Shown here: piece by piece, positions 1-64,000 of the stretch | How positions within the stretch are numbered: position 1 is the stretch's first letter | How the letters are laid out: each line of letters starts with the position of its first letter | Made by a program: the position numbers and the translations under genes | NCBI GenBank assembly: GCA_000270325.1 | Contig: BA000048.1 | Location: 515,709-579,708, forward strand | Direction of reading: 5' to 3' | Length of the DNA: 64,000 nucleotides | From: Candidatus Caldarchaeum subterraneum | GTDB lineage: Archaea; Thermoproteota; Nitrososphaeria_A; Caldarchaeales; Caldarchaeaceae | Notes under the pieces: generated by a model | Told to the model about the DNA's origin: nothing | The model's input: the letters and a program-made list of their open reading frames with translations, nothing else | The model's database searches: none

Positions 1-264
1 CGAGAGAGTTCCCGCCACCCTGTCACCGGGCTTGAGCGCAGAAACATTTTCACCCACCTTCTCAACAACGCCAGCAACCTCGTGACCCGAGACACCGACC
101 GAGGGGAGAGGAACCCAGACATTCTCCCCAGTATAGACCCTCACATCAACAGGGCAGACACCACAAGCCTTTACACGCACAAGAACCGAGTCAGACACAC
201 ATTCGGGAACCGGCACATCCTCCACAGCAACATCAAAGACACCGCGTAAAACAGCGGCCCTCAT
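1..264 (-). CDS. Zn-dependent alcohol dehydrogenase / MDR family, N-terminal part (gene runs off window start)
   Basis: Reverse complement from ATG at 262-264 reads MRAAVLRGVFDVAVEDVPVPE...CGVCPVD...GHEVAGVVEKVGENV...GDRVAG, typical of the Zn-ADH catalytic domain; absent from ORF table because it has no in-window stop. Confidence 0.6.
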   Translation of the reverse strand, partial: MRAAVLRGVFDVAVEDVPVPECVSDSVLVRVKACGVCPVDVRVYTGENVWVPLPSVGVSGHEVAGVVEKVGENVSALKPGDRVAGTLS

Positions 265-321
265 ATAGAAAGGAAAAGCACATCATATATTATGTGTTTG
301 TCCACAGCCTTGTAAACAGGT

Positions 322-693
322 TCACGGACTCGCTTTGCTGGCAACTTCTTTCAGCATCTTTAAAGCCTCCAACAGCATCTCCCGCGTCTCCCTCGAATCA
401 CGTGCAACAACCTCCAGAATCTCCAGACTCCTCTTGCTCTGCTCCGTCAAAACCTCCAAAACCTTCGTAACCCTCTCAACAAAAGCATCCATCCTGCTAA
501 CGAAATCCCTAAACTCCGACCGATAATCCCTAAACTCGCTACGAAAATCTCTGAACTCATTCCGGAAATCATTGAACTCACCTCTGAAATCGCGAAACTC
601 ACCCCTAAAGTCACGGAACTCATTTCTAAAATCTCTGAATTCTCCCCTGTAGTCGCGGAATTCCTCCCAGTATGTGAAGAATATTGCCTGCAT
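322..693 (-). CDS. Heptad-repeat protein (eight imperfect RDFRxEF repeats followed by a predicted helical tail), function unknown
   Basis: ORF table protein ...EFRDYRGEFRDFRNEFRDFRGEFRDFRGEFNDFRNEFRDFRSEFRDYRSEFRDF...; the reading frame stays open upstream to 823. Confidence 0.5.
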   Translation of the reverse strand: MQAIFFTYWEEFRDYRGEFRDFRNEFRDFRGEFRDFRGEFNDFRNEFRDFRSEFRDYRSEFRDFVSRMDAFVERVTKVLEVLTEQSKRSLEILEVVARDSRETREMLLEALKMLKEVASKASP

Positions 694-1003
694 GGCTCCG
701 AAGCCTTCCTGGAGCTCGTCGGCCAGTTTGTTGTAGCGTATTTGGAAGTGTTTGAGGTTTGGCTTGGGCCGTGTCTCGGCTATCTCTATTTTTTTTAATC
801 TTGGCCGGGGGAGGCGGGGTCTTTAAAGCTTCCATGAATCTGTTCAGCGTCTCTTCATCGCCTTGTGCAAAGATTGTAACGGTTCCGTCTTTTTCGTTCC
901 TCACGTAGCCAGCTAGCTCAAGCTCCTGCCCAAGCTCCAGCACATGGCGTCTGTAGCCGACGCGCTGCACTCTTCCCACGACCTTCATCAGGTAGGCCTT
1001 CAA
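626..1003 (-). CDS. acyP: Acylphosphatase with an apparent +1 frameshift in an A8/T8 run (789-796); as written the C-terminus is out of frame
   Basis: N-terminal 70 aa carry both acylphosphatase signatures (VVGRVQRVGYRRHV; GYVRNEKDGTVTIFAQG); the conserved C-terminal part (IEIAETRPKPNLKHFQIRY) is encoded in the adjacent frame immediately after the homopolymer. Confidence 0.7.
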   Translation of the reverse strand: MKAYLMKVVGRVQRVGYRRHVLELGQELELAGYVRNEKDGTVTIFAQGDEETLNRFMEALKTPPPPAKIKKNRDSRDTAQAKPQTLPNTLQQTGRRAPGRLRSHAGNILHILGGIPRLQGRIQRF

Positions 1004-1047
1004 AACCCTTCCCTAATTCGTGACAACGGGGTAAAAAGTGTTTTATG

Positions 1048-1145
1048 CGCCGGGGGTGGGATTTGAACCCACGAGGCCTGTGTGGCCACGGGCTTTCATG
1101 TCTTGTCTCAAGGCCCGCCCCTTATCCTGGCTTGGGTACCCCGGC
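1048..1145 (-). tRNA. tRNA-Ser (anticodon UGA) with a 12-nt intron in the anticodon loop; type II tRNA with long variable arm
   Basis: Manual fold: acceptor GCCGGGG/CCCCGGC, anticodon stem CGGGC/GCCCG, loop CUUGAG-[intron]-A, variable-arm stem GGCC/GGCC, T-arm GTGGG-TTCAAAT-CCCAC, discriminator G; CCA not encoded. Confidence 0.7.
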
Positions 1146-1167
1146 TCCTGTTTATGGTTGTTGTCTG

Positions 1168-1177
1168 TTTTTTATAT
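1168..1177 (-). promoter_or_regulatory. Putative TATA box (ATATAAAAA) about 28 nt upstream of tRNA-Ser
   Basis: A/T-rich box at the spacing expected for an archaeal promoter; it overlaps the stop codon of the neighbouring gene. Confidence 0.3.
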
Positions 1178-2008
1178 GGTTGATGTTTTTGCGAGGTTGA
1201 GGATTGCCAGGGTGTAGGCGAGGGCTTCTTCTGTTCTGATTGTTTTGACTCCTTGGTTGGGTGCTGTGTTGACTGTATGGGTGAAGAGTCTGTTGTACTC
1301 GAGTCCGTGGGCCCGTGCTATTTCGTGGAGGCCTTTGTCGGCGGCTCCGAAGACTACGCATGTTTGGGTGGATTCTTTTAGCCGTTGGGCGACTGTGGCG
1401 TAGACTTGGTTGATTGGTTCGCCGAGGCGGGAGGTGGCTAGCCTGAATGTGTATGGTTTGAGGGCTTCTTCTAGGCTTTTGACGACACGTGTCCTGAACC
1501 CTGTGTAGGTTTCGCCTGATTTTTTGCCGACAACCGAGTACTTGACACGGCCCTCCTTAACCCGGACCCGTAGAGTGACTATCGTGTTTTTGGGGAGCTT
1601 TCGCGGGATTTTCAGCGGCTTTCCCATTCCCGCCTCGAGGAGCGATGTCTGCCCAGAAGCTGTGACAAGTGCTTGTCTGTAGTGTGTTCCCTCTTTTTTC
1701 AACGCGTCTGCCTCGGGGTGGGTCGGTATGTTGAGGGGTGGCAGGAGGCCTGCGTAGCGGAGGCTTGGCTTGAGGGGATATACTCTGGAGCGCAGGTAGG
1801 GGGCTGTGACGAGGTAGTCGAGAAGCTCCTTTATCAGTAGAGCGTTTCGGAGACGCGGTGCCCCGGGCTCGTCGGGGTATAGAACAAGCTCATCGACCCT
1901 GAAGGTGGCGAGAACTCTGCCGACAAACCCTATTTTCATAGTGGCTTCGCGGAAGCTGGGCACCTCCGCCGTGAAGGAATGTGGAAGAAACACTGCGAAT
2001 TTTTTCAT
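1172..2008 (-). CDS. Putative SPOUT-class RNA methyltransferase (DUF171/COG2106-like)
   Basis: 278-aa ORF; C-terminal VVFGAADKGLHEI...NTAPNQGVKTIRTEEAL resembles the SPOUT knot region; assignment from memory of the family, not searched. Confidence 0.45.
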   Translation of the reverse strand: MKKFAVFLPHSFTAEVPSFREATMKIGFVGRVLATFRVDELVLYPDEPGAPRLRNALLIKELLDYLVTAPYLRSRVYPLKPSLRYAGLLPPLNIPTHPEADALKKEGTHYRQALVTASGQTSLLEAGMGKPLKIPRKLPKNTIVTLRVRVKEGRVKYSVVGKKSGETYTGFRTRVVKSLEEALKPYTFRLATSRLGEPINQVYATVAQRLKESTQTCVVFGAADKGLHEIARAHGLEYNRLFTHTVNTAPNQGVKTIRTEEALAYTLAILNLAKTSTI

Positions 2009-2050
2009 GCCCGGGGGCCCGATGCACTGCTTTGCGGCTTGGCTTTAACG

Positions 2051-2491
2051 CTATATGTCGAGGACGAAACGCACCTTGTTTTTCTCCGTGTCTATCTCCA
2101 TGAGTGCGTAGGTTGGTGACTTCACCGCTGTGCCTGTCTGATGTTTTTCCCTGTTGTAGTTTTCTCCCCATAACGTGGCCTCGAGCCTGTATTCTCCGTT
2201 TCTCATGATTTTGTTGACCTTTATCTCGGTGGCGACGATGTTGTCTATCTCGAATTTGTGGAGGAGTTTTTCGAGCCAGTCGTAGAGAAGCTCCATCAGG
2301 TCTTGTCCACGTGCCTCGACTGATAGGGAGACGGTTTTCTCCGAAGCGTTCAGCACTAGTGTTTTGAAGAGGGCCAGTCCAGCTTGCTCAAACGCCTCCT
2401 CCAACGATGAGCCATATGCCTCGATGTAGATGTCGGCCATGTGGGGGAGCTGGTGGAACCCCTTCCGGGACATGCTCATAGTTTCTAACAA
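2051..2491 (-). CDS. Archease
   Basis: N-terminal FHQLPHMADIYIEAYGSSLEEAFEQAGLAL matches the archease signature (YEYLEHTADIKFRAYG...); size about 140 aa. Confidence 0.7.
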   Translation of the reverse strand: MLETMSMSRKGFHQLPHMADIYIEAYGSSLEEAFEQAGLALFKTLVLNASEKTVSLSVEARGQDLMELLYDWLEKLLHKFEIDNIVATEIKVNKIMRNGEYRLEATLWGENYNREKHQTGTAVKSPTYALMEIDTEKNKVRFVLDI

Positions 2492-2533
2492 TGATGGGAC
2501 TTATTAGGCTGCTGATGATAATGGGTTGTCGGG

Positions 2534-2926
2534 ATGGCTCGAAGGGATGAGGTGGAGGTGTTGAGGCGTAGGGGTGTGGAGTTTCTTGAGATGGCTGAGA
2601 AAGCGTTGGCAGACAAGAAGGTTGACTTCATGCTGGAGCAGGCTGCCCAGCTCTACCTCAAGTCCGCTCTTCTCAAACTAGTCGGAGAATATAGCAGGAC
2701 TCATAGCTTGAGGCGTCTGGTGTGGGAGCTGGCCGAGGCTTCGAGAGACGATGAGCTGAGAAAGTTTGGAGAAGAGAGGAGAAGTGTTCTCTCGAGTTTG
2801 GAGGATGTCTATATTATGGCGAGGTATTTTCCGAAGGAATATTCCGAGATGGATGCGGCGGAGTTTTTAGAAGTTGTCCGCGAGCTGTTTAGGCTGGTCG
2901 GCAGGGTGGCGGGTTTCCCAGCATGA
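2534..2926 (+). CDS. HEPN-domain protein (HEPN/MNT module)
   Basis: THSLRRL and C-terminal YIMARYFP motifs; overlaps the following nucleotidyltransferase gene by 4 nt. Confidence 0.65.
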   Translation: MARRDEVEVLRRRGVEFLEMAEKALADKKVDFMLEQAAQLYLKSALLKLVGEYSRTHSLRRLVWELAEASRDDELRKFGEERRSVLSSLEDVYIMARYFPKEYSEMDAAEFLEVVRELFRLVGRVAGFPA

Positions 2927-3258
2927 TAGAGACTGCGCGTAGGAGGGCTGAGATGGTTAGGCGCTGGAGAGAATTTGTCGGGATGTTGGCTGAGGCTGTT
3001 AGAAAGGTTTTGGGGGATGCGGATGTGTATGTGTTTGGCAGCGTTGTCACGGGAGAGTGTGTGGCGTCGAGCGATGTGGATGTCTTGGTTGTCTCGGACA
3101 GGGTTCCCGAGTCGATGCTTGAACGCGGTGCCTTGAAGGTGGAGATTGAAGATGCCGCGGGGCTTCCCGTCTACCACCCCTTCGAGCTTCACTTCGTCAA
3201 GCCCGATGAGGCCATGCACTATTTCAAGAAAATTGGGCGAAACATTTTGAGGGTTTAG
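2923..3258 (+). CDS. Minimal nucleotidyltransferase (MNT) partner of HEPN
   Basis: VFGSVVTGECVASSDVDVLVV = GS...DxD nucleotidyltransferase motif. Confidence 0.7.
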   Translation: MIETARRRAEMVRRWREFVGMLAEAVRKVLGDADVYVFGSVVTGECVASSDVDVLVVSDRVPESMLERGALKVEIEDAAGLPVYHPFELHFVKPDEAMHYFKKIGRNILRV

Positions 3259-4313
3259 TACCACTGGTCTTCTTCGCCGACGACTGTTTGGCTTCTTCTC
3301 CTCATTATGACTGTTGCGGCGACCGCGAGGACGGCTATGCCGGTTACGGTGCCGTAGACTATGAGCTGGGCTGTTTCATGTGATAGGCTGGGTGTGGTGA
3401 TTTCTGTGGTTATGGGGGTTGTGGTGGTTGTCGTGGTCGTTGATGTGGTTGCTTCGTTGATGCTCAGGGTTATGGTGTAGGGGCCTCCTCCGCCCACTCC
3501 GCCTTGGTTAGACACCCTGATGTAGTAGGTTTTCTCAGCTGCGTCCTGTGTTTCCAGGCTCACCGCCGCTTCACCGCTGGTGTTGGTTCTGTTGCTTCTA
3601 AGCCCGTAGCCTGTCTGGTCGAGGATGACGAGTTCATAGATGTTTCCAGGCTGTGTCGTCAGTGTCGCGGTTAATTGTTTCCCTTTTCCAAGCACCGCTG
3701 TGAGGACATATGTGTCTACGTAGTCTAGTCCTTCGCTGGAGTTGGTTAAATAGCCTGAGATGATGGTTGTTTCCCCTGTTCTCAACGCTCCCAGGGGGGT
3801 TGCTTTTTCGAGTTTGTCGGCGGCTTCTCTTCCACCTGTGTCCACTAGCCGCTCGATTCCCAGCGTGATGACGTAGTCGGCTTTGGCGGGTCTCGCTTCT
3901 GAGAATATTCCTATTTTGAAGCAGAGCGTGGTTGAGGTGTTTTCGCCGAAGTTGCTGTGTGCCCAGCTGTAGACGTACTCCAGCGGGCCTCCTGCCTGAA
4001 TGGTCTGCACTCCGCCTATGCGGGAGAACTGGCTGGGCCTTATCTCCCACATCAGCAACGTGTTAAACCCTGTTGACGTGTTTGTGGTAACGGTTACTCT
4101 GAGGACTAGGCGTTCACCGGGTCTCAGGTTCTCGAACCTGTAAAAATCCTCTCTAAGCCGTCCGGCGAGCGTGGCTTCAATGGGTGGAAGCGTGTCCCCG
4201 GCCAGGTTTATCCTTTTGTCTGTTGTGATGCAGGGGTCGCTTGTCTGAGCAGATACAGCTGTGAAGGCGGCTAACAAAACAACGATTGTCAGAAGGGCTG
4301 TTGTTTCACGCAT
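3255..4313 (-). CDS. Cell-surface protein with signal peptide, Thr-rich stalk and C-terminal TM anchor
   Basis: N-terminal MRETTALLTIVVLLAAFTAVSAQ, linker TTSTTTTTTTTPITTEITTP, C-terminal AQLIVYGTVTGIAVLAVAATVIMRRR; many N-x-S/T sequons. Confidence 0.6.
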   Translation of the reverse strand: MRETTALLTIVVLLAAFTAVSAQTSDPCITTDKRINLAGDTLPPIEATLAGRLREDFYRFENLRPGERLVLRVTVTTNTSTGFNTLLMWEIRPSQFSRIGGVQTIQAGGPLEYVYSWAHSNFGENTSTTLCFKIGIFSEARPAKADYVITLGIERLVDTGGREAADKLEKATPLGALRTGETTIISGYLTNSSEGLDYVDTYVLTAVLGKGKQLTATLTTQPGNIYELVILDQTGYGLRSNRTNTSGEAAVSLETQDAAEKTYYIRVSNQGGVGGGGPYTITLSINEATTSTTTTTTTTPITTEITTPSLSHETAQLIVYGTVTGIAVLAVAATVIMRRRSQTVVGEEDQWY

Positions 4314-4447
4314 TCCAGCTGGTTTTTTCCCCAGTTCCTAAAAACGTTTTCCGTTTTGATTTGTGTCGAAAATATCTCCTCTATACTTTGAGCTAGGGTT
4401 TTGACGGATTATAAAAAATTTGAAGGGGGTTTAAAAAAGGTGGGTGT

Positions 4448-7400
4448 TTATTTCTTTGGTGGTGCTGCTGGGTAGATGCCGAGGCGGCGTCCTCTCCAGC
4501 GGATGTATTCGCTGACGATGACGACTACGACGATGACCAGCAGTATGAGGCCGATGATCAGCGCGAGGAACGTGGCGAGGGTCATGGGTACGCCGAACAG
4601 TATGGTGTAGAGGTCGAGGACGATTGTTGCGCTTCTAACGCCTCTAGCTACGTTGGCTGAGTTGCTGAACTGTTCGTAGGATGCTCTTACTGAGTAGTCT
4701 GCGCCCACGACTTTGGAGAAGACCGCCGAACCGCTGGCGTCTGTGGCCGCTGTGGCTATTGTTGTTCCTCCTCTCACCAGCTCAACAATGGCGCCCTGTA
4801 TCGGCTGTCCTGCAGCGCCCTTGACAATTACGGCGATGTCGTATATGCCTGCCTGTATGGTTGCCGATGTCCGGGAGGCGGTGAACCTTACACGGTCTCC
4901 GCCGATAGTTGTGCCATCCTTGGAAACCTCTATCTGGTATTCGTTGTCGAGCGGTACTTGTCCGATGATGACGACGCCTTGGCTGTCTGTTGAGCCTACT
5001 TGTTGTCCGCCGAACCTTATGGCTGCGCCTGCCACGGGTCTACCGTCGAAGTCGACTACTGTCAGGGTTACGTCGTCTACGGGTATGACTATGCTGCCTC
5101 TGCTCTGTAGGCCTGCCGGCGTGTCTCTTACCGCTGCTCTCGCTGTTGTTCCGTATGGGCTGGTCCATTCGACGGTGAAGTCATAGGTTCTGCCGTCGGG
5201 TACGCGGAGGATTGTGAATATGCTGTCGGGTCTTAGCTGTATGTCCTGTTCTCTGACTAGGTTGGGTGAGACGCTTACTCTAGCGCCTGCCACGGGTCTG
5301 CCCTGTCTGTCGACGACGTTGAAGCTGAGGTCTCTGAGTGCGAGGACGACTGTGCCCTCAACGGTTCCGACGTTGGTTCTGCTGACGTCGAAGGTTCTTC
5401 TGCCGACTTCTTCACCGTTTGCGTCGGGCCAGAGGGCGACGATGTCGTAGGAGCTTCTGGCGAGGCGTTTGGCTTCGAAGATGGCTCCTTGTCCACGTAT
5501 GATGAAGTCGTCGGGCAGTGCTAGGCTGGGTGCGCTGAAGACGTATGCTGGGTCGGCTGGTCTCTGTGCGTCGCCGTAGACGAATCTTATCCTGAGGTCG
5601 AAGATGCGTGTGATGACGTCGAAGCTTCTGCCCCAGCCTGCCGGCGGGCAGCTGGCGAGTGCCTCTAGGACTCCTGCGGTGTAGTTGTATGAGCCATCTC
5701 CTGCATGTCTACAGACATCGGCTCGGAACCATCCGTCTCCCGTTGGCCAGGGTCCTGCTTCGGCTGTGTATGCGAAGCCGAGAGGTATGTCTGGTTTCTG
5801 TGTTTCCTGTGTGGTTTCGTCGTCTCTGCTGTCATATGCTATGGGCCATCTGGCGAAGCTGTTGACTGGCCATGTGGGTTCTCCGTTGGCGCCCTGTCCG
5901 AGGTAGAGGACTCTCTGGATGAAGACTCCTCCGGGCTTTCTAATGGGCATGGGCACTATTCTGCCGTCGGGTCCTGCATAGCTCCATGCGGCTGATTTGC
6001 CTGTCTGTGCGTCGATTATCTGGTAGAAGGCTCCGGGCAGTGGCCTCCCGTTGAAGTCGGTGATTCTGGCCGAGACGTTCTGGAACTCGAACATCTTGAT
6101 GAAGGGTCTGTGTGCTCTGTTGTCTGGGTCGTTGCTCACTACCGTGACCGTTGCGGTGCGTGCGACGCCTTCATATGGTCTGCCGTAGCCCATGTACTGT
6201 ATGCCTAGGTCTACGCCAGGCACCTGTAGCTGGTCGCCGACGTGTAGGTTTACGGGCTGTCCTGTGAGTGGGTCGATGGCTTGGCTGACCCAGTTTCTCC
6301 AGTAGTTGCTGGTTGTTCCTCTGTTGGGGTTGTCTGCGCCTGCTTGTCCTGTGCCGTCGTTGTACCATATGCTTGGTGGCGGTGAGACCTCGTCTATGAC
6401 GAGGGTGCTGCCGCCCCATATGACTGTCGAGGGTGTGTCTCCGCTGGTGACCGTTACGAGTCCAACTGGTTTGCCGGAGATGCATATGTTGACTGTCTTG
6501 TCGCCGACTGTGATGGTTCCCGCTGTTGTTACGGCGTCGATGGGTTTCGGTGCGAATGTTGCGCCAAGAGGTGGCACTATTCTACCTTTGACGATGTATC
6601 CTAGGAGCGGCCCGCAATCGTAGCTGCCGAGCTCGTAGTCGCCTACCTGCCAGAAGACGGGGATGTCGACGTCTGTGGCGTTGAGCTTGATGGCGACGAC
6701 TTTGCTGCCTGGTGTTGGTGTGGCTGTCCATGTCCGTGTCAACGCGTAGCCAGGTATCGGCTGGAACTGTCCTGTTCCTGTTGTTCCTCTGTAGAATGTG
6801 ATGTCGAAGGGCGGGTGTCCGAACAGCATCCACGCGTCTGGGAATTGGGCGGGTATTCTCCAGACCAGTTCATAGTGGTCGCGCTGCCATGCTCCGTTGT
6901 TATATTTTGGCGATGATGGGTCGATGGGTAGCTGGTCGCTCCATACGCTGATGCGGTACTGTATTCTGCTGTTTTCCTGGTTGGTGAGATGCGGGTGGCG
7001 TCGATCGTAGCCGGTCGGGACTGGGTTGTATGGCCATCCGTCAATCATTCTGCCGTCTTCATAGCTTGGGTAGGGTATGTCCCATGAGCGTGTTACATCG
7101 TCGTAGACCCATCTGCCGGCTGAAGAGTCGAATACCAGGTCCCAGTCGCTCTTGGTGAAGCGCTCTGATGTCGGTAGCCATGGGAGTGTGAGCTGGCCTG
7201 TTGTCCACTTGGCTGCTCCACGTGTCTCGGGTACGGCTGTGTATGTCCATGTTCTGCGGGCGTGGTCGACTGTTATCCTGCCTGGGAAGACTGTATTGCC
7301 GTCTGTTACGTTGAGCCACCAGATTCTTGCGTAGAGGTCTTTGACGGGTCGGTCTTTGTTGGCGCTTATGGCGAGGACGAATGTCACATCGGCGATGGCT

Positions 7401-10400
7401 ACTTTGTCAACCGAGTAGCCTCTCTTGGTGAGGTTGAAGGCGTCTTTGTAGACGATGCTGCTGTTGAGGTACCAGTAAACAGTCAACGTGTAGTTAACAA
7501 CGTTTGTCCCGAGGATGTTCTCCATGGCTTCCTGTGTCGGGTAGAGGAGTGTGAGGTTGCCGTCACGTCCTGTCTTGTAGAGAACTGAGGAGGAGCGATC
7601 CACTGTACCGCTATCGTCGTAGTATACGTCGAGCTGTACGACTGCGTATGGTATGGGTCTTGCGAGGTCTTCGTCTTTGAGGTTGAGGGTTATGAAGCCT
7701 ACCGGTATGGGTACTGTTACGACTTCTTTCTCGAACACCAGTGTTGTGGGTCTTGTCGGAACCTCGATGTACCTCTTTCCTTTGAATGGTGTTGATATCT
7801 CTTCGACTGCTCCGGCTGCGACCGCTTGCTCCCATCTCCATCTCTGCTGGTTCCAGAGGCCTTCATTGCCTACGACTGTGAAGTTGTGGGTGGGCCACTT
7901 GCCATTGGCTGTTTCGTTGACCGCTGGGTTGAAGAACTCTCTTATGAGGAAGCTGTCTCCTGGCCTAACGTCTCCTCCTGGGCTGGTTAGCGGTCCCTTC
8001 TGCGTTGTCAGCCATCCGCTGCCTGTTAGCCCTGCTTTGTCGTAGAATCTTGCCCATGGCTGTTCGCCTCTGGTGAACTCGAGCGGGTAGACGTAGCTGT
8101 AGAAGGTGAGGTCTTGTTTGCGGTAGGTGCCGTTCCACCAGATGTTGCTGCTGTGCTGGCTGTCTGCTTTGAGCCAAGTGGTTAGGAGGGTGTCTTCGGT
8201 CCATTTGCTGACGAAGAGCGATGAGAAGACTCCGTCTTCGGGTATGAACATCTCCATGTTGACGCCGTTGTCGTTGACTATGTGGTAGGTGGCGTTGCCT
8301 ATGCGGCGTGCTTCGTTGAGGTAGTCGAAGTCGCCGTCGACGATGCGCTGTTTGAAGGTGTGGGCCCATGTCAGCAGGTCTATCCTGACGGGTCCGCATG
8401 TCTTGTAGAGTGTTGCGTTGCCGATTGGGTTGAGGTTGGGGTCGGTGACGAATTCACCGTTCCATGTCATGTAGACTCTGAGGACGACTCTGTCATTGAC
8501 CTGGCCTGCAGGAGTCTTTCTGATGCTCGGTGGGCTGCTGTGGCTTGTCCAGTCAATCTTGATCTCATAGTCGACGGGCACGGTTCTGCCTGGCCACTTG
8601 CTGTTGCCTGGTGTCTGTTGCGTCTCGGGGTCTCCTGTTGTTACTGTTGTTACTGTTATGTTGTAGAGTGCGCTGGGCATCTTGTAGAAGACGTAGCGGA
8701 CGTCTCCGTAGGTCTTGAGGCCGTTTGACCTGGATATGCCGCCGAAGAAGTGGTCGATTCTGTAGCGGAAGAACTGGCTGAATGCGAGGGTTGTGTTGAA
8801 TTTGTCAGTGTTGGTGTCGCCTGTTGGGTCCATGGTTTCGAGGAAGTATAGGCGGCTGCCTGTTAGCGGGTGTACACCGACCCATGTGAGGGTGATGTTG
8901 AGCCTGGGTATCCTGTTGTCTTGGTTGTAGTCCCATGTTGTGAATATGAAGTCGTTGATGAGGGCTGTGAGTTTGATGGGTGAGTCGATGTTGCTGTCGA
9001 CGGTGAATGTTAGGCTTCCGTCGGGGTTGAGCGGCAGTGTGTCGTCGCCTATTCTAGCGTCTGTGAACTTGACCCATACACCCTTCCACCATACGCCGTC
9101 GATTGTGTATTGTCCTCCTGCTAGGTAGCCGAAGTCGAGGGCGCCTGTGCTGTCGAGCTGTGTTACGTAGGGTGTTGCGGGTGATGGTGGCACTACTTTG
9201 ACGAATGCTTCTCTGGAGAGTGGGCTGTTTTCGCAGTCGACGAAGACGAGCTTGACTTTGTAGATGCGGAGGACGAGGTCCTCCATGATGGTGTGGGTTA
9301 GTTTGTCGACGGTGGCTTCTCCGACGGGTGTGCCGTCGAAGGTGACGGTGACCATGTATGCGAGGTCTTCGGGCAGCTGGTAGAATACTGCCCATCCTTC
9401 GCCGTGCTGGTCATAGCTCCACTGTAGGCTGCCTGTGGATGGGAAGAAGTCGGGTATCAGGCTGGCTCCTGTCTTGGTTATTGGTGGTCCGTTGCCGCGC
9501 TGTAGGGTGATGGCTGTGTTGGCGGCTGGAGCCGGGTTGCCGAGGTTGTCAACAAGCCTATAGGCAAGATCGTGAACATTAGCCGTAATGTAGACGAGAC
9601 CCGCTCTTGCCAACGCTATGTCAGGAGCCTTGTGCGGCGCAAGACTCTGCAGTATTACTACCTGTCTCTTTGTGGCGTTGAGTATCGCGAATGTACCTGA
9701 CTGAGGCTGGCCTGAGAAGAGCATTCCTCCGACGAAATCATTGTAGGTGAACGCTGGATCCAATGTCTGTATGTCTGTGTTGTTTGATGATACAAGTGTC
9801 CTGATTGTCTGTGAACCCGGTGGCCCTGGCCATATCTCGACCTCGGCTGCACCGGTCTCGCCGGTAGTAGTTACGTTGAACCTTCTGATGGATGTGCTGT
9901 CTATTACCCCGTCTGGTCCGATGTCCTGCCAACCTGCGAGAGCGTAGGAAATGTTTCCGACTATCGGCTGGTTGGTGGCTGCGTCATGGTATTTGATGCT
10001 AGCTATAACGCCGCTGAAGGTGAAGGGCGTTCTTATGAAGCCGCCATGTGTTGCGTTTTCAACTATGTCTACTCGTAGGTCTACTCCAGGCGGATAGTTG
10101 ACGAATATGTCGAAGGTGCCTGTTAGCGGGTTGTAGTTCTGCAACCGCATTCCTATGGGGGTGTTTGAGGAGATCATCAGTGTAACCGGTCCACGGATTG
10201 GCCTCGGTGTTCCGAGGGGTCCTCGGCTGAGGGTTACGGTGACCTCGTTGTGTATCTTGATGAGGACTGTGTTGTTTCCTAGAACTACGTTCGGGACTAT
10301 CCATCCGTTGTATGTGGTTGTGTTGGTGGCTGCTATGGCGTAGGGGTTGCGTACTCTTACGCTGTCGACGAGGACTGCGGAGCCGCCGTATCCGTTTCTT

Positions 10401-12238
10401 GCTCCGCCTTTCCACTTGACCTGTATCTCGAAGCCGCCCCACCGCGGGTCATCGCTGAGCTGTCTTGTCTTCATGTAGGTGATTTCGGGAATGAGGGCGC
10501 TCCAGTTCATGCCCGCGTTTATCCATGGTCCCTGCCAGCTTCCGCCCCACGCCTGCTCAAAGTATCCGCCTGGTCTCCATGCTGGAGAGACGTCGTCTGC
10601 TGGGTTGAAGAAGTAGCTGGCGTTGAGGCTTCCTCTGAGGCCCCAGTTGGTTCCGTTGGGGAAACGGGCGAATTTGCTGTACTGGCCTAGGTATCCAGGC
10701 CACTTGTGCGGGTCGTTGGTGCAGCCGTCGCTGCCCGTGGTGTGTATGCTGTGGGCCAGGTAGTAGGGTACATCAGCTGATGTCTTGAAGTTGAGGGTGA
10801 CCTCTGCCCCGACCATCTTATCGCCTATCCATGGATGCTGGATGGCAAGGTCAGCGTCCTGCACACAGAACCGAGCATAAAACACCGTGTTATTCTCAAA
10901 GTTCGCTATCGATGGCCCAACGGTCTCAACATTCGCAGTAGTGTCAGTGCCCTCCCATGTTGGCAGCAAGGGCCTAGGTGGGTCTATATACACTGTCTCG
11001 TTAAGTACGAGGCTGAACGGCCCAGCGGGAACACCTGTGATGCCTCCCTGCGTAATCGTTGGGTTGACCGATGGGTTTGATGGATAGGCTCCGAACAGAG
11101 GCCTTATCTTGCCGGTGGCAGGGTCGGTAGCATACTCGGGAGCATTTGGACCACCTGTTTGGTTGTATTCGTTTCCTACGTAGAAGGTCTGGTTGACGAG
11201 TACGGTCTCCCACCAGACACGCTTGGTGGCGTTGAGATGCGGAGCCTCGATAAAACCGTTGTTATCTTCAGGGTCAGGAATACCTCCTTCGAATGGTTCT
11301 CTGGTGCCGAGGTTGATGCTCTGCAGCGGTATTGGGACGAGGCGGTTCTGTGCAAACTTGCCTGAACCCACACCAGCGGAGCGTGGATAGATTTCACGAG
11401 TGTATCTGCTCTGGCCATCATCTCCGGTTATAGCCGCCTGTATCAGTGATTGTGTGGAGCTGGCGTCTGTGTGGTCGGTGTCGTATATGAATATCGTCGC
11501 ATAAGTCAACACATCATTGGTGGCGTACCATGTGTGTTCGTGGAAGAGCTTGAAGATGTAGGCCGCGCGAGCCAACCAAGCCCTCTGAGGATCGTTGTGG
11601 TTAATCTGGAAAGTTATTGGACCGGATGCATAGTTTACGTTGTCCACGGGCCCTGACCCGAGAGGCGGAAAGATGTTCCAGTTAAATGGACCACCGTGGG
11701 TATCTTCTATGCCGTCATCGTTTATAGTGCTGTTGAAAGCTGAGAACCCGAACTTGCTTAGGAAGCTCGGTGTGGGGTTGACTGTTAGCCAGTAGACTAT
11801 GATTCCTCGGAATGGGTTGCCCTCGCCGATACACTCACCCTGATAGCTCTTCGCCTTCACAATAATGGTAACGTTCTCCCAGCCAGCAGGCCACGAAACC
11901 CTGATGAAACCAGTGCCGTTAGGACTGCCCGCTCTAATCGGACCCTCCCAACTATCCAAAGGCGCAGTACTTGCTCCACTTGGGTTCTTGAACTTATACA
12001 GCTCAACACAGACATTCGTCACATTATACCTATCAGCAAAGCCAACACCAGTCGGCTGCACAGGAGGAGCACCAGCTACATAAGGTGCACCATCCCACGA
12101 AGCCGTCACTATTTTGAGCCATGCGGTGTAGTTCGGCTGCGCAAACGCCGGCGTGACAATCGCTGCTCCAAGGAAAGCCGTCGGAAGCGCTAGCAGCAAA
12201 GCTAGCAAAACTGCCTGACTTTTTCCAATCATCAACAC
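4448..12238 (-). CDS. Giant (2596 aa) secreted, membrane-anchored surface protein; S-layer or adhesin candidate
   Basis: Uninterrupted 7.8 kb ORF; N-terminal signal peptide, dense N-x-S/T sequons, C-terminal repeats of the ...DGRPVAGA... type (carboxypeptidase-regulatory-like), C-terminal TM helix plus basic tail. Confidence 0.8.
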   Translation of the reverse strand: MLMIGKSQAVLLALLLALPTAFLGAAIVTPAFAQPNYTAWLKIVTASWDGAPYVAGAPPVQPTGVGFADRYNVTNVCVELYKFKNPSGASTAPLDSWEGPIRAGSPNGTGFIRVSWPAGWENVTIIVKAKSYQGECIGEGNPFRGIIVYWLTVNPTPSFLSKFGFSAFNSTINDDGIEDTHGGPFNWNIFPPLGSGPVDNVNYASGPITFQINHNDPQRAWLARAAYIFKLFHEHTWYATNDVLTYATIFIYDTDHTDASSTQSLIQAAITGDDGQSRYTREIYPRSAGVGSGKFAQNRLVPIPLQSINLGTREPFEGGIPDPEDNNGFIEAPHLNATKRVWWETVLVNQTFYVGNEYNQTGGPNAPEYATDPATGKIRPLFGAYPSNPSVNPTITQGGITGVPAGPFSLVLNETVYIDPPRPLLPTWEGTDTTANVETVGPSIANFENNTVFYARFCVQDADLAIQHPWIGDKMVGAEVTLNFKTSADVPYYLAHSIHTTGSDGCTNDPHKWPGYLGQYSKFARFPNGTNWGLRGSLNASYFFNPADDVSPAWRPGGYFEQAWGGSWQGPWINAGMNWSALIPEITYMKTRQLSDDPRWGGFEIQVKWKGGARNGYGGSAVLVDSVRVRNPYAIAATNTTTYNGWIVPNVVLGNNTVLIKIHNEVTVTLSRGPLGTPRPIRGPVTLMISSNTPIGMRLQNYNPLTGTFDIFVNYPPGVDLRVDIVENATHGGFIRTPFTFSGVIASIKYHDAATNQPIVGNISYALAGWQDIGPDGVIDSTSIRRFNVTTTGETGAAEVEIWPGPPGSQTIRTLVSSNNTDIQTLDPAFTYNDFVGGMLFSGQPQSGTFAILNATKRQVVILQSLAPHKAPDIALARAGLVYITANVHDLAYRLVDNLGNPAPAANTAITLQRGNGPPITKTGASLIPDFFPSTGSLQWSYDQHGEGWAVFYQLPEDLAYMVTVTFDGTPVGEATVDKLTHTIMEDLVLRIYKVKLVFVDCENSPLSREAFVKVVPPSPATPYVTQLDSTGALDFGYLAGGQYTIDGVWWKGVWVKFTDARIGDDTLPLNPDGSLTFTVDSNIDSPIKLTALINDFIFTTWDYNQDNRIPRLNITLTWVGVHPLTGSRLYFLETMDPTGDTNTDKFNTTLAFSQFFRYRIDHFFGGISRSNGLKTYGDVRYVFYKMPSALYNITVTTVTTGDPETQQTPGNSKWPGRTVPVDYEIKIDWTSHSSPPSIRKTPAGQVNDRVVLRVYMTWNGEFVTDPNLNPIGNATLYKTCGPVRIDLLTWAHTFKQRIVDGDFDYLNEARRIGNATYHIVNDNGVNMEMFIPEDGVFSSLFVSKWTEDTLLTTWLKADSQHSSNIWWNGTYRKQDLTFYSYVYPLEFTRGEQPWARFYDKAGLTGSGWLTTQKGPLTSPGGDVRPGDSFLIREFFNPAVNETANGKWPTHNFTVVGNEGLWNQQRWRWEQAVAAGAVEEISTPFKGKRYIEVPTRPTTLVFEKEVVTVPIPVGFITLNLKDEDLARPIPYAVVQLDVYYDDSGTVDRSSSVLYKTGRDGNLTLLYPTQEAMENILGTNVVNYTLTVYWYLNSSIVYKDAFNLTKRGYSVDKVAIADVTFVLAISANKDRPVKDLYARIWWLNVTDGNTVFPGRITVDHARRTWTYTAVPETRGAAKWTTGQLTLPWLPTSERFTKSDWDLVFDSSAGRWVYDDVTRSWDIPYPSYEDGRMIDGWPYNPVPTGYDRRHPHLTNQENSRIQYRISVWSDQLPIDPSSPKYNNGAWQRDHYELVWRIPAQFPDAWMLFGHPPFDITFYRGTTGTGQFQPIPGYALTRTWTATPTPGSKVVAIKLNATDVDIPVFWQVGDYELGSYDCGPLLGYIVKGRIVPPLGATFAPKPIDAVTTAGTITVGDKTVNICISGKPVGLVTVTSGDTPSTVIWGGSTLVIDEVSPPPSIWYNDGTGQAGADNPNRGTTSNYWRNWVSQAIDPLTGQPVNLHVGDQLQVPGVDLGIQYMGYGRPYEGVARTATVTVVSNDPDNRAHRPFIKMFEFQNVSARITDFNGRPLPGAFYQIIDAQTGKSAAWSYAGPDGRIVPMPIRKPGGVFIQRVLYLGQGANGEPTWPVNSFARWPIAYDSRDDETTQETQKPDIPLGFAYTAEAGPWPTGDGWFRADVCRHAGDGSYNYTAGVLEALASCPPAGWGRSFDVITRIFDLRIRFVYGDAQRPADPAYVFSAPSLALPDDFIIRGQGAIFEAKRLARSSYDIVALWPDANGEEVGRRTFDVSRTNVGTVEGTVVLALRDLSFNVVDRQGRPVAGARVSVSPNLVREQDIQLRPDSIFTILRVPDGRTYDFTVEWTSPYGTTARAAVRDTPAGLQSRGSIVIPVDDVTLTVVDFDGRPVAGAAIRFGGQQVGSTDSQGVVIIGQVPLDNEYQIEVSKDGTTIGGDRVRFTASRTSATIQAGIYDIAVIVKGAAGQPIQGAIVELVRGGTTIATAATDASGSAVFSKVVGADYSVRASYEQFSNSANVARGVRSATIVLDLYTILFGVPMTLATFLALIIGLILLVIVVVVIVSEYIRWRGRRLGIYPAAPPKK

Positions 12239-12255
12239 ACCCAGCCCAACAACCG

Positions 12256-12262
12256 CTATATA
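12256..12262 (-). promoter_or_regulatory. Putative TATA box (TTATATA) about 20-27 nt upstream of the giant gene's first two ATG codons
   Basis: Minus-strand read ggttatatagcgg...ATGCTGATG; spacing suggests a leaderless or short-leader transcript. Confidence 0.35.
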
Positions 12263-12289
12263 ACCCGTAACAGTCTAGAACCCCTCCAA

Positions 12290-12620
12290 AACTCTGGACA
12301 ACAACATCCAAAAAATACAAACAACAACACCCCCGTAATACCAAACCCTTAAAAACAAAACCCCAAAAACAGAAAAAACACCAAAAACCCCCAAAAAGCC
12401 AAAAAACAACACATTCTACAAAACTAGAACACACCAAAACACCCGCCAAAACAAACAACCAACGGCCAAACAACCCCACACAAAAAGGCCACGAAAATAT
12501 TTCCACAACCTGTTGTAAAACACCATAATCCTCTTCGCCAACCCTGCCCCTCATCTCTCCAAAGCCCACCTGAGCCACCGACCTCTCAACCCACTAAAGC
12601 CTATTCAACCACTTCTTCAA
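12290..12620. repeat. Low-complexity, strongly strand-asymmetric tract (A+C-rich, nearly G-free on + strand)
   Basis: Runs such as caaaaaatacaaacaacaacaccccc...aaaacaaaaccccaaaaacagaaaaaacaccaaaaacccccaaaaagccaaaaaac; the minus-strand ORF 12033..12578 over it is a compositional artefact. Confidence 0.6.
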
Positions 12621-13004
12621 GAAACATGAATACGTTCAGACATCTCCCGCCGTAAGACCACCTACAAAGCATAAAACTCTCCAACATCGACGTAGACCGT
12701 AGCCCCCCAATCAAGAGCTCCGTCTCAACAATGTCTCGGCTCTCGGACCACCGTGAACCTTCTTAACTAGCCTTACGGCCTACAAAGGGCTTCAAACAAA
12801 CAAAACCACGCTATCCGATTAGGTTAAGGCACTAGAGCTAAGCCTCTAAACATGACCTAGACATGCACGATGCAATACAATACTCTACAGCACTCTGCTT
12901 AGGCATAGACATAATCTCCTTCGTGTTGATTAACTAAAAAAGCCACTTATCATCTCGACATGAGTTCCTCTTTTTTGTAAGAGTGTTGGCTGGCTAACTC
13001 TGCA

Positions 13005-13457
13005 TCATAGCTCTCCCAATAGGGAAACATCCGTAACCACTTTTCCTTTTTGTCTAAGATCTTTATCGGCTGTGACGAGTTTTTCTCCTAATTTTCTTGA
13101 GAGCCAGAGATATGCTGAATCATATATCGTTAACCCCGATGTCACAGCTATTTCAAGCACTTCACTTGCTTCATTCCAGAGAACCGGGACCATATTTATC
13201 CCGAGAGCGCCTATCGATTTTAGAGCGCTGACTCCGTCCTCGAGAGTCAGCACGCTATTCTTTACTGCTTTTGATATTACGGATGCAAGCTCATAAATTA
13301 TTAGCGTGGGCGCATATGCTTTTACCCGGTCAAGGGCAATTGAATTCTTTAAGACTCTGGCCTCTTCCTCCCAAGGCTCGCCAGGTATAAACCATTTTAC
13401 TGCAACGCTCGCATCGATGACAAGTTTTATCTCTTTTCCCTCTCCTCCCTCAGCCAT
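13005..13457 (-). CDS. vapC: PIN-domain toxin (VapC-like)
   Basis: KLVIDASVAVKWF start with conserved Asp, PIN-like length, overlapping upstream antitoxin gene. Confidence 0.7.
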   Translation of the reverse strand: MAEGGEGKEIKLVIDASVAVKWFIPGEPWEEEARVLKNSIALDRVKAYAPTLIIYELASVISKAVKNSVLTLEDGVSALKSIGALGINMVPVLWNEASEVLEIAVTSGLTIYDSAYLWLSRKLGEKLVTADKDLRQKGKVVTDVSLLGEL

Positions 13458-13669
13458 CTAACAATCACCTCCGTCGGCACAACACCAGCCTTGCTTCTGA
13501 TCTCGTCTAGCTTCACAGCCGCCTCCTTTGCAAGCTCCTCCTTCACCTTCGCTTCTATGGCTCCCCGGATATACTCGCTCCAATCAACCTTCACTCGTCG
13601 CATTAATTGCCTAAGCTCTTCTGGAACCTTAACGGAAACATTGACAAGCTTACCCAGACAGCTCACCAA
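13427..13669 (-). CDS. vapB: Ribbon-helix-helix antitoxin (VapB/CopG-like)
   Basis: VNVSVKVPEELRQLMRRVKVDWSEYIRGAIEAKV is a typical RHH fold sequence; overlaps the PIN gene. Confidence 0.55.
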   Translation of the reverse strand: MVSCLGKLVNVSVKVPEELRQLMRRVKVDWSEYIRGAIEAKVKEELAKEAAVKLDEIRSKAGVVPTEVIVRWLREEREKR

Positions 13670-14442
13670 ATCGTAAAACCATTCGGTCTGACATATAAAC
13701 CTTAGACTCGAATCGATCTAAAGCCCTCTGAAGGCTCTAAGAGAGTCTAGAGAGCCTGTTATTATAGTTCTTGATTCTACTGGTGTTAGGCTGGTTCGTG
13801 GCTTGAGAGAAAATATGGTAAGAGGAGGTGCGTCAAGATACACGACGCGAAGACTGGGGAGACACTGGTGCTGAGATGTCTGGGATAAATATACTCCGAC
13901 CATTCCTTCTATGTCCTGAGGTAGCTAAGGTCGTGTTCCCTTATAGTTCTGACTCCCTGCTCCTGCCTAGTTACCCTTAGGTTCAAACCCTTCCAGCTAT
14001 CGTTAGAGAGCTCCAACTCAATGCCGCCAGCCCTAAACCCTATCTTGGACCAATCGCTGCTCCTCCTTAGCACCCTCAGTGTTGCCAAAAAGTCCTCCTA
14101 ATCCATACCTAGAAGCTCACACATCTCCCTGCAAACTCTTTCGATCTCCTCGACCGTAGTCATGAACCCAATCCCTTAACAGTATCCTCGTGGTCTCTCT
14201 CTTAAAATCTTTCAGGAGCATAGATCCAAAAACAATGCAATATTAAACGATGCCCAAACAATCTGGGTATACAACTTAGACGCTCGTTATATCCTCCCTA
14301 AGCCTTGTCAGCTCCTCGTCACATCGTCTAAACACTGGAAAAAGCGAGGCAACTCCTAGCAGATCATACAGCCAAAGGAATTAGGCCACAAGGCAAGTAT
14401 AGTTTAAAACTTATATATGCATGCACATGTATATGCGTAGGT

Positions 14443-14667
14443 ATGACAAAGGTTATTTCGCTCTCGGATGAAGCCTATGCAGCTCTTAAAAGAATAAAGA
14501 GGGAGGGGGAGTCCTTTTCTGATGTAGTATTACGCCTCGTGGGTCAGGCGAAGTATAGGCCCTTGTCAGAGTTTGCAGGTAGATGGGCTGGCGACGACAT
14601 AGACAAAGTGTTTGAAGAAATTCTGCGTGAAAGGGAAAGGGCCGAGTCGAGAGAGGTATCCATTTAG
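14443..14667 (+). CDS. vapB: Antitoxin (VapB-like) of a second VapBC pair
   Basis: 74-aa ORF MTKVISLSDEAYAALKRIKREGESFSDVVLRLV; its stop abuts the start of the following PIN gene. Confidence 0.55.
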   Translation: MTKVISLSDEAYAALKRIKREGESFSDVVLRLVGQAKYRPLSEFAGRWAGDDIDKVFEEILRERERAESREVSI

Positions 14668-15060
14668 ATGGTATGCCTAGATACTGACATAATCGTAGCC
14701 CTGCTCCGCGGGGATAATAAAGCCATAGAAACTATAGAGGAGCTGCAAAGAATGGGTATGCAATTTAAAACTACGATAATAACCGTCTATGAGCTTCTTA
14801 AAGGCGCAGCAATCTCAAGTAAATCATCTGAGAATATCAAGACAGTGAAAGAACTACTTCATAACGTAACCATACTGGGCTTAGACATAGACGCTTGCGG
14901 AAAAGCAGGCTTGATATACAGCGACTTGAGGCGGAGCGGAAAGATGATTAGCGAGTTCGACATATTAATAGCAGCCATAGTCCAACATAACAGAGAAACG
15001 CTAATAACCAGAGACAAACACTTCCAAGAAATCACAACAATCAACATAAGACAATGGTAA
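14668..15060 (+). CDS. vapC: PIN-domain toxin (VapC-like)
   Basis: MVCLDTDIIVALL... conserved Asp near N-terminus, 130 aa, AT-rich context. Confidence 0.7.
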   Translation: MVCLDTDIIVALLRGDNKAIETIEELQRMGMQFKTTIITVYELLKGAAISSKSSENIKTVKELLHNVTILGLDIDACGKAGLIYSDLRRSGKMISEFDILIAAIVQHNRETLITRDKHFQEITTINIRQW

Positions 15061-15408
15061 TCTAGAGATAATGAACGCAAGAGCAACCCTCATAGCAACT
15101 ATTTCAAAGGAAATGCTTTGTAGCTTAACTCTCCGTAATTTACCCTTGTCTCAGTCTCTTTTGATGGTGTTCTTTGGAGTAGTTTGCCCTCTGAGGTCCC
15201 CTATACAGACAAACTGGAGAAAACATCTAACCCATCCTCAACAACACTAAAGACACCGTCTCCTCTCAGAAACTGGAAATAACTCCATGAATTAAGCCAA
15301 AGGCACAGCCTGTTATGGTTTTATACACGGCTTGCCAAGTCGTGGAGTGGGATGATGATGAACGTCCATCTTGAGCCGATGATGGCCGATGGGCAGTCTG
15401 ACCACCTT

Positions 15409-16500
15409 CTACTCAACGGTGGGTATGTCGAGAAGCGTAACCTCGGGTGAGCCGTCGTCGGAGATGCTTGTGAAAACCCTGTCGCTGTGTATGAGTGAGA
15501 GGTAGCTGAAGGTTCGTGAAACAGAGGCCGGTGTTGACCTGTATCCCTCCTCGAGGAGCCGGTATGCGGCGGCGAGGCAGAGAACGTTCAGCTTAACTTT
15601 CCCAAGCGCTCTATGCAGAACACGGTAGGCATCCAGCAGAGCCCGTGACTCGGCCTGCTGCCCCCCAATCCTGAGACCGTGAAACAGCGGAACAAATGCT
15701 GTGAAGAAGGTCTGGTCAACTCTCTCCAAAGGCTTCTCAAACACATCCGACAGCTCGCGGACATTCTTCAGAAACCTCTGCGAAACACTGTAACGAGCCC
15801 GCTTCACCCTCTCGAGAAAACCAACATCCACCAGCCACTCCAGCCGCGGCGGAACAAAGTGCCTATACTTGGCGTAGAGACGGCTCTTAATCCACTCAGC
15901 CTGCGAAGCATACTTCAGCCGCTCCTCCCGAAAACCCGAGGCCTGCTCAAGCTCCCTCTGAACCGATGCACGCCTCCTCTCCGGCATCCTCCTCAACATC
16001 CTCCTAAGAGCCTCGGGATACACCTCCTCCATCACCGCATACATGGCCTCGAGACGGCTGAACTCACGCATCCCAGCCAACCACTTGAGCATCCCAGAGA
16101 AAATGTAGTCTCTGTTCAGCAAGGCGTGGAGAAAGAGCGTCTTCTCAACATCTGTCAACGTCAAAACCTCTGAGAGATTGGCCATCCCCTCACCTGAGAC
16201 ATGCCGCCGCAGAGCCTCCGAAGAATTGAGACAGATATACGCCGCGCCATAGAGGCCTGGCCTTCCCGAAGCCCTGTCATAGAACCCCAGCTGCGCAGCC
16301 AGCTTGACGTAGTTGCGTGCGTTAACCTCGGTCCTGAGCATGCCAGGCATCTCCCCAACATCGTTAACCAAACTCCTGCACGTCTCCAGCAACACCGAGG
16401 CCAAATAGTCAGGTGAACGTGGCGAACCATCCTCGAGGATGCAGGCGATAAGCTTCAGGTAACCTAGTCGACAGACGTCGCCGTGAACCTCCGCTATCAC
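15409..16500 (-). CDS. Hypothetical protein, 363 aa, immediately downstream of and overlapping a methyltransferase gene; candidate restriction/effector partner
   Basis: Long ORF, mostly helical by composition; 4-nt overlap (16497-16500) with the upstream methyltransferase; no recognisable nuclease or ATPase motif. Confidence 0.55.
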   Translation of the reverse strand: MIAEVHGDVCRLGYLKLIACILEDGSPRSPDYLASVLLETCRSLVNDVGEMPGMLRTEVNARNYVKLAAQLGFYDRASGRPGLYGAAYICLNSSEALRRHVSGEGMANLSEVLTLTDVEKTLFLHALLNRDYIFSGMLKWLAGMREFSRLEAMYAVMEEVYPEALRRMLRRMPERRRASVQRELEQASGFREERLKYASQAEWIKSRLYAKYRHFVPPRLEWLVDVGFLERVKRARYSVSQRFLKNVRELSDVFEKPLERVDQTFFTAFVPLFHGLRIGGQQAESRALLDAYRVLHRALGKVKLNVLCLAAAYRLLEEGYRSTPASVSRTFSYLSLIHSDRVFTSISDDGSPEVTLLDIPTVE

Positions 16501-17693
16501 GCTATCCTCACCATCCTCCGTGGCTCACCCTTCGACAAAACAAGAACCTTCTCCCTGTCAACCCCCTGCCAAGACTTGAGATACATCAGATACTTGTGCC
16601 CACGTCTTATGCCGTCGCTTATGATGGCGCGGGCTGTGAAACCGCTTTTCTCAGCAGGCTCGACCAAAAGCTCCGCCAAATCCACCCGACGACCACCCGA
16701 CTTGACATCACCCACAACCAGCACACAGTATCCCCCAGGCTTCAGCATTCTGAAAAACTCATCCAAAACCCTCCCCATAAACTCGACATAACGTTTAACA
16801 GACTGGGTGGCGAAAAGCCGTTTACCGACAACACGGTAATCATGCCCGAGAAACCAGAGCCTCAGCCAGTTATCCCAAGCATAAGTCTGCAGGTTGAGGT
16901 AAGGCGGCGAAGTTACTATGAGGTCGACAGACTCATCCGCTATAGGCAGCGCTGATGCATCCATGTTGAAGGCGGCGCCCCTCGCCTCAGGCAACCCATC
17001 AGCCAAAACAGACTCAGCCTTCCTCAGCAAACAAGCCAAAACATTTCTAACAGGCTTCTTCAACCCATGCTCCGCAACATACCTTCTCATGTAGCGCGGA
17101 GCCATCGAGAAAGAGTGGCTGCATGGAACGCTCAAACTAATCTCGGAAGAACCATGCAGGATACCGAGCATACAGGCCTTCACAAAGTTCGTCACATCGT
17201 CCTCGGAGTCCAGAAGCAGTTCTCTTACGGCCAGTATCTGTTTGAGGGTTTGGGGGTGGTAGAAAGCTCGGACATCTTCGTCGACGTCGTAGACCGAGAC
17301 TGCGTCAGGCCTCATCACTCTCGAAGCCTTCTCAACCCAGCTCCTAACATCTCTGAACATAGCCGGCTTCACCTTCGCACGGGTAACCACATAGGCCTCT
17401 GGAGCAAGGTCGTTTCCCACGCCGACGCGGCCAGTCAAACACGCCTCAAGCGGGGCCGTCCCCTTGCCCGAAAACGGGTCAAGCACAAGGTCGCCGCGCT
17501 CCGAAAACCTCGTTACAACCCAGCGAGCCAACGCCGGCGGAAAAGAGCCCGTCCTCGACATGATGCGGTGAAGCGAGTGACCCCAGCTCCTGCCAAAACC
17601 TTTCCACGAGTCGGAAACCTCGCCGCTGGAAATGTAAGCTATTTCCGTCATCAAAAAACTCGGACCAACCTGCTCCACGCTATAATCATTCAC
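16497..17693 (-). CDS. Amino-methyltransferase (N6-adenine/N4-cytosine DPPY family), motif I before motif IV
   Basis: FPPALARWVVTRFSERGDLVLDPFSGKGTAPLEA (motif X/I) followed about 185 aa later by VDLIVTSPPY (motif IV) and RMLKPGGYCVLVVGD. Confidence 0.7.
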   Translation of the reverse strand: MNDYSVEQVGPSFLMTEIAYISSGEVSDSWKGFGRSWGHSLHRIMSRTGSFPPALARWVVTRFSERGDLVLDPFSGKGTAPLEACLTGRVGVGNDLAPEAYVVTRAKVKPAMFRDVRSWVEKASRVMRPDAVSVYDVDEDVRAFYHPQTLKQILAVRELLLDSEDDVTNFVKACMLGILHGSSEISLSVPCSHSFSMAPRYMRRYVAEHGLKKPVRNVLACLLRKAESVLADGLPEARGAAFNMDASALPIADESVDLIVTSPPYLNLQTYAWDNWLRLWFLGHDYRVVGKRLFATQSVKRYVEFMGRVLDEFFRMLKPGGYCVLVVGDVKSGGRRVDLAELLVEPAEKSGFTARAIISDGIRRGHKYLMYLKSWQGVDREKVLVLSKGEPRRMVRIA

Positions 17694-17874
17694 CGGAAAC
17701 CCCGATGGCCAATTCCCCCGTTACTTCCCCGCCAAATACCAAGGTAATCGCTGGACAATATCACCAGCCAGAAACATGGGAAAACGTGTAGAAGATGAGG
17801 CGAGCCGAGGAAACTATCACTTCCTCAGAGTAAAATACATCCTCAGAGAAGTTTTCTAAGCCGGTGCGTGGTGT

Positions 17875-18447
17875 TTGTCATCCACGGTCCTCGAGTATGA
17901 TGGACGTGCTTTTTACGAGCTTGTTGTGAAAGAGTTCCGCAGACAGCTGCCTCTTATACAGGTTTCGCCCGACACTTGGATAGCGTATTTCGACAGTTTG
18001 GGAGACCGTGAATTCATAGCCTATTGTGCAAAAATCCTCGCCGACCATCTGCGGGACTGCGAGATTCTGGTCACCTCGGAGAGCAAGGGGATACCGCTGG
18101 TTCATGAGATAGCCTCCACACTCGGCCACCCACGCTACATAGTCTGCAGAAAAGAGAGGAAAGCCTTCATGAAAGACCCGATAATCGTCACCTACAGACC
18201 CATTACCTCCGCGAAAGACCTGGAGCTGGTGATAGACGGTAGATACGTGCCCTACATCAAGGGCAAAAAAGTTGGAATAGTCGACGACATCGTCAGCACA
18301 AAAAACACCATGGAAGCTATGGAGAAAATCGTGAACCTAGCAGGCGGCATAGTCACCAAAAAAGCAACAGTCCTCGTCGAAGGCGAACACCACAAAGACG
18401 TCATTTACCTCGGCGTCCTCCCCATATTCAAAAAAACACGACAATAA
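17875..18447 (+). CDS. Phosphoribosyltransferase-fold protein with a variant PRPP motif
   Basis: VGIVDDIVSTKNTMEA resembles the PRPP-binding loop of type I PRTases but lacks the canonical Gly. Confidence 0.5.
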   Translation: MSSTVLEYDGRAFYELVVKEFRRQLPLIQVSPDTWIAYFDSLGDREFIAYCAKILADHLRDCEILVTSESKGIPLVHEIASTLGHPRYIVCRKERKAFMKDPIIVTYRPITSAKDLELVIDGRYVPYIKGKKVGIVDDIVSTKNTMEAMEKIVNLAGGIVTKKATVLVEGEHHKDVIYLGVLPIFKKTRQ

Positions 18448-18450
18448 CAC

Positions 18451-18457
18451 CTATAAA
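18451..18457 (+). promoter_or_regulatory. Putative TATA box (CTATAAA) about 28 nt upstream of tRNA-Gln(CUG)
   Basis: Position and composition only. Confidence 0.3.
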
Positions 18458-18481
18458 CAACCAAAACAAAAAATCATACGC

Positions 18482-18596
18482 AGCCCGGTCGTCTAGCGGC
18501 CAAACCTGGTCAGAAGAGGGCCATGGATCTCGGGCTCTGGATCACTCCTCTGTGAGGAGAACCCCGAGGACGCCGGTTCGAATCCGGCCCGGGCTA
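18482..18596 (+). tRNA. tRNA-Gln (anticodon CUG) with two 21-nt introns, one in the D-arm and one at the anticodon loop
   Basis: Exons align base-for-base with the intron-less tRNA-Gln(UUG) at 37525-37597 (AGCCCGG-UC-GUCU-AGCGGCCAA...GGAU); anticodon stem TCGGG/CCCGA, loop CUCUGG; T-arm GCCGG-TTCGAAT-CCGGC; discriminator A. Confidence 0.65.
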
Positions 18597-18991
18597 TGGC
18601 TTTGTTTCATTTCTAAAGGCCGGGGTTCATGTTGGAGCGAAAGAAGCAACGGCTCGAGGAACACTTAGGAGAAGAAGACTCCTGCCAGCCAGCCAACCCA
18701 TTATAATGGTTTTTAGCCATGAATCGTTTTCCTTTGTGTCCAAAAATTGGCTGATGAGCGATGATGTTCTTCTAGCTTCTGGTAGAGGCTTGCATTTTTC
18801 CTAACCCGTGACCACACACTTGTGTGATAAGCCTCTCGGGTCAAGCTCTTGCCCCCAACACGGACATGAGATCCGTTGAAGAAATCACGCTGCTCGAGCG
18901 GTATGTGGTTGGAGCGGAGACGACTGTCGCTGCATAACTTCGCTGGAATTCTTATATCGTGGGTAATTTATTATTTTGTGGGAAGAATTCC

Positions 18992-19240
18992 ATGAGTGTG
19001 GTCAGTATCGATAAACGTGGGAGGGTTATTCTTCCCAAGGGGATTAGGGAGATGGGTGATAGGGCTGTTGTCATCTCTGCTGGGAGTTTTGCGGTTGTCA
19101 TCCCTATTGCTAAGGAGCCTGCGAGTGTGGCGGAAGGGTGGCTTAAGTCCAAGAGAGGAAGAAAGGAACTTGGGTTGGTTGCGGAGAAGAGAGCAAAAGC
19201 TGACGCTGTTGCGAGAGCTAGAAGGAGAAGACAGCTATGA
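18992..19240 (+). CDS. AbrB/SpoVT-type antitoxin (VapB/MazE-like)
   Basis: MSVVSIDKRGRVILPKGIRE is the swapped-hairpin AbrB signature; start taken at the internal Met of ORF 18959..19240. Confidence 0.6.
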   Translation: MSVVSIDKRGRVILPKGIREMGDRAVVISAGSFAVVIPIAKEPASVAEGWLKSKRGRKELGLVAEKRAKADAVARARRRRQL

Positions 19241-19452
19241 TGATAGAGAGTGATGTTATCTATGCTTATGTTAAGTCGAGTGACTGGCTAAAACCAGCGG
19301 CAAACAAGCTGATGTCTAGAATAACGCGGGGAGAGTTTGGGACAGTGTATTCAAGTAGAGAGATTCTACACGAACTATATTATGTCTCACTGGAAGAGGG
19401 AGTGTCTATTGAGGAATTCATAAGAAGAGCGGCAACAGTTTTTGATGTTTGA
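19237..19452 (+). pseudogene. N-terminal fragment of a PIN-domain toxin (truncated VapC)
   Basis: 71-aa ORF MMIESDVIYAYV... overlaps the antitoxin stop by 4 nt but is only about half PIN length and ends 14 nt before the convergent kdgK gene. Confidence 0.35.
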
Positions 19453-19465
19453 CGGGTTGATGTTT

Positions 19466-20428
19466 CTATTCTTTTGGATGGATGTTTATGTGCTTGATGT
19501 TGGTGTCTATGTCTTCTTCGGTGGGGAGAGCTTCTTCGTCTCCTCTTACTGTTACCACGAGGGTGCCTGCTATGGTTGCTCGTTGGAGTGATTTGTTGAG
19601 GCTTCTGCCTTTCAGGATGGATGTTATGAATGTGCCTGCGAAGGCGTCTCCTGCGCCTATCGGGTCCTCGACATACACAGGGAGAGGGGCAGCGAATGCT
19701 CTGTTGTTTCTATCCGCGGCCAAGGCCCCGCGTTCACCCATTTTGAGCACCACAATATCCACACCCATGTTGAGAAAGGTTTTGATGATCGTGTCTTGGT
19801 CCATGGTTCCCAGCAGTATAGATGCGTCCGTGGGGTCTGTGAAAAGTATGTTGGTCTTCTCTATTATCGGCATCAGGGTTTTGACGGCTCTTTCGTTTGT
19901 TTTCCACAGCACGGGCCTTATGTTTGTGTCGAATGAGATGGTGACATCGTTCGAGACAGCTGCTTCTAAGGCCTTGTATGTGGCGTTTTTCGCTGTTTCG
20001 CTCAGCGCGGGTGTTATGCCTGTCACGTGGAAGACTTTGGCTGACCCGATGTAGTCTGGGTCGATGTCCTCGGGTGATAGTCTGCTTCCCGCTGAGCCTG
20101 TTCGGTAGTAGAACATTTTGCTCCTCGCCGGTATCGGAAAGCCCCGCTGGACAAAGTAAATTCCTGTAGGTGCTTCTGGGTCGATTTTCACATGTGAGAT
20201 GTCCACTCCTTCTCCTCTAACCCAGTTGATGATGCATTTTCCGAATTCGTCATCACCGACCCTTGTGATAAGCCCTGAGTCGAGACCCTGCCTTCTCACG
20301 CAAACGGCAACGGTTGTCTCCGCCCCGGCGACATGCCGCTCGAACAACGTGACATGTCTAAGTGGGCCTCTTGTTACCGCGTTGAGTTGAATTAGTGATT
20401 CGCCGAGAGTCACAACTGTTGGAGACAT
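19466..20428 (-). CDS. kdgK: PfkB-family sugar kinase, probably 2-keto-3-deoxygluconate kinase
   Basis: PfkB signature DPIGAGDAFAGTF; adjacent to a DapA-family aldolase. Confidence 0.65.
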   Translation of the reverse strand: MSPTVVTLGESLIQLNAVTRGPLRHVTLFERHVAGAETTVAVCVRRQGLDSGLITRVGDDEFGKCIINWVRGEGVDISHVKIDPEAPTGIYFVQRGFPIPARSKMFYYRTGSAGSRLSPEDIDPDYIGSAKVFHVTGITPALSETAKNATYKALEAAVSNDVTISFDTNIRPVLWKTNERAVKTLMPIIEKTNILFTDPTDASILLGTMDQDTIIKTFLNMGVDIVVLKMGERGALAADRNNRAFAAPLPVYVEDPIGAGDAFAGTFITSILKGRSLNKSLQRATIAGTLVVTVRGDEEALPTEEDIDTNIKHINIHPKE

Positions 20429-20430
20429 TT

Positions 20431-21318
20431 TTATGCCCTTAGCTCCTGCTCCTTGGGCAGAAGGTTTTCCAGCGTATTTTTCTCTTCGGGTGTTAGGTCG
20501 CGTGTGGGCGGTATGGGGCCGCCGATGTCTATGCCTCTTAGTTTGAGGGCGTAGCGGTTGGACGCCATGTCTGGCCCGATTTTCTTAAGCGCCGCTCTGA
20601 CCTTGTTAAGTATGGTCTGAAGCCTGAGAGCTTCATCCAGCTTACCATTTTTCACACAGTCAAATACTTGTTTGGCGATTTCTGGATAAATTGAGGAGAG
20701 AGAGCTTACGTGAACGCGATATCCTATGATGAAGCTGTAGACCATGAGGTGGTCTCCGCCGGCTCCCAGAAACCTGCTTCCCTTGAATCTTTTGAACACT
20801 TGGAGGAGTGTGTCAGGGTCTCCGCTGCTCTCCTTCAACCCAACCGTCGGCTTGACTGTTTCAAGAATCTTCTGAAGACCTTCTAAGGGGATGCTGTATC
20901 CTTGGCGGCCGGGATTGTTGTAGACCAGCACGGGAACGGAGGAAATGTCTGCGATGGATTGGTAGAAGGATGTGAGTGAGTCGGGGTCGTATCTGTAGTA
21001 GAACGGGGCGACGGCTGAGACGGCGTGTGCACCTATTCTCGAGGCGTGGCGTGTGAGCTGTTTAACCGTATCCATGTCCGAGGCGCCTACATGGATTATA
21101 ACGAGGCCCCGTGAACCCGCGTATTCTACAGCCGCCTCAGCCACCTCCTGCCTAGCCGAGGGCCCGAGTTTAACACCTTCTCCCGTCGTGCCTAGAACGA
21201 AGAACCCGTTTACCCCATGTTTAAGATGGAACTCTATAAGCTCAGCCATCTTCTCTCTGTAAGCCGTTGATGGTGTAAGAAGCGCGGACACTATGCCCTC
21301 GAATTTTTCCAGCTCCAT
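20431..21318 (-). CDS. kdgA: DapA/NAL-family aldolase, probably 2-keto-3-deoxy-(phospho)gluconate aldolase
   Basis: GFFVLGTTGEG motif of the DapA family; operon partner of the PfkB kinase. Confidence 0.65.
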   Translation of the reverse strand: MELEKFEGIVSALLTPSTAYREKMAELIEFHLKHGVNGFFVLGTTGEGVKLGPSARQEVAEAAVEYAGSRGLVIIHVGASDMDTVKQLTRHASRIGAHAVSAVAPFYYRYDPDSLTSFYQSIADISSVPVLVYNNPGRQGYSIPLEGLQKILETVKPTVGLKESSGDPDTLLQVFKRFKGSRFLGAGGDHLMVYSFIIGYRVHVSSLSSIYPEIAKQVFDCVKNGKLDEALRLQTILNKVRAALKKIGPDMASNRYALKLRGIDIGGPIPPTRDLTPEEKNTLENLLPKEQELRA

Positions 21319-21420
21319 TTCGTTCCTATGGGAGATGCGGTGTATATAGGAGTTGCCCCATGCAAGCGTCTGTCAAACACGATTCAGCGCTCGCGAGGGA
21401 TTCGGAATATCATTTAAGTT

Positions 21421-22287
21421 ATGGCTCTGTGTTATTCATATGTTATGAGCTGGGGGAGTCTTCCAACCGAGCCCAAGGTTGAGGGCGAGTTCGTTGTTGA
21501 GCGTCGTGCGGTGAAGCCGGGTCGACGGTTCGAGGGCCTGAATGTGTTTGTGACGGGTGCTGGACGCGGTTTCGGCAGGCTGATTGCTCTGGGGTTTGCG
21601 CGCGAAGGTGGCAACGTGGTTGTTCACTACAACAAGTCAGCCGAATCCGCGCTGCAGACGGCGAAGGAGATTGAGCAGATGGGTGTTAGAGCCTATACTG
21701 TCAAAGCTGATGTTACGAAGTGGGATGAGGTGAAGCAGGCTGTTGAAAAGACTTGGCGAGAGTTCGGGCCCATCGACGTGTTGGTTAACAACGTGGGAGA
21801 CACGGCGCCGGGTCAGATGTCGTGGCGGGAGATAACGGAGGAGAGGATTGACCATGTGCTTGCGGTAGATATCAAGGGAACGTTGTTTATGACGCATGAG
21901 GTTGGGTCTCGGATGCTTGAGCGAAAAAAGGGTGTGATTGTCAACATCTGCTCCAACGTCATCACCACCGGAAGCCCGCGTGCGCCACAGTACGCGGCCT
22001 CCAAATATGGTGTTCTCGGTCTCACCAAATCCTACGCAAACGCTTTCGCGCCCTATGTGAGAGTGAACGCCGTCGCGCCGGGCTACATGGAGACAGAGTC
22101 GCTATTATCGAGGCCCGACTGGACAGCAGGTAGAAGGAAATGGGTTATCGAGCATACTCCTCTCCGCAGGATAGCGAAGCCCGAGGACATCGTGCCTGTT
22201 GTGCTCTTCCTCGCCTCGGATGATTCGATACACATGACAGGAAACGTCGTAATCTGTGACGGCGGATTCAGTATGCCGGGTGCCTAG
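21421..22287 (+). CDS. Short-chain dehydrogenase/reductase (SDR)
   Basis: VFVTGAGRGFGRLIA Rossmann motif, YAASK catalytic motif. Confidence 0.75.
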   Translation: MALCYSYVMSWGSLPTEPKVEGEFVVERRAVKPGRRFEGLNVFVTGAGRGFGRLIALGFAREGGNVVVHYNKSAESALQTAKEIEQMGVRAYTVKADVTKWDEVKQAVEKTWREFGPIDVLVNNVGDTAPGQMSWREITEERIDHVLAVDIKGTLFMTHEVGSRMLERKKGVIVNICSNVITTGSPRAPQYAASKYGVLGLTKSYANAFAPYVRVNAVAPGYMETESLLSRPDWTAGRRKWVIEHTPLRRIAKPEDIVPVVLFLASDDSIHMTGNVVICDGGFSMPGA

Positions 22288-23577
22288 ATGACCGCCACGA
22301 TACAGGATGTTTTAGCGAAGATTGATGTGGAGAAGACGATTAAGCGGACGCTTGACTTGGCTAACATAGAGAGTCCGACGGGTTTCGAGGGCGAGTGTGC
22401 AGAGGCTTATGCGAGGATGATGGAGGAGGTGGGGATGCGTGTCAAGCTTCAGGAGGTTGAGCCGGGTCGTCTCAACGCGGTCGGGGTGCTGCCAGGTAAA
22501 GGCGGCGGCCCATCGCTGATGTTCAACGGACACCTCGACACATCTTTCTCTCCACGCGAACCCGCCGAGATACTTAAAGCGATTTCACCGGTTTACAGGC
22601 TTGAGCCGCCGTGGGCCTATCGAGAAGGTGACTGGCTGTATGGCATGGGCGTTTTCAACATGAAGGGCGCGTTGGCGGCGTATGTCTCGGCTGTCGAGGC
22701 GCTGCAGAACGCTGGTGTGGAGCTGAAGGGCGACATCATGATTGCGGGCGTTGTTGGCGAGATTGAGAAGACACAGGTCGACCAATACAGGGGTGCACAG
22801 TACAGGGGCTATGGCACGGGAACCGCATACCTCGTAACACACGGCGGCGTAACAGATTTCGCCATCCTCGGCGAGCCAACAGGCCTCCGCCTCATGCTGA
22901 CACACTTCGGCTCCGTCTGGGCAAAAATGTATCTCAAAGGCCAGATGGTTCACACAGCCCATTCCACCGGCGTAACCAACCTAATTCTCCGAATGAACAG
23001 GGTGCTGAACGTTTTGGAGGAGTGGATTCCAAAGTATCAGGAGAGGTTCAGCCATCAGGGGGTGAAGCCGACGGTTAACATCGGCTCGATAGAGGGTGGA
23101 TGGCCTTGGAGATGCTCCCGGACACCGTGGTTTTGCAACCTATACGTCGACCTTCGGTATCCGCCGCCATACTCGGCCGTGGACGTTAAAGAGGCTCTCG
23201 AGGAGATGTTGAATGAGGTTGAGAAACGCTATGGCTTCAAGCCGATGCTCGACATCTATGTGAGCGATGCATGGGCCACTGTTCCCGAGGACTCGGCTGT
23301 GGTGAAGGCGATTGACGAGGGGCATAAAGCTGTGTTTGGCACACCTGCGGAGCGCGTTGTTTTTTCATGGTCATCCGACGCAAACGTTTTGACTAGAAAT
23401 GGTGTGGTGGCGGTCAACTACGGACCATCAGGAGGCCCCGGCAAAGAGATGCGTGGAACACTCTACATACCCAACCTCATCGCATGCACCAAAGTCTACA
23501 CCGTCGCCAGCATGAACCTATGCAACATGGACAGGAAAAAGGTAAAACAGCGCTTCACAATAACCTACGGTGAGTAA
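22288..23577 (+). CDS. M20-family metallopeptidase/deacylase (ArgE/DapE-like)
   Basis: NGHLDT metal-binding motif; size 429 aa. Confidence 0.65.
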   Translation: MTATIQDVLAKIDVEKTIKRTLDLANIESPTGFEGECAEAYARMMEEVGMRVKLQEVEPGRLNAVGVLPGKGGGPSLMFNGHLDTSFSPREPAEILKAISPVYRLEPPWAYREGDWLYGMGVFNMKGALAAYVSAVEALQNAGVELKGDIMIAGVVGEIEKTQVDQYRGAQYRGYGTGTAYLVTHGGVTDFAILGEPTGLRLMLTHFGSVWAKMYLKGQMVHTAHSTGVTNLILRMNRVLNVLEEWIPKYQERFSHQGVKPTVNIGSIEGGWPWRCSRTPWFCNLYVDLRYPPPYSAVDVKEALEEMLNEVEKRYGFKPMLDIYVSDAWATVPEDSAVVKAIDEGHKAVFGTPAERVVFSWSSDANVLTRNGVVAVNYGPSGGPGKEMRGTLYIPNLIACTKVYTVASMNLCNMDRKKVKQRFTITYGE

Positions 23578-23579
23578 GC

Positions 23580-25919
23580 ATGATGAGCAAGTATGTGGGT
23601 AAGCCGATTAAGAGAAGAGAGGACCCGATTCTTTTGACAGGCCGTGGCAGATACGTTGACGATATTAAACTCCCCAACATGGTTTACGCAGGGTTTGTCC
23701 GCTCACCCTACGCACACGGCCGCATAGTCTCCATAGATCTTTCAGAGGCGCAGAAGCATCCCGATTTTGTCGCAGCTCTTCTCCCAGAGGAGGCTGCTCC
23801 GCTGCCCAGCTGGATGAAGTATAAAGGTCTCCGCGATGTTCCGAGGTTTTCGCTTGCACGGGGCAAGGTAAGGTTCGTGGGGGAGCCTGTTGTCGGCGTG
23901 GCTGTGAAGGACCGGTACAGCGTTGAGGAGGTTGTGTCGCTGGTTAACGTGGAGATTCAGCCGCTGCCCCCGGTTGTGGATGCTGAGGAGGGCCTCAAAC
24001 CCGGGGCGCCTCTACTCTACGAGGAGTGGGGGGACAACATCATCATGAACTACAGCTTCAAGGCCGGAGATGTGGAGGCGGCTTTTGCCTCAGCAGACCT
24101 TGTTCTACAGAGAAGATATGTGAACCAGAGGTATGCACCGACTCCGATTGAGGGCCGTGGCGTGGTGGCCGACTTCGACAAATCACGTGGAGAGCTGACT
24201 GTGTGGGACTCGACACAGTTTCCGCATGTTCTCCAGACATATCTTTCTCAGGCCCTCAACTATCCCGAGAACAGGATACGGGTGATTGCGCCCGATGTAG
24301 GCGGCGGCTTCGGGCCCAAGTCAAGCGTCTGGCCTGAGGAGGTCTCCACGATACAGCTCGCGATGAAGCTGGGGAGGCCGGTGAAATGGGTGGAGACAAG
24401 GAGCGAGCACATGCTTGTCTGCGGCCACGAGCGGCAGCAGGTCCACTATGTTGAAGCGGCTTTCAAGAGAGATGGTAAGCTTCTCGCCATACGTGACAAG
24501 GTCATCGCAGACATCGGTGTGTATGGTGCTTTCTGGACCGAGACCCAGCCTGTGATGGTTACTATGGCCGCTATCCCCGGCCCCTACCGCTTCGACGCCT
24601 ACCAATACGAAGTTTTCTGCGTGGCAACCAACAAGGCTCCTTATTCGCCGCACAGAGGATTCGGCAGACCTGTGGCCGCGTTTGTTATGGAGAGGTTGAT
24701 GAACGACGCCGCCGCAAACCTCGGCATCGACCCTGTGGAGATACGGCGCAGAAACCTCATACCCGCCGAGGCCATGCCATTCAAAAACATTCACAACATC
24801 GTGTATGACAGCGGCGACTACCCCAAAGCACTCGAAGAAGCCCTCAAGCTGGCGCAATATGATAGGCTGCGGCGCATGCAGGCCGAGGCCCGTAAACAGG
24901 GCCGCTTGATAGGAATAGGCATAGCGATGTATGTCGAATACACTACGCCGAGCAGCGAGAGGCTTGACAAGGGGCTTGGATGGGAGGTGGGCGGATATGA
25001 TTCGGCGACTGTGCGGATTGAGCCTGAGGGCAAGGTTGTTGTCTTGACGGGGACGGCGAGCCAGGGACAGGGCCACTACACCGTGTATGCACAGCTTGCA
25101 GCCGACTACCTCGGAGTAAACATGGATGATGTCACGGTTTTCGAGGGTGACAGCAAGACCTGTCCCTATGGGTTCGGCGCATGGGCGAGCCGCAGCACCG
25201 TCGCCGTCGGAGGAGCCATCATCAAAGCCTGTGAAACACTCCTCGCAAAAGTCAAACACATAGCCGCCCACATGCTGGAAGCCAGCCCCGAAGATATCGA
25301 GGCAAGCGACGGCAAACTCTACGTCAAAGGCTCACCAGACAAATACGTAACCTTCGCAGATGTCGCCAAGATAGCGTGGCGCCAGCCCACCCGTCTCCCA
25401 CCCGACACAGAGCCAGGCCTAGAGGCCACTGCACACTATGAGCCAAAAGCCTTCACCACATGCAGCTACGCCGTCCACATACCCGTGGTTGAAATAGACC
25501 CCGAGACAGGCCAGATGAAGGTGCTTGAGTACCATATCTTCGACGACAGCGGCCGCGTCCTCAACCCACTCACCCTCTACGGCCAGATACACGGCGCTTT
25601 GGCCCACGGCGTCGGCGGCGCAATATACGAGGAGCTTGTGTATGACGAGAATGGGCAGCTGCTTACAAGCACTTTCGCCGACTACCTCATCCCAAGCGCT
25701 GTGGAAATGTTTAACATGAACATAGGGCACATGGAGACACCTTCTCCGCAGCCCGGAGGATTCAAGGGCATGGGCGAGGGAGGAGCCATCGGCGCACCCG
25801 CTGCACTGGCCAACGCCGTCCAAGACGCTCTAGCACATCTCGGAGTAATCGTCGACCAGACACCTCTCAAACCCGAATACATCCGCAACCTGATAGCAAA
25901 AGCCAGAAAACCCGTTTAA
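23580..25919 (+). CDS. Molybdopterin-dependent oxidoreductase large subunit (xanthine dehydrogenase/aldehyde oxidoreductase family)
   Basis: N-terminal KPIKRREDPILLTGRGRYVDD and 779-aa size typical of CoxL/CutA-type subunits; no medium/small subunit genes adjacent. Confidence 0.7.
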   Translation: MMSKYVGKPIKRREDPILLTGRGRYVDDIKLPNMVYAGFVRSPYAHGRIVSIDLSEAQKHPDFVAALLPEEAAPLPSWMKYKGLRDVPRFSLARGKVRFVGEPVVGVAVKDRYSVEEVVSLVNVEIQPLPPVVDAEEGLKPGAPLLYEEWGDNIIMNYSFKAGDVEAAFASADLVLQRRYVNQRYAPTPIEGRGVVADFDKSRGELTVWDSTQFPHVLQTYLSQALNYPENRIRVIAPDVGGGFGPKSSVWPEEVSTIQLAMKLGRPVKWVETRSEHMLVCGHERQQVHYVEAAFKRDGKLLAIRDKVIADIGVYGAFWTETQPVMVTMAAIPGPYRFDAYQYEVFCVATNKAPYSPHRGFGRPVAAFVMERLMNDAAANLGIDPVEIRRRNLIPAEAMPFKNIHNIVYDSGDYPKALEEALKLAQYDRLRRMQAEARKQGRLIGIGIAMYVEYTTPSSERLDKGLGWEVGGYDSATVRIEPEGKVVVLTGTASQGQGHYTVYAQLAADYLGVNMDDVTVFEGDSKTCPYGFGAWASRSTVAVGGAIIKACETLLAKVKHIAAHMLEASPEDIEASDGKLYVKGSPDKYVTFADVAKIAWRQPTRLPPDTEPGLEATAHYEPKAFTTCSYAVHIPVVEIDPETGQMKVLEYHIFDDSGRVLNPLTLYGQIHGALAHGVGGAIYEELVYDENGQLLTSTFADYLIPSAVEMFNMNIGHMETPSPQPGGFKGMGEGGAIGAPAALANAVQDALAHLGVIVDQTPLKPEYIRNLIAKARKPV

Positions 25920-25975
25920 CATCTCTCCTTTTTTCCCTTAAATATTTGCTAGACCGTGTTTGACGCGGGTTCATA

Positions 25976-27166
25976 GTGGAGCGGCTTGAGCAGAAGCTGC
26001 TTGTTCAGAAGATTGAGCGCGGTGTTGTGATTGACCATATAGCCCCGTGCAAAGGTTTCCTCATCTACAGCATCCTCAACCCAGACCCTGGCTCGACAGC
26101 AGTCATAGCGAAAAACGTTCCTTCAACAAAGCTGGGCCGCAAAGACTTGGTTAAGATAGAGGGCGAATACATTACTTCGAGCCTCGTTAACGTCATCGCA
26201 CTCATCTCCCCGACAGCCACCATAAACATCATCGCCGACTGGAGTGTGAAGTCGAAAGAACGTGTAAACCCGCCCAGAGAAGTGGTGGGGGTCATCGACT
26301 GCAGAAACCCGTTATGCAGCTCAAAAGGGCCCAACAGCAGGTTCTACGTCAACCTAAACACCGAAAACCTCGAGCTAACCACCCTGAAATGTGGAAGCTG
26401 CGGATACGTCTACTATTATGAGGATGCTGTGAAGGAGATTTCGCAGCGTGCATCAAGCGGGATACTTGTGTCAAGGACACGTGTTCAGCGTGAGCTGTTG
26501 GACCTGCTTGTCAAGAAAGGCGGCCTCCGCTACCATCAAAAGTTTAGGCTGAAGAGCGGCAGGGTCAGCCCCTACTTCATCAACATGGGTGCTTTGAACG
26601 ACGGCGAGTCACTCTCCAAGCTACGATGGATATTCGCCAGCTACATAGCGCTGCTCCTCAAAGAAAACATCCTCGAAGACTTCGACTTCGTCTTCGGCCC
26701 CGCATACAAAGGCATCAACCTCGCGTCACTCGTCTGCGAAGGTTTGAAAGAATACTATGGAATAAACAAGCGTTTTCTCTATGACAGGAAAGAGGTGAAG
26801 GAATACGGCGACGTTAGGATGGATGGCAGCATCGTTGGTTCCGAGTATTTCCAGCCGGGGCAGAAGATACTGATTGTCGATGACACAGTGACGACTGGGA
26901 GGACGAAGGTGGCGTCGATAAAGAAGCTCGACTCGCTCGGCAGCCACAGAGTTGTCGCGGTCGTGGTCGCCGTCGACAGACAGGAAACATCCGAGGAAGA
27001 GGGGATAAGCGCTGTGGAATATCTTGAAAAGACTCTCGGCGTCAGGGTTCACCCAATTCTCACAGCCTCCAGCATCTATGAGATGATTAAGAGCGGGCTT
27101 TCTCAGGAGGAGCAGGAAGAATGGGTGCGATACTACCGGGACTATGGGGTGGTGAAGCTTTCTTGA
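25976..27166 (+). CDS. Fusion protein: aspartate carbamoyltransferase regulatory-subunit (PyrI) domain + orotate phosphoribosyltransferase (PyrE) domain
   Basis: N-terminal ~150 aa: LLVQKIERGVVIDHI, GRKDLVKIE, CRNPLCS...LKCGSCGY (PyrI Zn domain); C-terminal part: GRVSPYFINMGAL ... ILIVDDTVTTGRTK (PRTase PRPP motif). Confidence 0.7.
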   Translation: MERLEQKLLVQKIERGVVIDHIAPCKGFLIYSILNPDPGSTAVIAKNVPSTKLGRKDLVKIEGEYITSSLVNVIALISPTATINIIADWSVKSKERVNPPREVVGVIDCRNPLCSSKGPNSRFYVNLNTENLELTTLKCGSCGYVYYYEDAVKEISQRASSGILVSRTRVQRELLDLLVKKGGLRYHQKFRLKSGRVSPYFINMGALNDGESLSKLRWIFASYIALLLKENILEDFDFVFGPAYKGINLASLVCEGLKEYYGINKRFLYDRKEVKEYGDVRMDGSIVGSEYFQPGQKILIVDDTVTTGRTKVASIKKLDSLGSHRVVAVVVAVDRQETSEEEGISAVEYLEKTLGVRVHPILTASSIYEMIKSGLSQEEQEEWVRYYRDYGVVKLS

Positions 27167-27951
27167 GCAGCAATCCGCTGGAAAGGTTTCGAAAAGCCTT
27201 GGAGCAGAGAGGCTCGGTCATCTGCCTCGGCCTCGACCCCAACCCGGACCTACATCCCCAAACCACCGAGAAACTACGGTTCTGCCTCAACATGGTTGAC
27301 GCGGTGGAGCCCTACATCGCAGCCGTCAAAGTCAACGAAAACTTTGTCCGAGACTTTTCGCTCGCCGACCATAGAAGACTGACAGAGAAGATACGGGGTG
27401 TAGGCCTTGTCTCCATATATGACTGCAAGATGTGCGACATAGATAACACGGTCAAGGCAGGCATCAAGCTGGTCTCCGAGATGGGATACGACTTCATAAC
27501 CTTCAACCCCGTCATGGGAACACTATCAACAGCCGTGAAACACGGCTCCGCAAACAACGTCGGAATAATAGTGCTCCTGCATCCATCCAACCCCGAGTCC
27601 AGCAAATACTTTAGAGCAAAACTGGACGATGGTAGAAAAGTCTACGAAAAAATTCTCGACGAGTTTGTTGAAAACGATGCCGAAGGCGTTGTCGTCGGGC
27701 TTCATCCAGAGCTGAACGAGGCCGATGTAAGAGCTGTCAGAGAAGTCATAGGCGATGGGAAGATTGTTCTTTTCCCCGGTGTGGGAGCCCAAGGCGGAGA
27801 CCTCGCCACCGCCGTCAAAGCAGGCGGCTCAGCAATCCTCATCAACATCGGACGCTCCATAATCTACTCATCCAACCCCCGACAAGCCGTAATAAACATG
27901 TATAACCGCATACAGGAAATCAGACAAATACATGGGGAAAAACATTTTTAA
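27121..27951 (+). CDS. pyrF: Orotidine-5'-phosphate decarboxylase
   Basis: VICLGLDP and DCKMCDIDNTV (DxKxxDIxNT) motifs; start may be an internal codon because the ORF overlaps the preceding gene by 46 nt. Confidence 0.65.
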   Translation: MGAILPGLWGGEAFLSSNPLERFRKALEQRGSVICLGLDPNPDLHPQTTEKLRFCLNMVDAVEPYIAAVKVNENFVRDFSLADHRRLTEKIRGVGLVSIYDCKMCDIDNTVKAGIKLVSEMGYDFITFNPVMGTLSTAVKHGSANNVGIIVLLHPSNPESSKYFRAKLDDGRKVYEKILDEFVENDAEGVVVGLHPELNEADVRAVREVIGDGKIVLFPGVGAQGGDLATAVKAGGSAILINIGRSIIYSSNPRQAVINMYNRIQEIRQIHGEKHF

Positions 27952-27978
27952 CCAATAAACATCACTGATTGACGTGGA

Positions 27979-29556
27979 ATGACCGAGAAAAAAATAACCT
28001 ATGTATCTCTTTTTGCCGACGAGTCTCTTCACCCCGCTTATGAAAAGGCCCTTAAAACGGTTGAGCAAAATTATCTCGGAAAACACTATCCCATGCTGAT
28101 AGGCGGCCGCGAGGTTTTCTCGGAGAAGGGAGAGTTCGAGACACGAAGCCCGATAGACACCTCTGTTGTCGTAGGCTATTTCCAGAAAGGCGATGCGGGG
28201 CATATGCGGCAGGCCATCGCAGAGGCCAAGAAACGGTTCAGGGAATGGGCTGACACTGATTGGCGTGAAAGAGTGCGTGTGATGCGTAGGGCCGCGCAAC
28301 TGATTGACGAGAGAAAATTTGAGATAGCCGCTGTAATCACCTACGAGGCCGGCAAAAACAGGCTGGAGGCGTTGGCCGAGGCTTGGGAGGCTATCGACGC
28401 GCTCAAGTATTATGCGCAGGTGATGGAGAAGAACAACGGCTATGAGATGGAGATGGGGCCCGGCGGCCCCGGCGAACAGTGTAGAATGGTTGCGAGACCC
28501 TACGGTGTCTGGGTCGTCATCTCACCCTTCAACTTCCCCTTCATGCTCGCCAACGGCATGATGCTCGGCGCCCTGATAACAGGCAACACAGTGGTCTTCA
28601 AGCCAACCAGCGAAACACCCTTGTCCGGGCTAATGCTCTACCGAGTGTTTGTGGACGCTGGAGTGCCTCCCGGCGCAATCAACTACGTCACGGGCCCCGG
28701 CTCCGCCTTCGAGGATGAGATAGTGTCCAACCCGGATGTCGCGGGAATAGCTTTCACAGGCTCAAAAGACGTGGGTATGAGGCTTTACCGCCGATTCACA
28801 TCCTCCCAGCCCTACCCCAAGCCGATTCTGCTCGAGATGGGCAGCAAGAACCCGACGATAGTGACGAAGAACGCGGACATCGGGAAGGCCGTGCTCGGCG
28901 TCGTGCGAGCCGCATTCGGCTACGGCGGCCAGAAATGCTCCGCAACATCACGCGTCTATGTCCAGCGAGAGGTGAAGAACAGGTTCCTCGACGAATTGGT
29001 GAAGGAAACCAGCCGCATCAAAATCGGCGACCCGCGGCTGCGAGAAGTGTTCCTCGGCCCCGTCATAAACAAAAGAGCCGTAGAAAACTTCCGGAGCTAC
29101 ATAGACACGGCGAGGCGCGACGGCGGTGAGATTGTCTACGGCGGCGAAGTGCTGGGCGGCGGCTTGTTCGACAAAGGCTATTACGTCCAGCCCACCATCA
29201 TAGACAAGCTTCCCCGCAGCCACCCCCTGTTCAAGCAAGAGCTCTTCCTCCCCATACTCCTCGTAGCCGAGTTCGACACCCTCGAAGAAGCTTTGAGAGA
29301 AGCCAACAACACCGAATACGGCCTAACCGCTGGCATCTTCTCCGAAGACCCACGCGAAGTCGAATACTTCTTCAACAACATAGAGTTCGGCGTAACCTAC
29401 GCCAACAGAAAAGGCGGAGCAACAACAGGAGCATGGCCGGGGGCGCAGACATTCGTCGGCTGGAAAGCAAGCGGAGCAACCGGTAAAGGAGTCGGCGGCC
29501 CACACTATCTACTGACATTCCTCCGAGAACAAGCACGGACAAACGTAGTCGATTAG
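27979..29556 (+). CDS. Aldehyde dehydrogenase family protein
   Basis: EMGSKNP (catalytic Glu) and GQKCSATSR (catalytic Cys) motifs. Confidence 0.8.
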   Translation: MTEKKITYVSLFADESLHPAYEKALKTVEQNYLGKHYPMLIGGREVFSEKGEFETRSPIDTSVVVGYFQKGDAGHMRQAIAEAKKRFREWADTDWRERVRVMRRAAQLIDERKFEIAAVITYEAGKNRLEALAEAWEAIDALKYYAQVMEKNNGYEMEMGPGGPGEQCRMVARPYGVWVVISPFNFPFMLANGMMLGALITGNTVVFKPTSETPLSGLMLYRVFVDAGVPPGAINYVTGPGSAFEDEIVSNPDVAGIAFTGSKDVGMRLYRRFTSSQPYPKPILLEMGSKNPTIVTKNADIGKAVLGVVRAAFGYGGQKCSATSRVYVQREVKNRFLDELVKETSRIKIGDPRLREVFLGPVINKRAVENFRSYIDTARRDGGEIVYGGEVLGGGLFDKGYYVQPTIIDKLPRSHPLFKQELFLPILLVAEFDTLEEALREANNTEYGLTAGIFSEDPREVEYFFNNIEFGVTYANRKGGATTGAWPGAQTFVGWKASGATGKGVGGPHYLLTFLREQARTNVVD

Positions 29557-29619
29557 ATGATGGTTCTTCGCTCACCCGCGGCGAACACTAGTGGATGAGC
29601 TGGTGGTGGTTTACAGTCT

Positions 29620-30621
29620 ATGGAAAAGTGGCTGGGAATTGGTTTAGGCTATGACCCCTCGATGACCGTCCGAGAAATGACCCTCTACGCGAAGAAGGCT
29701 GAGCAGCTTGGATTTGATATGGTTTTCTTTTCCGAGACGCTGCAGACTTTTCGCGACGCGGTGACCACTCTCACATCCTTCGCTCTCACCGTGGAGAAAC
29801 CTCTTCTCGGATGCACACAGGTGGTTAGACTCAGGTCACCGCTGGTGCTCGCTCAGACCTTCGCAACACTTGACGAACTCTCGGGCGGAAGAGTAGTCCT
29901 CTCACTGGGAGCGTGCACAAAACAGCACATGGCCAAGCACGGCCTCGAGTACGCAGACCCCGCTGAAACCCTCATCGAATACATCACCTTGTTCAAGAAG
30001 CTTTTGACGAATGAGAAAATCACTTATGAGAGCAAGCATTTTCGGCTCAGTGAGTCTGGCCTTGGTTTCAAACCGCTCCGAAGCAACATACCTGTATGGG
30101 TTGCTGCGACAAGCGCAAAAGGCCTCCGCATAGCTGGGGAATATGCTGACGGCGTCCTGCTAAACGCGACAACCTCTGTGGAATACTGTAGAAACGCCGT
30201 CAAAATTGTCCGCAAAGCAGCCGAGGAGAAAGGCAGAGACCCCGACGAGCTTCAGATAGCTGGCTTGATAGTCACGGCTGTTGACGCAGAGAAACCCGCT
30301 GTGGAGTATGTTAGGAGAGAAGTTGCGAGTAAGTTAAGCCCGTTGATGGTTGACTTCGCCATGAAGCCGCGTCTCAAAGTAGGCGAACCATACATCACAC
30401 CACAGCTAATAGAAAAGATGCTCGAAGCATATAACGCTGGAGGATTCGGGAAATTGATGTCCGAGATACCTGTGGAAGTTTTGAAGGGTTTGACCGCCGT
30501 CGGCACAGCTGAGGAGGTTCGCCGGAAAATCGACCAGTACCGCGAGGCAGGCGTCAAATATCCCATAATTAGGCCCGCCGACAAAAGCATCATCGACATG
30601 GTTCTCAACGTTTTCAGGTAA
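29620..30621 (+). CDS. Luciferase-like (LLM-class) flavin/F420-dependent oxidoreductase
   Basis: TIM-barrel LLM-like sequence (GFDMVFFSE..., VVLSLGAC); family call from overall pattern. Confidence 0.55.
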   Translation: MEKWLGIGLGYDPSMTVREMTLYAKKAEQLGFDMVFFSETLQTFRDAVTTLTSFALTVEKPLLGCTQVVRLRSPLVLAQTFATLDELSGGRVVLSLGACTKQHMAKHGLEYADPAETLIEYITLFKKLLTNEKITYESKHFRLSESGLGFKPLRSNIPVWVAATSAKGLRIAGEYADGVLLNATTSVEYCRNAVKIVRKAAEEKGRDPDELQIAGLIVTAVDAEKPAVEYVRREVASKLSPLMVDFAMKPRLKVGEPYITPQLIEKMLEAYNAGGFGKLMSEIPVEVLKGLTAVGTAEEVRRKIDQYREAGVKYPIIRPADKSIIDMVLNVFR

Positions 30622-31902
30622 ATGCTTTTAACTTGGAGTGGGAGGAAAAGTCTCGTGAACATAAAAGCGGTATCAACAACTCTGGTTGTGGCGGTGCTGG
30701 TCATCGCCGTCGTAGCGGGGGTAGGTGTTTACTTAGCTATCCAGCAGCTTTCCGCCCCAACAGTCGCCGAGAAACCACTCGTCATAGGCTTTTCCATATC
30801 CATCTCAGGAGACTTCGCAGTCCCCGGCCGCAAACAACTCGAAGGCATCGAGCTCTGGAAAGACTGGATAAACTCCAAAGGCGGCATATATGTCAAGGAT
30901 CAGAACAAATACTACAAAGTCGAGCTGAAGTATTATGACGATAAATCCAGCAAGGACGAGGTTATACGGCTGTATGAGAAGCTGATAAACGAGGACAAGG
31001 TTGACATCCTCTTGTCACCGTATTCAAGCACTCTCGCGTTAACGGCCGCGGGGATAACTGAGAAATATGGAAGGCTGATGGTTGTGGTGGGCGCAAACTC
31101 TGACACAATCTTCAAACAAGGATACAAGAACATAGTCGGAACCTACACACCTGCAAGCAAGATGCTGACACAGGCGATAGACATTCTTCTCGAGAAGGTG
31201 CAGAATCCGTCGGTCGCCATCATCTTCAAAGATGACGCGTTCGCGAAATCCGTTGCAGAAGGCGCTAAAGCTTACGCGGAGCAGAAAGGAGTCAATGTTG
31301 TGGCTTTCGAGATGTATCCACGCGACGCAAAAGACCTTTCACCCATTCTCACCAAGATTAAGGGCTTGAACGTTGACGCTATCCTAGGAGGAGGCCATTA
31401 CGAGGACGAGGTTCTTCTCGTCAGGCAGGCGAAGGAGCTGGGCATAAACGTGAAGCTGATGAGCCTACTCGTAAGCCCGTCGCTTCCAGCGTTTTATGAC
31501 GCCCTCAAAGAAACATCCGAAGGTATTCTCGCGCCCTCGCACTGGGAGCCTCAGACAAAACCCAAGATAACCTACGGCCCAACAATCGACGAGTTCATGA
31601 CACAGTTTAGACAGAAATGGAACAGCGAGCCATCCTATCACTCGGCAGCAGCTTTCGCCGCAGGCCTCTACATCACAGCAGCCATAGAGAAAGCAGGGAC
31701 TCTCGACAACGCAAAACTCAGAGCAGCGTTCAACGATTTAGATATAACCACTTTCTACGGCCGGTTGAAGATAGACCCTGCTACAGGTAACCAAGTGGGG
31801 CATGAACTTGTCCTTCTACAGTGGCAAGGCGGAAAGAAACAGGTCGTCTGGCCCCGCGAAGTCGCTACAGCTCAACTGATTTTCCCGAAGCCGTCTTGGT
31901 AA
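30622..31902 (+). CDS. ABC transporter substrate-binding protein (branched-chain amino acid / LivJ-like) with N-terminal membrane anchor
   Basis: N-terminal TM segment then periplasmic-binding-protein-like sequence; followed by two permeases. Confidence 0.65.
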   Translation: MLLTWSGRKSLVNIKAVSTTLVVAVLVIAVVAGVGVYLAIQQLSAPTVAEKPLVIGFSISISGDFAVPGRKQLEGIELWKDWINSKGGIYVKDQNKYYKVELKYYDDKSSKDEVIRLYEKLINEDKVDILLSPYSSTLALTAAGITEKYGRLMVVVGANSDTIFKQGYKNIVGTYTPASKMLTQAIDILLEKVQNPSVAIIFKDDAFAKSVAEGAKAYAEQKGVNVVAFEMYPRDAKDLSPILTKIKGLNVDAILGGGHYEDEVLLVRQAKELGINVKLMSLLVSPSLPAFYDALKETSEGILAPSHWEPQTKPKITYGPTIDEFMTQFRQKWNSEPSYHSAAAFAAGLYITAAIEKAGTLDNAKLRAAFNDLDITTFYGRLKIDPATGNQVGHELVLLQWQGGKKQVVWPREVATAQLIFPKPSW

Positions 31903-32757
31903 ATGTTCAACCCCGAAATTTTTTTTCAAGCTCTTGTTAACGGCCTCCTGATGGGGGCGGTCTACGGAATAGCAGCCGTGGGTCTCTCGCTCATATGGGG
32001 GGTTCTAGGAGTAGTCAACCTAGCCCACGGCTCCTTCATCATACTCGCCGCATACATAGCGTATGTCTTCTTCTCCGCCGCTGGTGCTCCGCCACTTCTC
32101 ACAGCACCCATAGCGGTGGCCATGGGCTTTGCCGTGGGATATCTTCTCTACAAAGGCGTCGGAAGAAAAGTGGTCACACTAGACCCATCCACCTCACTCC
32201 TCTTCTTCTTCGGCCTCTCGCTCCTGATCAGCAACTCCATCCTCAACATATGGGGCCCCGACGTAAGGGGAATCCCATGGCTCATCCAAAGCCTTGAATT
32301 AGGGGGAACAAGGATACCCATAGCACGGCTCATAGCCCTCGTCTCAACAATAATCTCCTTCATGCTCCTATACATGCTGCTTCAACACACATACTATGGC
32401 AAAGCCATCAGAGCAGTCGTCGCCAACCGCGTTGGAGCCGCTTCAGTTGGAATAGATGTTGACAACGTCTTCGCCATAAGCATGGGAATAGCACTTGGCG
32501 TCACCTTCTTCTCAGGCACCATGATATCACTGGTCAACCCGTTCACACCGTCCTCCGGCGACGGCTACCTCATGTACTCCTTCGCCTCAGTGGTCCTCGG
32601 CGGAGTCGGGAACATCATAGGAACACTTTTGGCAGGCATATTCATGGGCCTTGTCGAAAGCCTCGTCGGCGTATACTTCAGCCAGAGCATAAGCCCAGCG
32701 GTGGCTTTCATAATACTCGTCATAGTCATCATGGTGCGTTACCGTGGAGGCAGGTAG
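31903..32757 (+). CDS. livH: Branched-chain amino acid ABC transporter permease (LivH-like)
   Basis: Polytopic membrane protein, typical LivH size and position. Confidence 0.7.
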   Translation: MFNPEIFFQALVNGLLMGAVYGIAAVGLSLIWGVLGVVNLAHGSFIILAAYIAYVFFSAAGAPPLLTAPIAVAMGFAVGYLLYKGVGRKVVTLDPSTSLLFFFGLSLLISNSILNIWGPDVRGIPWLIQSLELGGTRIPIARLIALVSTIISFMLLYMLLQHTYYGKAIRAVVANRVGAASVGIDVDNVFAISMGIALGVTFFSGTMISLVNPFTPSSGDGYLMYSFASVVLGGVGNIIGTLLAGIFMGLVESLVGVYFSQSISPAVAFIILVIVIMVRYRGGR

Positions 32758-33691
32758 ACAGCGTCTCAAAATCGGCCTCATACTCTACATACTGCTGCTT
32801 AGCATCGCCTCTTTGCCGCCGCTGACTGGGAACACCGCGTTAATCGCCTACTTCTGGAGCTTCCTACAGATGCTTGCGCTTGTTATGAGCCTAAACTTTA
32901 TCACAGGCTTCACTGGATATGTCAACTTCGGCCACATCGCCTACTATGGAGTAGGCGCCTACACCGTCGCCTACCTCACCACAACAACCCGTGTAGACCC
33001 CTATGTCTTCGTCCCCGCCGCAGCCATCACATCAGCGGCAGTCGCCTATCTAATCGGCCGCCCAATCCTCAGAATACGGGGTCCATACTTCGCCATAACC
33101 ACCCTCGGCCTCGGAGAAGCGGTGCGGGTAATAATAGTGAATATCCCTGCGTTCAACTACAGCGAGGGGCTGCCCATAGCCGCCTACTTCACCTACAACG
33201 TAACCGGCTCATACATAGCCATGTACACCACCGTCGCCACACTCTTCATACTCACCCTCTACCTGAGGAGAACAAGGTTCGGATACATGCTCGAGTCCAT
33301 AAGAGAGGATGAGGATGCGGCCGAATCCATGGGAATCAACACCGCCAAAGCCAAGCTCGCCGCATATGTTCTAAGCTCTGCCTGCGCTGGAGTAATCGGA
33401 GGACTAACCGCGATAACACATGTATACGCGCATCCCGGCTTCTTCTCCATCACACTCAACGTCTCGGTGCTGGCTTCTCTCCTGATGGGGGGCGGAGGCA
33501 CGTTGCTGGGACCGCTCGTGGGAGCCGGCTTATTCTTCTTCATTTCAGATGCTCTGCTCATCCGTTTCCCATATCTCCACCTCGTCATATTCGGTGCAGT
33601 GGTTATGACGGTTACGCTTGCTATGCCGCGGGGGCTAAGCCACCTAATCTACAGATATCCAAAAATCTCGAGAAAAATAGCCGACGCATAG
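32744..33691 (+). CDS. livM: Branched-chain amino acid ABC transporter permease (LivM-like)
   Basis: Polytopic membrane protein, overlaps upstream permease gene. Confidence 0.7.
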   Translation: MEAGRQRLKIGLILYILLLSIASLPPLTGNTALIAYFWSFLQMLALVMSLNFITGFTGYVNFGHIAYYGVGAYTVAYLTTTTRVDPYVFVPAAAITSAAVAYLIGRPILRIRGPYFAITTLGLGEAVRVIIVNIPAFNYSEGLPIAAYFTYNVTGSYIAMYTTVATLFILTLYLRRTRFGYMLESIREDEDAAESMGINTAKAKLAAYVLSSACAGVIGGLTAITHVYAHPGFFSITLNVSVLASLLMGGGGTLLGPLVGAGLFFFISDALLIRFPYLHLVIFGAVVMTVTLAMPRGLSHLIYRYPKISRKIADA

Positions 33692-34387
33692 CTACTCGAA
33701 AAGAAACTCACCGCGTCTAATGTAGTCAACCGAGCCCTCAGCCTTTATTTTCCCCAGCTCCACGTAATAGACATAGTCGGCAATCTCCAGCACTTGGTCA
33801 ACATACTGGTCAACAATCAAAATACCTATGTCTTTTCCCGTGAGTTTGCGGAGCTCCTCATACACCATGTCAGCCATCGCAGGCGAAAGACCTACCGTGG
33901 GCTCGTCTATCAAAAGGTAGCGCGGCTCATTCATCATCGCTTTAGCAAGCTCGAGAAACTTCTGCTCACCACCGCTCATCTTGCCTGCCTTGGTGTAAAG
34001 CCTCTCCCTTAGACGTGGAAACTGGTTCAAAACAGCTTCAACCCTCTCAGTCACAAGCGCCTTGTTACCCCTAAAGAGCCAAGCAGCCAGCTCCAAGTTC
34101 TCCTTCACAGTCATCGAGCCGAAGATACCGCTCTCCTGCGGAATATAGAAAACACCCATCCTAATTCTTTCATGAGGCGCCGTCGAGGTAATCTTTCTAC
34201 CATCGAGCAGTATCTCCCCGCTTTTGGGTTTCAGAAAACCGAAGAGTGTTTTGAGAAGGGTGCTTTTACCAGCTCCATTTGGGCCGATGACCGCGTAAAC
34301 CTTCCCCTGCTCAACTTGGACACTTACGCCGTCGAGGACAAGTATGTCGCCGATGTATGCGACGGAGAGGTTCTCAGCCCGCAGCAT
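33692..34387 (-). CDS. livF: ABC transporter ATP-binding protein (LivF-like)
   Basis: Walker A GPNGAGKST, signature MSGGEQK, Walker B LLIDEP. Confidence 0.8.
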   Translation of the reverse strand: MLRAENLSVAYIGDILVLDGVSVQVEQGKVYAVIGPNGAGKSTLLKTLFGFLKPKSGEILLDGRKITSTAPHERIRMGVFYIPQESGIFGSMTVKENLELAAWLFRGNKALVTERVEAVLNQFPRLRERLYTKAGKMSGGEQKFLELAKAMMNEPRYLLIDEPTVGLSPAMADMVYEELRKLTGKDIGILIVDQYVDQVLEIADYVYYVELGKIKAEGSVDYIRRGEFLFE

Positions 34388-35132
34388 GCCTCTTCACCCC
34401 AAGATAAAGCCTGACCACTTCCTCATTTCTCAGAACCTCATCAGGCGAACCCTCCAAAAGCTTCGACCCCGCCGCCATAAATACAACCCTTTTACAAAGC
34501 CTCCGAATCTCAGCCATGTCATGGCTCACAACCAAAATCGACAGCCCCTGCGTATTCACCCTCTTCAACGCATCGATGAGTATGCTTTTCAGGACAGGGT
34601 TCACGCCCGCGAAAGGTTCGTCGAGAAGAAGCAGCCGTGGCTTAAGCATCATGGCGCGGGCGAACTCGAGAAGCTTTCTCTCGCCACCGCTCAACTGCGA
34701 GCCCAGCAAATCAGCCTTCACATCCAGCTTCACGAGACGAAGACTATCATACGCAGCTTTGCGCAGCTCCTCCACCGACATTTTCAACCACGAGGCTGAC
34801 GCCACCAAGTTGTCTAAAGCAGTCAGGTTACCGAAAACCCTGGGAATCTGGTAAGTCTTGACTATGCCGGCTCGCGCCAGCTCATACACGTTCTTCTCCA
34901 AAATGTTCTCTCCATAGTAATACACTTTTCCAGAATCCGGCCTAATCAGCCCGCATACCACGTTTATGAAAGTGGTTTTACCTGCTCCGTTGGGGCCTAT
35001 CAGCCCGAGAACCTCGCCCTCATACATTTCAAGCGAAAGACCATCCAAAGCCCTTAACTCATCATATCTCTTAACCACCTCAACAGCCCTCAGCACAGCC
35101 TTCGAGCCAGAAACATCAGGCCCCATCGCCAA
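34374..35132 (-). CDS. livG: ABC transporter ATP-binding protein (LivG-like)
   Basis: Walker A GPNGAGKTT, signature LSGGERK, Walker B LLLDEP. Confidence 0.8.
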   Translation of the reverse strand: MAMGPDVSGSKAVLRAVEVVKRYDELRALDGLSLEMYEGEVLGLIGPNGAGKTTFINVVCGLIRPDSGKVYYYGENILEKNVYELARAGIVKTYQIPRVFGNLTALDNLVASASWLKMSVEELRKAAYDSLRLVKLDVKADLLGSQLSGGERKLLEFARAMMLKPRLLLLDEPFAGVNPVLKSILIDALKRVNTQGLSILVVSHDMAEIRRLCKRVVFMAAGSKLLEGSPDEVLRNEEVVRLYLGVKRHAAG

Positions 35133-35276
35133 CCATCAACACCATACAAAATATAAACATGAAAAGCAAACACGGCCGCCGCTGACACGTGCCCACAAAA
35201 ACAAGACAAATTTCGCGCCAATCAGGCTTGTGACCCAGTAGCCTTTTTACATGCCTTTGACCTGTCTCTATGCGGG

Positions 35277-35663
35277 TTGTCGGCAGATGATGCTGAGCTA
35301 ATGAAGGCGCGGGCAATAGCTTTTCTACGCAACGCTGATAGGCTGATGGAGGAACATGAATGGGACTTGGCGATGTTCAACTTAGAACAATATTGTCAAC
35401 TTATGCTGAAGTATAAGCTGCTAGTTCAGCGTGGAATCTATCCCAAGACACATTCTCTTAGAACGCTCATCCGCATTCTCGGCGAAAACAACCCTGGGCT
35501 ACTCACTATGGTTGAGGATAGCTCAAAGCTTCACTATGTCGCGAGGCTTGAGGAAGCCTACATCGTCTCACGGTATATGCCTTACAGGTTTGAGGAGAAG
35601 GAGGTCAGGGATGTTTACCGGTTTGTGGTAGAGGTGTTTAAGCCGTTTGTCGAGAAGCTATGA
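35277..35663 (+). CDS. HEPN-domain protein (second HEPN/MNT module)
   Basis: THSLRTL and YIVSRYMP motifs, paralogous to 2534..2926. Confidence 0.65.
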   Translation: MSADDAELMKARAIAFLRNADRLMEEHEWDLAMFNLEQYCQLMLKYKLLVQRGIYPKTHSLRTLIRILGENNPGLLTMVEDSSKLHYVARLEEAYIVSRYMPYRFEEKEVRDVYRFVVEVFKPFVEKL

Positions 35664-35967
35664 GGAGAGGCTGCTCGAGTACATGAGGCGCTATAGAGAG
35701 GTGGGCGCAGAGGTTAAACGTATCCTCAGGAAAATCGACCCAGACGTTAGAGTGTTTGTCTTCGGCTCGGTTGTCAGAGGCAGATACACGGCCGCGAGCG
35801 ACATAGACATCCTCGTGCTGACGGATGATTTGTCGAAAAAGTATGAGATGATGGTGGAGGTTTACAGAAGTGTTGAGGCTCCCGTGGAGCTTCACATCAC
35901 AACTCCCCAGAAATATCGGAGCTGGTATAGTAGGTTCATACCGTTGGACGAGCTTGTCGAAATTTAG
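35647..35967 (+). CDS. Minimal nucleotidyltransferase (MNT)
   Basis: VFGSVVRGRYTAASDIDILVL = GS...DxD motif; overlaps HEPN gene. Confidence 0.7.
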   Translation: MSRSYEERLLEYMRRYREVGAEVKRILRKIDPDVRVFVFGSVVRGRYTAASDIDILVLTDDLSKKYEMMVEVYRSVEAPVELHITTPQKYRSWYSRFIPLDELVEI

Positions 35968-36305
35968 TGGCAGCGGATGCTTGGGAAACATTTCCTCAGC
36001 TCCTCGAGTTCTTCCACTGATTTTCCCGTGAAAACAAGCTCGACTGTTCTTGATGTTTTTTGGCAGGGGATGGTCAGTGTTATTTTTGTCGCAGGTTTTC
36101 TCGGCAAGCCTCTCTTTACTTGATGTGTTTCGAGGGTGGCTGAGTGTCCGTTGACTTTTACAACCGCCACGTTTCCATGTCTCTGGCTCGTTTGTCGAAG
36201 GCCTTTCTTGACATGGACCTCGAGGTCTATGACTTCTCCGCTCACAAGGTTGACGACATAGTAGGATGATGAGCCGTCTAGAACCCATCCCACGCCGTCG
36301 ACCAC
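35964..36305 (-). CDS. Hypothetical small protein (113 aa)
   Basis: ORF only; convergent 4-nt overlap with the MNT gene; no recognisable motif. Confidence 0.3.
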   Translation of the reverse strand: MVDGVGWVLDGSSSYYVVNLVSGEVIDLEVHVKKGLRQTSQRHGNVAVVKVNGHSATLETHQVKRGLPRKPATKITLTIPCQKTSRTVELVFTGKSVEELEELRKCFPSIRCH

Positions 36306-37036
36306 CGTTGTATAGTTAACGTCGGAGGGCGCGTCCCCTATCTTAACGGCCCACCCCTCGAAAACATAGACAACGATGTAGCGAAAATCTCCCCATTCAC
36401 CGAGACAAAACCCCTATTCACAGACACCGAGTAAGCCCCTGTACACAGACCCTGTCCCCCCGGTTTCCTAAAACATTACCTAAACAAAAAAGTGTAAGGA
36501 TTTTCCGCAGTTATTCTATCCTTGGTGCTTGGTATAGTGTTATCTCCATTATCTCTTATCCTACATCGATAACAACATGGACTGCCTTTCTCAGGGTTTT
36601 TACTGAATAATAGCTTACGCTCATCTTAAGACCACCAAGGATGGCAGGATACGGAACCAATCCAGCTGTCTGTTGGTCAACAGAGCTACGAACCATAGGT
36701 ATTCCATGAGGTGCTTCCCAGTATTTTAGGCGCTTGTTCGTGTCGAGAAGGAAGACCAACCTCACGGCCTTAGAATCGCGAGGAGAATACATGAATCCCA
36801 CATGAGGTTAAATGAATGTGTTCCTTTTCACAGTATGTCCGCCATCTTGCCCTTCCTCCAAGTTTTACCATTACACCTCCTCTAACTCGATGCCCCCTAT
36901 CGCCAATACGAGCGTAGAGAGTATCAACTTCACCATAATGAGCTTCAGCATTCATATTCTAAGCTTTCTTATGGATGGCTTGGTTTTGTGAGGGAAGGTT
37001 TAATATGGAAGCCATTGTTAAGATTCTTGATAAAAT

Positions 37037-37237
37037 ATGGTGATTACCCACGAGGAGGCTAAGATTATAATGGATAAACTTGACAGCATCAGATTGGAGT
37101 TATTAAGGCTTAGGGCTTCCCTTCTCCCAGAAGAAGAGCTCAGCGAGGAGGAGATTAAAGAATTAGAAGAGGCAAAGAAAGAGGTAAGCCAGGGAATGTA
37201 TGTAAAGCTTGAAGAATTGCTGAAAGAATTTGATTAA
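37037..37237 (+). CDS. Putative antitoxin (RelB-like) of a RelBE-type pair
   Basis: 66-aa acidic helical protein directly preceding and abutting a RelE/ParE-like toxin gene. Confidence 0.5.
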   Translation: MVITHEEAKIIMDKLDSIRLELLRLRASLLPEEELSEEEIKELEEAKKEVSQGMYVKLEELLKEFD

Positions 37238-37500
37238 TGTTGTTTCAGGTCATAATATCCAATAGGGCTAGGAAATCGCTTAAAAGTCTAGTCAAGCAGC
37301 ATAGGCGGAGAGTCTTGGAGCTTCTCCTGATCCTAAGAGAAAATCCTGTCCCGACAGATTACTTCGATGTAAAGAAGCTAAAGGGATTAATATACACATA
37401 CAGAGTCAGAATAGGCGACATAAGAATCATTTATGAAGTCTCATGGAACGCAAAGACAATAAAAATCCTATTAATAGAATGGCGAGAACGAGCCTACTAA
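37237..37500 (+). CDS. RelE/ParE-family toxin
   Basis: 87 aa; RARKSLKSL..., YRVRIGDIRIIYEV..., IKILLIEWRERAY are the characteristic RelE/ParE pattern. Confidence 0.6.
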   Translation: MLFQVIISNRARKSLKSLVKQHRRRVLELLLILRENPVPTDYFDVKKLKGLIYTYRVRIGDIRIIYEVSWNAKTIKILLIEWRERAY

Positions 37501-37524
37501 ACTACAGCCAGTAGCTCAGCACAA

Positions 37525-37597
37525 TAGCCCCGGTGGGATTTGAACCCACGTCGCGGGCTCCAAAGGCCCGCATCCTTGGCCGCTAGACGACGGGGCT
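37525..37597 (-). tRNA. tRNA-Gln (anticodon UUG), no intron
   Basis: Acceptor AGCCCCG/CGGGGCT, anticodon stem CGGGC/GCCCG with loop CUUUGGA, T-arm GTGGG-TTCAAAT-CCCAC, discriminator A. Confidence 0.75.
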
Positions 37598-37622
37598 GTT
37601 GTATGTTTTGTTGCTTTGTTTT

Positions 37623-37925
37623 TTAAGTTTGTTGTTTGGTGGGGTGTGAGTAGGTGACTTGGTCTACGCTGTGGACCGCTGCGCCGAGTTGTTTGACGGT
37701 GTTGGCGATTTGCTCGAAGTTGATGTTGTTGCCTTCGACGGTTAGCTTGACTGTTTCGGTGTCGGCGTCTACCTCGATGATGGATACCTCCACTTTCGTC
37801 ACACCCCTGAGCCCTGTCAAAGCCTGAGCAAACTCGACCATACCCGGTTTATGGGGTTTCAGCACATCCAGGACCAGCCGGGTCAGGACCAGCTCATGTT
37901 TATCAGGCATTTTACGTGTATTCAC
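37623..37925 (-). CDS. DUF211-family small archaeal protein
   Basis: RLVLDVLKPHKPGMVEFAQAL...ETVKLTVEGNNINFEQI...HSVDQV resembles the conserved ~95-aa DUF211 pattern (from memory). Confidence 0.55.
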   Translation of the reverse strand: MNTRKMPDKHELVLTRLVLDVLKPHKPGMVEFAQALTGLRGVTKVEVSIIEVDADTETVKLTVEGNNINFEQIANTVKQLGAAVHSVDQVTYSHPTKQQT

Positions 37926-38145
37926 CCGTCTGGGTAAATGGTTGTTGAGCTGGCTTTTTTATGTTGATTTGTTACCTTTAAATAGACTTCTCAAACCCTG
38001 CAAAACCTATGCAGAATTTATTTATAAACGGGTGTAAAAACTTTCCAGACGTGATGAGAGCGGGTATTTCTGACCGGTGATGACAATACCCGTTCTGAAT
38101 AATACTTGTATTTGGGGTAGGATTTTATAGTAATAATTTTGGTGT

Positions 38146-39624
38146 TTGCGCAGGTTGAGAATCGTTGTTGTAGGCGCCGGAGTGGGTGGTCTAGCGGCCG
38201 CCGCTCTGCTGGCGAGAGAAGGTCACGAGGTGACGGTTGCCGAGAAAAACAATAACGTCGGTGGAAGAGCAGGAGTGCTTAGCCGAGATGGGTTTACCTT
38301 CGACATGGGCCCCACATGGTATCTTATGCCGGAGATATTTGACCGCTTCTACAGCCACTTCGGCAAAAAAACCTCCGATTTTTACAATCTTCTGAAGCTT
38401 GACCCCGGGTACCGTGTCTTCTTTGACGACGGGGTCAAAGTGGATATATCGGCTGAGCTTGAGGAGAACATCCGTCTATTCGACGGGCTCGAGCCCAACG
38501 GAGGTGAGAAGCTGCGCAGATTTCTCGCAAAATGCGAAGAACTCTATAACAGCATATCAAAAACCCTATACCTCGACCTCGACTCTCCTTTCAGCTTCCT
38601 CAACCCGGAGATACTTTCCCAAGGAATCAAAATAAACATCTTCGAATCTGTCGAATCCTATGTAAAAAAATGGTTCCAATCAGACAAGGCCCGTAAACTG
38701 CTTCTCTACTCAATCGGGTTCATCGGTACACCGCCCTCCAAAGCACCCGCGTTCTACGCCATACTTAACTACGTCAAACTTGTCCAAGGCGTCTACATGC
38801 CTGAGCATGGTATCAGACAGGTTGTCGACACGTTGTACGGGTTGGCGAAGCAGGAGAATGTAGAGTTTCTCCTCGGACATGAGGTAAGTAAAATCGAGGT
38901 AACAAACTCGAAAGCCGAACGTGTCTACTTGAACGATTCTTCGATGAAGGTGGACGCCGTCGTCGTCAACGCCGACTATGCATTTTTCGAGACGAGGGTT
39001 CTCGAGCCACGTTACCGCACCTACGACGTCGACTACTGGAGCAAACGCATGTTCACACCATCAGCTCTCATCGCATACTTAGGATTAGACAAAAAAGTTG
39101 AAAATATTATTCCGCACAACGTTTTCCTCGAAAAAGACTGGGGTGAAAACTTTTACCAAATATTCGACCCACGTTACGCGAAATGGCCCGAATACGCCTC
39201 CTATTATGTGCATGTTCCCTCGAAGATAGATAAAACAGCAGCACCACCGGGGGGAGAAGCGGTCTTCATATTAATACCGGTCGCAAACGGCATAGAAGAC
39301 GATGACAAAAAACGCGAAACACTCTTCAACAACGTTCTCCGCGACCTCGAGCAGAAAACCGGGGAAAACATCCACGAAAACATCGTATTCAAACAATTGT
39401 TCAGCATAAGAGATTTTTCAGCACGCTACCACGCATACCGTGGCTCGGCGCTTGGTCTCGCCCACACACTTGGACAAACAGCTTTCTGGAGACCTGTGCA
39501 CAGAAGCAAAAAGGTCAAAAACCTCTACTACACCGGTCAGTATACTCATCCAGGAATAGGTGTGCCGATGGTGTTGATATCCGCGGAGATTATCCGTAAC
39601 AAGCTGCGAAAGGAGTTGATGTAG
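38146..39624 (+). CDS. crtI: Phytoene desaturase (CrtI family)
   Basis: N-terminal FAD fold IVVVGAGVGGLAAAALLAREGHEVTVAEKNNNVGGRA; about 490 aa; followed by phytoene synthase. Confidence 0.8.
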   Translation: MRRLRIVVVGAGVGGLAAAALLAREGHEVTVAEKNNNVGGRAGVLSRDGFTFDMGPTWYLMPEIFDRFYSHFGKKTSDFYNLLKLDPGYRVFFDDGVKVDISAELEENIRLFDGLEPNGGEKLRRFLAKCEELYNSISKTLYLDLDSPFSFLNPEILSQGIKINIFESVESYVKKWFQSDKARKLLLYSIGFIGTPPSKAPAFYAILNYVKLVQGVYMPEHGIRQVVDTLYGLAKQENVEFLLGHEVSKIEVTNSKAERVYLNDSSMKVDAVVVNADYAFFETRVLEPRYRTYDVDYWSKRMFTPSALIAYLGLDKKVENIIPHNVFLEKDWGENFYQIFDPRYAKWPEYASYYVHVPSKIDKTAAPPGGEAVFILIPVANGIEDDDKKRETLFNNVLRDLEQKTGENIHENIVFKQLFSIRDFSARYHAYRGSALGLAHTLGQTAFWRPVHRSKKVKNLYYTGQYTHPGIGVPMVLISAEIIRNKLRKELM

Positions 39625-40509
39625 ATGCTTATTCCAAAGCCTCCGCGTGTGCAGAAAACCTTGTTCAACCTATTCCACAAGGGAAGCACAACATACTTTA
39701 ACAGCACCCTCTTCTTCCCCGACAACGTCAAAAAAGACGTGTTCAAACTCTATGCATTCCTACGTAAAGCAGACAATTACGTAGACCTCATTCCACAGGA
39801 TGTGGAAGGATTCTACGCGTTCAAAGAAGAATATGAGCGAGCCGCATCCGGGTATCAATCGTCTGACATTGTCATCAACGAGTTTGTAGAACTCTCCAAC
39901 AGGAAGAAATTTGAGCAGGAATGGATAACCGCCTTCCTCGACGCGATGGAGTCGGACCTCTACCGCAAAACATACTATACACTCGACGAGCTCTGCGTCT
40001 ACATGTATGGCTCCGCCGAGGTCGTCGGCCTATTTATGGCCAAGATTCTTGATTTGCCTGAGGAGTCCTATATCTACGCAAGGTTTCTCGGTCGGGCGAT
40101 GCAGTACATCAACTTCATTAGAGACATTCGGGAGGATTATGAGCTGGGTCGCCAGTATCTACCCTACGAGGAGATGCGTATGCATGGAATTGAAGATTTT
40201 GAGCCGGCGCGTTTCTGCGGAAAACACGAAAGCTTCGCACGGTTCATTCGGTTGCAAATTGAGCGTTACCTCGAGTGGCAGCGGTTTGCTGAGCAGGGCT
40301 ACAAATACATACCGTACCGCTATTTGATACCTATTAAGACGGCGGCGGACATGTACAAGTGGACGGCTAAAATAATTCACAGACATCCGTCGATAGTTTT
40401 TATGCGTAAGGTGAAGCCGAGAAAGCGTAGGGTAGTTTACGGGGCCAACGTCAACTTTGTATTGGCTCTTCGACACAAAATTTTTACCGGGGGGCTGGTA
40501 TGGCCCTAG
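39625..40509 (+). CDS. crtB: Phytoene synthase (squalene/phytoene synthase family)
   Basis: KLYAFLRKADNYVD and YMYGSAEVVG regions typical of CrtB; abuts crtI and overlaps the next gene. Confidence 0.75.
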   Translation: MLIPKPPRVQKTLFNLFHKGSTTYFNSTLFFPDNVKKDVFKLYAFLRKADNYVDLIPQDVEGFYAFKEEYERAASGYQSSDIVINEFVELSNRKKFEQEWITAFLDAMESDLYRKTYYTLDELCVYMYGSAEVVGLFMAKILDLPEESYIYARFLGRAMQYINFIRDIREDYELGRQYLPYEEMRMHGIEDFEPARFCGKHESFARFIRLQIERYLEWQRFAEQGYKYIPYRYLIPIKTAADMYKWTAKIIHRHPSIVFMRKVKPRKRRVVYGANVNFVLALRHKIFTGGLVWP

Positions 40510-41366
40510 AAGCTGTCCAGAAAGTGCTTAAGGTCTCACGCTTTCGTTTCTGGATTTATGTGGCAGGTCCATACGTAGTCGGCTACACACTCGGCGCCAC
40601 AGGATTCAGCGACTTTCTCCGACCCGAGTACTACATCTATCTGATCTATTTCTTCATCCCCGCTAACATATTGGTCTACGGTGTTAATGACTATTTTGAT
40701 GTTGAGACGGATGCGTTGAATCCGAAGAAGAGTTCGAAGGAGCTGCGAATTGTTGGCAGAGATAGGGTTAGGCTGCGGAGGCTGCTTCTCGGTGTGCTTG
40801 GTATAAGCTTTGCATTAATGCTTTTCCAGGATAATGTGGCGCGTATCCTGTTCGGTGGATTTCTGTTTCTCTCGATTTTCTACAGCGCGCCTCCGTTGCG
40901 TTTCAAGAGTAAACCCTTCCTCGACTTCGCCTCGAACTATCTCTACATCATGCCGGGGGTCTTCGGCCACTACATCGCCTCAGGCAGCCTTCCCGATACA
41001 CTCATACTTCTGGCAGGGTTTCTACACATATCCGCTATGCACATCTTCTCAGCAGTTCCCGATATAGAGTTCGACCTAGCAGCAGGAATCAAAACAACCC
41101 CGGTTGTCATCGGCAGAAAAAACGCGCTAATACTGGTGACAGTTTTCTGGGCAGGCCTTGCATATTTAGCAATCATGCTAACGGGATTTCATCCTCTAAG
41201 CTTTTTGGCACTAATCTACCCCATGGTGCCGCTGTCTGTTCTGGTTTTCGGACGCGACATAAACCGTGTCTACTGGTCTCTTCCATACATCAACACATCT
41301 TTGGGCGGGCTTCTCTGGCTAGGACTCGTCAACCACAAGATCATCCCGTTTTTCCCGAATTTTTAG
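40500..41366 (+). CDS. UbiA-family prenyltransferase, possibly a carotenoid (lycopene) elongase
   Basis: NDYFDVETD (NDxxDxxxD) and DIEFD Asp-rich motifs, polytopic membrane protein, translationally coupled to crtB. Confidence 0.6.
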   Translation: MALEAVQKVLKVSRFRFWIYVAGPYVVGYTLGATGFSDFLRPEYYIYLIYFFIPANILVYGVNDYFDVETDALNPKKSSKELRIVGRDRVRLRRLLLGVLGISFALMLFQDNVARILFGGFLFLSIFYSAPPLRFKSKPFLDFASNYLYIMPGVFGHYIASGSLPDTLILLAGFLHISAMHIFSAVPDIEFDLAAGIKTTPVVIGRKNALILVTVFWAGLAYLAIMLTGFHPLSFLALIYPMVPLSVLVFGRDINRVYWSLPYINTSLGGLLWLGLVNHKIIPFFPNF

Positions 41367-41375
41367 AGAACCGTT

Positions 41376-41903
41376 ATGCAGATTTTTAGGCCATATGTTG
41401 ATTGGGCTAGGTCGGCCGCGGTTCTCGACGACCTGCGTCTAGGCAAACAGCGTGTAGAGTCCAAGCAGGTTCTGAACGTTTTTCTACGGAAGGCCGGTAT
41501 TCTCAGAGATGGGTTGCGCGGCTGGCTTAACCATCCGATTGTTCTACTTTACTACAACGACGGCAGGCCCTATGTCGACGACGTGGTGGGAATGTTCATC
41601 GCTTGTGTCAAAGAATGGGTGAGACGGGGAAAACAAAACAGCATAAACCTCGATGACATAAAGCATCTCCTCGACCAGCTAGAGAAAACACCCGGCACGC
41701 CTATTACCCATCTCCACGAAATAGAGTATCGGCGAATTCTTCTACTAAAAAACCCCAGCCATTACATCAAAACCTTCACAGAGGAGGAGGTTAGAGAGGT
41801 GTTGGAGACCGAGCCCGTGAAAATAAGCGGCATAAACTCTTGGTTATTTGATGACATGCGGCGTTACAGGCGGCTTTTGAAGAAAATTAGGGCGAGGCTA
41901 TAG
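41376..41903 (+). CDS. Hypothetical protein; weak resemblance to the pyrimidine-dimer DNA glycosylase (UV endonuclease) family
   Basis: N-terminus MQIFRPYVDWARSAAVLDDLRLGKQRVESKQVL...GWLNHPIV recalls the MxIWRxHP...WRE...NHP pattern; unverified. Confidence 0.3.
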   Translation: MQIFRPYVDWARSAAVLDDLRLGKQRVESKQVLNVFLRKAGILRDGLRGWLNHPIVLLYYNDGRPYVDDVVGMFIACVKEWVRRGKQNSINLDDIKHLLDQLEKTPGTPITHLHEIEYRRILLLKNPSHYIKTFTEEEVREVLETEPVKISGINSWLFDDMRRYRRLLKKIRARL

Positions 41904-42386
41904 CTTGTATCCTATTTTTCTGAGGAATTGTTTGCGGGCCTCGATGTGCTGCTCGGTTTCTATGCCTTTTGGCTTGTGGCCGTCGACTACTCCGAGGACG
42001 CCGCGGCCCTGCTCTGTCTCGGCGACTATTATCTGGAGGGGGTTAGCTGTGGCGGCGAGGATTGTGCATACCTCGGGCACGTCCTTGAGCCGCTGCATGA
42101 TGTTGATGGGGTAGAATCCCTTGATGAAGAGGATGAAGGTGTGGCCGCATCCTATCCTGAGCATGGTTTCGGCGGCGTGTTTCCGCAGCTCCGGGTCAGT
42201 TCCCTCATGGCGGACGAGGCATTCGCCGCTCGCCTCCATGAAAGCGAGGCCAAATTTAGCCCCCGGAACCGTGTTGACAACCGCCTCGTAAATGTCTTCG
42301 ACGGTTTTGATGAAGTGGGAGACGCCGAAGACCACGTTGCAGCCCTCAGGAATCTCGACACCAACAACCTCTATCTTAACGCTCAC
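41898..42386 (-). CDS. Adenosine-specific kinase family protein (COG1839-like)
   Basis: FGVSHFIKTVEDIYEAV, GECLVRHEG, PINIMQRLKDVPEV, GRGVLGVVDG match remembered family pattern. Confidence 0.5.
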   Translation of the reverse strand: MSVKIEVVGVEIPEGCNVVFGVSHFIKTVEDIYEAVVNTVPGAKFGLAFMEASGECLVRHEGTDPELRKHAAETMLRIGCGHTFILFIKGFYPINIMQRLKDVPEVCTILAATANPLQIIVAETEQGRGVLGVVDGHKPKGIETEQHIEARKQFLRKIGYKL

Positions 42387-42418
42387 AACACTCGTTGTCG
42401 CGGCTTGCTTATGTGTTT

Positions 42419-43483
42419 TTAGAGGGTTCTTTCGACGAGGAATGTTGCGAGTTTTTTGAGCTTTGTCTTGGCTGGTGTGTCGGCGAGAAGAGGCTCAACC
42501 CTGCTCCATGCCATGTGAACGCTTCGCCGCATAACCTCCCGAGCATATTTGTCTGCGCCCGATTCTCTGATGAGGTTGATTGCTTCTTTGAGCTCTTGTT
42601 TGTCGGATGTGTGGCTGTGAAGTATCTGTCTGAGTCTTTTCGCTTTTTCGGATGAGAGATGTGTCAGGGCATACACCGTCATAAGGGTGTATTTGCCCTC
42701 GGTTATGTCGCCGCCTATCTCCTTCCCGTATCTCGCCTCGTCGCCGAAGATGTTGAGATAGTCGTCCTGTATCTGGAAAGCTGTTCCAACAGCTTCACCG
42801 AAGCGGCCAAGCTCCTCGAGAAGGTCTCCGCGTCCGGCGTATATGGCTGCAAGCTCGACGGCGAACCTTGACAAAGCACCTGTCTTGAAAGCAGCCATCT
42901 GGAGATAATGCTCCTCGGTGATGTCTGTTACGAGTCCTCGGTGCCATACGATGTCCATGGTTTGGCCGAGGCTGAGCCTTGTCATCGTCTCGACATATTT
43001 CTCGAGAAAGAGTGTGGCCATGTTTTTGGGCAGCTTTTTCGCGGCTAAGTATGCCGGGATGTAGTAGTAGGCGTTGCCTGCGTTGATGGCGATGTCTATG
43101 CCGTAGATGCGGTGGATGCATGGCTCTCCTCTTCTCATGAGGCTTCCGTCCTCTACGTCGTCGACTATCAAGGTGGCGTTGTGGATGATTTCGGGAACAG
43201 CGGCCAAGATGTAGATGCCAGGGTCTCCGCCGCCCAGAGCCTCATAAACTATCACCGTCAAAGCCGGCCGCCATCTCTTGCCTCCTCTCCTGAAAAGCTC
43301 CCAAAACGGTTTAGCCAGCCCCTCGGTAAATGACTCGGGGCTGTAGCGGTAAACAGGCTCACCAAACTCCTTCACGAGAAAACCTGTGTCAAACATTCTG
43401 GGTGTGAGCTTTTCAACAGCCTTCTCCACAGGCTCCACATATTCGGAGAGAATTGACAGAACCTCGTCCTCTAAGCTCATCAC
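42419..43483 (-). CDS. Geranylgeranyl diphosphate synthase (polyprenyl synthase family)
   Basis: First and second Asp-rich motifs LIVDDVEDGSLMRRG and FQIQDDYLNIFGD. Confidence 0.8.
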   Translation of the reverse strand: MMSLEDEVLSILSEYVEPVEKAVEKLTPRMFDTGFLVKEFGEPVYRYSPESFTEGLAKPFWELFRRGGKRWRPALTVIVYEALGGGDPGIYILAAVPEIIHNATLIVDDVEDGSLMRRGEPCIHRIYGIDIAINAGNAYYYIPAYLAAKKLPKNMATLFLEKYVETMTRLSLGQTMDIVWHRGLVTDITEEHYLQMAAFKTGALSRFAVELAAIYAGRGDLLEELGRFGEAVGTAFQIQDDYLNIFGDEARYGKEIGGDITEGKYTLMTVYALTHLSSEKAKRLRQILHSHTSDKQELKEAINLIRESGADKYAREVMRRSVHMAWSRVEPLLADTPAKTKLKKLATFLVERTL

Positions 43484-43518
43484 AGTGACACGGTTTGCGG
43501 AGAATTTAACGGCTCCCG

Positions 43519-44292
43519 CTAAACCTTTACCCCCTGTTTTCTCAGAAAGGCTGAAAGCGCGCTGTAGGATTGTTTGATTTCCTTGTTCGCGCGAAGCTGC
43601 TCGGCGAGGTATTCAAAGTAGGTTCCGGAGAAGTTTGCATATTTTTTGAGATAATTTTCGCTTGAGAGGATTTGGTCTGCGTTCTCGATGTATTTTCGCG
43701 CTTCTTCGCCTGTGACGGGTTTGTAGCCGTCGATGTGGAGAATGTTTTGAAGCGGCCACCGTGGCCTCGGCGGAGGCGTTTCATCTTTTTCACCTATCAA
43801 GAGAAGAATTACGGGAACCACTCCGGTCGGCAGCTTCAGCAGGGCCGATAACCTCTCGCACTCGTATATGCCGCAGTCAAGCAGCAGGCTGCCGTATCCA
43901 AGGGCCTCTGACGCTATGACCATGTTTTCGACAACCAGCCCCAGCTCTAAAACTGACAACAGCGTCTCCGCCGGGTATGTGTCAAGCTTGAGGAAATGCT
44001 CCGGGGAAACGGTTTCCGCGAAAACAGTCAGCTTGTTGAAGTCCAGACATATGAGGAGTACGGCGGAGGCCTGTTTGATGGCCTCCGAGCCGCAGACATC
44101 ATACACGGCTTCAACCAACTGGTCAGACCTAAGCCATATGATTGAATAGGCTTGGAAATAGGATGGAGCCGACTGGCCACTCTCCACGATCATGCCGAGA
44201 ACCTCCTCACTCATCGCCGATTTGCGGAAACGACGAATAGAACGCCGACTAGCCAGAAGCCCTAAAACACTCTGCTCAACCCTTCTCTTCAA
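43519..44292 (-). CDS. Nitroreductase-family protein
   Basis: RRSIRRFRK N-terminal FMN-binding motif; about 250 aa. Confidence 0.55.
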   Translation of the reverse strand: MKRRVEQSVLGLLASRRSIRRFRKSAMSEEVLGMIVESGQSAPSYFQAYSIIWLRSDQLVEAVYDVCGSEAIKQASAVLLICLDFNKLTVFAETVSPEHFLKLDTYPAETLLSVLELGLVVENMVIASEALGYGSLLLDCGIYECERLSALLKLPTGVVPVILLLIGEKDETPPPRPRWPLQNILHIDGYKPVTGEEARKYIENADQILSSENYLKKYANFSGTYFEYLAEQLRANKEIKQSYSALSAFLRKQGVKV

Positions 44293-44328
44293 CAGAAAAT
44301 AAAATGATAAAAAGGGGGTTTTTTGTTT

Positions 44329-45414
44329 TTACGGTAGCTGGGAGACGGGCTTGATTCCCAGCTGCTCCAGTATCTTATCTATTTCTTCACCGTTTTCTTC
44401 GCCGATTCGCTGGTCGACGCTGGTGGGTGTTATCTCGTTGATCTCGACCACTTGCTCGGTTGAGGAGAGGCCGGTGAGTATCAGTGAGACCTGCATCGTG
44501 GAGCTGAAGGTGTCGTCTATCCGCGCACCCCATATCACCAGCCCATCTTCACCCATCAGCTCCGAGATAATCTCCGCCGGCCTCGCCGCTTCCGCCAGCT
44601 GCATGTCCTCCCCTCCGCAGACATGGACTATGGCTCCTGAGAGGTTTTCGTAGGATGCGTCCAGTAGCGGGGACTGGAGAGCGTTAAAGGTGGCTTCCTC
44701 TGCTCTGTTGGGTGTGGAGGAGCGGCCTACTCCAAGTGATGCGAGTTTGCCGCGGCTCACTACTGTTTTGAAGTCTTCGTAGTCGATGTTTATCAACCCG
44801 GGTTTTGCGATGGACTCTGTTATGCTCTGTATCATGTTGCTGATGATTTCGTCGGCGAGGCTGAAGGCTCTTCGCAGGTTGTGCTGTGGATAGAGGTCGA
44901 GGAGCTTGTTGTTATCAACTACAACCGATGTGTTGGTGTAGTTTTTCAGCTCCTCGAGTCCCGCTTGTGCAATTCTTTTCCTCACCATGCCCTCGAATTC
45001 GAATGGGAGAGAGACGACGCCGACAACCGTCGCGCCTTCTTCACGTGCTACGCGCGCTACGACCGGTGCTGCTCCTGTTCCCGTTCCTCCTCCAAGACCC
45101 GCGGCGAGGAAGACGATGTCCGCTCCTTCAAGGGCCCTGCGTATCTCCTCCTCAGATTCTTCGGCGGCTTTTCTTCCACGGACTGGGTCGCCTCCTGCTC
45201 CACGGAGCCGGGTCACCGATTTGCCGAGAAGAATTTTCTTGTCGGCTCTAACCATGTCGAGATGCTGCAGGTCCGTGTTCGCGGCTATGGTGTATACGCC
45301 TGTGAGACCGAGGGCGTTGAGCCTGTTGACGGTGTTGCAGCCGGCTCCGCCTACTCCGATTAGCTTGATTCTTATCTCCTCTGTGGTCTGGACAAAGTCT
45401 TCCACGCTACTCAC
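44329..45414 (-). CDS. ftsZ: FtsZ/tubulin-superfamily GTPase (FtsZ-like)
   Basis: IKLIGVGGAGCNTVNRL and tubulin signature GLGGGTGTGAAPVVA. Confidence 0.8.
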   Translation of the reverse strand: MSSVEDFVQTTEEIRIKLIGVGGAGCNTVNRLNALGLTGVYTIAANTDLQHLDMVRADKKILLGKSVTRLRGAGGDPVRGRKAAEESEEEIRRALEGADIVFLAAGLGGGTGTGAAPVVARVAREEGATVVGVVSLPFEFEGMVRKRIAQAGLEELKNYTNTSVVVDNNKLLDLYPQHNLRRAFSLADEIISNMIQSITESIAKPGLINIDYEDFKTVVSRGKLASLGVGRSSTPNRAEEATFNALQSPLLDASYENLSGAIVHVCGGEDMQLAEAARPAEIISELMGEDGLVIWGARIDDTFSSTMQVSLILTGLSSTEQVVEINEITPTSVDQRIGEENGEEIDKILEQLGIKPVSQLP

Positions 45415-45553
45415 TTATCTGGACCTCCGTGCGGATGAAGTCTCTTAGGGCCATGCGTATGGCCTCGGCTCGGTTGGGATACAGCCTGCGTTTCACCAGC
45501 TCGTCGATGGCTTGTAGATATGGCTCGGGCAGATGCACCGTTACAACCTTCAT
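45407..45553 (-). CDS. Small ribbon-helix-helix (CopG-like) DNA-binding protein immediately upstream of ftsZ
   Basis: MKVVTVHLPEPYLQAIDELVKRRLYPNRAEAIRMALRDFI; start taken at the internal Met of ORF 45407..45715; 8-nt overlap with ftsZ. Confidence 0.55.
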   Translation of the reverse strand: MKVVTVHLPEPYLQAIDELVKRRLYPNRAEAIRMALRDFIRTEVQISE

Positions 45554-45747
45554 TTCCCACCCATCACCTCCATTTGCTCCGTGCTGATGACTGAGGTAGT
45601 TATAACTAAAGGTAATACGCACGTATGTATCAACACGCGTTTCTGAAGCCATTTTTGGCCAACTCATATGCAAAAAGTTACAATTTCTAGAAGTTAGAAA
45701 CCATAAAATAATCATTTGATGAGCATGTTGTCGGACGGCGTATCAAC

Positions 45748-46116
45748 ATGGTTGATGAGATGCATTACGAAGAATTTCGAAAAACACTCGAAAACCTTGT
45801 AGCAGAAGCAGTCGAAGATGTTGTTGTTCTTGTGGAGGGCGCGCGGGATGAGAAGGCGCTCCGCCTCGCTGGTGTTCGTGCAAAAATAGTGTATGTTAGC
45901 AGGTTTCGTGAAGCGGTGGAGATGATGCCGAGGCCGCGTAAAATCATTCTGCTTCTCGATTTTGACAGCGAGGGGATGAAGACTGTGAAGAGAGTTTCTC
46001 GGCTGCTGAGGCAAATGGGTTACGAGGTTGACGAAAGCTATCACAGGCGGCTACGTGTGCTCAAGCGCTTCGGCATCACAACCGTCGAGGCGTTGGCGAA
46101 ACTCCTCGAGGTTTAG
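45748..46116 (+). CDS. Small Toprim-domain protein (COG1658-like)
   Basis: VVLVEGARDEKAL and ILLLDFDSEG resemble Toprim Glu and DxD elements. Confidence 0.5.
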   Translation: MVDEMHYEEFRKTLENLVAEAVEDVVVLVEGARDEKALRLAGVRAKIVYVSRFREAVEMMPRPRKIILLLDFDSEGMKTVKRVSRLLRQMGYEVDESYHRRLRVLKRFGITTVEALAKLLEV

Positions 46117-48158
46117 CCCTCCTCGGGCAACAAGTCAGAAAACCCTCCAGCAACCCTTATCACGGTGTATTTCTCCTCGAGCAGCCGCTCGTAAACATCC
46201 CTACCAAGGCCAAACTCTCTGCAGAAACTTTGGAGAGCGTCGCTGAGCAGCTTCAAGTCTGTTTCGCCGAGTCTGCGATAGGACACAAGATGTTCTCTGT
46301 AGTATTTTGAGGTGTAGAGTTTTGATATGCGTTTGAAGGGCTCGGGTGGAAGGTTTTCGCGGAGGTCTTGGATGGTAATTTTCTTTAGCGTGGAGAGTTT
46401 TGTGTATGTTTGTTGGTCTATTTGGCCTTCGAGCAGGAGGCCTCGGAGATATCTTTTGACGTCTTCTCTAGGAGGCTGGAGCCCTATCCGCCATCTGTCG
46501 ACACGTCCCCTGATGTAGATGACGCCGCCGACCATTCCCGTTGCCACACATCGTCCGACCAAGCATTCGTCGCTGTCAAAGCTGTCCACACCGAGAACTG
46601 CGACAACTCCGCCGGCCATGTATTCGCCGAGATAATCATCAACCCTCCCGCCAATTATGAGGTAGGGCTTGTGTTCACGGAATTCACGCATCTGGATAGC
46701 CACTCTGTTGCCCGCGCTCCCCCGGACAAAGATTTCACCGGCTTGGAAAGCCTGCGCCAAAACATCTCCCGCGTTCCCATGTATGATTACGCGGCCGCCA
46801 ACCATCGCGTCGGCTACATCGTCTTCAGCGTTCCCGTAAACGGTTATGACTCCGCCTCTGTTGAAGTTGGCTAAACAGTTTCCCGCTGTGCCGTAGATGT
46901 TGAGAAATCGTCCCGGAGGCACGTTGACGCCGAGATATCTGTGGCCGTTGACGTTGACAACATCCACTTTCTCCGCGCCTTTTGCGAAAAGCTCGGCAAC
47001 TATTTTGTTGACGCGTCGGTAGTCGAGGCCCGCAGCGTCGACAACCCTGCTGGGATATGGGGGCTTTTCTATTCTTGGCTGATAAAGGGTGATGTTCTCT
47101 CTTCCCGAGACGATTATGCCTTTCTTTAGCGAGGCGAGGAAAATTCCGCCGGGCTTGACGGGCCAAACAACCGCTTCAGGAGAGTTCTGCCTTATCTCCG
47201 CCTCCTCGCTCGCCACATATATTCTCTCTTCGTCGTAGCCGACTACAAGGGGCCTGAATTTTGACCTGTCAGCCAAAGCGAGCATGTAGATGTCTTCGCC
47301 GTCGCAGTATCCTGCTACCACGCTGAATGGGCCGTCGAGGCCTGCTCCCCGCCATCGGACATATTCATCCACCTTGTCGAGGTCGTCTTCAAAACCGCTG
47401 ACGAGCAGCTGAGCCGCATGCAGAATTGGGAGACGCTGTATGTTGGTGAGGTAGTCGAGGAGATAGGCTATGAGCTCGCTGTCTGTGCCGACGAAGCTTC
47501 TGTAGCCGCGGAACCTGATGAACTCCATGTTTGCCCCGAAGCTGCTGATATCTCCGTTGTGCGCTATGGCCCATTCCTGGCTCGCGAATGGATGAGACCA
47601 TATGGGGTAAACGCCTGGCGAGTTGGTTGGCTGCCGAGTATGAGCTATCCACATATCCGCCTCAAGGTTTTTCTCCGTCAAGCCATACATCTGTGAGACA
47701 TCGAGGGGGTATCCGACGCCTTTGAAGACCTCGACAAACCTGCCCCATGAATAAACTCTTCCACGCATGCCCGCGTTCCAGAGCTCGTAGTTAATGCTGT
47801 CGACAAGTTTCCTCAACGTTTCCTCGGATGTCTCCACGTAGGCGCTCCACGATGCGAACCTGCTTGCAGGAAGGCTGTCGAACCCCAGCTCGTAGAAACC
47901 TCCGTTAACACGTGTCTTGAGAATCTTCTTAACATGTGAGAGGGTGGTTTCCGAGTCTATGAATATCTTGAGCCTGTGCATGCCGTTGTTGCCGTCGAGG
48001 CTGTAGGCGGCGAAGCCTGCCCCAAGCCTGCTGCCCCTATACCTGACACATTCTATCGATGAAACAGCTTCCTCCACCGACACTTTCTCCGCGTCCTGTT
48101 TACGGAGGATGCCGAGTATTCCACATGCTGATATCTCTCGCCGCGGCTCCATGCTCAT
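46113..48158 (-). CDS. Glutamate-synthase-like protein: class II (Ntn) glutamine amidotransferase domain fused to GXGXG domain
   Basis: [18 protein letters not shown] (Cys after an 11-residue propeptide), AHNGDI; C-terminal repeated GxGxG-type beta-helix segments (VYGNAEDDVADAMVGGRVIIHGNAGDVL...). Start moved from 48386 to the internal Met at 48158. Confidence 0.6.
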   Translation of the reverse strand: MSMEPRREISACGILGILRKQDAEKVSVEEAVSSIECVRYRGSRLGAGFAAYSLDGNNGMHRLKIFIDSETTLSHVKKILKTRVNGGFYELGFDSLPASRFASWSAYVETSEETLRKLVDSINYELWNAGMRGRVYSWGRFVEVFKGVGYPLDVSQMYGLTEKNLEADMWIAHTRQPTNSPGVYPIWSHPFASQEWAIAHNGDISSFGANMEFIRFRGYRSFVGTDSELIAYLLDYLTNIQRLPILHAAQLLVSGFEDDLDKVDEYVRWRGAGLDGPFSVVAGYCDGEDIYMLALADRSKFRPLVVGYDEERIYVASEEAEIRQNSPEAVVWPVKPGGIFLASLKKGIIVSGRENITLYQPRIEKPPYPSRVVDAAGLDYRRVNKIVAELFAKGAEKVDVVNVNGHRYLGVNVPPGRFLNIYGTAGNCLANFNRGGVITVYGNAEDDVADAMVGGRVIIHGNAGDVLAQAFQAGEIFVRGSAGNRVAIQMREFREHKPYLIIGGRVDDYLGEYMAGGVVAVLGVDSFDSDECLVGRCVATGMVGGVIYIRGRVDRWRIGLQPPREDVKRYLRGLLLEGQIDQQTYTKLSTLKKITIQDLRENLPPEPFKRISKLYTSKYYREHLVSYRRLGETDLKLLSDALQSFCREFGLGRDVYERLLEEKYTVIRVAGGFSDLLPEEG

Positions 48159-49105
48159 CCCTCGCCAGCCATCTTCACACCGAGCAAGGCCCTCACCTCT
48201 CTGCCCAGCTCTATGGCCCGCAGCAGCTCCCTGTTGCCCACCAAGGTGTTGAAGACGCTGGAGACACCGGCCGCTCCGGCCAGCAGCTTTATCTCCCTCT
48301 GAAGGCCGAGGAGAAGGTTCTCCATCTTCTCCTGAACGATGGAAACGGTTTGGGTCTTCACGGGCTCGAGTGCTTCTTCGACGCATGCGGAGAGTAGCAC
48401 GGCGTCGGCTCCCAAGGCGACGAGCTTGAACACGTCATCAGCGCCTCTCACACTCCATCCACCTGCGACAAGGCCCACTGTGTTGCGTACACCGTGTCGA
48501 CGGAGCTCACGGTCGAGAAGCGCGACAACAACCTCGAGTTCGGCGTCTCCACCCAAATCCTCGTCAACAACCACTCCAGAAACATGCTCCAGAACAGGCG
48601 GGAGCCATGAGAAGTCTGTCGAGGAACCTACATGGGCGAAAAAGGGCCCACCCACATCACTCACACGCGTCGGCTCAGCAAAGTAGCCAGCGAAAACTCC
48701 TCTATATGCAGGGTCTACAACAAGGGCCTCACCGTAATTCTCCAACTCCGCTGGGTTTTCCAGCATCATCAAAACACCCATACAGTAGCAGGCGCGGACA
48801 ACGCCTTCTATGAAAACGCGGGGCAGATGGGCGCCGAGCTTCACGGCAACAGGCATCGATAGCCTGAGCCTCCCTCCGCGGAGATAGACATGTGTTTCAA
48901 CAGGTTCGCGGTAGGGGTCGATGCTCGGCCTCGTCACCTGCGCGCCGTCTATGACTATGTGGTCGCGTATGAAGAATGGCGCATCCACGTATGGAGGAGC
49001 TGTGCTGCCCATGCTTACTATCGGTGGCTCAGCCGGCTGCCTGCCGATAACACCAGCCATCTCCCGAAGATGCTTTACACGGTCCTCTGTCCATCCTCTA
49101 AGCAA
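48155..49105 (-). CDS. Glutamate-synthase-related TIM-barrel protein (divergent)
   Basis: 316 aa, [15 protein letters not shown] resembles the FMN-domain paralog downstream; lies between two glutamate-synthase domain genes. Confidence 0.4.
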
Positions 49106-50333
49106 GCGGCTTCACCCCCATGACGCTTAGCTGGCTCGGCTCGACGCCGCGGGACACGAGCAAATCTCTCCGTCCACATAGTTCTCCGACGCTTTTCACG
49201 CCGACCTTGTCGAGGATGAGCTTCAGCTCCTCTGTCCATCCGTTCACCATGTTCACAACCCATTTGGTCGCCGTGTCAAGGGAAAGAAGCTTAACGGGGT
49301 TGTCGTCGATTTTGTTGGTTAACACGGCGGGGCAGAAGCCGAGGTGGCACTTATGCACCATGATACAGCCCATCGCAATCAACGAAGCTGTGCCAAGCGA
49401 GACAAGGTCCGCGCCCAGCGCTATCAGCTTCGCGGTGTCCTCCGCGCTGCTCACACGACCAGCAGCAACCACGGAGAACCCTTCACGCAAACCCTCGCGT
49501 CTAAGCATCTCATCAACCACGGGAACAGCTATCTCGACAGGCAGCCCAACATTATTCCTCACAACCGCGGGCGCCGCACCCGTCCCCGCACCCTGACCAT
49601 CCAAGATAATTCCATCCGCACCCATCCGCGCAACACCGCAGGCGATGTAGCCGATGTAGTTCGTCACACCGACCTTGACGAAAACAGGCTTGCCAGTGGC
49701 TTCCTTCAGAGCCATAATCCGTTGGCCAAGGTCCTCGATGGAGTAGATGTCATGGTGGGGTGCTGGAGAGATGGCGTCGACGCCCACGGGTATGCGCCGT
49801 GTCTCGGAGATGAGGCGCGACACCTTTACTCCCGGAAGGTGGCCTCCTATGCCAGGCTTCGCACCCTGCCCAATCTTGATAACAATACCCAGCCCCGTCA
49901 TCAACACGTCGATGTCGACGCCGAAGCGTGCAGAAGCCCACTGCACAGTAATTCTCCTACATTTTCTCACCTCGGGGTGAAGACCTCCTTCACCCGTGCC
50001 CGTGAGTATCCCCGTCAAATCCGCTGCACGGGCGAGGGCTATGTTGGGGACGCCGCTGAGGGCTCCGAAGCTCATGTCGCCGAGGTAGATGGGTGTGGTG
50101 AGGGTTATCTCCCCGCCGGCCATGGAAACGGATGCATCGACACCCGCTACCTGTTTAACAGTCTCCCTTTCATCGTCTTCAAGCTCGGCCTTGAACACCA
50201 GCCTGTCGAGGAGACGGCGTGAAGAATGCTTGGCCCTGTCCCACACCCAAACAGGCTCACCGAACCGGGCCAGCTGCCTGATATGCTCAATCCTCGTCCT
50301 GTTCCAGAACTCGGGCCCCTCCTGCCTCGGCAC
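49098..50333 (-). CDS. Glutamate synthase FMN-binding (GltB-type) domain protein
   Basis: [18 protein letters not shown] and [18 protein letters not shown] signature motifs. Confidence 0.7.
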
Positions 50334-50508
50334 AGGCAGGTAATCAGCGACGAGCTTCGCCGTCCATCCATCACCCCGTTGTGGTTATCTTCTGACAAAA
50401 AAGCGATATTTAACCATGAAAACCGTCAAAAAGACGGCATTATACGAAAAACATTAACAAAAAACCAGTCCACAAACAGCAAAATAGAGCAGCCGATCTT
50501 CTAGCCGC

Positions 50509-51336
50509 ATGGTAGACCTCTTGACCGTTTTAGCCATCTCGTTTCTAGCGGGGCTGGTGGGCTCCATCACAGGGCTGGGAGGAGCCAGCATAACCACGCC
50601 TCTCCTAACCTTGGCCGGTGTACCGATAAAATACGCCATCGCAGCCGGCATCGTCTCCATCATAGCCACCTCAAGCGGCGCCGCTGCTTCATATGTCCGC
50701 GGCGGATTATCCAACGTGAAGGCTGCGATGTTTCTCGAGATGTTCACGGTAGTGGGAGCGATAATCGGCGCCATCATAACAATCTACGTCTCGGCGCGGC
50801 TTCTCTACTTTCTCTTCGCAGGGTTTCTTCTCACATCCTTCATCGGCATCAGGCGGCACCTAGGTGAAGAGCTTCCGACAAACGTGAACCAAGACAGGGC
50901 TGCTCGATGGCTGAGTCTGGAGGGCGTCTACTACGACCACGCGCTGGGCAGAGAAGTTTCCTACAAGCTTACGCGGCCTCTTGCAGCTGGAGGCGGAATG
51001 TTTATCGCCGGCGTCGCGGCTGGGATGCTTGGCATAGGTGCCGGAGCCTTCAAAGTAGCAGTCCACGAGCTAATCATGCGGATGCCGTCAAAAGTCTCAT
51101 CAGCCACCAGCACCTTCATAATAGGCATGACAGCATTAGCGGGGGCCAGCGTATACTTCAGCTCGGGGCTACTGTACCTGACTCTAGCCGCGCCGATGGT
51201 TCTCGGCACAACTTTGGGAGCAGTCGTGGGCTCCCGTATCCTCGGCCACATCAGCAACAGAGTGACGCGGCTGTTTTTCTTGGCTGTTGTTTTTGTTCTC
51301 TTTCTGCAGATGCTTCTGCGGGGGCTGCTGGCTTGA
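50509..51336 (+). CDS. TauE/SafE (DUF81) family membrane transporter
   Basis: Polytopic membrane protein with two Gly-rich repeats (SITGLGGASITTPLL; GMLGIGAGAF). Confidence 0.65.
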   Translation: MVDLLTVLAISFLAGLVGSITGLGGASITTPLLTLAGVPIKYAIAAGIVSIIATSSGAAASYVRGGLSNVKAAMFLEMFTVVGAIIGAIITIYVSARLLYFLFAGFLLTSFIGIRRHLGEELPTNVNQDRAARWLSLEGVYYDHALGREVSYKLTRPLAAGGGMFIAGVAAGMLGIGAGAFKVAVHELIMRMPSKVSSATSTFIIGMTALAGASVYFSSGLLYLTLAAPMVLGTTLGAVVGSRILGHISNRVTRLFFLAVVFVLFLQMLLRGLLA

Positions 51337-51359
51337 GCCGTTACGAGAAACTGGATGTG

Positions 51360-51689
51360 ATGATTAGCTGGATACTTGTCGCCGGCGTCGCCGCCAGCCT
51401 AGCCGTGACAACATGGGCCCTCGCCTCATATTATTTGAGCAACGGCCCTGCCTTGGCTCTCAGCGACGAATACCGAGTATCGTCCAAGAGCTTCTTCGAC
51501 TATCTGCTTCACATACATAAGGGAGGCGTGGCAGGCGCCATGGCGGTAGGCGTAGCCGCGCTCATGCTAACACCCTACATCAGAGCACTCGCCTCACTAA
51601 TCTACTTCATAGCCAAACGCGACATCAAATACATCCTAATAACAGCCTTCGTCTTCACCATATTGACAATAAGCCTCCTAACCAGTTGA
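51360..51689 (+). CDS. Small membrane protein (DUF1634-like) downstream of TauE
   Basis: C-terminal 109 aa of ORF 50907..51689 from the first ATG past the TauE stop; hydrophobic segments. Confidence 0.45.
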   Translation: MISWILVAGVAASLAVTTWALASYYLSNGPALALSDEYRVSSKSFFDYLLHIHKGGVAGAMAVGVAALMLTPYIRALASLIYFIAKRDIKYILITAFVFTILTISLLTS

Positions 51690-51725
51690 GCAAGAGCGCT
51701 TGGAAAAGCATGCAAAGCTCTGACG

Positions 51726-52583
51726 ATGTTGAGGTTTATTAGCTCGGCGAAGACTTTCAAACACATGGCGGAGCGCCGTAGAACTCTCCTGAAAGCTACG
51801 CTGGGCTCCTCGCTTCTCGTCACTCTCGCGCCTTTCCTCTCATGGGGAGGTTTCCTGTTCAGGCCCGAGGCAACATCTGGGCAGATTAGGCAGAGGCTTA
51901 TCAACCTGAAAGATTTCCCCGTCAACTCCAAGCTAACTTTCCCGTTTCCCGCGACAGGCGACCCAACCGTAGACTCAGACCCCTTCAGACAATACATACT
52001 CGTTCACCTCCCATCGGGAGACCTGAAAGCATACAGCAAAGTCTGCGTACATCTCTGGTGCCTCTACGACTACTTTCCCGATAAACGGCAGTTCCAGTGC
52101 CCGTGCCACGGAAGCATATACAACCCAGACACAGGCGTTGCGATTAGAGGGCCAGCAGCGCTACAACCCTACCCCACCAACTCACTGCCCGAGCTCAACC
52201 TCGAGGTTGACCCCGACGGCACCATATATGCGACGGGGCTGAGAGGCAGGATAGGATATGGCCGCGAATGGAGAGCCGAAGCGGCGTGGATACAGCAGAA
52301 ACAATCAAGCTCACCCAACACACCTGTAACAGGCTACGTCGTCTTCAGAGACCCGCTCCCACCCGATGACACGCTCTCACTAATCCGCGGCGTCGACGCA
52401 AAGATCGTCAAATGGTACGGCTACTTCGACAAATCCCCGACCGAGCGCGAATGGCTAACCGGAGAGGGAGAGCAAAACATCACCACCGCAACAGCGGTAT
52501 ACGGCCTAGACGCGTCGGCAACACCCTCCTCACATCTCAAACTTCTCGAAAACCCGAAGATCATAATCATCCTCCCCCGATAA
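51726..52583 (+). CDS. Rieske [2Fe-2S] domain protein with Tat-type signal
   Basis: RRRTLLKATLGSS twin-arginine motif; Rieske boxes CVHLWC and CPCHGS. Confidence 0.65.
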   Translation: MLRFISSAKTFKHMAERRRTLLKATLGSSLLVTLAPFLSWGGFLFRPEATSGQIRQRLINLKDFPVNSKLTFPFPATGDPTVDSDPFRQYILVHLPSGDLKAYSKVCVHLWCLYDYFPDKRQFQCPCHGSIYNPDTGVAIRGPAALQPYPTNSLPELNLEVDPDGTIYATGLRGRIGYGREWRAEAAWIQQKQSSSPNTPVTGYVVFRDPLPPDDTLSLIRGVDAKIVKWYGYFDKSPTEREWLTGEGEQNITTATAVYGLDASATPSSHLKLLENPKIIIILPR

Positions 52584-52616
52584 AACACAAATACCGAGAA
52601 CAAGCTCTTCAACACA

Positions 52617-52701
52617 GCGGGGGTCGCCAAGCCTGGTCAACGGCGCAGGACTGAGGCTCCTGTCCCGAAGGGGTTCGTGGGTTCAAATCCCACCCCCCGC
52701 A
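52617..52701 (+). tRNA. tRNA-Leu (anticodon GAG), type II, no intron
   Basis: Acceptor GCGGGGG/CCCCCGC, anticodon stem CAGGA/TCCTG with loop CUGAGGC, 14-nt variable arm, T-arm GTGGG-TTCAAAT-CCCAC, discriminator A. Confidence 0.75.
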
Positions 52702-53330
52702 TGTGCGACAACACAATTCCATAGCATGTTCACACCTTCCCTTTTCCCTCTTTTGATGGGGAGAATGTCGAGGTTGGCTCTTAAGAGCGCGTCAACGGGA
52801 TGCGTTCCATTTGCTATGTTGCAGAGGAGGGCTACAGCCAGCTGGCTACCATACCTGTATTTAGGCACCTTGATGCTCAGAAGACTCAGCGTCTCATCTA
52901 GCTCACGCTGCCTGCTCTCAGGCCTTCTGGCGAAATTCACGTCTTCTTGCTGGAAAATCCACGCCAAAGCATAGAGAATGTACTCCAAATCATATCCGGG
53001 AAGACCTTCAACAGCATGTCTAAACCTCTCCACAACAGTTGCGATGTTCGCACCTTGCCAAACCTCCACGATAGCTTTTAGGACCTGCATGGCCTTCTCC
53101 TTGTCGGCGCATAGTTTACCGTAGAAATCTATGGCGAAGTGGGCGTGCTTAGGTGTGTATGACCGTATTCGTGGCTCAAGCTGGTAAACAGTTCTCACTT
53201 TGAAATCGCGTTTGGATTTACTGTCTTCGGTTTTGAGCAGTATCCATCCGTTGCTGAGCCTGACTACCTCGAGTATTCTCCGTCTGTTCCTGCCCCTGCC
53301 AAAATATTCGCCAACCGATAGCATGGTCAA
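52683..53330 (-). CDS. Hypothetical protein, 215 aa, overlapping the downstream end of a methyltransferase gene; its 3' end overlaps tRNA-Leu by 19 nt
   Basis: ORF; 4-nt overlap (53327-53330) with the methyltransferase; no recognisable catalytic motif. Confidence 0.5.
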   Translation of the reverse strand: MTMLSVGEYFGRGRNRRRILEVVRLSNGWILLKTEDSKSKRDFKVRTVYQLEPRIRSYTPKHAHFAIDFYGKLCADKEKAMQVLKAIVEVWQGANIATVVERFRHAVEGLPGYDLEYILYALAWIFQQEDVNFARRPESRQRELDETLSLLSIKVPKYRYGSQLAVALLCNIANGTHPVDALLRANLDILPIKRGKREGVNMLWNCVVAHAGGGI

Positions 53331-54304
53331 ATCTGCGTTAACCAGCCGCTCAACGACAATCTGCCCCGTTCTTCCTCGTTTTCCGGCTTTCTGAAGATGT
53401 ATAGATGTTCATGGGCTATTTTGTGGAAGCCATATTGTTCAAAATTTTTTCCACTCCATTTTTCACGCGTCGTCTTCATTTTGTGCTGCAGCTTGATTAT
53501 ATCCTCTGCTAGAACAAAGCCAGCTTGCAAGAATTTCAGCATCACGTAAGTGGAGATAGGCACGTAGTGTTTGTGTTTTCTCGTGTCGCCGATGAGTATT
53601 GCACAGTATCGTCCTGGTTTCAGAACACGGTAGGATTCACGGGCTATCTGCATCATTTTTCCCAAATAGTCCTCTAGCTTTCTGTATGCTGAAAGATCGC
53701 CTTCAGGTCTTTTCCGTGAATATGGGATGATGTTCCAATAGGGTGGATGTGTGGCGATCAAGTCTACACTCTCATCTTCTATGATGTTGAGTTTTGCCGC
53801 ATCGCCGTGATACACTTTTATCACCGGTTCCTGTTGTTCATCCAGTGGATGGAATTCAAAATTGAGCCGGTCCAGCGTGAGTATACATGCTTCATAATTG
53901 ATGTCGACGCCTATCGCGTTTCTCCCCAAGAGTGTCGCCTCGACCAGCGTGGTTCCCGAGCCAACCATCTGGTCAAGCACAAGCTCCCCCGGTTTAGTGT
54001 ATTTTAGAATCAGGTTTCTCGGAACATAGGGGCTCCAGTTTCCCCTGTAGTCGCCGGAGTGTGTGGCCCAGTCGCCGCGGTCCGGAAAACTCCACACAGT
54101 TGTGGCCTCGAGGTTGTATGATGCCGGTGGGCTGTATGAGTTGATTTTATGTGGTTTGCCTATCTCTATCCTGACATCTTCTACCTCGACATAGCCTTTC
54201 TCAGCCACATAGCGGCGATAATCCTCCCAAGTGACGGGCCTCATGCTAGTCAACACAAACTGTGAAGACCCTGTGTCCAACAGCGTCCCGAACATTCTGC
54301 TCAC
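53327..54304 (-). CDS. Amino-methyltransferase (DPPY family), paralog of 16497..17693
   Basis: NWSPYVPRNLILKYTKPGELVLDQMVGSGTTLVEA (motif X/I) followed about 75 aa later by VDLIATHPPY (motif IV) and RVLKPGRYCAILIGD. Confidence 0.7.
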   Translation of the reverse strand: MSRMFGTLLDTGSSQFVLTSMRPVTWEDYRRYVAEKGYVEVEDVRIEIGKPHKINSYSPPASYNLEATTVWSFPDRGDWATHSGDYRGNWSPYVPRNLILKYTKPGELVLDQMVGSGTTLVEATLLGRNAIGVDINYEACILTLDRLNFEFHPLDEQQEPVIKVYHGDAAKLNIIEDESVDLIATHPPYWNIIPYSRKRPEGDLSAYRKLEDYLGKMMQIARESYRVLKPGRYCAILIGDTRKHKHYVPISTYVMLKFLQAGFVLAEDIIKLQHKMKTTREKWSGKNFEQYGFHKIAHEHLYIFRKPENEEERGRLSLSGWLTQI

Positions 54305-54365
54305 GCCAACCTCTTAAGCCTTTACCGAAAATAGCTCAACTCATAAGATGTCTTGAACACATGGC

Positions 54366-54686
54366 TCATGGGTTGAAGGCATATTTCTCCTCAAGGATGC
54401 GGTATAGGTTTTCATCGCATATGAAGGTGAATGTTGGGACGCCTTCGATTTTTATTTTCCCGTCTATGATGAGCGTGGGTACGGAGCGTATTTGATACTT
54501 TTTCACAAGCTCTTCGACGGCGTAGAAGTTTTTGGAGAGGTCGTGTATGGTGAAGCTGCAGCCGGCGCATTTGCCAAGCTCAATCATGGCGCGTGTTTTT
54601 CGGCAGAGGGGGCAGTTTGAGATGAACAGCTCAAGCCGGTGAGGCACGTGGGGTAGCCTATGTGATGAGATTTTAGCGTTGTGCAC
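54366..54686 (-). CDS. Thioredoxin/glutaredoxin-like protein
   Basis: CPLC redox motif and cis-Pro context (SVPTLII); start uncertain. Confidence 0.45.
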   Translation of the reverse strand: MHNAKISSHRLPHVPHRLELFISNCPLCRKTRAMIELGKCAGCSFTIHDLSKNFYAVEELVKKYQIRSVPTLIIDGKIKIEGVPTFTFICDENLYRILEEKYAFNP

Positions 54687-55302
54687 GCTCTCCTAGTTTT
54701 GTGAGGATTTTTTGCCAGTCGAGTCTTGTTATTATGTAGATGAGTGTCATGGCTGCTGCGGCTGATGCTGCTGCGAGTAGGATTGTTTGGAGGGGGTTGA
54801 GCTGGCCTGCTGTGCATTCGATTATTGTGCATGCGAGTGTGCTCCAGTAGAGGGCTGTGTAGGCTGCGATGGTTGTGATGAGAAGTTTGCCTGCGAAGAC
54901 TGTGGGGAGGAAGAGTTTGCTGCTGTAGTTGGCTATGGCGAGGAGGATGTAGATGATGTCGTCGGGGAGGGGTGTGGCGGCTGCGGCGAGGACGGCGAAC
55001 CAGCCGTGACGTGCCACAAGCCGTTCGAGAGGCTGAATCCTTCTTCTTGTCTCGTCGCTTATCAGCACACGGCCGCCTTTGAAGAACCTGAAGAGAACAA
55101 GCTTCGCCGACGCCGCTCCAGCCGCGCTCGCCAACGCCGTGGGAAGAGGGTCAAGCCTTCCAGCCATCACGGCGATGATGATGGGAGGGATGTAGGGGCC
55201 TGAGACAAACGGGAGGAGGCTTCCGAGGAAACTGGCTGCCAACACACCGATGTAGCCATACGCCGTTAACCCCTCCCAGAAAGCCTGCGAGAAAATATCC
55301 AT
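54673..55302 (-). CDS. DedA/SNARE-associated (VTT-domain) membrane protein
   Basis: From internal Met MDIFSQAFWEGL... of ORF 54673..56049; hydrophobic, DedA-like; the upstream 250 codons of the ORF are low-complexity and antisense to the glycerate kinase gene. Confidence 0.6.
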   Translation of the reverse strand: MDIFSQAFWEGLTAYGYIGVLAASFLGSLLPFVSGPYIPPIIIAVMAGRLDPLPTALASAAGAASAKLVLFRFFKGGRVLISDETRRRIQPLERLVARHGWFAVLAAAATPLPDDIIYILLAIANYSSKLFLPTVFAGKLLITTIAAYTALYWSTLACTIIECTAGQLNPLQTILLAAASAAAAMTLIYIITRLDWQKILTKLGERAQR

Positions 55303-55360
55303 CACCGTTTTCTTTTTCGGGTTTGCTTTAACTCTTTTTACAGTCGTTAAGTTTGTAGGG

Positions 55361-56713
55361 ATGTGTGGTGGATGTTTTTTGTTGCGTGTGGTGGGGCTGC
55401 GTGGTGTGGGTGATGTTGCGGCAGGGTTGAGGAGCGGGTTGGCCGCTGTTGAGCCGGGTGCTTTGATTCGTCGAGTGGTGAAGCGGCGTGGTGGATGTCT
55501 GCAAATAGGGGGTAAGGTGGTTGAGCTGAGACGATTCCGCGACTTTGTCATAGTTGGCGGGGGGAAGGCTGCGGAGGGAATGGCCGCTGAGATGCTGCGG
55601 CTTCTCGACGGCTTAGACGTCAGAGGCGTGGTTGTTGTTCCACGTGGATACAGGCTGAGACGGCGTCTCAAACCTCTCGAGGTTCTATACGGAGGCCACC
55701 CGCTGCCAGACAGTATGAGCGAGGAGGCTGGGCGGCTGATACTCGAGATGGCTTCATCATGCAGCGGCGACTCGCTTGCTTTTGTTCTTGTCTCGGGTGG
55801 TTTTTCGGCGTTGGCCGCCGTGCCAGCTGAAGGTGTTTCGCTGCAGGACAAGGTTGAGGCAACCTCTGCGCTTCTGAGGGCCGGCGCCTCGATAGATGAG
55901 TTGAACACTGTGCGGAAGCATCTCTCAGCCTTCAAAGGTGGATGGCTTGCGAAAAGCCTCCGCTGCAGGGCCTTCTCCCTCATACTCTCCGATGTTGTCG
56001 GCGACCGTGTCGACGTGATTGGCTCGGGGCCCACTGCACCTGATCCCACAACCTTCCGGGACGCCCTCGATGTTTTGAGGAGGCGGGGTGTGGAGGTGTC
56101 TGAGAATGTTTGGCGACGGCTGCGTCGGGGTGCTGAGGGGATTTATCCTGAGACGCCTAAGCAGGGTGACCCGTGTTTTAGACGTGTTGTGAACGTGGTT
56201 GTCGGCGGCTGTGTCGACTCGGTGAAGGCCGCCGCTTTGGAGATGCGGCGAAGAGGTTACAGTGTTGTTGCGTTGACGAGCGGTGTTGTGGGGGAGGCGA
56301 GGACTGTGGCGAACCTTTTCGCCGCGGTGGCCCGTGATGTGGTGAGGCATGGTGTTCCCCATGCTCCGCCTTTTGCTCTGGTTGCAGGGGGTGAGACAAC
56401 CGTGACAGTGCGAGGACGTGGTAGAGGAGGCCGCAACCAGGAGCTGGTTTTGGCCACCCTGCATCTCTTACGTGATGTTCCGAGGTTTGTTTTCGCATCG
56501 ATTGGCACAGATGGGGTGGACGGCGTAACCGATGCCGCGGGAGCGGTCGCGACTCCTCAGACTCTCAGAAACGCGGCTAAGGAGGGGCTTGACCCTCTGC
56601 CGTTTCTCGAGGACAACGACTCCTACACGTTTTTCAGCAGGGTTGGTGGACTTGTTTTGACGGGGCCCACTGGCACAAACGTGGGCGATTTGATGATTCT
56701 CGCCATCAGGTAG
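55361..56713 (+). CDS. Glycerate kinase (MOFRL family)
   Basis: VIVGGGKAAEGMA, GGETTVTVRGRGRGGRNQE and SIGTDGVDG motifs; true start may be a downstream GTG/TTG. Confidence 0.7.
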   Translation: MCGGCFLLRVVGLRGVGDVAAGLRSGLAAVEPGALIRRVVKRRGGCLQIGGKVVELRRFRDFVIVGGGKAAEGMAAEMLRLLDGLDVRGVVVVPRGYRLRRRLKPLEVLYGGHPLPDSMSEEAGRLILEMASSCSGDSLAFVLVSGGFSALAAVPAEGVSLQDKVEATSALLRAGASIDELNTVRKHLSAFKGGWLAKSLRCRAFSLILSDVVGDRVDVIGSGPTAPDPTTFRDALDVLRRRGVEVSENVWRRLRRGAEGIYPETPKQGDPCFRRVVNVVVGGCVDSVKAAALEMRRRGYSVVALTSGVVGEARTVANLFAAVARDVVRHGVPHAPPFALVAGGETTVTVRGRGRGGRNQELVLATLHLLRDVPRFVFASIGTDGVDGVTDAAGAVATPQTLRNAAKEGLDPLPFLEDNDSYTFFSRVGGLVLTGPTGTNVGDLMILAIR

Positions 56714-57743
56714 AGAAGACCCATGAGAGGTCTGGCCTGTGTTTTCTTTCGCCGACTTTTTCGTGGAGGTAGTGGGCTATGAGAGGTAGTGCGATTGTTG
56801 CGTCGCAGAAGCACTGGACACCTACTCCCTCGGATGTCTCCTTCCCCCAGCTCTTGCCCTCCTCAAGTGTTGCGCCTGATAAGCCGCCCCAGTGTGGGTT
56901 GTCGGTGGTTATCTGGACGGCGTAGCGATGAGGCCGCGTCGTAAGCGCGTCTCCTTTCTCGAGAATGTCGACAGCGACGGCTGACAACTGGATAAAGTCT
57001 TTGGGAACTCCTCCGCCGATGAAGACTGCTGCGCTGTCGCGGTGCCTGCCTCGTATGCGGACGAGTTGTTCATAGTCTTTGAAGTGGTCGAGGACGAGTC
57101 TGTAGCCGGGTTTGCGGTGTCTGTTGATAATGTAGGCGACGCCGTATCCGCTGTCTTCGATGGCTGGGCTGAAGACGGGCACTCCTGCTCTGTATGCGGC
57201 TTGGACTATTCCGTGTATGTTGCGTTGGTCTAGCCATTTGCCGAAGAGGTGGAGGAACTCGGCTGAGGAAATGGGGTTCATGTTGTCGAGTGTCAGCATA
57301 AAGTCGGCAAGCATTCCCTCCATCTTGATGTAGTCTTCTTCCTTGACGAAGACATCGTGGAACCTGTAGATGCGGAGACGGCGGAGGAGGTCGTCGTCGA
57401 TGTATGATGTGCCGATGTAGTAGTTGTAGCCCATGGCGGCTATGAGATCTTCCGAGATGTTGGCCCCTGTAGACACAACAACGTCCACGAACCTTTTCTC
57501 GATGAGCCATTTGACTATTTTCCACTGACCCGTTGTGCTGAGGGAGCCTGCATATCCAAGCATGATGACTGTGTCCTTTGCTTGTGCGGCTTTCGCCCAT
57601 GTTTCGGCTGCGAGAGCGAGGTTTCTTCCCTGAAACCCTGTTAGCTTCATTTGGTCGAGGAGCTGGGCGATGGTTTTTTCGCCGACCTCGACTGCTTGGA
57701 GCGGTGTGCGTAGCAGTTGATCTATCTGTATCTCGTGCTGCAT
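56706..57743 (-). CDS. Deoxyhypusine synthase
   Basis: 345 aa with DHS-like NAD-binding pattern (VVSTGANISEDL..., FIGGGVPKDF). Confidence 0.65.
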   Translation of the reverse strand: MQHEIQIDQLLRTPLQAVEVGEKTIAQLLDQMKLTGFQGRNLALAAETWAKAAQAKDTVIMLGYAGSLSTTGQWKIVKWLIEKRFVDVVVSTGANISEDLIAAMGYNYYIGTSYIDDDLLRRLRIYRFHDVFVKEEDYIKMEGMLADFMLTLDNMNPISSAEFLHLFGKWLDQRNIHGIVQAAYRAGVPVFSPAIEDSGYGVAYIINRHRKPGYRLVLDHFKDYEQLVRIRGRHRDSAAVFIGGGVPKDFIQLSAVAVDILEKGDALTTRPHRYAVQITTDNPHWGGLSGATLEEGKSWGKETSEGVGVQCFCDATIALPLIAHYLHEKVGERKHRPDLSWVFST

Positions 57744-57765
57744 GTTTGTTTTGTTGTTTGGTTTG

Positions 57766-58320
57766 TTAAAGCTTTTGTGTTTTTTGGCGTGCGAGTGCGA
57801 CTGCTTTGTCAGCGGCTGCTTCGGGGTCGTTGATGTAGTGGGCTGCGTTGATTTTTCGGTGGTCGAGGTGTCCGTCGGGATGCATCTGTGCGAGGATGTC
57901 TGATGGATAGCCTGTCTCGGTTAGGATGATGAGTGGGATGCGGTAGATGTATGCGAGGTGTGCTTCGATGATTGTTCCCGAGCCGCCGCCGAGGATGACG
58001 AAGCTGTCGCTGCTTCTGACGAGGCCTATGCTTCTTGCCTGGTAGGTTTGTCCGCTGCGGAAGACGATGGTGTTGTAGGGGTTGTATCGTGGATGGGTTT
58101 TGTCGATGAACTCGTCCTCGTATGGGATGACGCCCACCGTTATCCCACCTCTTCGCACAAACTCTTCACACACCACACGCATCAAGCCGCCGTCACCACC
58201 CGTCAGCAAAACAACCTCATCCCTGTAAACACCCAGTCGCGCGGCAAACCTCCGCGCCTTCTCAACAGCACCCGGCAAAGGCTCACGGTCACTCGAACAA
58301 CCCACACCAATCTGCAGCAT
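57766..58320 (-). CDS. LOG/TIGR00725-like Rossmann-fold protein
   Basis: VLLTGGDGGLM and ILGGGSGTIIEA Gly-rich motifs. Confidence 0.45.
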   Translation of the reverse strand: MLQIGVGCSSDREPLPGAVEKARRFAARLGVYRDEVVLLTGGDGGLMRVVCEEFVRRGGITVGVIPYEDEFIDKTHPRYNPYNTIVFRSGQTYQARSIGLVRSSDSFVILGGGSGTIIEAHLAYIYRIPLIILTETGYPSDILAQMHPDGHLDHRKINAAHYINDPEAAADKAVALARQKTQKL

Positions 58321-58421
58321 AGCCCACTAGCCAACAACCACCCTATTAAACCATAGACACGTCAAACCAAGAATTCTTGGAAAAAGGTAAAGCTTATTGG
58401 TGAAATTTTTCTCTTGTTTTC

Positions 58422-58568
58422 GTGGGCTGGAGAGCTTCTGAGCCTTGTCCTTTCTGCGGTATCAGGGTTCAGCCCATCAAGACCTTTCACGGGTCAAAGA
58501 AGTGTCCGCTCTGTGGGGGAGAATGGTTTGAGTCAGGTGGCTTTGCTCCGAAGACAACCATGTGGTGA
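58422..58568 (+). CDS. Putative small zinc-ribbon protein (48 aa, GTG start), not in ORF table
   Basis: Reading frame VGWRASEPCPFCGIRVQPIKTFHGSKKCPLCGGEWFESGGFAPKTTMW* contains two CPxCG knuckles 18 residues apart. Confidence 0.3.
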   Translation: MGWRASEPCPFCGIRVQPIKTFHGSKKCPLCGGEWFESGGFAPKTTMW

Positions 58569-58597
58569 AAAAAGGGATAGTTAAAGTGTATTGCCGT

Positions 58598-58626
58598 GGG
58601 TCTGTGATTTTTCCCGTCAAAGCTGT
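58598..58626. repeat. 29-nt direct repeat copy 1 (gggtctgtgatttttcccgtcaaagctgt), intergenic, just 3' of reverse gyrase
   Basis: 28/29 identity with 62489-62517; flanking gcttgcgag also shared. Confidence 0.8.
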
Positions 58627-58654
58627 AAGTGTTGAACCCTGTTGCTTGCGAGCT

Positions 58655-61600
58655 TTATGCAGCTCTTGCAGGTGTTTTCGAGATTTGTAAAGTTTCTCTG
58701 TACAGTTCTTTTAGAACTTCTTGGTAGCTGACCTTACCAGACTCGATACTCTCCATGAGCTCCTCCAGCCTCCTCGTCAACGCCTCGGAGACAAACGAGC
58801 CAAAATTCGACACGAGATATCCATAGATTGTCTTACCCAGTTTTGTCGCCAGAACTCTTCCATTATCGTTGAAAATGTATCGTCTCTTGTAGAGGAGGTT
58901 GAGGACCTGTGCGTAGGTGCTCGGCCTGCCTATGCCTCGTTCCCTCATCAAGGCGATTATGTCACCTTCGCGGAAAAACGGCACCGCCTGCATGCTCTTG
59001 ATCTGGAGGTTCAGCACCCTGTGGACACCCGGTTCAAGCGCCTTCACCGTCTTGATGACTTGGTAGAGGTGGAGGAACCCTGGCTCAATAACATCTACAA
59101 TCCTCTCTATATCATAGGTTTTCCCGAGAATCATCAACTTGCATATCTGTCTCTGCACCAGCGCGTCCTTCATCTGACTAGCCATGAAACGTCTAAACAC
59201 AAGGTCGTAGAGCATAAACTCTCTATCACCTATTCGCATCGGCACTCTAATCAAACCCGACTGGAGATAAAGCTCGAGCTGCTTTCTCGAGAGCGGTTTC
59301 GTCGGCCTGATGCATTCATGTGCACCTGGTTCGCCATGATGCCTCGCCACAAAAAGCCCTGGAAAGTTCTCTTCAAGATAATTTCGAGCCACCGATAACC
59401 CTGTCGACGAGACATACGTCGACCCCGTTCTATGATAAGTTATCAGACCTGACTCGAAGAGGGTCTGGGCAGCATCCATCGCCTCCGCAGCACTCAGCCT
59501 GAGAAAAATCGATGCATCCCTTAGGAGAGAATCGGTCGTATAGGGCTTGACAGCAGGTACAACCGTCTCAACATACTTTACATCAGCCACCTCCACATTC
59601 AACACGCCCTCGGCATAGAGTCTCTTGACAACGTCAACATCCTCAATGCTGTCTAGCATGAGCTCGGAGCCGTCTTCAAACGTCATGCTTGCGACTAGTC
59701 TCTTCTTCTTAGCCTCTTCCATCCTTTGGATTATCCAGCCGAGGACAGGGGTTTGGACACGGCCTGCCGAGAGATGTTTTTCTCCGAAAAACTCCCAGAG
59801 ACGTCTGCTCAGCTCAAAGCCAACCCACCTATCCTCAATCCTTCTCACAACCTGTGCCTCGACAAGCGGCAGCGAAATACTGCGAGGAGACTTGAACGCA
59901 TCCCGCAAAGCCTTCCTCGTAATCTCATGAAGCTCAAGCCTCTCAATCCGCTTGTTAAACGGCCAAATACTCACATAGAGGTCGTAGCCAATCTTCTCAC
60001 CCTCCGTATCAGGGTCGGTTGCAATAAAGACACGGTCAAACTCGAGCGCCAGTTTACGGAGAGACTCGATTATGGATAGCTTGGTAAAGTATTTATCGGA
60101 GCGGCAGTTGGGACATACTTCGCTGTCCGTAAACTGCTCTCCACACTTAGAGCATCTCCTAATATCCACATACATCGGCACAAACTCTCCATCATGGACC
60201 CAGACACCATGGAACCCCTGGCTCGTCGTAATGTCCACCAAATGCCCCTGACAAGCGGTGAGACACGCGACATATCCCTCGCCAACCGACTCGTAAACAG
60301 TCAGTCCATCAACAACTCGTCTAGCAGGTTTTCCGAAGAAATAGGCCAGTGTACGGGCCTTCGTAGGCGACTCGACAACAATCAGCGACGAGCTCAAAAT
60401 ATCTAAGGACTCTAGTCTAGCCGACCCTGTTCTAATCTCTCGCAGAAACTGTCTATCTCTATCACATTGCTTAAACTCCTCCCTGGCTTGCTCCAAGGTG
60501 TATTCTTGGAACGTTTCTTCATAAATGGTTTCGAGGGCTCTCGAGATGCCTCTAAAAGCTTTCTCGTCATCTACTATGAGGATGGATATTCCACGGGTTA
60601 TGCCTCCCGCATACATCCTCGACGAGCGGCCCGACGCCTGTATATATCCATCGATGTCGGGAAGAATGATAGAGACACCGTTCTCGTCTACACGTAATCT
60701 CATGTCTAGGTTCTCTGCGACACGTCTCAGCTCCTCTTCACCGATGTATGTTTTTAGAAGTTGATGAGCTCTCGTGACAGCTGAGTAGACGTATCCCGCA
60801 AATCCTTCGGGCTGTCTAGAGGATTCAAGCCCCTCTCTGACAATCTCCAACACCTCCCTATCGGTGGGGACACATTTCTTCAACATGCCGGTGACCTGTA
60901 CTAGTTCGGACTCGTTCTTCTCCCTAAGTATCGAGTACAGGTTTCTGAGGAGGCTGAGCAGCATAGAGGGCCTGTGCTCTCGCCAAGACACGTTAAGCTC
61001 ACGCCTGGGAACACCGGCGAAAATTACGTATCTTATCCGCTCCGGTAAGTCTATGCCTCTGGCTAGAGGGCTTCTCCTGCTAGCGACACCGACCAAGACA
61101 TCATACTCGCCCAACTCAAACCGACCAAGCATCTTCGCATCCATCCTCTCGTAAGCATATGCGCTAATACCCTGGCTGTTCAGAAATTTTGCCAGCTCTT
61201 TAGCGGACTCGACGCCCGCTGTCTGCGGCACAAAAATCAGACATCCGCCGCCATGTGTCTTCACCAGCTCAGCAACCTGCTCCCACATGTTCTTGCTTGG
61301 ACGCAGATACATGTTGGAGATGTTTCTGACAAACTCTATTGAGCCTCCGGGCTCAAAGTTTAGAAGGCGTCTGAACAGTTGGATTCTCTTGGTTCTCCGG
61401 CCCTTCGCAGTGGCTCCGGCTACAAGCAATATAGAGTCGGGCTTCGCAATTTCTCTAGAAGCATGCTCCCCTGCCTCATTCTTCTCAGACCTACGCGAGA
61501 CTAGGCTTAATTGTCTCTCTATCTCTTCTTCATCAAACCCCATTAAGAGAAGAACCTTGTCGATGTTCCTCGCCGACTTGAGGAAAGAGTCTACATCATC

Positions 61601-62182
61601 AACAAAAATGAAGGAGAACTTTTTTCCTCTCAGAAGCTCGAAACGTGTGTTGAGGAAACGGTCTGTAGTAACCAGAATGTTAAACTCCTCATCCCTTATC
61701 TTCTGCAGCATCTCTTCCGCCTCGCTCTTTTTCATGCCGGAAAAGTATCCAGCGATTTTTGGTGCTTTTTCTCCATGTTTGGCCGCCATCGATAAGGCTC
61801 TTTCATGGATTTGTTGTGCAAGGAGGCTTGTGGGGACGATTATGTAGGATTTTTTCCCCTTGGACGCTTGGTAAATGGCCATCGCTATGAAGAAGGTTGT
61901 CTTCCCCGTTCCCGTCGGAGAAACTATTGAGAAGCTTCTTCCAAGGAATGTTCTTCTAATCCATGTCCGCTGCAGAGACCATGGAGGGGAGCCAACGACT
62001 CTGCTGAAAAAATCCGCAAACTCTCTATATCTTTCCTCAAGCTCCAAAGCCTTTGTATATTTTCCCGGCTTAAGCCTGCCATCCTGCGAAACACATCTGC
62101 TACAAACTCCGTTACCAATAAGCTCCTCATCGGTTATTGCCCCTCCACAGTTTGGGCAGAGAGATGCATAGATCGACTTCAA
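58655..62182 (-). CDS. rgy: Reverse gyrase
   Basis: 1175 aa: N-terminal Zn finger CPNCGG...CSRC, helicase Walker A PTGTGKTT, topoisomerase IA Toprim IVESPTKARTL, second Zn finger CSKCGE...CPNC. Confidence 0.9.
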   Translation of the reverse strand: MKSIYASLCPNCGGAITDEELIGNGVCSRCVSQDGRLKPGKYTKALELEERYREFADFFSRVVGSPPWSLQRTWIRRTFLGRSFSIVSPTGTGKTTFFIAMAIYQASKGKKSYIIVPTSLLAQQIHERALSMAAKHGEKAPKIAGYFSGMKKSEAEEMLQKIRDEEFNILVTTDRFLNTRFELLRGKKFSFIFVDDVDSFLKSARNIDKVLLLMGFDEEEIERQLSLVSRRSEKNEAGEHASREIAKPDSILLVAGATAKGRRTKRIQLFRRLLNFEPGGSIEFVRNISNMYLRPSKNMWEQVAELVKTHGGGCLIFVPQTAGVESAKELAKFLNSQGISAYAYERMDAKMLGRFELGEYDVLVGVASRRSPLARGIDLPERIRYVIFAGVPRRELNVSWREHRPSMLLSLLRNLYSILREKNESELVQVTGMLKKCVPTDREVLEIVREGLESSRQPEGFAGYVYSAVTRAHQLLKTYIGEEELRRVAENLDMRLRVDENGVSIILPDIDGYIQASGRSSRMYAGGITRGISILIVDDEKAFRGISRALETIYEETFQEYTLEQAREEFKQCDRDRQFLREIRTGSARLESLDILSSSLIVVESPTKARTLAYFFGKPARRVVDGLTVYESVGEGYVACLTACQGHLVDITTSQGFHGVWVHDGEFVPMYVDIRRCSKCGEQFTDSEVCPNCRSDKYFTKLSIIESLRKLALEFDRVFIATDPDTEGEKIGYDLYVSIWPFNKRIERLELHEITRKALRDAFKSPRSISLPLVEAQVVRRIEDRWVGFELSRRLWEFFGEKHLSAGRVQTPVLGWIIQRMEEAKKKRLVASMTFEDGSELMLDSIEDVDVVKRLYAEGVLNVEVADVKYVETVVPAVKPYTTDSLLRDASIFLRLSAAEAMDAAQTLFESGLITYHRTGSTYVSSTGLSVARNYLEENFPGLFVARHHGEPGAHECIRPTKPLSRKQLELYLQSGLIRVPMRIGDREFMLYDLVFRRFMASQMKDALVQRQICKLMILGKTYDIERIVDVIEPGFLHLYQVIKTVKALEPGVHRVLNLQIKSMQAVPFFREGDIIALMRERGIGRPSTYAQVLNLLYKRRYIFNDNGRVLATKLGKTIYGYLVSNFGSFVSEALTRRLEELMESIESGKVSYQEVLKELYRETLQISKTPARAA

Positions 62183-62460
62183 CGCTAAGAAGCATCTACT
62201 CCCGCCTCAACTTATATTGTTTCCAGATGTGAGTGAGGCTTGTTAGGCTTGTTGTGGTTGAGCCATGTTTAAAAACATTTCTGGCTTCTGTGTTTCCTAG
62301 ATGTTGTTTGGTGGCTGCCTGCCAGCCAACCATCCCCCAATTTTTCCCGTTTGTTATGTTGTTTTTCTTTCGCCTTACGCTCTTTCTCTTTTATGCAAAC
62401 TCGTCGATTGATGGGAGTCTATGATAGTTTTCGCCTCGCCGCTCCTAATCCATGAGGTTA

Positions 62461-63888
62461 TTAAAGGTCCTGCAGTGGAAACTGTCTCGGGTCTGTTATT
62501 TTTCCCGTCAAAGCTGTGGCCGCTGCGACGAGAGGGCTTGCGAGATGCGTCCGTCCTCCGACGCCTTGCCTGTTCTCGAAGTTGCGGTTGCTTGTCGAGA
62601 GACATCTCTCGCCGGGCCTCAGCCTGTCCTCGTTCATGGCGATGCACATGCTGCATCCGCTGTTCCGCCACTCAAACCCTGCCTCCATGAATATCCTATG
62701 CAGCCCCATTCTTTCAGCTCTCCGCTTTGTCAGCTGCGAACCCGGCACCACAAGAACCCTGACACCCTCGGCCTTCTTCCTACCTTTCACAAGCCTCGCC
62801 ACATCAATCAAGTCGCTCAACCTGGCGTTGGTGCATGAGCCGATGAACACCGTGTCCACCTTGATGTCCGAAACCTTCATCCCAGGCTTTAGCCCCATAT
62901 ACTGCAGAGCCCGTTCAACGGCTTTTCTATCGGATGGGTCGTCAAAGTCATCGGGCGACGGCACGTTCTCCGTTACTCCGACTGTCATGGCGGGGTTGGT
63001 GCCCCACGTGACCTGTGGCTCGATGCGGGACACGTCAAACTCATGGACCGTGTCATATTTTGCGCCCGGGTCTGTTTTCAGCGTCCGCCAATACTCCATC
63101 GCCTCATCCCATTCACGGCCCTTCGGGCTATAGGGCGCGTCCTTGAGAAAGTTGAAGACTTTTTCATCGGGTTCTATGATGGCTGTCCGCGCCCCGCCCT
63201 CTATGGACATGTTGGTCAACGTCATCCTCTCCTCGACGCCGATGCTTCTGACATAGTCGCCTGTGAACTCGACGACGTGTCCTATGCACCCCCCTGTGCC
63301 GAGCTTCCTGATGATGTAGAGGATAACATCCTTCGCTGTCACGTTTTCGCCGAGTTTACCCATCAGCCTAATGTTCATCTGCTTCGGCTTCTTCAGCCAA
63401 AGCGTCTGCGTGGCAAAAACATGTTCCCCCTCGCTTGTCCCGATTCCGAAGGCGAGGGCCCCGAATGCGCCATGGGTGGATGTGTGGCTGTCGCCGCAGA
63501 CAAGCGTGATGCCAGGGATGGTGAAGCCCAGCTCAGGCCCAATAACGTGGACGATGCCCTGAAACGGGCTAAAGTAGTCGAACAAGGTGATGCCGAACTC
63601 TCGTGCGTTGCGGCTGAGCGCCTGCATCTGCGCCGCCGACATAGGGTCTCTCACAGGCTCCAATCTATCGCCTGTTGGAACGTTGTGGTCCATCACCGCG
63701 AAAGTCAGGTCGGGCCTCCGCACTCTACGGCCCGCGGCCCTCAACCCCTCGAAGGCAAGCGGCGAAGTAACCTCATGTGTCAGATGACGGTCTATGTAGA
63801 GAAGCGTCTGCCCATCCTCTCTCTCCGCGAGAGCATGGCTGTTCCAAATCTTCTCAAACACCGTGTAGCCCATGCCTCTCCAAAACAC
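62461..63888 (-). CDS. leuC: 3-isopropylmalate dehydratase / homoaconitase large subunit (aconitase family)
   Basis: YIDRHLTHEVTSP, VCGDSHTSTHGA, FIGSCTNARLSDL motifs of aconitase-family large subunits. Confidence 0.8.
   Translation of the reverse strand: MFWRGMGYTVFEKIWNSHALAEREDGQTLLYIDRHLTHEVTSPLAFEGLRAAGRRVRRPDLTFAVMDHNVPTGDRLEPVRDPMSAAQMQALSRNAREFGITLFDYFSPFQGIVHVIGPELGFTIPGITLVCGDSHTSTHGAFGALAFGIGTSEGEHVFATQTLWLKKPKQMNIRLMGKLGENVTAKDVILYIIRKLGTGGCIGHVVEFTGDYVRSIGVEERMTLTNMSIEGGARTAIIEPDEKVFNFLKDAPYSPKGREWDEAMEYWRTLKTDPGAKYDTVHEFDVSRIEPQVTWGTNPAMTVGVTENVPSPDDFDDPSDRKAVERALQYMGLKPGMKVSDIKVDTVFIGSCTNARLSDLIDVARLVKGRKKAEGVRVLVVPGSQLTKRRAERMGLHRIFMEAGFEWRNSGCSMCIAMNEDRLRPGERCLSTSNRNFENRQGVGGRTHLASPLVAAATALTGKITDPRQFPLQDL
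62489..62517. repeat. 29-nt direct repeat copy 2, inside the 3' end of leuC (encodes TALTGKITD)
   Basis: See copy 1. Confidence 0.8.
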
Positions 63889-64000
63889 CGCAAAACCCTG
63901 TGTAAAAAAGGTTCGCCACTATAGCCGTTGCCACATAAGCTTGACAACCATCAAATCCTGCGCAGGGACCTCCACACGCCACACTGTCTCCACACCTTTT

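Follow-up and report, generated by a model that had tools for sequence, protein, structure and literature searches.

The 175-aa open reading frame (ORF) at 41376-41903 on the forward strand of the window, the 64,000-nt stretch of the Candidatus Caldarchaeum subterraneum genome analysed here, encodes a homologue of the T4-endonuclease-V-fold DNA glycosylases (PF03013), and represents the archaeal long form of a clade recognizable by the N-terminal signature MQxF(L/R)PY. The ORF product is most likely a DNA glycosylase/AP lyase. Our best single guess for its substrate is a UV photoproduct, and we assign a probability of about 0.6 to this putative dimer specificity taken jointly with the reading of the gene as part of a pigment operon. 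The evidence comes from the profile match, the predicted fold, the residues aligned with T4 endonuclease V, and the position of the gene directly behind carotenoid (crt) genes, the last being a feature of few members of the family.

The ORF and the carotenoid locus

The ORF starts with ATG and ends with a TAG stop at 41901-41903, and its translation is as quoted in the preliminary description (MQIFRPYVDWARSAAVLDDLRLGKQRVESKQVL...GWLNHPIV). Its GC content (0.49) is the same as that of the crt genes. In comparison with the 91%-identical orthologue from another Ca. Caldarchaeum genome, dN/dS is 0.076, and 45 of the 61 differing codons are synonymous. The ORF is a real gene, far beyond a chance ORF, and is under purifying selection. 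We also consider the start codon to be correct, since MQIFRPY at the N-terminus lines up with the MQTFLPY found family-wide.

Upstream of the ORF and on the same strand is a co-directional block that opens with a CrtI-type phytoene desaturase gene (38146-39624; PF01593 Amino_oxidase, 129 bits), continues with the phytoene synthase gene crtB (39625-40509; PF00494 SQS_PSY, 169 bits), which abuts the desaturase gene and overlaps the next one, and includes a UbiA-family prenyltransferase gene (40500-41366; PF01040, 93 bits; NF009516, 335.9 bits with a cut-off of 205). The ORF was described as directly following the prenyltransferase, and it does so, starting 9 nt past the UbiA stop. Its downstream neighbours lie on the reverse strand and converge on it: a PF04008 gene (41898-42386), a nitroreductase-family gene and an FtsZ-like gene, with a polyprenyl (GGPP-type) synthase gene (42419-43483; PF00348, 228.7 bits) on the same strand. 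The ORF is bracketed by isoprenoid genes, with the crt block on one side and the polyprenyl synthase on the other, and its earlier placement inside a carotenoid locus is a fair one. The UbiA protein of the block is the NF009516/PRK12875 equivalog. A lycopene cyclase or CruF-type hydratase is not visible in the crt block, and the pigment may be acyclic, or prenyl-elongated.

Judging from the 9-nt gap, the ORF is probably co-transcribed with crtI-crtB-UbiA. Oligo-T tracts can terminate archaeal transcription, and T5 runs are present both just upstream of the ORF (41349-41353 and 41360-41364) and downstream of it (41915-41919); the upstream runs could end some archaeal transcripts before the ORF. 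In several bacteria, light-controlled regulons co-regulate photolyase with carotenoid genes. Neither a photolyase nor UvdE was found among the large ORFs scanned in the window.

Several other features of the window are worth recording. A reverse gyrase gene (58655-62182), with helicase, Toprim, topoisomerase, and zf_Rg domains, indicates that the host is a (hyper)thermophile. A ParE-type toxin gene (37237-37500; PF05016, 27.9 bits) lies behind a putative antitoxin gene of 66 aa (37037-37237) for which no Pfam match was found; the pair lies in a low-GC patch (0.386) beside tRNA-Gln (37525-37597, reverse strand), is not listed at the same spot in the 91%- and 73%-identical relatives, and may be a recent insertion. 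A 2,596-aa ORF (4448-12238, reverse strand), whose sole Pfam match is CarboxypepD_reg near the C-terminus, may encode a surface protein. Two N6/N4 DNA methyltransferase genes (PF01555) are located at 16497-17693 and 53327-54304, both on the reverse strand. Finally, two opposite-strand ORFs, one with a VTT domain (54673-56049, reverse) and one with DUF4147/MOFRL (55361-56713, forward), overlap by ~690 nt; since the VTT domain lies in the non-overlapping part, the reverse-strand gene probably starts at an internal codon.

Family, fold, and conserved residues

The preliminary description had tentatively assigned the ORF to the UV-damage (pyrimidine-dimer) glycosylase-like family, and had named the lack of a significant profile match together with a predicted fold unrelated to DNA glycosylases as what would count against this. 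Instead, the ORF matches PF03013 at 45.8 bits (E = 7.9e-12), above the gathering cut-off of 23, with residues 1-91 on profile positions 1-78 (profile length 81); it is only partly covered because the Pfam model is short. T4 endonuclease V, whose sequence was checked against PDB 2END, scores 53.3 bits on the same profile, with residues 1-87 on positions 1-77 of 81. The AlphaFold2 model of the ORF protein, computed from an alignment of 33 sequences, has very high confidence (pLDDT 95.2, pTM 0.89) and is all-helical, and the predicted structure agrees with the all-alpha fold of T4 endonuclease V. The profile match and the predicted fold both support the family call, and the assignment of family and fold therefore stands: the ORF protein genuinely belongs to the endonuclease V fold superfamily, and it has the catalytic glutamate as well as an N-terminus under constraint. 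A BFVD search with the ORF protein returned mostly unnamed viral relatives, and the ORF had no meaningful match in PHROGs.

The N-terminal segment of T4 endonuclease V carries the catalytic residues Thr2 and Glu23. Because the N-terminal 48 residues of the ORF resisted direct alignment to T4 (E > 0.3 in a local hmmsearch), PF03013 was used as a common ruler for N-terminal fragments of the two proteins. Both begin at profile position 1; ORF residues 1-28 (20.8 bits) and T4 residues 1-23 (18.3 bits) both span positions 1-26, and ORF residues 1-35 and T4 residues 1-30 both span positions 1-33. These matching end positions indicate that Glu28 (GAG codon at 41457-41459), the putative catalytic acid, corresponds to T4 Glu23, with helix 1 in a +5 register. 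Glu28 is invariant in the family alignment and is Glu in 98% of 172 sampled members. In the +5 register, T4 Arg22 and Arg26 fall on ORF Val27 and Gln31, while T4 Thr2 and Arg3 face Gln2 and Ile3 at the N-terminus. The ORF has neither the M-T-R-I-N-L N-terminus with Arg3/Arg22/Arg26 that defines the T4-like DenV clade nor detectable direct sequence similarity to that clade: endonuclease V was not found among PDB sequences by phmmer or by family-profile hmmsearch with the ORF, and hhalign of the ORF family against T4 gave probabilities of 0.3-2.6%.

Beyond the N-terminus, the E-x-x-x-R-G helix was all that hhalign could align with T4 or a 23-sequence T4-clade profile. The corresponding motif in the ORF, E80-W81-V-R-R84-G85 (41613-41630) at the end of helix 67-83, matches T4 E77-C-L-K-R81-G82, and no other segment was aligned in all hhalign runs. 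When the settings were relaxed and a 172-sequence profile was used, hhalign placed residues 47-138 weakly on T4 41-137 (E 0.018), pairing H53 with H56, E80 with E77, R84 with R81, G85 with G82, K125 with K121, P127 with P126, and Y130 with Y129 (ORF/T4, respectively). In this weak alignment, K125-N-P127-S-H-Y130 (41748-41765) lies opposite T4 K121...P126-T-W-Y129, the aromatic/basic C-terminal stretch through which the T4 enzyme binds DNA. The family alignment and the secondary structure of the model also delimit a basic C-terminal extension at residues 136-175 (41781-41900), predicted to form helices at 136-144, 155-159, and 161-174. It is specific to the archaeal long clade and is lacking in the bacterial forms of 130-160 aa, except for the conserved Trp156.

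A word-indexed search with the ORF returned 89 homologues, the closest of which are from Ca. Caldarchaeum (91 and 73% identical), followed at 50-70% identity by those of Caldarchaeales/Nitrososphaeria, Thermoproteus, Pyrobaculum, and Vulcanisaeta and, after a gap in identity, by bacterial and archaeal homologues of 130-160 aa at 32-45%. When 1.84 billion representatives (50% identity clusters) were searched exhaustively with a profile, 4,575 clusters were identified at E <= 0.001, including 3,241 at E <= 1e-10, and nearly all matches begin at residue 1; the archaeal long form is one separate representative at this level of clustering. The ORF N-terminus lies on PF03013 position 1 and is nearly invariant. 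Among the 149 top representatives, which provide the unbiased N-terminal figure, 123 start with M/V-Q and 74 start exactly with MQTFLPY; residue 2 is Gln in 98% of the 172-sequence sample, a percentage that is biased because this sample was filtered on residues 2-4. Within residues 1-31 (41376-41468), which comprise the N-terminal arm and the first part of helix 1, the invariant or near-invariant columns give the clade signature M1 Q2 F4 P6 Y7 S13 L17 D18 R21 L22 G23 K24 Q25 R26 E28 Q31. Across the whole protein, D18, R21, L22, K24, Q25, R26, E28, H53, W81, R84, K125, and Y130 are 97-100% conserved in the 172-sequence sample, with K125 and Y130 at 99% each and the helix-2 motif at 96% (E80), 100% (W81), 98% (R84), and 98% (G85).

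Members of the MQxF(L/R)PY clade score 70-90 bits on PF03013 versus 53 for T4; the Pfam family is therefore mostly this clade, with a name borrowed from T4. In public records, close relatives of the ORF already carry the name "pyrimidine dimer DNA glycosylase/endonuclease V", and thousands of "pyrimidine dimer glycosylase" annotations rest on the fold and one glutamate rather than on any assay; in the literature, we found no biochemical characterisation of any member of the clade, archaeal or bacterial. Among the species of the clade are many pigmented Actinomycetota and Chloroflexota that live at the surface. The clade is also present in groundwater CPR and DPANN, Smithella, Desulfarculus, and Desulfobacterales, and these members from dark habitats weaken the case for a strictly UV-specific role.

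Linkage to pigment genes, neighbours, and fusions

The gene order crtI-crtB-UbiA-ORF is kept in the Ca. Caldarchaeum relatives with the 91%-identical (loci L001-L004) and 73%-identical (L005, L006) homologues. By contrast, crt genes are absent near the homologue in the 66%-identical Calditenuaceae, in another Caldarchaeales genome, and in T. tenax, P. aerophilum, and Vulcanisaeta (L007-L011, L015-L017). When the CrtI, CrtB, UbiA, and GGPPS proteins of the window were searched by tblastn against all 98 fetched loci, crt genes were found within 8 kb of the homologue only in the Ca. Caldarchaeum loci and in L079. The linkage is absent in 79 of 80 species-level loci and is not conserved family-wide; the pigment-plus-repair operon is confined to one lineage.

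L079, an Acidimicrobiia MAG contig (CAVWJT010000028.1), contains an independent bacterial crt linkage (2347-7292). Its Pyr_excise homologue (6819-7292; 86.6 bits on PF03013) is preceded by ispH/LytB (5784-6809), which ends 9 nt upstream, and crtE (4694-5719), crtI (3225-4838), and crtB (2347-3228) are divergent from this pair. Carotenoid-modifying genes (glycosyltransferase, CrtO-like, and FA_hydroxylase ORFs) lie beyond the crt genes. Two independent tight linkages, each with a 9-nt gap, in ~90 lineages compare with a rough chance estimate of ~0.5; they are only slightly above rough chance and are suggestive. MSMEG_6728, a mycobacterial member of the related NCBIfam family discussed below, is down in a sigF mutant of M. 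smegmatis that also loses carotenoid pigmentation (PMC4694148), a weak link because the sigF regulon is large.

Unbiased clustering of flanking ORFs in 88 loci revealed no neighbour family in more than six loci, and a conserved operon partner was rejected on this basis. A Fpg/Nei (H2TH) glycosylase gene directly adjoins the Pyr_excise homologue, with both genes on one strand, in four loci (including L036:61-1127); no other recurrent neighbour is functionally informative, and this gene encodes an oxidised-base glycosylase. In the longer members of the family, the Pyr_excise module is N-terminal. The identifiable fusion partners (a RecQ zinc-binding domain, HTH_3 in one bacterial relative, and a phage ssDNA-binding domain) are all DNA-related, and most of the C-terminal extensions have no Pfam match. 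These N-terminal Pyr_excise fusions include P0237, P0279, P0280, and P0294 (520-580 aa) and ~15 proteins of 250-380 aa; two of these proteins end in the RecQ zinc-binding domain and one carries the phage ssDNA-binding domain, and the fusions may be new multidomain repair proteins.

Proposed function and comparison with known systems

We propose that the all-helical enzyme would bind duplex DNA where it carries a UV photoproduct or a similar lesion and cleave the N-glycosyl bond there, with Glu28 as the catalytic acid, and that attack by an amine nucleophile would probably lead by beta-elimination to a nick. In enzymatic terms, a pyrimidine-dimer-specific DNA glycosylase/AP lyase is defined by cutting the glycosyl bond at the 5' pyrimidine of a cis-syn CPD and by nicking through a Schiff base and beta-elimination. 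In the T4 mechanism, the nucleophile is the N-terminal alpha-amine (Thr2 after Met removal), and the fixed N-terminus of the MQxF(L/R)PY clade fits such a mechanism. By T4 analogy, the strictly conserved N-terminus of the ORF protein would provide the nucleophile through its alpha-amino group, probably that of Met1. Methionine aminopeptidase should spare Met1 before Gln2, and an exposed Gln would cyclise; Met1 is thus probably retained, and its amine, or else a lysine, would act as the nucleophile. As the last gene of the crtI-crtB-UbiA-ORF block, the ORF would allow a pigment "sunscreen" and lesion repair to be made together.

Alternatively, the same fold and chemistry may serve another substrate, such as AP sites, ring-opened purines, or another bulky or oxidised base, in which case the "pyrimidine dimer" name was carried over from T4 and the position behind the crt genes reflects general stress co-regulation or chance. 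The dominance of PF03013 by this clade, with scores above that of T4, is consistent with another substrate, as are the absence of T4 Arg3, Arg22, and Arg26 and of the Thr2 nucleophile, the frequency of the clade in dark-habitat, small-genome lineages, the presence of Fpg/Nei as its sole recurrent repair neighbour, and the rarity of crt linkage. The two independent 9-nt linkages to carotenoid/isoprenoid genes argue against it, together with the catalytic Glu, helix-2 motif, and C-terminal K...P-x-x-Y in common with T4. Moreover, to our knowledge, every characterised enzyme with the endonuclease V fold acts on pyrimidine dimers, with AP sites and FapyAde as secondary activities. A different substrate is the main rival reading, which we regard as possible but rather unlikely.

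Two further explanations dispense with glycosylase activity altogether. The protein could be a non-catalytic DNA binder, i.e., a lesion sensor or pigment-operon regulator with the endonuclease V fold whose activity was lost, and the basic C-terminal helix specific to the archaeal clade and the single HTH_3 fusion would suit such a role. A binder of this kind is improbable: throughout thousands of divergent clusters, conservation reaches 97-100% at the Glu28 equivalent and at ~15 further polar positions, and the N-terminus is likewise fixed, a pattern typical of an active site; in addition, the gene is mostly found by itself and shows no recurring target operon. An enzyme with an accessory part in making or modifying carotenoids, bearing only a superficial likeness to endonuclease V, would be in keeping with the last place in the crtI-crtB-UbiA block and with the second case next to ispH and crtEIB. 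Such a role is highly implausible and was rejected because of the phyletic distribution and the fold: close homologues in Calditenuaceae, Thermoproteus, Pyrobaculum, and Vulcanisaeta, as in nearly all species-level loci, have no crt genes nearby, the predicted fold is that of a DNA glycosylase, and the identifiable fusion partners bind DNA.

A UV-photoproduct glycosylase in a pigment operon remains our preferred reading, and it has implications for archaeal repair. T4, chlorella viruses, and a few bacteria are known for repair of UV dimers by base excision, and we found no report of it in archaea in the literature. Hyperthermophilic archaea remove UV photoproducts in the dark, and deletion of NER homologues or UvdE is without effect (PMC4471258). 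For this unexplained dark repair, the ORF family in Caldarchaeales and Thermoproteales is a lineage-restricted candidate for part of the gap, and the clade could account for some of the light-independent UV-photoproduct removal in these two orders. It is also possible that, within the endonuclease V fold, the MQxF(L/R)PY clade forms a branch with a mechanism of its own, using a retained Met1 alpha-amine or an invariant lysine (K24 or K125) as the nucleophile, perhaps on another lesion; this distinct branch, combined with the archaeal dark-repair role and the pigment-operon wiring in Ca. Caldarchaeum, is a tentative picture that we hold to be doubtful as a whole. The ORF product would in addition be related to an enzyme that photoprotection products already contain, and would be thermostable by nature.

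Among known systems, photolyase and UvdE would share the proposed role of the ORF product, removal of UV photoproducts, but they have unrelated folds and chemistry. The nearest named family is NCBIfam NF038085 (MSMEG_6728 family), which comprises the actinobacterial "MQTFLPY" proteins of 130-160 aa. It is the best NCBIfam match of the ORF (59.6 bits, residues 1-100 on profile positions 1-89 of 149), below the cut-off of 100 bits; the ORF belongs to a sister clade and not to this family. Both have the signature M-Q-x-F-x-P-Y ... S-A-x-x-L-D ... R-L-G-K-Q-R-V-E ... G-W-x-x-H-P ... E-W-x-x-R-G ... L-x-x-K ... Y ... W, whereas the archaeal clade has R5 for L5, carries an insertion of 8-12 residues in the regions of residues 40-48 and 60-63, and possesses the C-terminal extension. 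The archaeal orthologues, from Ca. Caldarchaeum, Thermoproteus tenax, Pyrobaculum aerophilum, and Vulcanisaeta, share 50-91% full-length identity at 175-190 aa, and those of Thermoproteales have an extra Cys-containing ...C...FPRR tail.

T4 endonuclease V (DenV; PDB 2END, 1ENJ, 1VAS), the founding pyrimidine-dimer DNA glycosylase/AP lyase, is only ~13% identical to the ORF protein. Compared with the T4 enzyme, the ORF protein has an N-terminal arm that is five residues longer, Gln2 in place of Thr2, and extra loops in addition to the 40-residue basic C-terminal extension, and the invariant basic residues of its clade are R21, K24, and R26 rather than Arg3, Arg22, and Arg26. Despite these differences, the two proteins appear to have in common the catalytic Glu, the helix-2 motif, and the C-terminal K...P-x-x-Y motif.

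Follow-up and report, generated by a model that had tools for sequence, protein, structure and literature searches.

The window, as we call the whole stretch of 64,000 nucleotides analysed here, carries a DNA methyltransferase gene of Candidatus Caldarchaeum subterraneum that overlaps the gene for a hypothetical protein (the partner), which in turn runs into a tRNA-Leu gene. What does the partner do, and was the pair inserted at the tRNA? We consider it fairly probable that the two genes form a Type II restriction-modification module, with GATC as its probable target, in which the partner is an endonuclease of an undescribed family. The methyltransferase would tag a short site, most probably GATC, in the host's own DNA, probably through N6-adenine methylation, and the partner would be the restriction endonuclease that attacks unmarked copies of the site in incoming DNA. 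The features concerned are:

53327..54304, minus strand: DNA methyltransferase, 325 aa, GTG start; matches to PF01555 and PADLOC MTase_II
52683..53330, minus strand: partner gene, 215 aa, TTG start; candidate restriction endonuclease of an undescribed family
52683..52748, minus strand: frameshifted C-terminal tail of the partner, from comparison with loci L001 and L005
52617..52701, plus strand: tRNA-Leu(GAG), predicted by ARAGORN and aligned with its L008 ortholog and the tRNA-Leu(CAA) of L001
52747..58341, no strand assigned: 5.6-kb block, inverted relative to sister genome L008, from blastn of L001, L008 and L009 against the window and from neighbour identities
16497..17693, minus strand: first-module methyltransferase, 398 aa, motif IV TSPPY; PF01555 (1.3e-16) and PADLOC PDLC03325 (8.9e-50)
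15409..16500, minus strand: first-module partner, 363 aa, unrelated to the second partner by BLASTP and profile comparison

The methyltransferase gene precedes the partner gene on the minus strand, and the partner's TTG start overlaps the methyltransferase TGA stop (aTTTGAcc). The first-pass annotation had both reading frames at their correct coordinates, and the 4-nt overlap that it described is real. An ATG start of the partner at 53324, which would abolish the overlap, was rejected because L001 and L005 both retain the TTG/TGA overlap and neither has a nearby ATG. The 5.6-kb block encodes, besides partner and methyltransferase, thioredoxin-like, VTT-domain, MOFRL and LDcluster4 proteins and a deoxyhypusine synthase.

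The methyltransferase matches the PADLOC Type II MTase profile (MTase_II PDLC03376) over its full length (1.6e-72) and Pfam PF01555 in two pieces (8.4e-27), and a homolog, also of 325 aa, is 95% identical with full coverage. Its translation contains the two motifs expected of a Type II methyltransferase, a motif I (DQMVGSGTT, near residue 110) and a motif IV of the (D/N/S)PP(Y/F) type (THPPY, near residue 186), the latter with H replacing the usual D, S or N. Motif I precedes motif IV, contrary to the canonical order of beta-class N6/N4 enzymes in PF01555 (IV before I), and the C-terminal part of the profile aligns first, making the protein a circular permutant of the profile order. The methylated base is uncertain from the motifs, because motif IV reads HPPY instead of the usual D/S/N-PPY. 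The family is large (>6400 matches). Its members adjoin the window's partner family, DpnII endonucleases, another unknown protein or no partner at all, as in the solo gene at L145; viral contigs yielded only distant methyltransferase relatives.

The window contains another methyltransferase-partner pair, the first module, and the two methyltransferases had been taken for paralogs. They are homologous, with PF01555 matching each of them as two segments and motif I ahead of IV in both, but the idea of recent paralogy does not hold up. BLASTP aligns them at 29% identity over 171 aa (E 1e-14) and 28% over 92 aa, their best PADLOC profiles differ (PDLC03376 for the second, PDLC03325 for the first), and each has far closer relatives in other organisms than in the other window copy. 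To judge from these comparisons, they are distant homologs. The two partners were rightly called unrelated: neither BLASTP nor profile comparison, including hhalign, found any similarity between the 215-aa and the 363-aa protein. The first-module partner has 101 homologs with graded identities from 93% to 31%, and those with an organism name belong, all but one, to Nitrososphaerota/Aigarchaeota; it is confined to one lineage. The restriction-modification pattern proposed earlier, a methyltransferase with variable partners, is supported by the end-to-end PADLOC Type II MTase match and by the family's pairing with different proteins.

The second partner belongs to a family of >350 homologs, 55-66% identical, from many phyla of archaea and bacteria and all annotated as 'hypothetical'. 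Because there are so many homologs, the observation at this locus goes well beyond chance. The native protein in relatives has about 191-199 aa (about 195 aa in the family). It has no match in Pfam, NCBIfam, PADLOC, PHROGs or PDB sequences, and a search of PDB sequences with the family profile gave nothing meaningful. Pfam scans of individual members returned only scattered noise, and ten longer distant relatives likewise contained no Pfam domain. The profile retrieved only 80 matches among 1.84 billion cluster representatives. Searches of plasmids, phages and viral contigs produced no match, and we found no description of the family in the literature.

The AlphaFold model of the partner (pLDDT 86.5, pTM 0.82) combines an N-terminal sheet of four strands with seven helices; residues 188-213 fall below pLDDT 50. 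A fold search with this model found no structural relative, and it is not similar to any solved member of the known restriction-nuclease folds (PD-(D/E)XK, HNH/His-Me, GIY-YIG, PLD, half-pipe). A recognisable endonuclease domain, as expected of the adjacent gene in a Type II system, was not found in the partner. A comparison with DpnII was also negative, with no Pfam match to PF04556 and an hhalign probability of 0.2% against the DpnII protein of L037. The most conserved residues of the family are D40 and E127 (invariant) and K36, H60 and N130 (near-invariant), and these five are candidate active-site residues. Reading 'D40-F-K42' as a PD-(D/E)XK motif was rejected, as K42 varies within the family (several members have R or L) and there is no structural match. 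Because no nuclease motif or fold was recognised, it is from genomic association that we infer the partner's nuclease activity.

That association is tight. We surveyed the partner family at 54 genome loci from many phyla, and a methyltransferase 47-95% identical to the window's adjoins the partner at every locus where the contig has room. The arrangement may be tandem, reversed, convergent or divergent, and long methyltransferase variants adjoin the partner as well. The partner is often pseudogenised: it is broken beside an intact methyltransferase at five loci (L012, L053, L059, L060, L061), and both genes are decayed at four (L051, L054, L055, L058). An intact partner with a decayed methyltransferase never occurs among the loci surveyed. 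The partner depends genetically on the methyltransferase, strictly in one direction, as a Type II endonuclease gene does on its methyltransferase. A CRISPR array (L005) and a DGQHR protein (L040) place some pairs in defence contexts. In the window, GC content drops to 0.46-0.51 across the pair, from 0.56-0.59 in the flanks, and the chromosomal position of the pair differs in other Caldarchaeales; both observations point to a foreign origin. The module has spread horizontally across both prokaryotic domains.

The probable recognition site comes from the methyltransferase's relatives. Methyltransferases 60-61% identical to the window's adjoin PF04556 DpnII endonucleases at L149/L150 and L144. 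At L037, a methyltransferase, DpnII and the partner form one operon, and this methyltransferase is 80% identical to one paired with DpnII only. At L050, L046 and L051, too, the pair has a DpnII gene or remnant close by. The methyltransferase family is thus linked to DpnII endonucleases. No palindromic tetramer of the window is more depleted than GATC, which occurs 36 times against 220 expected (ratio 0.16). Palindrome avoidance was nevertheless dropped as a route to the site, since it does not discriminate: the observed/expected ratio of GATC, again the lowest, is 0.47 across 54 host loci versus 0.53 in 79 equally GATC-poor unrelated archaeal controls (Mann-Whitney p = 0.46), and several partner hosts show no GATC depletion. 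No commonly avoided 5- or 6-mer emerged across the partner hosts. The DpnII-paired homologs, 60-80% identical, and the GATC ratio of the window speak for a methyltransferase acting on GATC, the GATC-poor controls and the undepleted hosts against it. We take GATC as the probable site and N6-adenine methylation as the probable modification.

The same loci raise the most serious alternative, namely that the partner is a non-nuclease accessory of GATC-methylation modules (for example a regulator, a helper that binds DNA or a reader of methylation state) and that DpnII-type enzymes do the cutting. The L037 operon counts against an endonuclease, since a second one is unneeded beside a complete methyltransferase-DpnII pair and the partner there could be an accessory protein. 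The DpnII genes near the pair at L050 and L046 and the partner's lack of a recognisable nuclease fold point the same way. A DpnII gene is nearby, however, at only about four of 55 partner loci; at all others the pair stands alone, and it is hard to see what selection would have carried it across domains if the partner were an accessory. The methyltransferase also occurs in other contexts without the partner, and the one-way decay suits a toxic gene that needs its antidote. Nor does the partner contain a helix-turn-helix or other regulator domain, whereas some methyltransferases at partner loci bear their own. On balance we regard an accessory role as unlikely and continue to favour the endonuclease.

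As to the tRNA, the 3' end of the partner gene indeed overlaps that of tRNA-Leu(GAG) on the opposite strand by 19 nt (52683..52701), as first annotated. Compared with L001 and L005, the run at 52746-52748 is longer by one G, so that the native partner stop is lost and about 20 codons are added that read into the tRNA. A deletion of 92 nt, relative to L001, in the spacer between partner and tRNA contributes to the overlap. The C-terminal extension is found in the alignment only in the window copy and P0001. The overlap is incidental, because the frameshift and the spacer deletion carry the reading frame into the tRNA; it is best read as a by-product of these two changes and not as an integration junction. 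Because this copy has a frameshifted tail, activity of the window partner itself is not assured.

The pair could alternatively be a mobile cassette integrated in the 3' end of tRNA-Leu(GAG), with the overlap as the junction. Family-wide data favour such a link. A tRNA gene lies within 500 nt of the module at 12 of 55 loci (14 tRNAs versus 2.3 expected; Poisson 1e-7), and at 11 of these 12 its 3' end faces the module, which thus sits just 3' of tRNA genes far above chance throughout the family. At L040, an att-like 22-nt repeat of the 3' part of tRNA-Ala closes a 4.2-kb islet, the only such repeat found. The GC dip over the window pair would fit as well, and like a tRNA-integrated island the pair is directly 3' of the tRNA gene, with which the partner overlaps. 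The integrase and the direct repeat at the far border that mark such islands are missing, however: there is no integrase among the neighbouring ORFs of the window, and no direct repeat of the tRNA 3' end was found in it. Frameshift and deletion already account for the overlap. Moreover, the pair proteins share 84-95% identity with their counterparts in sister genomes and have diverged in step with the flanking housekeeping genes, so the pair was inherited vertically within the window clade.

The comparison with tRNA-Leu loci of relatives, proposed earlier, shows a rearranged block. In L008, tRNA-Leu(GAG) abuts the opposite end of the inverted block, which includes deoxyhypusine synthase, and one breakpoint of the inversion lies at the tRNA-Leu 3' end. 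In L001, the tRNA beside the pair is tRNA-Leu(CAA) instead of tRNA-Leu(GAG). In close relatives it is thus the 5.6-kb block with its housekeeping genes that has been rearranged at tRNA-Leu genes. A clean empty site, sought in metagenomes via the neighbouring MOFRL protein, was not found; the near relative L062 carries the pair, and the distant L063 is without it and has rearranged synteny. We therefore consider integration at tRNA-Leu(GAG) improbable for the window locus, although the family-wide enrichment 3' of tRNA genes partly rescues the earlier suggestion. Such an enrichment in the absence of integrases raises a minor question, namely by what route bare restriction-modification units travel.

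The partner might instead be no defence nuclease but a functional counterpart of MutH, recognising hemimethylated sites and nicking or repairing DNA in a strand-specific way. It is small, has conserved acidic, histidine and lysine residues and is always tied to a probable GATC methyltransferase, but its patchy, horizontally transferred distribution with about 60% identity across domains, its defence contexts, its frequent pseudogenisation and the lack of MutS/MutL linkage at every locus make this very improbable.

If the partner is the endonuclease that we favour, it may also found a class of restriction enzymes that is new in both structure and catalysis, an extension that we put forward tentatively and with less than even confidence. 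Such a class would be thermostable and probably GATC-directed, cleaving or base-excising, and unrelated to PD-(D/E)XK, HNH, GIY-YIG, PLD and half-pipe enzymes. Its members would pass between Archaea and Bacteria in hot habitats and tend to settle directly downstream of tRNA genes, by a mechanism independent of a resident integrase. The family is well suited for testing, being small, very conserved, thermophilic, confidently modelled and absent from annotation libraries; the cognate methyltransferase and likely site can be guessed from the neighbours, which keeps the experimental design simple. An active partner would provide a heat-stable enzyme with a common 4-bp target and a new family for defence-system and genome-annotation profiles, with several hundred members now labelled 'hypothetical'.

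Among known systems, the module most resembles the DpnII/MboI GATC systems (PF04556 with N6_N4-type methyltransferases such as DpnA). Both consist of two genes with a methyltransferase/endonuclease overlap, methyltransferases of those systems include ones 60-80% identical to the window's, and GATC is the lowest tetramer in the window. The partner differs from DpnII in its lack of sequence or profile similarity, its length (about 195 versus about 290 aa) and a predicted fold unlike any solved nuclease, and the window methyltransferase differs in its permuted order, I before IV, and its HPPY motif IV.

Restriction-modification units are reportedly small mobile elements tied to local rearrangements (Furuta, Abe and Kobayashi, Nucleic Acids Res 2010). 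The pair resembles them in its patchy occurrence, low GC, differing chromosomal sites in related genomes, the inversion breakpoint beside the window unit and the one att-flanked islet (L040). It departs from them in that the window-clade unit moves only inside the 5.6-kb block with housekeeping genes and no target duplication flanks the window unit itself.

Restriction enzymes offer a textbook example of one function reached from unrelated folds and, to our knowledge, every new fold has brought new chemistry. One example is R.PabI, a restriction enzyme of a hyperthermophile with an orphan half-pipe fold that acts on GTAC as a DNA glycosylase. The partner matches no PDB chain by sequence or structure, although R.PabI is in the PDB, and its model of a four-strand N-terminal sheet and seven helices contains no half-pipe. 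It nonetheless shares with R.PabI-type enzymes the profile of a small putative restriction partner from a thermophile that came to light through its association with a methyltransferase and lies outside the classical nuclease superfamilies.

Two overlapping genes encode the methyltransferase and its partner, and both open reading frames lie where the first-pass annotation had placed them, beside a tRNA gene on the opposite strand:

53327..54304, minus strand: methyltransferase, 325 aa (ORF)
52683..53330, minus strand: partner, 215 aa (ORF)
52617..52701, plus strand: tRNA-Leu(GAG) (ARAGORN)

The TTG start of the partner overlaps the TGA stop of the methyltransferase by 4 nt (aTTTGAcc). An ATG two codons downstream was rejected as the start. 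The sister genomes L001 and L005 lack an ATG there and keep the TTG/TGA overlap, confirming that the 4-nt overlap is genuine. Given the ARAGORN position of the tRNA and the ORF coordinates, the last 19 nt of the partner cover the tRNA 3' end. GC content across the pair is 0.46-0.51 versus 0.56-0.59 in the flanks, which points to a foreign composition.

The methyltransferase matches PF01555 (N6_N4_Mtase) in two pieces (8.4e-27) and the PADLOC Type II methyltransferase profile PDLC03376 over its full length (1.6e-72). Motif I (DQMVGSGTT) precedes motif IV (THPPY); the canonical PF01555 order is circularly permuted. In motif IV (window 53735..53749), HPPY replaces the usual DPPY, SPPY or NPPY, and the histidine is kept in every homolog inspected. 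Bacterial relatives (L035:8406-10004 and L041:8106-9791) are 532-561 aa long. They have a Cys/His-rich N-terminal stretch, and their C-terminus gains a further domain (~200 aa) in which the 'ETTTVW' opening of the catalytic domain recurs.

A first module in the same window (15409..17693) combines a methyltransferase (16497..17693) with a 363-aa partner. Its enzyme has the same motif order but carries TSPPY as motif IV, and the PADLOC profile that it fits best is PDLC03325 rather than PDLC03376. The two methyltransferases had been called paralogs. That overstates the relationship: their 28-29% identity is confined to two blocks, each has far closer relatives elsewhere, and they are distant homologs rather than recent paralogs. 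The partners had been described as unrelated, and indeed they are. The 363-aa partner has no Pfam domain and 101 homologs, graded from 93% down to 31% identity; all but one of those with an organism name belong to Nitrososphaerota/Aigarchaeota. This is a lineage-restricted pattern of vertical inheritance, quite unlike the cross-domain spread of the second partner. TSPPY is an m4C-type motif, and GTAC (observed/expected 0.37) ranks second among the depleted tetramers of the window.

The second partner has no match in Pfam, NCBIfam, PADLOC or PHROGs, among PDB sequences, or in plasmid records, phage records or viral contigs. More than 350 homologs of ~191-199 aa, all annotated as 'hypothetical', are 55-66% identical across Caldarchaeales, Bathyarchaeia, Asgard, Aenigmatarchaeota, Nanoarchaeota, Thermoplasmata and Archaeoglobaceae, as well as WOR-3, Ratteibacteria, Thermodesulfovibrio, Chloroflexota, Patescibacteria and others. 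The family is surrounded by almost empty sequence space: searching 1.84 billion cluster representatives with a profile returned 80 matches, many of them fragments. Its most distant members show ~20% identity (hhalign 87% to a neighbor in L143). D40 and E127 are invariant even there, and K36, V43, H60, I123, N130 and G159 are at least 90% conserved. AlphaFold predicts a confident structure (pLDDT 86.5, pTM 0.82) with an N-terminal four-strand sheet followed by seven helices and 26 disordered residues at the end. Foldseek searches of this model against PDB and BFVD gave nothing significant. The family is described in none of the papers of the library searched, although REBASE may hold an unpublished assignment.

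Several lines of evidence tie the partner to restriction. In 54 genome loci, a 47-95% identical methyltransferase adjoins the partner wherever the contig leaves room, in tandem, reversed, convergent or divergent order. Apparent gaps between them are long methyltransferase variants with an additional C-terminal domain. The partner is broken beside an intact methyltransferase at five loci:

Loci with a broken partner and an intact methyltransferase
L012: in-frame stop
L053: N-terminal loss
L059 (7412-11140): ~3.2-kb insertion that leaves residues 1-101 and 127-193 3.2 kb apart
L060: frameshifts
L061: 40-aa remnant

Both genes have decayed at four loci, and none of the examined loci combines a decayed methyltransferase with an intact partner. 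With >6400 matches, the methyltransferase family is far larger than that of the partner, and its members also occur alone (L145) or with other partners. In L144 and L149/L150, PF04556 DpnII endonucleases accompany methyltransferases that are 60-61% identical to that of the window and collinear with it over the full length. The earlier reading of the pair as a restriction-modification system thus holds on linkage, one-way decay and the DpnII pairing of related methyltransferases. Genetically, the partner behaves as an endonuclease in each test, but no membership test places it in a known nuclease class.

In L005, the partner gene is immediately followed by a CRISPR array (8850-9235; repeat CTGATCCCGCAAGAGGGAATTGAAAG) and a Csa1 gene. 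This array and an Mrr-like/DGQHR protein in L040 are defence-type contexts of the pair and, together with its foreign composition, add to the case for restriction.

An operon in Candidatus Alkanophaga (L037:1003-3439) encodes the methyltransferase, a DpnII-family endonuclease (300 aa; PF04556, 4e-71) and then the partner; it may represent a stage at which one endonuclease is replacing another, or a two-effector system. DpnII genes or remnants also occur near the pair in L050, L046 and L051. The partner might accordingly be an accessory protein and not an additional endonuclease or a substitute for DpnII. However, about 50 of the 55 loci contain no other nuclease candidate, and loss of the partner with retention of the methyltransferase fits a toxic gene. 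On these two grounds we consider an accessory role rather unlikely and favor, with some reserve, the partner as the candidate restriction endonuclease.

The L037 operon and the other nearby DpnII genes strengthen a link to GATC, because any methylation that DpnII tolerates must also be tolerated by the partner; the assignment of GATC as the probable site is based on the DpnII pairings. Among palindromic tetramers, GATC shows the strongest depletion in the window (36 observed versus 220 expected) and the lowest value across host loci (0.47). Avoidance is nevertheless uninformative about the site, since depletion is just as strong in an unrelated archaeal control set (0.53, p = 0.46), some host loci are not depleted, and no 5- or 6-mer stands out across host loci. 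As these unrelated metagenome loci are so similar, strong avoidance may be common to these lineages more broadly instead of being caused by a single system.

Within the clade, the methyltransferases are 95% and 90% and the partners 90% and 84% identical. They diverged in step with the neighboring deoxyhypusine synthase and MOFRL genes, so inheritance of the pair has been vertical there. Between reverse gyrase and the partner, the window and L001 are collinear; beyond the partner, the downstream genes and the tRNA-Leu (GAG versus CAA) differ. The two tRNAs are nearly identical in the 5' 30 nt and 3' 40 nt. In L008, another sister genome, the 5.6-kb block containing the pair is inverted, a CRISPR array follows the partner, and the orthologous tRNA-Leu(GAG) adjoins the opposite end. 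These differing arrangements identify the tRNA-Leu genes as rearrangement breakpoints of a block with essential genes, not as insertion marks of the pair. In the L008 tRNA (4843-4957), the D-arm is followed by a 29-nt insert (ATTACCCACCCACAGCTGGGTAAAGCCAG) that is absent from the window copy, is probably a non-canonical intron and causes ARAGORN to miss the gene.

The first-pass annotation had pointed to tRNA 3' ends as common integration sites. An integration junction at this locus is not supported, and the overlap is the sum of two small mutations. In relatives the partner ends at about residue 195-199; in the window, one additional G in 'agagGGgaaaag' (52746-52748) abolishes the native TGA and lengthens the ORF by ~20 codons, whose product is predicted to be disordered, and 92 nt of gene-tRNA spacer present in L001 are missing. 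The window contains neither a copy of the tRNA 3' end nor an integrase.

Family-wide, the link to tRNA 3' ends holds. Across all 55 loci there are 28 flanking tRNAs, and 14 of them are no more than 500 nt away from the module, where 2.3 would be expected (Poisson 1e-7); they are spread over 12 loci, and in 11 the 3' end faces the module. Other Caldarchaeales carry the pair elsewhere, directly 3' of tRNA-Pro or tRNA-Cys, and on a longer timescale it is mobile. A 4.2-kb islet in Nanoarchaeota (L040:430-4773) closes with a direct repeat in which 22 nt from the 3' part of tRNA-Ala recur, and it has no integrase inside. Its order is tRNA-Ala, partner, methyltransferase and a 683-aa protein that has a DGQHR motif and is Mrr-like at its N-terminus.

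In function the module is closest to DpnII/MboI-type GATC systems, and we read it as an ordinary Type II module whose unusual feature is the partner, not the overall function. The partner lacks a family and a fold relative, yet it is cross-domain, highly conserved and confidently modelled, and as a candidate it may offer a new restriction-enzyme fold that can be put to the test.

Follow-up and report, generated by a model that had tools for sequence, protein, structure and literature searches.

How the reverse gyrase gene (rgy) of Candidatus Caldarchaeum subterraneum came to lie between two copies of a piece of leuC is the question raised by the window analysed here, a stretch of 64,000 nt from contig BA000048.1. 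The 29-mer GGGTCTGT[G/T]ATTTTTCCCGTCAAAGCTGT occurs on its plus strand at 58598-58626 (copy 1) and at 62489-62517 (copy 2) with one mismatch between the copies. Copy 1 is located 28 nt beyond the rgy stop codon (58655-58657), and copy 2 lies inside leuC, where it encodes TALTGKITDP. A second shared block, GCTTGCGAG, is found at 58644-58652 and 62536-62544, 17 and 18 nt from the respective cores. Read on the minus strand, copy 1 is TALTGKITDPRQY, compared to TALTGKITDPRQF in leuC; the codon differences directly beyond the core (CCA/CCG, CGG/AGA and CAA/CAG, copy 1 vs leuC) are all synonymous. The preliminary description had reported a near-perfect repeat bracketing rgy, the positions of both copies, the second block and the synonymous differences, and all of these were confirmed.

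Allowing up to three mismatches, the 29-mer has only these two matches in the window, and 100 shuffles gave an expectation of 0. An 11-nt partial match at 62340-62350, considered as a third core copy, was no better than an 11-mer at 46575 and was rejected as chance. Across 108 related loci, the 29-mer is restricted to leuC 3' ends and to the position immediately downstream of rgy. The same layout of leuC, rgy and repeat pair is present in four independent assemblies, namely L108 (99.8% identical to the window) and L001, L086 and L094 (about 90-93%), and is therefore not an assembly artefact; the last three represent lineage B, the sister of C. subterraneum. Convergence on a conserved peptide could draw on the fact that the core encodes a motif conserved across the genus, but other species encode the same peptide with differences at four to six of the 29 core positions, and the homology in lineage B reaches past the core. 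Taken as one explanation, chance similarity, convergence or an artefact of the fosmid-derived composite genome is thus exceedingly improbable.

Between the copies, only rgy and a 278-nt spacer are found. The rgy gene (58655-62182, minus strand; BAJ50464.1) is the only gene inside the bracket and a complete ORF. Reverse gyrases combine an N-terminal zinc finger with an SF2 helicase-like part and a Toprim/topoisomerase IA part in one polypeptide of about 1,100-1,200 amino acids. The rgy product of 1175 amino acids has this domain set in Pfam (zf_Rg, DEAD, Toprim and Topoisom_bac), aligned over its full length to 120 reverse gyrases and ends at its C-terminus where the native homologs end. 'One reverse gyrase gene' was described for this genome (PMC3082918). 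The GC3 of rgy is 0.56 compared to a window mean of 0.62 ± 0.05, which is a deviation of only -1.3 SD; in the native loci of its relatives, the GC3 of rgy equals that of the neighbouring genes. The leuC-rgy spacer (62183-62460, minus strand) was delimited by blastn blocks and by alignment with lineage B. Its part next to rgy (62183-62252) is conserved in lineage B and contains a TATA-like TTATATT at 62212-62218, a putative promoter element. The adjoining 199 nt (62253-62451) are missing from lineage B and have neither a copy elsewhere nor an Rfam match. A possible Zn-ribbon ORF had also been placed between the copies, which was wrong: this 48-aa ORF (58422-58568, plus strand, convergent with rgy), known from the ORF list and with sub-threshold Pfam matches only, lies to the left of copy 1. 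With 89.6% conservation in lineage B, it belongs to the DNA that flanked the original leuC end and not to the inserted segment.

Lineage B has the same layout with a better preserved copy 1. There, a leuC 3' remnant of approx. 125 nt extends from the rgy stop codon to ...TALTGKITDPRQHTLQELF*. Its left part of 66 nt is about 80% identical to leuC. Its tail, PRQHTLQELF + stop, is identical in 29 of 34 nt to the leuC tail of L002 (PRQYTLQELF + stop), the closest relative without rgy at this site, and in 20 of 29 to the tail of lineage B's own leuC. In the window, the remnant (minus strand throughout) is more strongly decayed. Compared to lineage B, its left part (58627-58654), with the CTCGCAAGC block at 58644-58652, has lost 38 nt by deletion and includes 19 nt that cannot be aligned, and its tail (58570-58597) reads PRQYTLTIP..., with the stop lost by a 14-nt deletion. 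The copy 1 core is identical in all 29 positions between lineage A, that of the window, and lineage B, despite the decay of both flanks. Diverged leuC homology continues past the core for about 66 nt on the left and about 31 nt on the right. Neither an attC-like fold nor a terminator was significant in the remnant (fold z-scores -1.5 to +0.1). Because the remnant tail of lineage B matches the leuC tail of L002, copy 1 can be identified by alignment as the displaced native leuC end, its tail being orthologous to that of a relative without rgy. A comparison of the leuC-rgy neighbourhood among relatives, as proposed in the preliminary description, yielded the same layout in lineage B and a remnant-type tail without rgy in L002.

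The leuC gene (62461-63888, minus strand) for the large subunit of 3-isopropylmalate dehydratase matched BAJ50465.1 exactly and Pfam Aconitase with 3.7e-172. The protein is 96% identical to that of L002, and the nucleotide identity of the gene body is 88% to L002 vs 78% to the more distant L004. Upstream of the tail, no mosaic tract was detected in the leuC body, as the identity to L002 remained at 81-93% throughout. It switches at the 3' edge of the copy 2 core (62489-62517, minus strand), the crossover region: left flank and core are identical to L002 in 89 of 95 positions and the tail in 21 of 33 (Fisher p = 9e-5). This tail (62461-62488, minus strand; PRQFPLQDL + stop) is instead identical to that of L004 in 27 of 30 positions. 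Since the decaying copy 1 is nearer to L002 than the functional tail is, the functional tail is not a vertical descendant. Judged by these identities, the present leuC evidently consists of a native body and nine last codons of foreign origin. Core position 21 is C in copy 1 of both lineages and A in the window's copy 2 and in L002, a pattern that fits a crossover within the last 8 nt of the core.

The same tails bear on the idea that a remnant of a leuC paralog had been left behind, in which case a leuC-rgy-leuC' arrangement would have lost its tandem or paralogous copy down to the last approx. 125 nt. The remnant is indeed leuC-derived over about this length, at best, and starts exactly at the rgy stop like a deletion end point. 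However, no relative has a full second aconitase-family gene at the place of copy 1, and the remnant tail is orthologous to that of the single leuC of L002, so that the functional tail is the odd one out. A duplicate starts out identical, and a constrained copy cannot then outpace a neutral one in divergence. A second leuC would also leave the absence of rgy from its conserved native locus unexplained. This origin, one of those offered in the preliminary description, is therefore very unlikely.

The native locus is known from relatives of rgy with 58-71% identity. All twelve loci, from at least seven distinct genomes or metagenome populations, have the gene order ilvD-leuB-dph6-NUDIX-rgy-TtuA. 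Their similarity to the window is confined to the rgy ORF and ends at the ORF ends; no remains of the native flanks (NUDIX, TtuA) were found around the window's rgy, nor any further orthologs common to the window and the HR02-type or L089-type loci. As to an empty native site in Caldarchaeum, the TtuA homologs of the genomes L105 and L107 are uninformative since they may be paralogs; they are located in another context, and rgy, NUDIX and dph6 are all absent from their vicinity. The Dph6 homolog P0140 also lies in a different context. By gene order, the C. subterraneum rgy clearly sits away from the locus of all its nearest relatives, in a non-native position.

Both 29-mers are thus most probably the junction scars of one insertion of an rgy segment into the leuC end. 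The preliminary description had listed a rearrangement that placed rgy here among its explanations, and this topology is supported by the displaced native end, the foreign tail and the position of rgy off its native locus. The inserted DNA is the approx. 3.8 kb between the repeats with the new leuC tail, a short promoter region and the complete rgy, and the crossover lies inside the core. It is a minimal insert of tail, about 80 nt and the rgy ORF, with 0-3 nt between the end of this ORF and the remnant. Incoming DNA would have recombined with leuC inside the TALTGKITDP stretch in the common ancestor of the two C. subterraneum-like lineages. This molecule would have carried a Caldarchaeum-type leuC 3' fragment and a complete rgy preceded by about 70 nt of the DNA upstream of that gene. 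Its most likely form was a circle that was taken up by one Campbell-type crossover, the alternative being a linear fragment with a homology anchor on the leuC side only. The product would be a hybrid leuC, with its last nine codons and stop from the incoming DNA, followed by rgy and by the old leuC 3' end, which would persist as a non-coding remnant decaying through deletions. The donor was probably a further lineage of Caldarchaeum, or else an element adapted to the leuC of this genus. Remnant left arm and imported tail gave their best matches to leuC ends of the genus, with no lineage standing out.

Several observations count against this insertion. No donor was found; among the rgy sequences found, none has 71-90% identity to that of the window. 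No genome with leuC-rgy but without the remnant was found, the scar is carried by two independent lineages only, and the GC3 deviation of rgy is small. The remnant resembles L002 to about the same degree in its left arm (50 of 61) and in its tail (29 of 34), which would also fit a remnant consisting entirely of recipient DNA with an illegitimate right-hand junction. In L002, which has no rgy within 10 kb of leuC, a CRISPR array abuts the leuC stop, and this CRISPR-Cas flank shares no synteny with what follows the remnant in the window; L002 is therefore not a clean empty site and could equally represent a post-excision state.

As to the mechanism, the preliminary description had also considered an attachment-site duplication. 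Its first part, an insertion into the leuC 3' end, is supported in its topology, but the data do not demonstrate an att site made by an integrase. In such a case, the 29-mer would be the att core of a small integrative element that targeted the 3'-distal part of leuC and brought rgy as cargo together with a replacement leuC end, and whose integrase gene was since lost or acted in trans. Direct repeats do flank the insert in the window and in L001, L086, L094 and L108, the core length is within the range quoted for crenarchaeal att sites (29-69 bp), and the core is perfectly preserved between the lineages while its flanks decay. A further point is the synteny break at the leuC end. Upstream of leuC, synteny extends over several kb in most Caldarchaeum species (not in L008, and interrupted in L003), and in every species compared it is lost at the leuC stop codon, beyond which CRISPR-Cas, HEPN/MNT or ATPase islands or rgy follow. 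Against an integrase stands that rgy is alone in the 3.9 kb between the repeats, in which no integrase, transposase or terminal inverted repeats were detected by ORF list, Pfam and repeat search, and that the flanking genes, as far as scanned, lack a recombinase domain. The diverged homology of approx. 66 and 31 nt past the core is unnecessary for an att site and points to the capture of a leuC 3' end and not to an att core alone. Neither rgy relatives nor the core had a match in 2.9 million viral contigs, metagenome contigs gave the same chromosomal layout only, and a survey of integrated elements in the C. subterraneum genome contains just CalSub-E1 and CalSub-Pro. Site-specific integration is therefore unlikely. 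A transposon with target-site duplication was rejected as well, given the lack of transposase and inverted repeats and a duplication of about 125 nt that is diverged outside the core. With no recombinase and with extended homology, host homologous recombination is the probable agent of the insertion, most likely of the Campbell type or one-sided.

A further reading goes beyond the single insertion and holds that the leuC-end repeats make rgy a self-contained and re-usable cassette, acquired horizontally within the Caldarchaeales and not inherited. Recombination between the cores would then loop out a circle of core, new tail, promoter, rgy and leuC left arm, for which the leuC of every Caldarchaeum with the same core would be a possible target. 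One gene separates leuC from the start of CalSub-Pro, a head-tail provirus or GTA-like element upstream, which might help to move this neighbourhood between cells. Horizontal acquisition in the C. subterraneum clade would fit the lack of any rgy of 72-89% identity in the database, although genomes of at least eight other Caldarchaeum species exist, and the parity of rgy and leuC: rgy is 70-71% identical to the HR02-type Calditenuaceae enzyme, the same level as leuC, which saturates near 70%. This parity is seen although rgy was the faster-diverging gene in three of four close pairs (rgy vs leuC identity 91 vs 97%, 76 vs 88% and 77 vs 87%), with little difference in the fourth (90 vs 93%). These identities are suggestive only with regard to transfer or vertical descent, and the cassette as a whole has to be considered improbable.

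The history of rgy transfers has so far been derived from trees (PMC6878951), and the passages of that paper on the organism and on mobility contain no report of the C. subterraneum rgy locus. Likewise, no report of the junction scar was found in PMC3082918 or PMC6563490, which treat the C. subterraneum genome. The scar indicates the move of a complete rgy, as a unit of one gene, to a new chromosomal site in an Aigarchaeon, with repair of the target gene in the process, and it offers a concrete, testable model for the relocation or spread of thermoadaptation genes. Among all genes, that of reverse gyrase alone is tied to life at very high temperature. The leuC 3' end is at the same time flagged as a genus-wide recombination hot spot. 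The scar type is ordinary and the class of mechanism well known; the locus is an instructive case and a rare physical trace of rgy movement, but it adds no new principle.

In rhs, cdiA and T6SS effector loci, recombination in the conserved part of a gene adds a new 3' tip together with cargo, and the old tip is orphaned downstream; tip and cargo form a functional toxin-immunity pair under diversifying selection. The topology at leuC is identical to this C-terminal displacement, for which example loci were described by Kirchberger et al. 2017 (PMC5361080): the similarity breakpoint lies inside the conserved part of leuC and is followed by a 3' tip of foreign origin, whereas the former tip is still present downstream of the new cargo. 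Unlike in those loci, the leuC tip is a functional equivalent of nine codons, and the rgy cargo is functionally unlinked to leuC. From Thaumarchaeota, mobile elements are known that have integrated into protein-coding genes at their 3'-distal region (Krupovic et al. 2019, PMC6563490). Like these, the rgy segment lies within the last codons of a housekeeping gene with direct repeats on both sides, supplies a new stop codon and tail with the original end kept downstream, and was judged by comparison with a relative without the insert. The Thaumarchaeota elements, however, measure 5-50 kb, contain integrases and replication or virion genes and use a short att core, whereas the rgy insert has one cellular-type gene, no recombinase and an extended, diverged gene-end homology. 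With integron gene cassettes it shares the compact single-ORF unit, the 3' recombination site and, in principle, the ability to circularise, but both intI and a folded site of the attC kind are missing, and a piece of a chromosomal gene serves as the site of recombination. Related in mechanism are Campbell-type single-crossover insertion and homology-facilitated illegitimate recombination (PMC3240628 and works cited there). These were established experimentally in bacteria by transformation, conjugation and suicide plasmids, whereas the leuC case is read from a scar in an uncultivated archaeon; in both, one-sided homology suffices and a duplicated homologous segment brackets the insert.

A search of the window for the 29-mer GGGTCTGT[G/T]ATTTTTCCCGTCAAAGCTGT returned only two matches at up to three mismatches, at 58598-58626 (copy 1) and 62489-62517 (copy 2), and shuffles of the window gave an expectation of none by chance. 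This bears out the preliminary description of a near-perfect direct repeat that brackets the reverse gyrase gene rgy, with its second copy in leuC. The gene rgy (58655-62182, minus strand) encodes zf_Rg, DEAD, Toprim and Topoisom_bac domains in a protein exactly matching BAJ50464.1, and copy 1 lies 28 nt past its stop codon. The leuC gene (62461-63888, minus strand; Pfam Aconitase, 3.7e-172) contains copy 2 in its 3' end, where the repeat encodes TALTGKITDP. The LeuC protein is identical to BAJ50465.1, and both accessions belong to Candidatus Caldarchaeum (Caldiarchaeum) subterraneum. As had also been described, a second shared block GCTTGCGAG occurs 17 and 18 nt from the cores, and the codons next to the core differ synonymously. 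Nothing but rgy and a 278-nt spacer is located between the copies; the possible 48-aa Zn-ribbon ORF that had been placed there was found outside of the bracket at 58422-58568 on the plus strand, convergent with rgy.

The same layout is common to four related loci from independent assemblies. Lineage A comprises the window and L108, at 99.8% identity, and lineage B comprises L001, L086 and L094, which share ~99% identity among themselves and 90-93% with the window. Over all 108 loci fetched, the core was found at leuC ends and directly after rgy and nowhere else. Thus, it is neither an assembly artefact, which is ruled out by the independent assemblies, nor a dispersed repeat, which is ruled out by this confined distribution. 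Between the Zn-ribbon ORF and a SLOG gene, lineage B carries a gene of the Na+/Ca2+ exchanger family (309 aa; L001:15416-16345); in the window this gene is missing and the two neighbours are ~100 nt apart (58320-58422).

Copy 1 is far better preserved in lineage B than in the window. There, a leuC-derived stretch of ~125 nt begins right at the rgy stop codon and consists of 66 nt left of the core, which align to leuC at ~80% identity (two 1-nt gaps), then the core of 29 nt and, to its right, another 31 nt, which read PRQHTLQELF followed by a stop. L002, the nearest relative that lacks rgy at this site (leuC 96% identical in amino acids and 88% in nucleotides; no rgy within 10 kb; contig of 851 kb), ends its leuC with PRQYTLQELF and a stop. 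The remnant tail matches this L002 tail at 29/34 positions, compared to 20/29 for the working leuC tail of the same genome. A decayed second leuC, the paralog remnant considered in the preliminary description, is disfavoured and was rejected, as no relative has a full gene at that spot and the remnant tail is orthologous to the L002 tail. The window's own remnant has suffered deletions of 38 and 14 nt and contains a 19-nt unalignable patch, and this decay had left just the core, the 9-mer and some codons recognisable at first reading.

The remnant core is identical in lineages A and B (29/29), whereas the surrounding non-coding DNA is ~89% identical with deletions in both flanks (P ~0.03 for no change, two lineages). 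Between two lineages, this could be due to chance, to conversion against copy 2 or to a function; as a candidate function, its T5 run, 40 nt after the convergent Zn-ribbon ORF, could serve as terminator of that ORF. Right after the rgy stop, lineage B carries a perfect 8-bp hairpin, CTTGTTTG-AAA-CAAACAAG (L001:15033-15051). A few changes at the start of the leuC remnant created it, and the window lineage has lost it by deletion; a footprint of the junction and a terminator-like element are both conceivable.

The working leuC appears as a hybrid gene. Its body is 81-93% identical to that of L002 throughout, with no mosaic tract, and 89/95 positions agree over the last 66 nt plus the core, but only 21/33 in the tail (Fisher p=9e-5). 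This tail matches L004, another related locus, at 27/30 positions, although the L004 gene body is only 78% identical. Since the non-coding remnant is nearer to the L002 tail than the functional tail is, the latter cannot be a vertical descendant of the ancestral tail and, judging from these alignments, must have been imported. At core position 21, copy 1 carries C in both lineages, and A is present in L002 and in the window's copy 2, which locates the crossover within the final 8 nt of the core. Copy 2 of lineage B would then have changed to C later by substitution or conversion. That it now matches copy 1 (L001:15097-15125) at this position, taken with the unchanged remnant core, hints at conversion between the copies or selection on the core. 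The imported fragment is Caldarchaeum-like with its TGKITDP motif and the tail form PRQ[FY].LQ[DE]L; therefore, the immediate donor would be a lineage of Caldarchaeum, or else an element that had adapted to Caldarchaeum leuC, and not an HR02-type genome.

The unit between the repeats in lineage B measures 3,734 nt and comprises the core, a new tail of 9-10 codons, ~80 nt and the complete rgy ORF. The rgy C-terminus has the same end point as its native homologues, and only 0-3 nt separate the stop codon from the remnant. Upstream of rgy, ~70 nt are conserved between the lineages, and in them a TATA-like TTATATT, presumably the rgy promoter, precedes the start codon by 30-36 nt. Where the spacer of lineage A has a 199-nt stretch (window 62253-62451, and L108), that of lineage B has just 5 nt; the stretch had no other copy in the window or the loci and no Rfam match. 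Neither an integrase nor a transposase is encoded in the inserted segment, and its ends lack inverted repeats. A transposon was rejected for want of the transposase and the inverted repeats, and an integron cassette was also rejected as a class for the unit.

The C. subterraneum genome has one rgy (PMC3082918). The nearest relatives of this rgy, at 58-71% identity, belong to HR02-type Calditenuaceae and a second Caldarchaeales clade, and it was sister to the HR02-type clade in a neighbour-joining tree. At twelve loci of these relatives (at least seven distinct genomes or metagenome populations), rgy is situated in one conserved block in the order FAA hydrolase, aldehyde dehydrogenase, ilvD, leuB, dph6, NUDIX (minus), rgy, TtuA-like (minus) and nitroreductase, and similarity to the window ends at the rgy ORF ends. 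GC3 of the window rgy is 0.56, 1.3 SD below the window mean, while rgy at native loci has the GC3 of its neighbours. No rgy of 71-90% identity was present in the database searched, despite genomes of at least eight other Caldarchaeum species. Paired leuC/rgy identities were 97/91, 93/90, 88/76 and 87/77 for close pairs and 70/70-71 for C. subterraneum and HR02. The identity gap and these pairs give no more than a hint of a horizontal acquisition of rgy, because leuC saturates near 70% and no other shared marker was available. A distant rgy (48% identity) of the Aigarchaeota MAG SKYB10 (L025:3929-7513) is found 2.5 kb upstream of leuC and on the other strand, probably by coincidence.

The foreign leuC tail, the L002-like remnant tail and the position of rgy outside its usual block support the earlier suggestion that rgy was placed at the leuC 3' end by insertion or rearrangement. 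All these facts are compatible with one insertion via crossover in the core in the common ancestor of both lineages. A circle carrying a Caldarchaeum-type leuC 3' fragment and rgy would give exactly the observed structure by a single Campbell-type crossover. Alternatively, a linear fragment anchored by leuC homology and joined illegitimately ~66 nt upstream of the recipient core would yield the identical structure, and the remnant left arm, with 50/61 matches to L002, does not discriminate between the routes. An integrase acting on the 29 nt as att core is disfavoured, as no recombinase is present, diverged homology extends around the core and the unit had no match among 2.9 million viral contigs.

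Synteny upstream of leuC extends over several kb in most Caldarchaeum species; L008 shares none and L003 lacks an ~8-kb block including a ParB-like gene. At the leuC stop codon, synteny breaks in all Caldarchaeum species compared. L002 continues with a CRISPR array (CTTTCAATTCCCTCTTGCGGGATCAG, 36 or more repeats) from ~15 nt past the stop, then Cas4, Cas1 and Cas6 (11446-14200 and 14398-17134), L004, L006 and L064 with HEPN genes (in L064 also a nucleotidyltransferase gene), L005 and L007 with AAA_15/AAA_21 ATPases, and L008 with an M50/START-like gene and an SF1 helicase. The leuC 3' end would thus be a hot spot for islands of variable or defence genes. Beyond the window end, leuC is immediately preceded by the ParB-like CSUB_C0607, the first gene of CalSub-Pro (genome 579,614-598,752, beyond window position 64000), a head-tail provirus or GTA-like element with approximate borders and no att sites (PMC6563490). 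Portal, S78 protease, HK97 capsid and adaptor genes of its head module were confirmed at L001:1-9962. Synteny across several Caldarchaeum species covers at least the part of CalSub-Pro next to leuC (up to 10 kb), a sign that the element may be old or domesticated.

Elsewhere in the window, tRNA-Leu(GAG) (52617-52701) is followed by a low-GC stretch (0.44-0.50, within 52617-54304) with a 215-aa ORF that overlaps the tRNA end and has no Pfam match, and an N4/N6 DNA methyltransferase. A restriction-modification islet that entered at the tRNA gene is one possibility; an att-like repeat was looked for there and none was found. The longest ORF of the window by far (2,596 aa) is located at 4448-12238 on the minus strand.

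The rgy segment is not among the integrated elements listed in the survey cited above (PMC6563490). The unit has the topology of the elements which that survey describes in 3'-distal parts of Thaumarchaeota protein-coding genes, but, as tested, it is no member of this integrase-borne class because it has no recombinase. Even closer in topology are C-terminal displacement at rhs, cdiA and T6SS effector loci (PMC5361080) and Campbell-type or one-sided homologous insertion (PMC3240628). The leuC-rgy repeat is a fresh example of this known kind of recombination scar, of interest for its cargo: the only reverse gyrase of an Aigarchaeon, whose insertion junctions are still intact.
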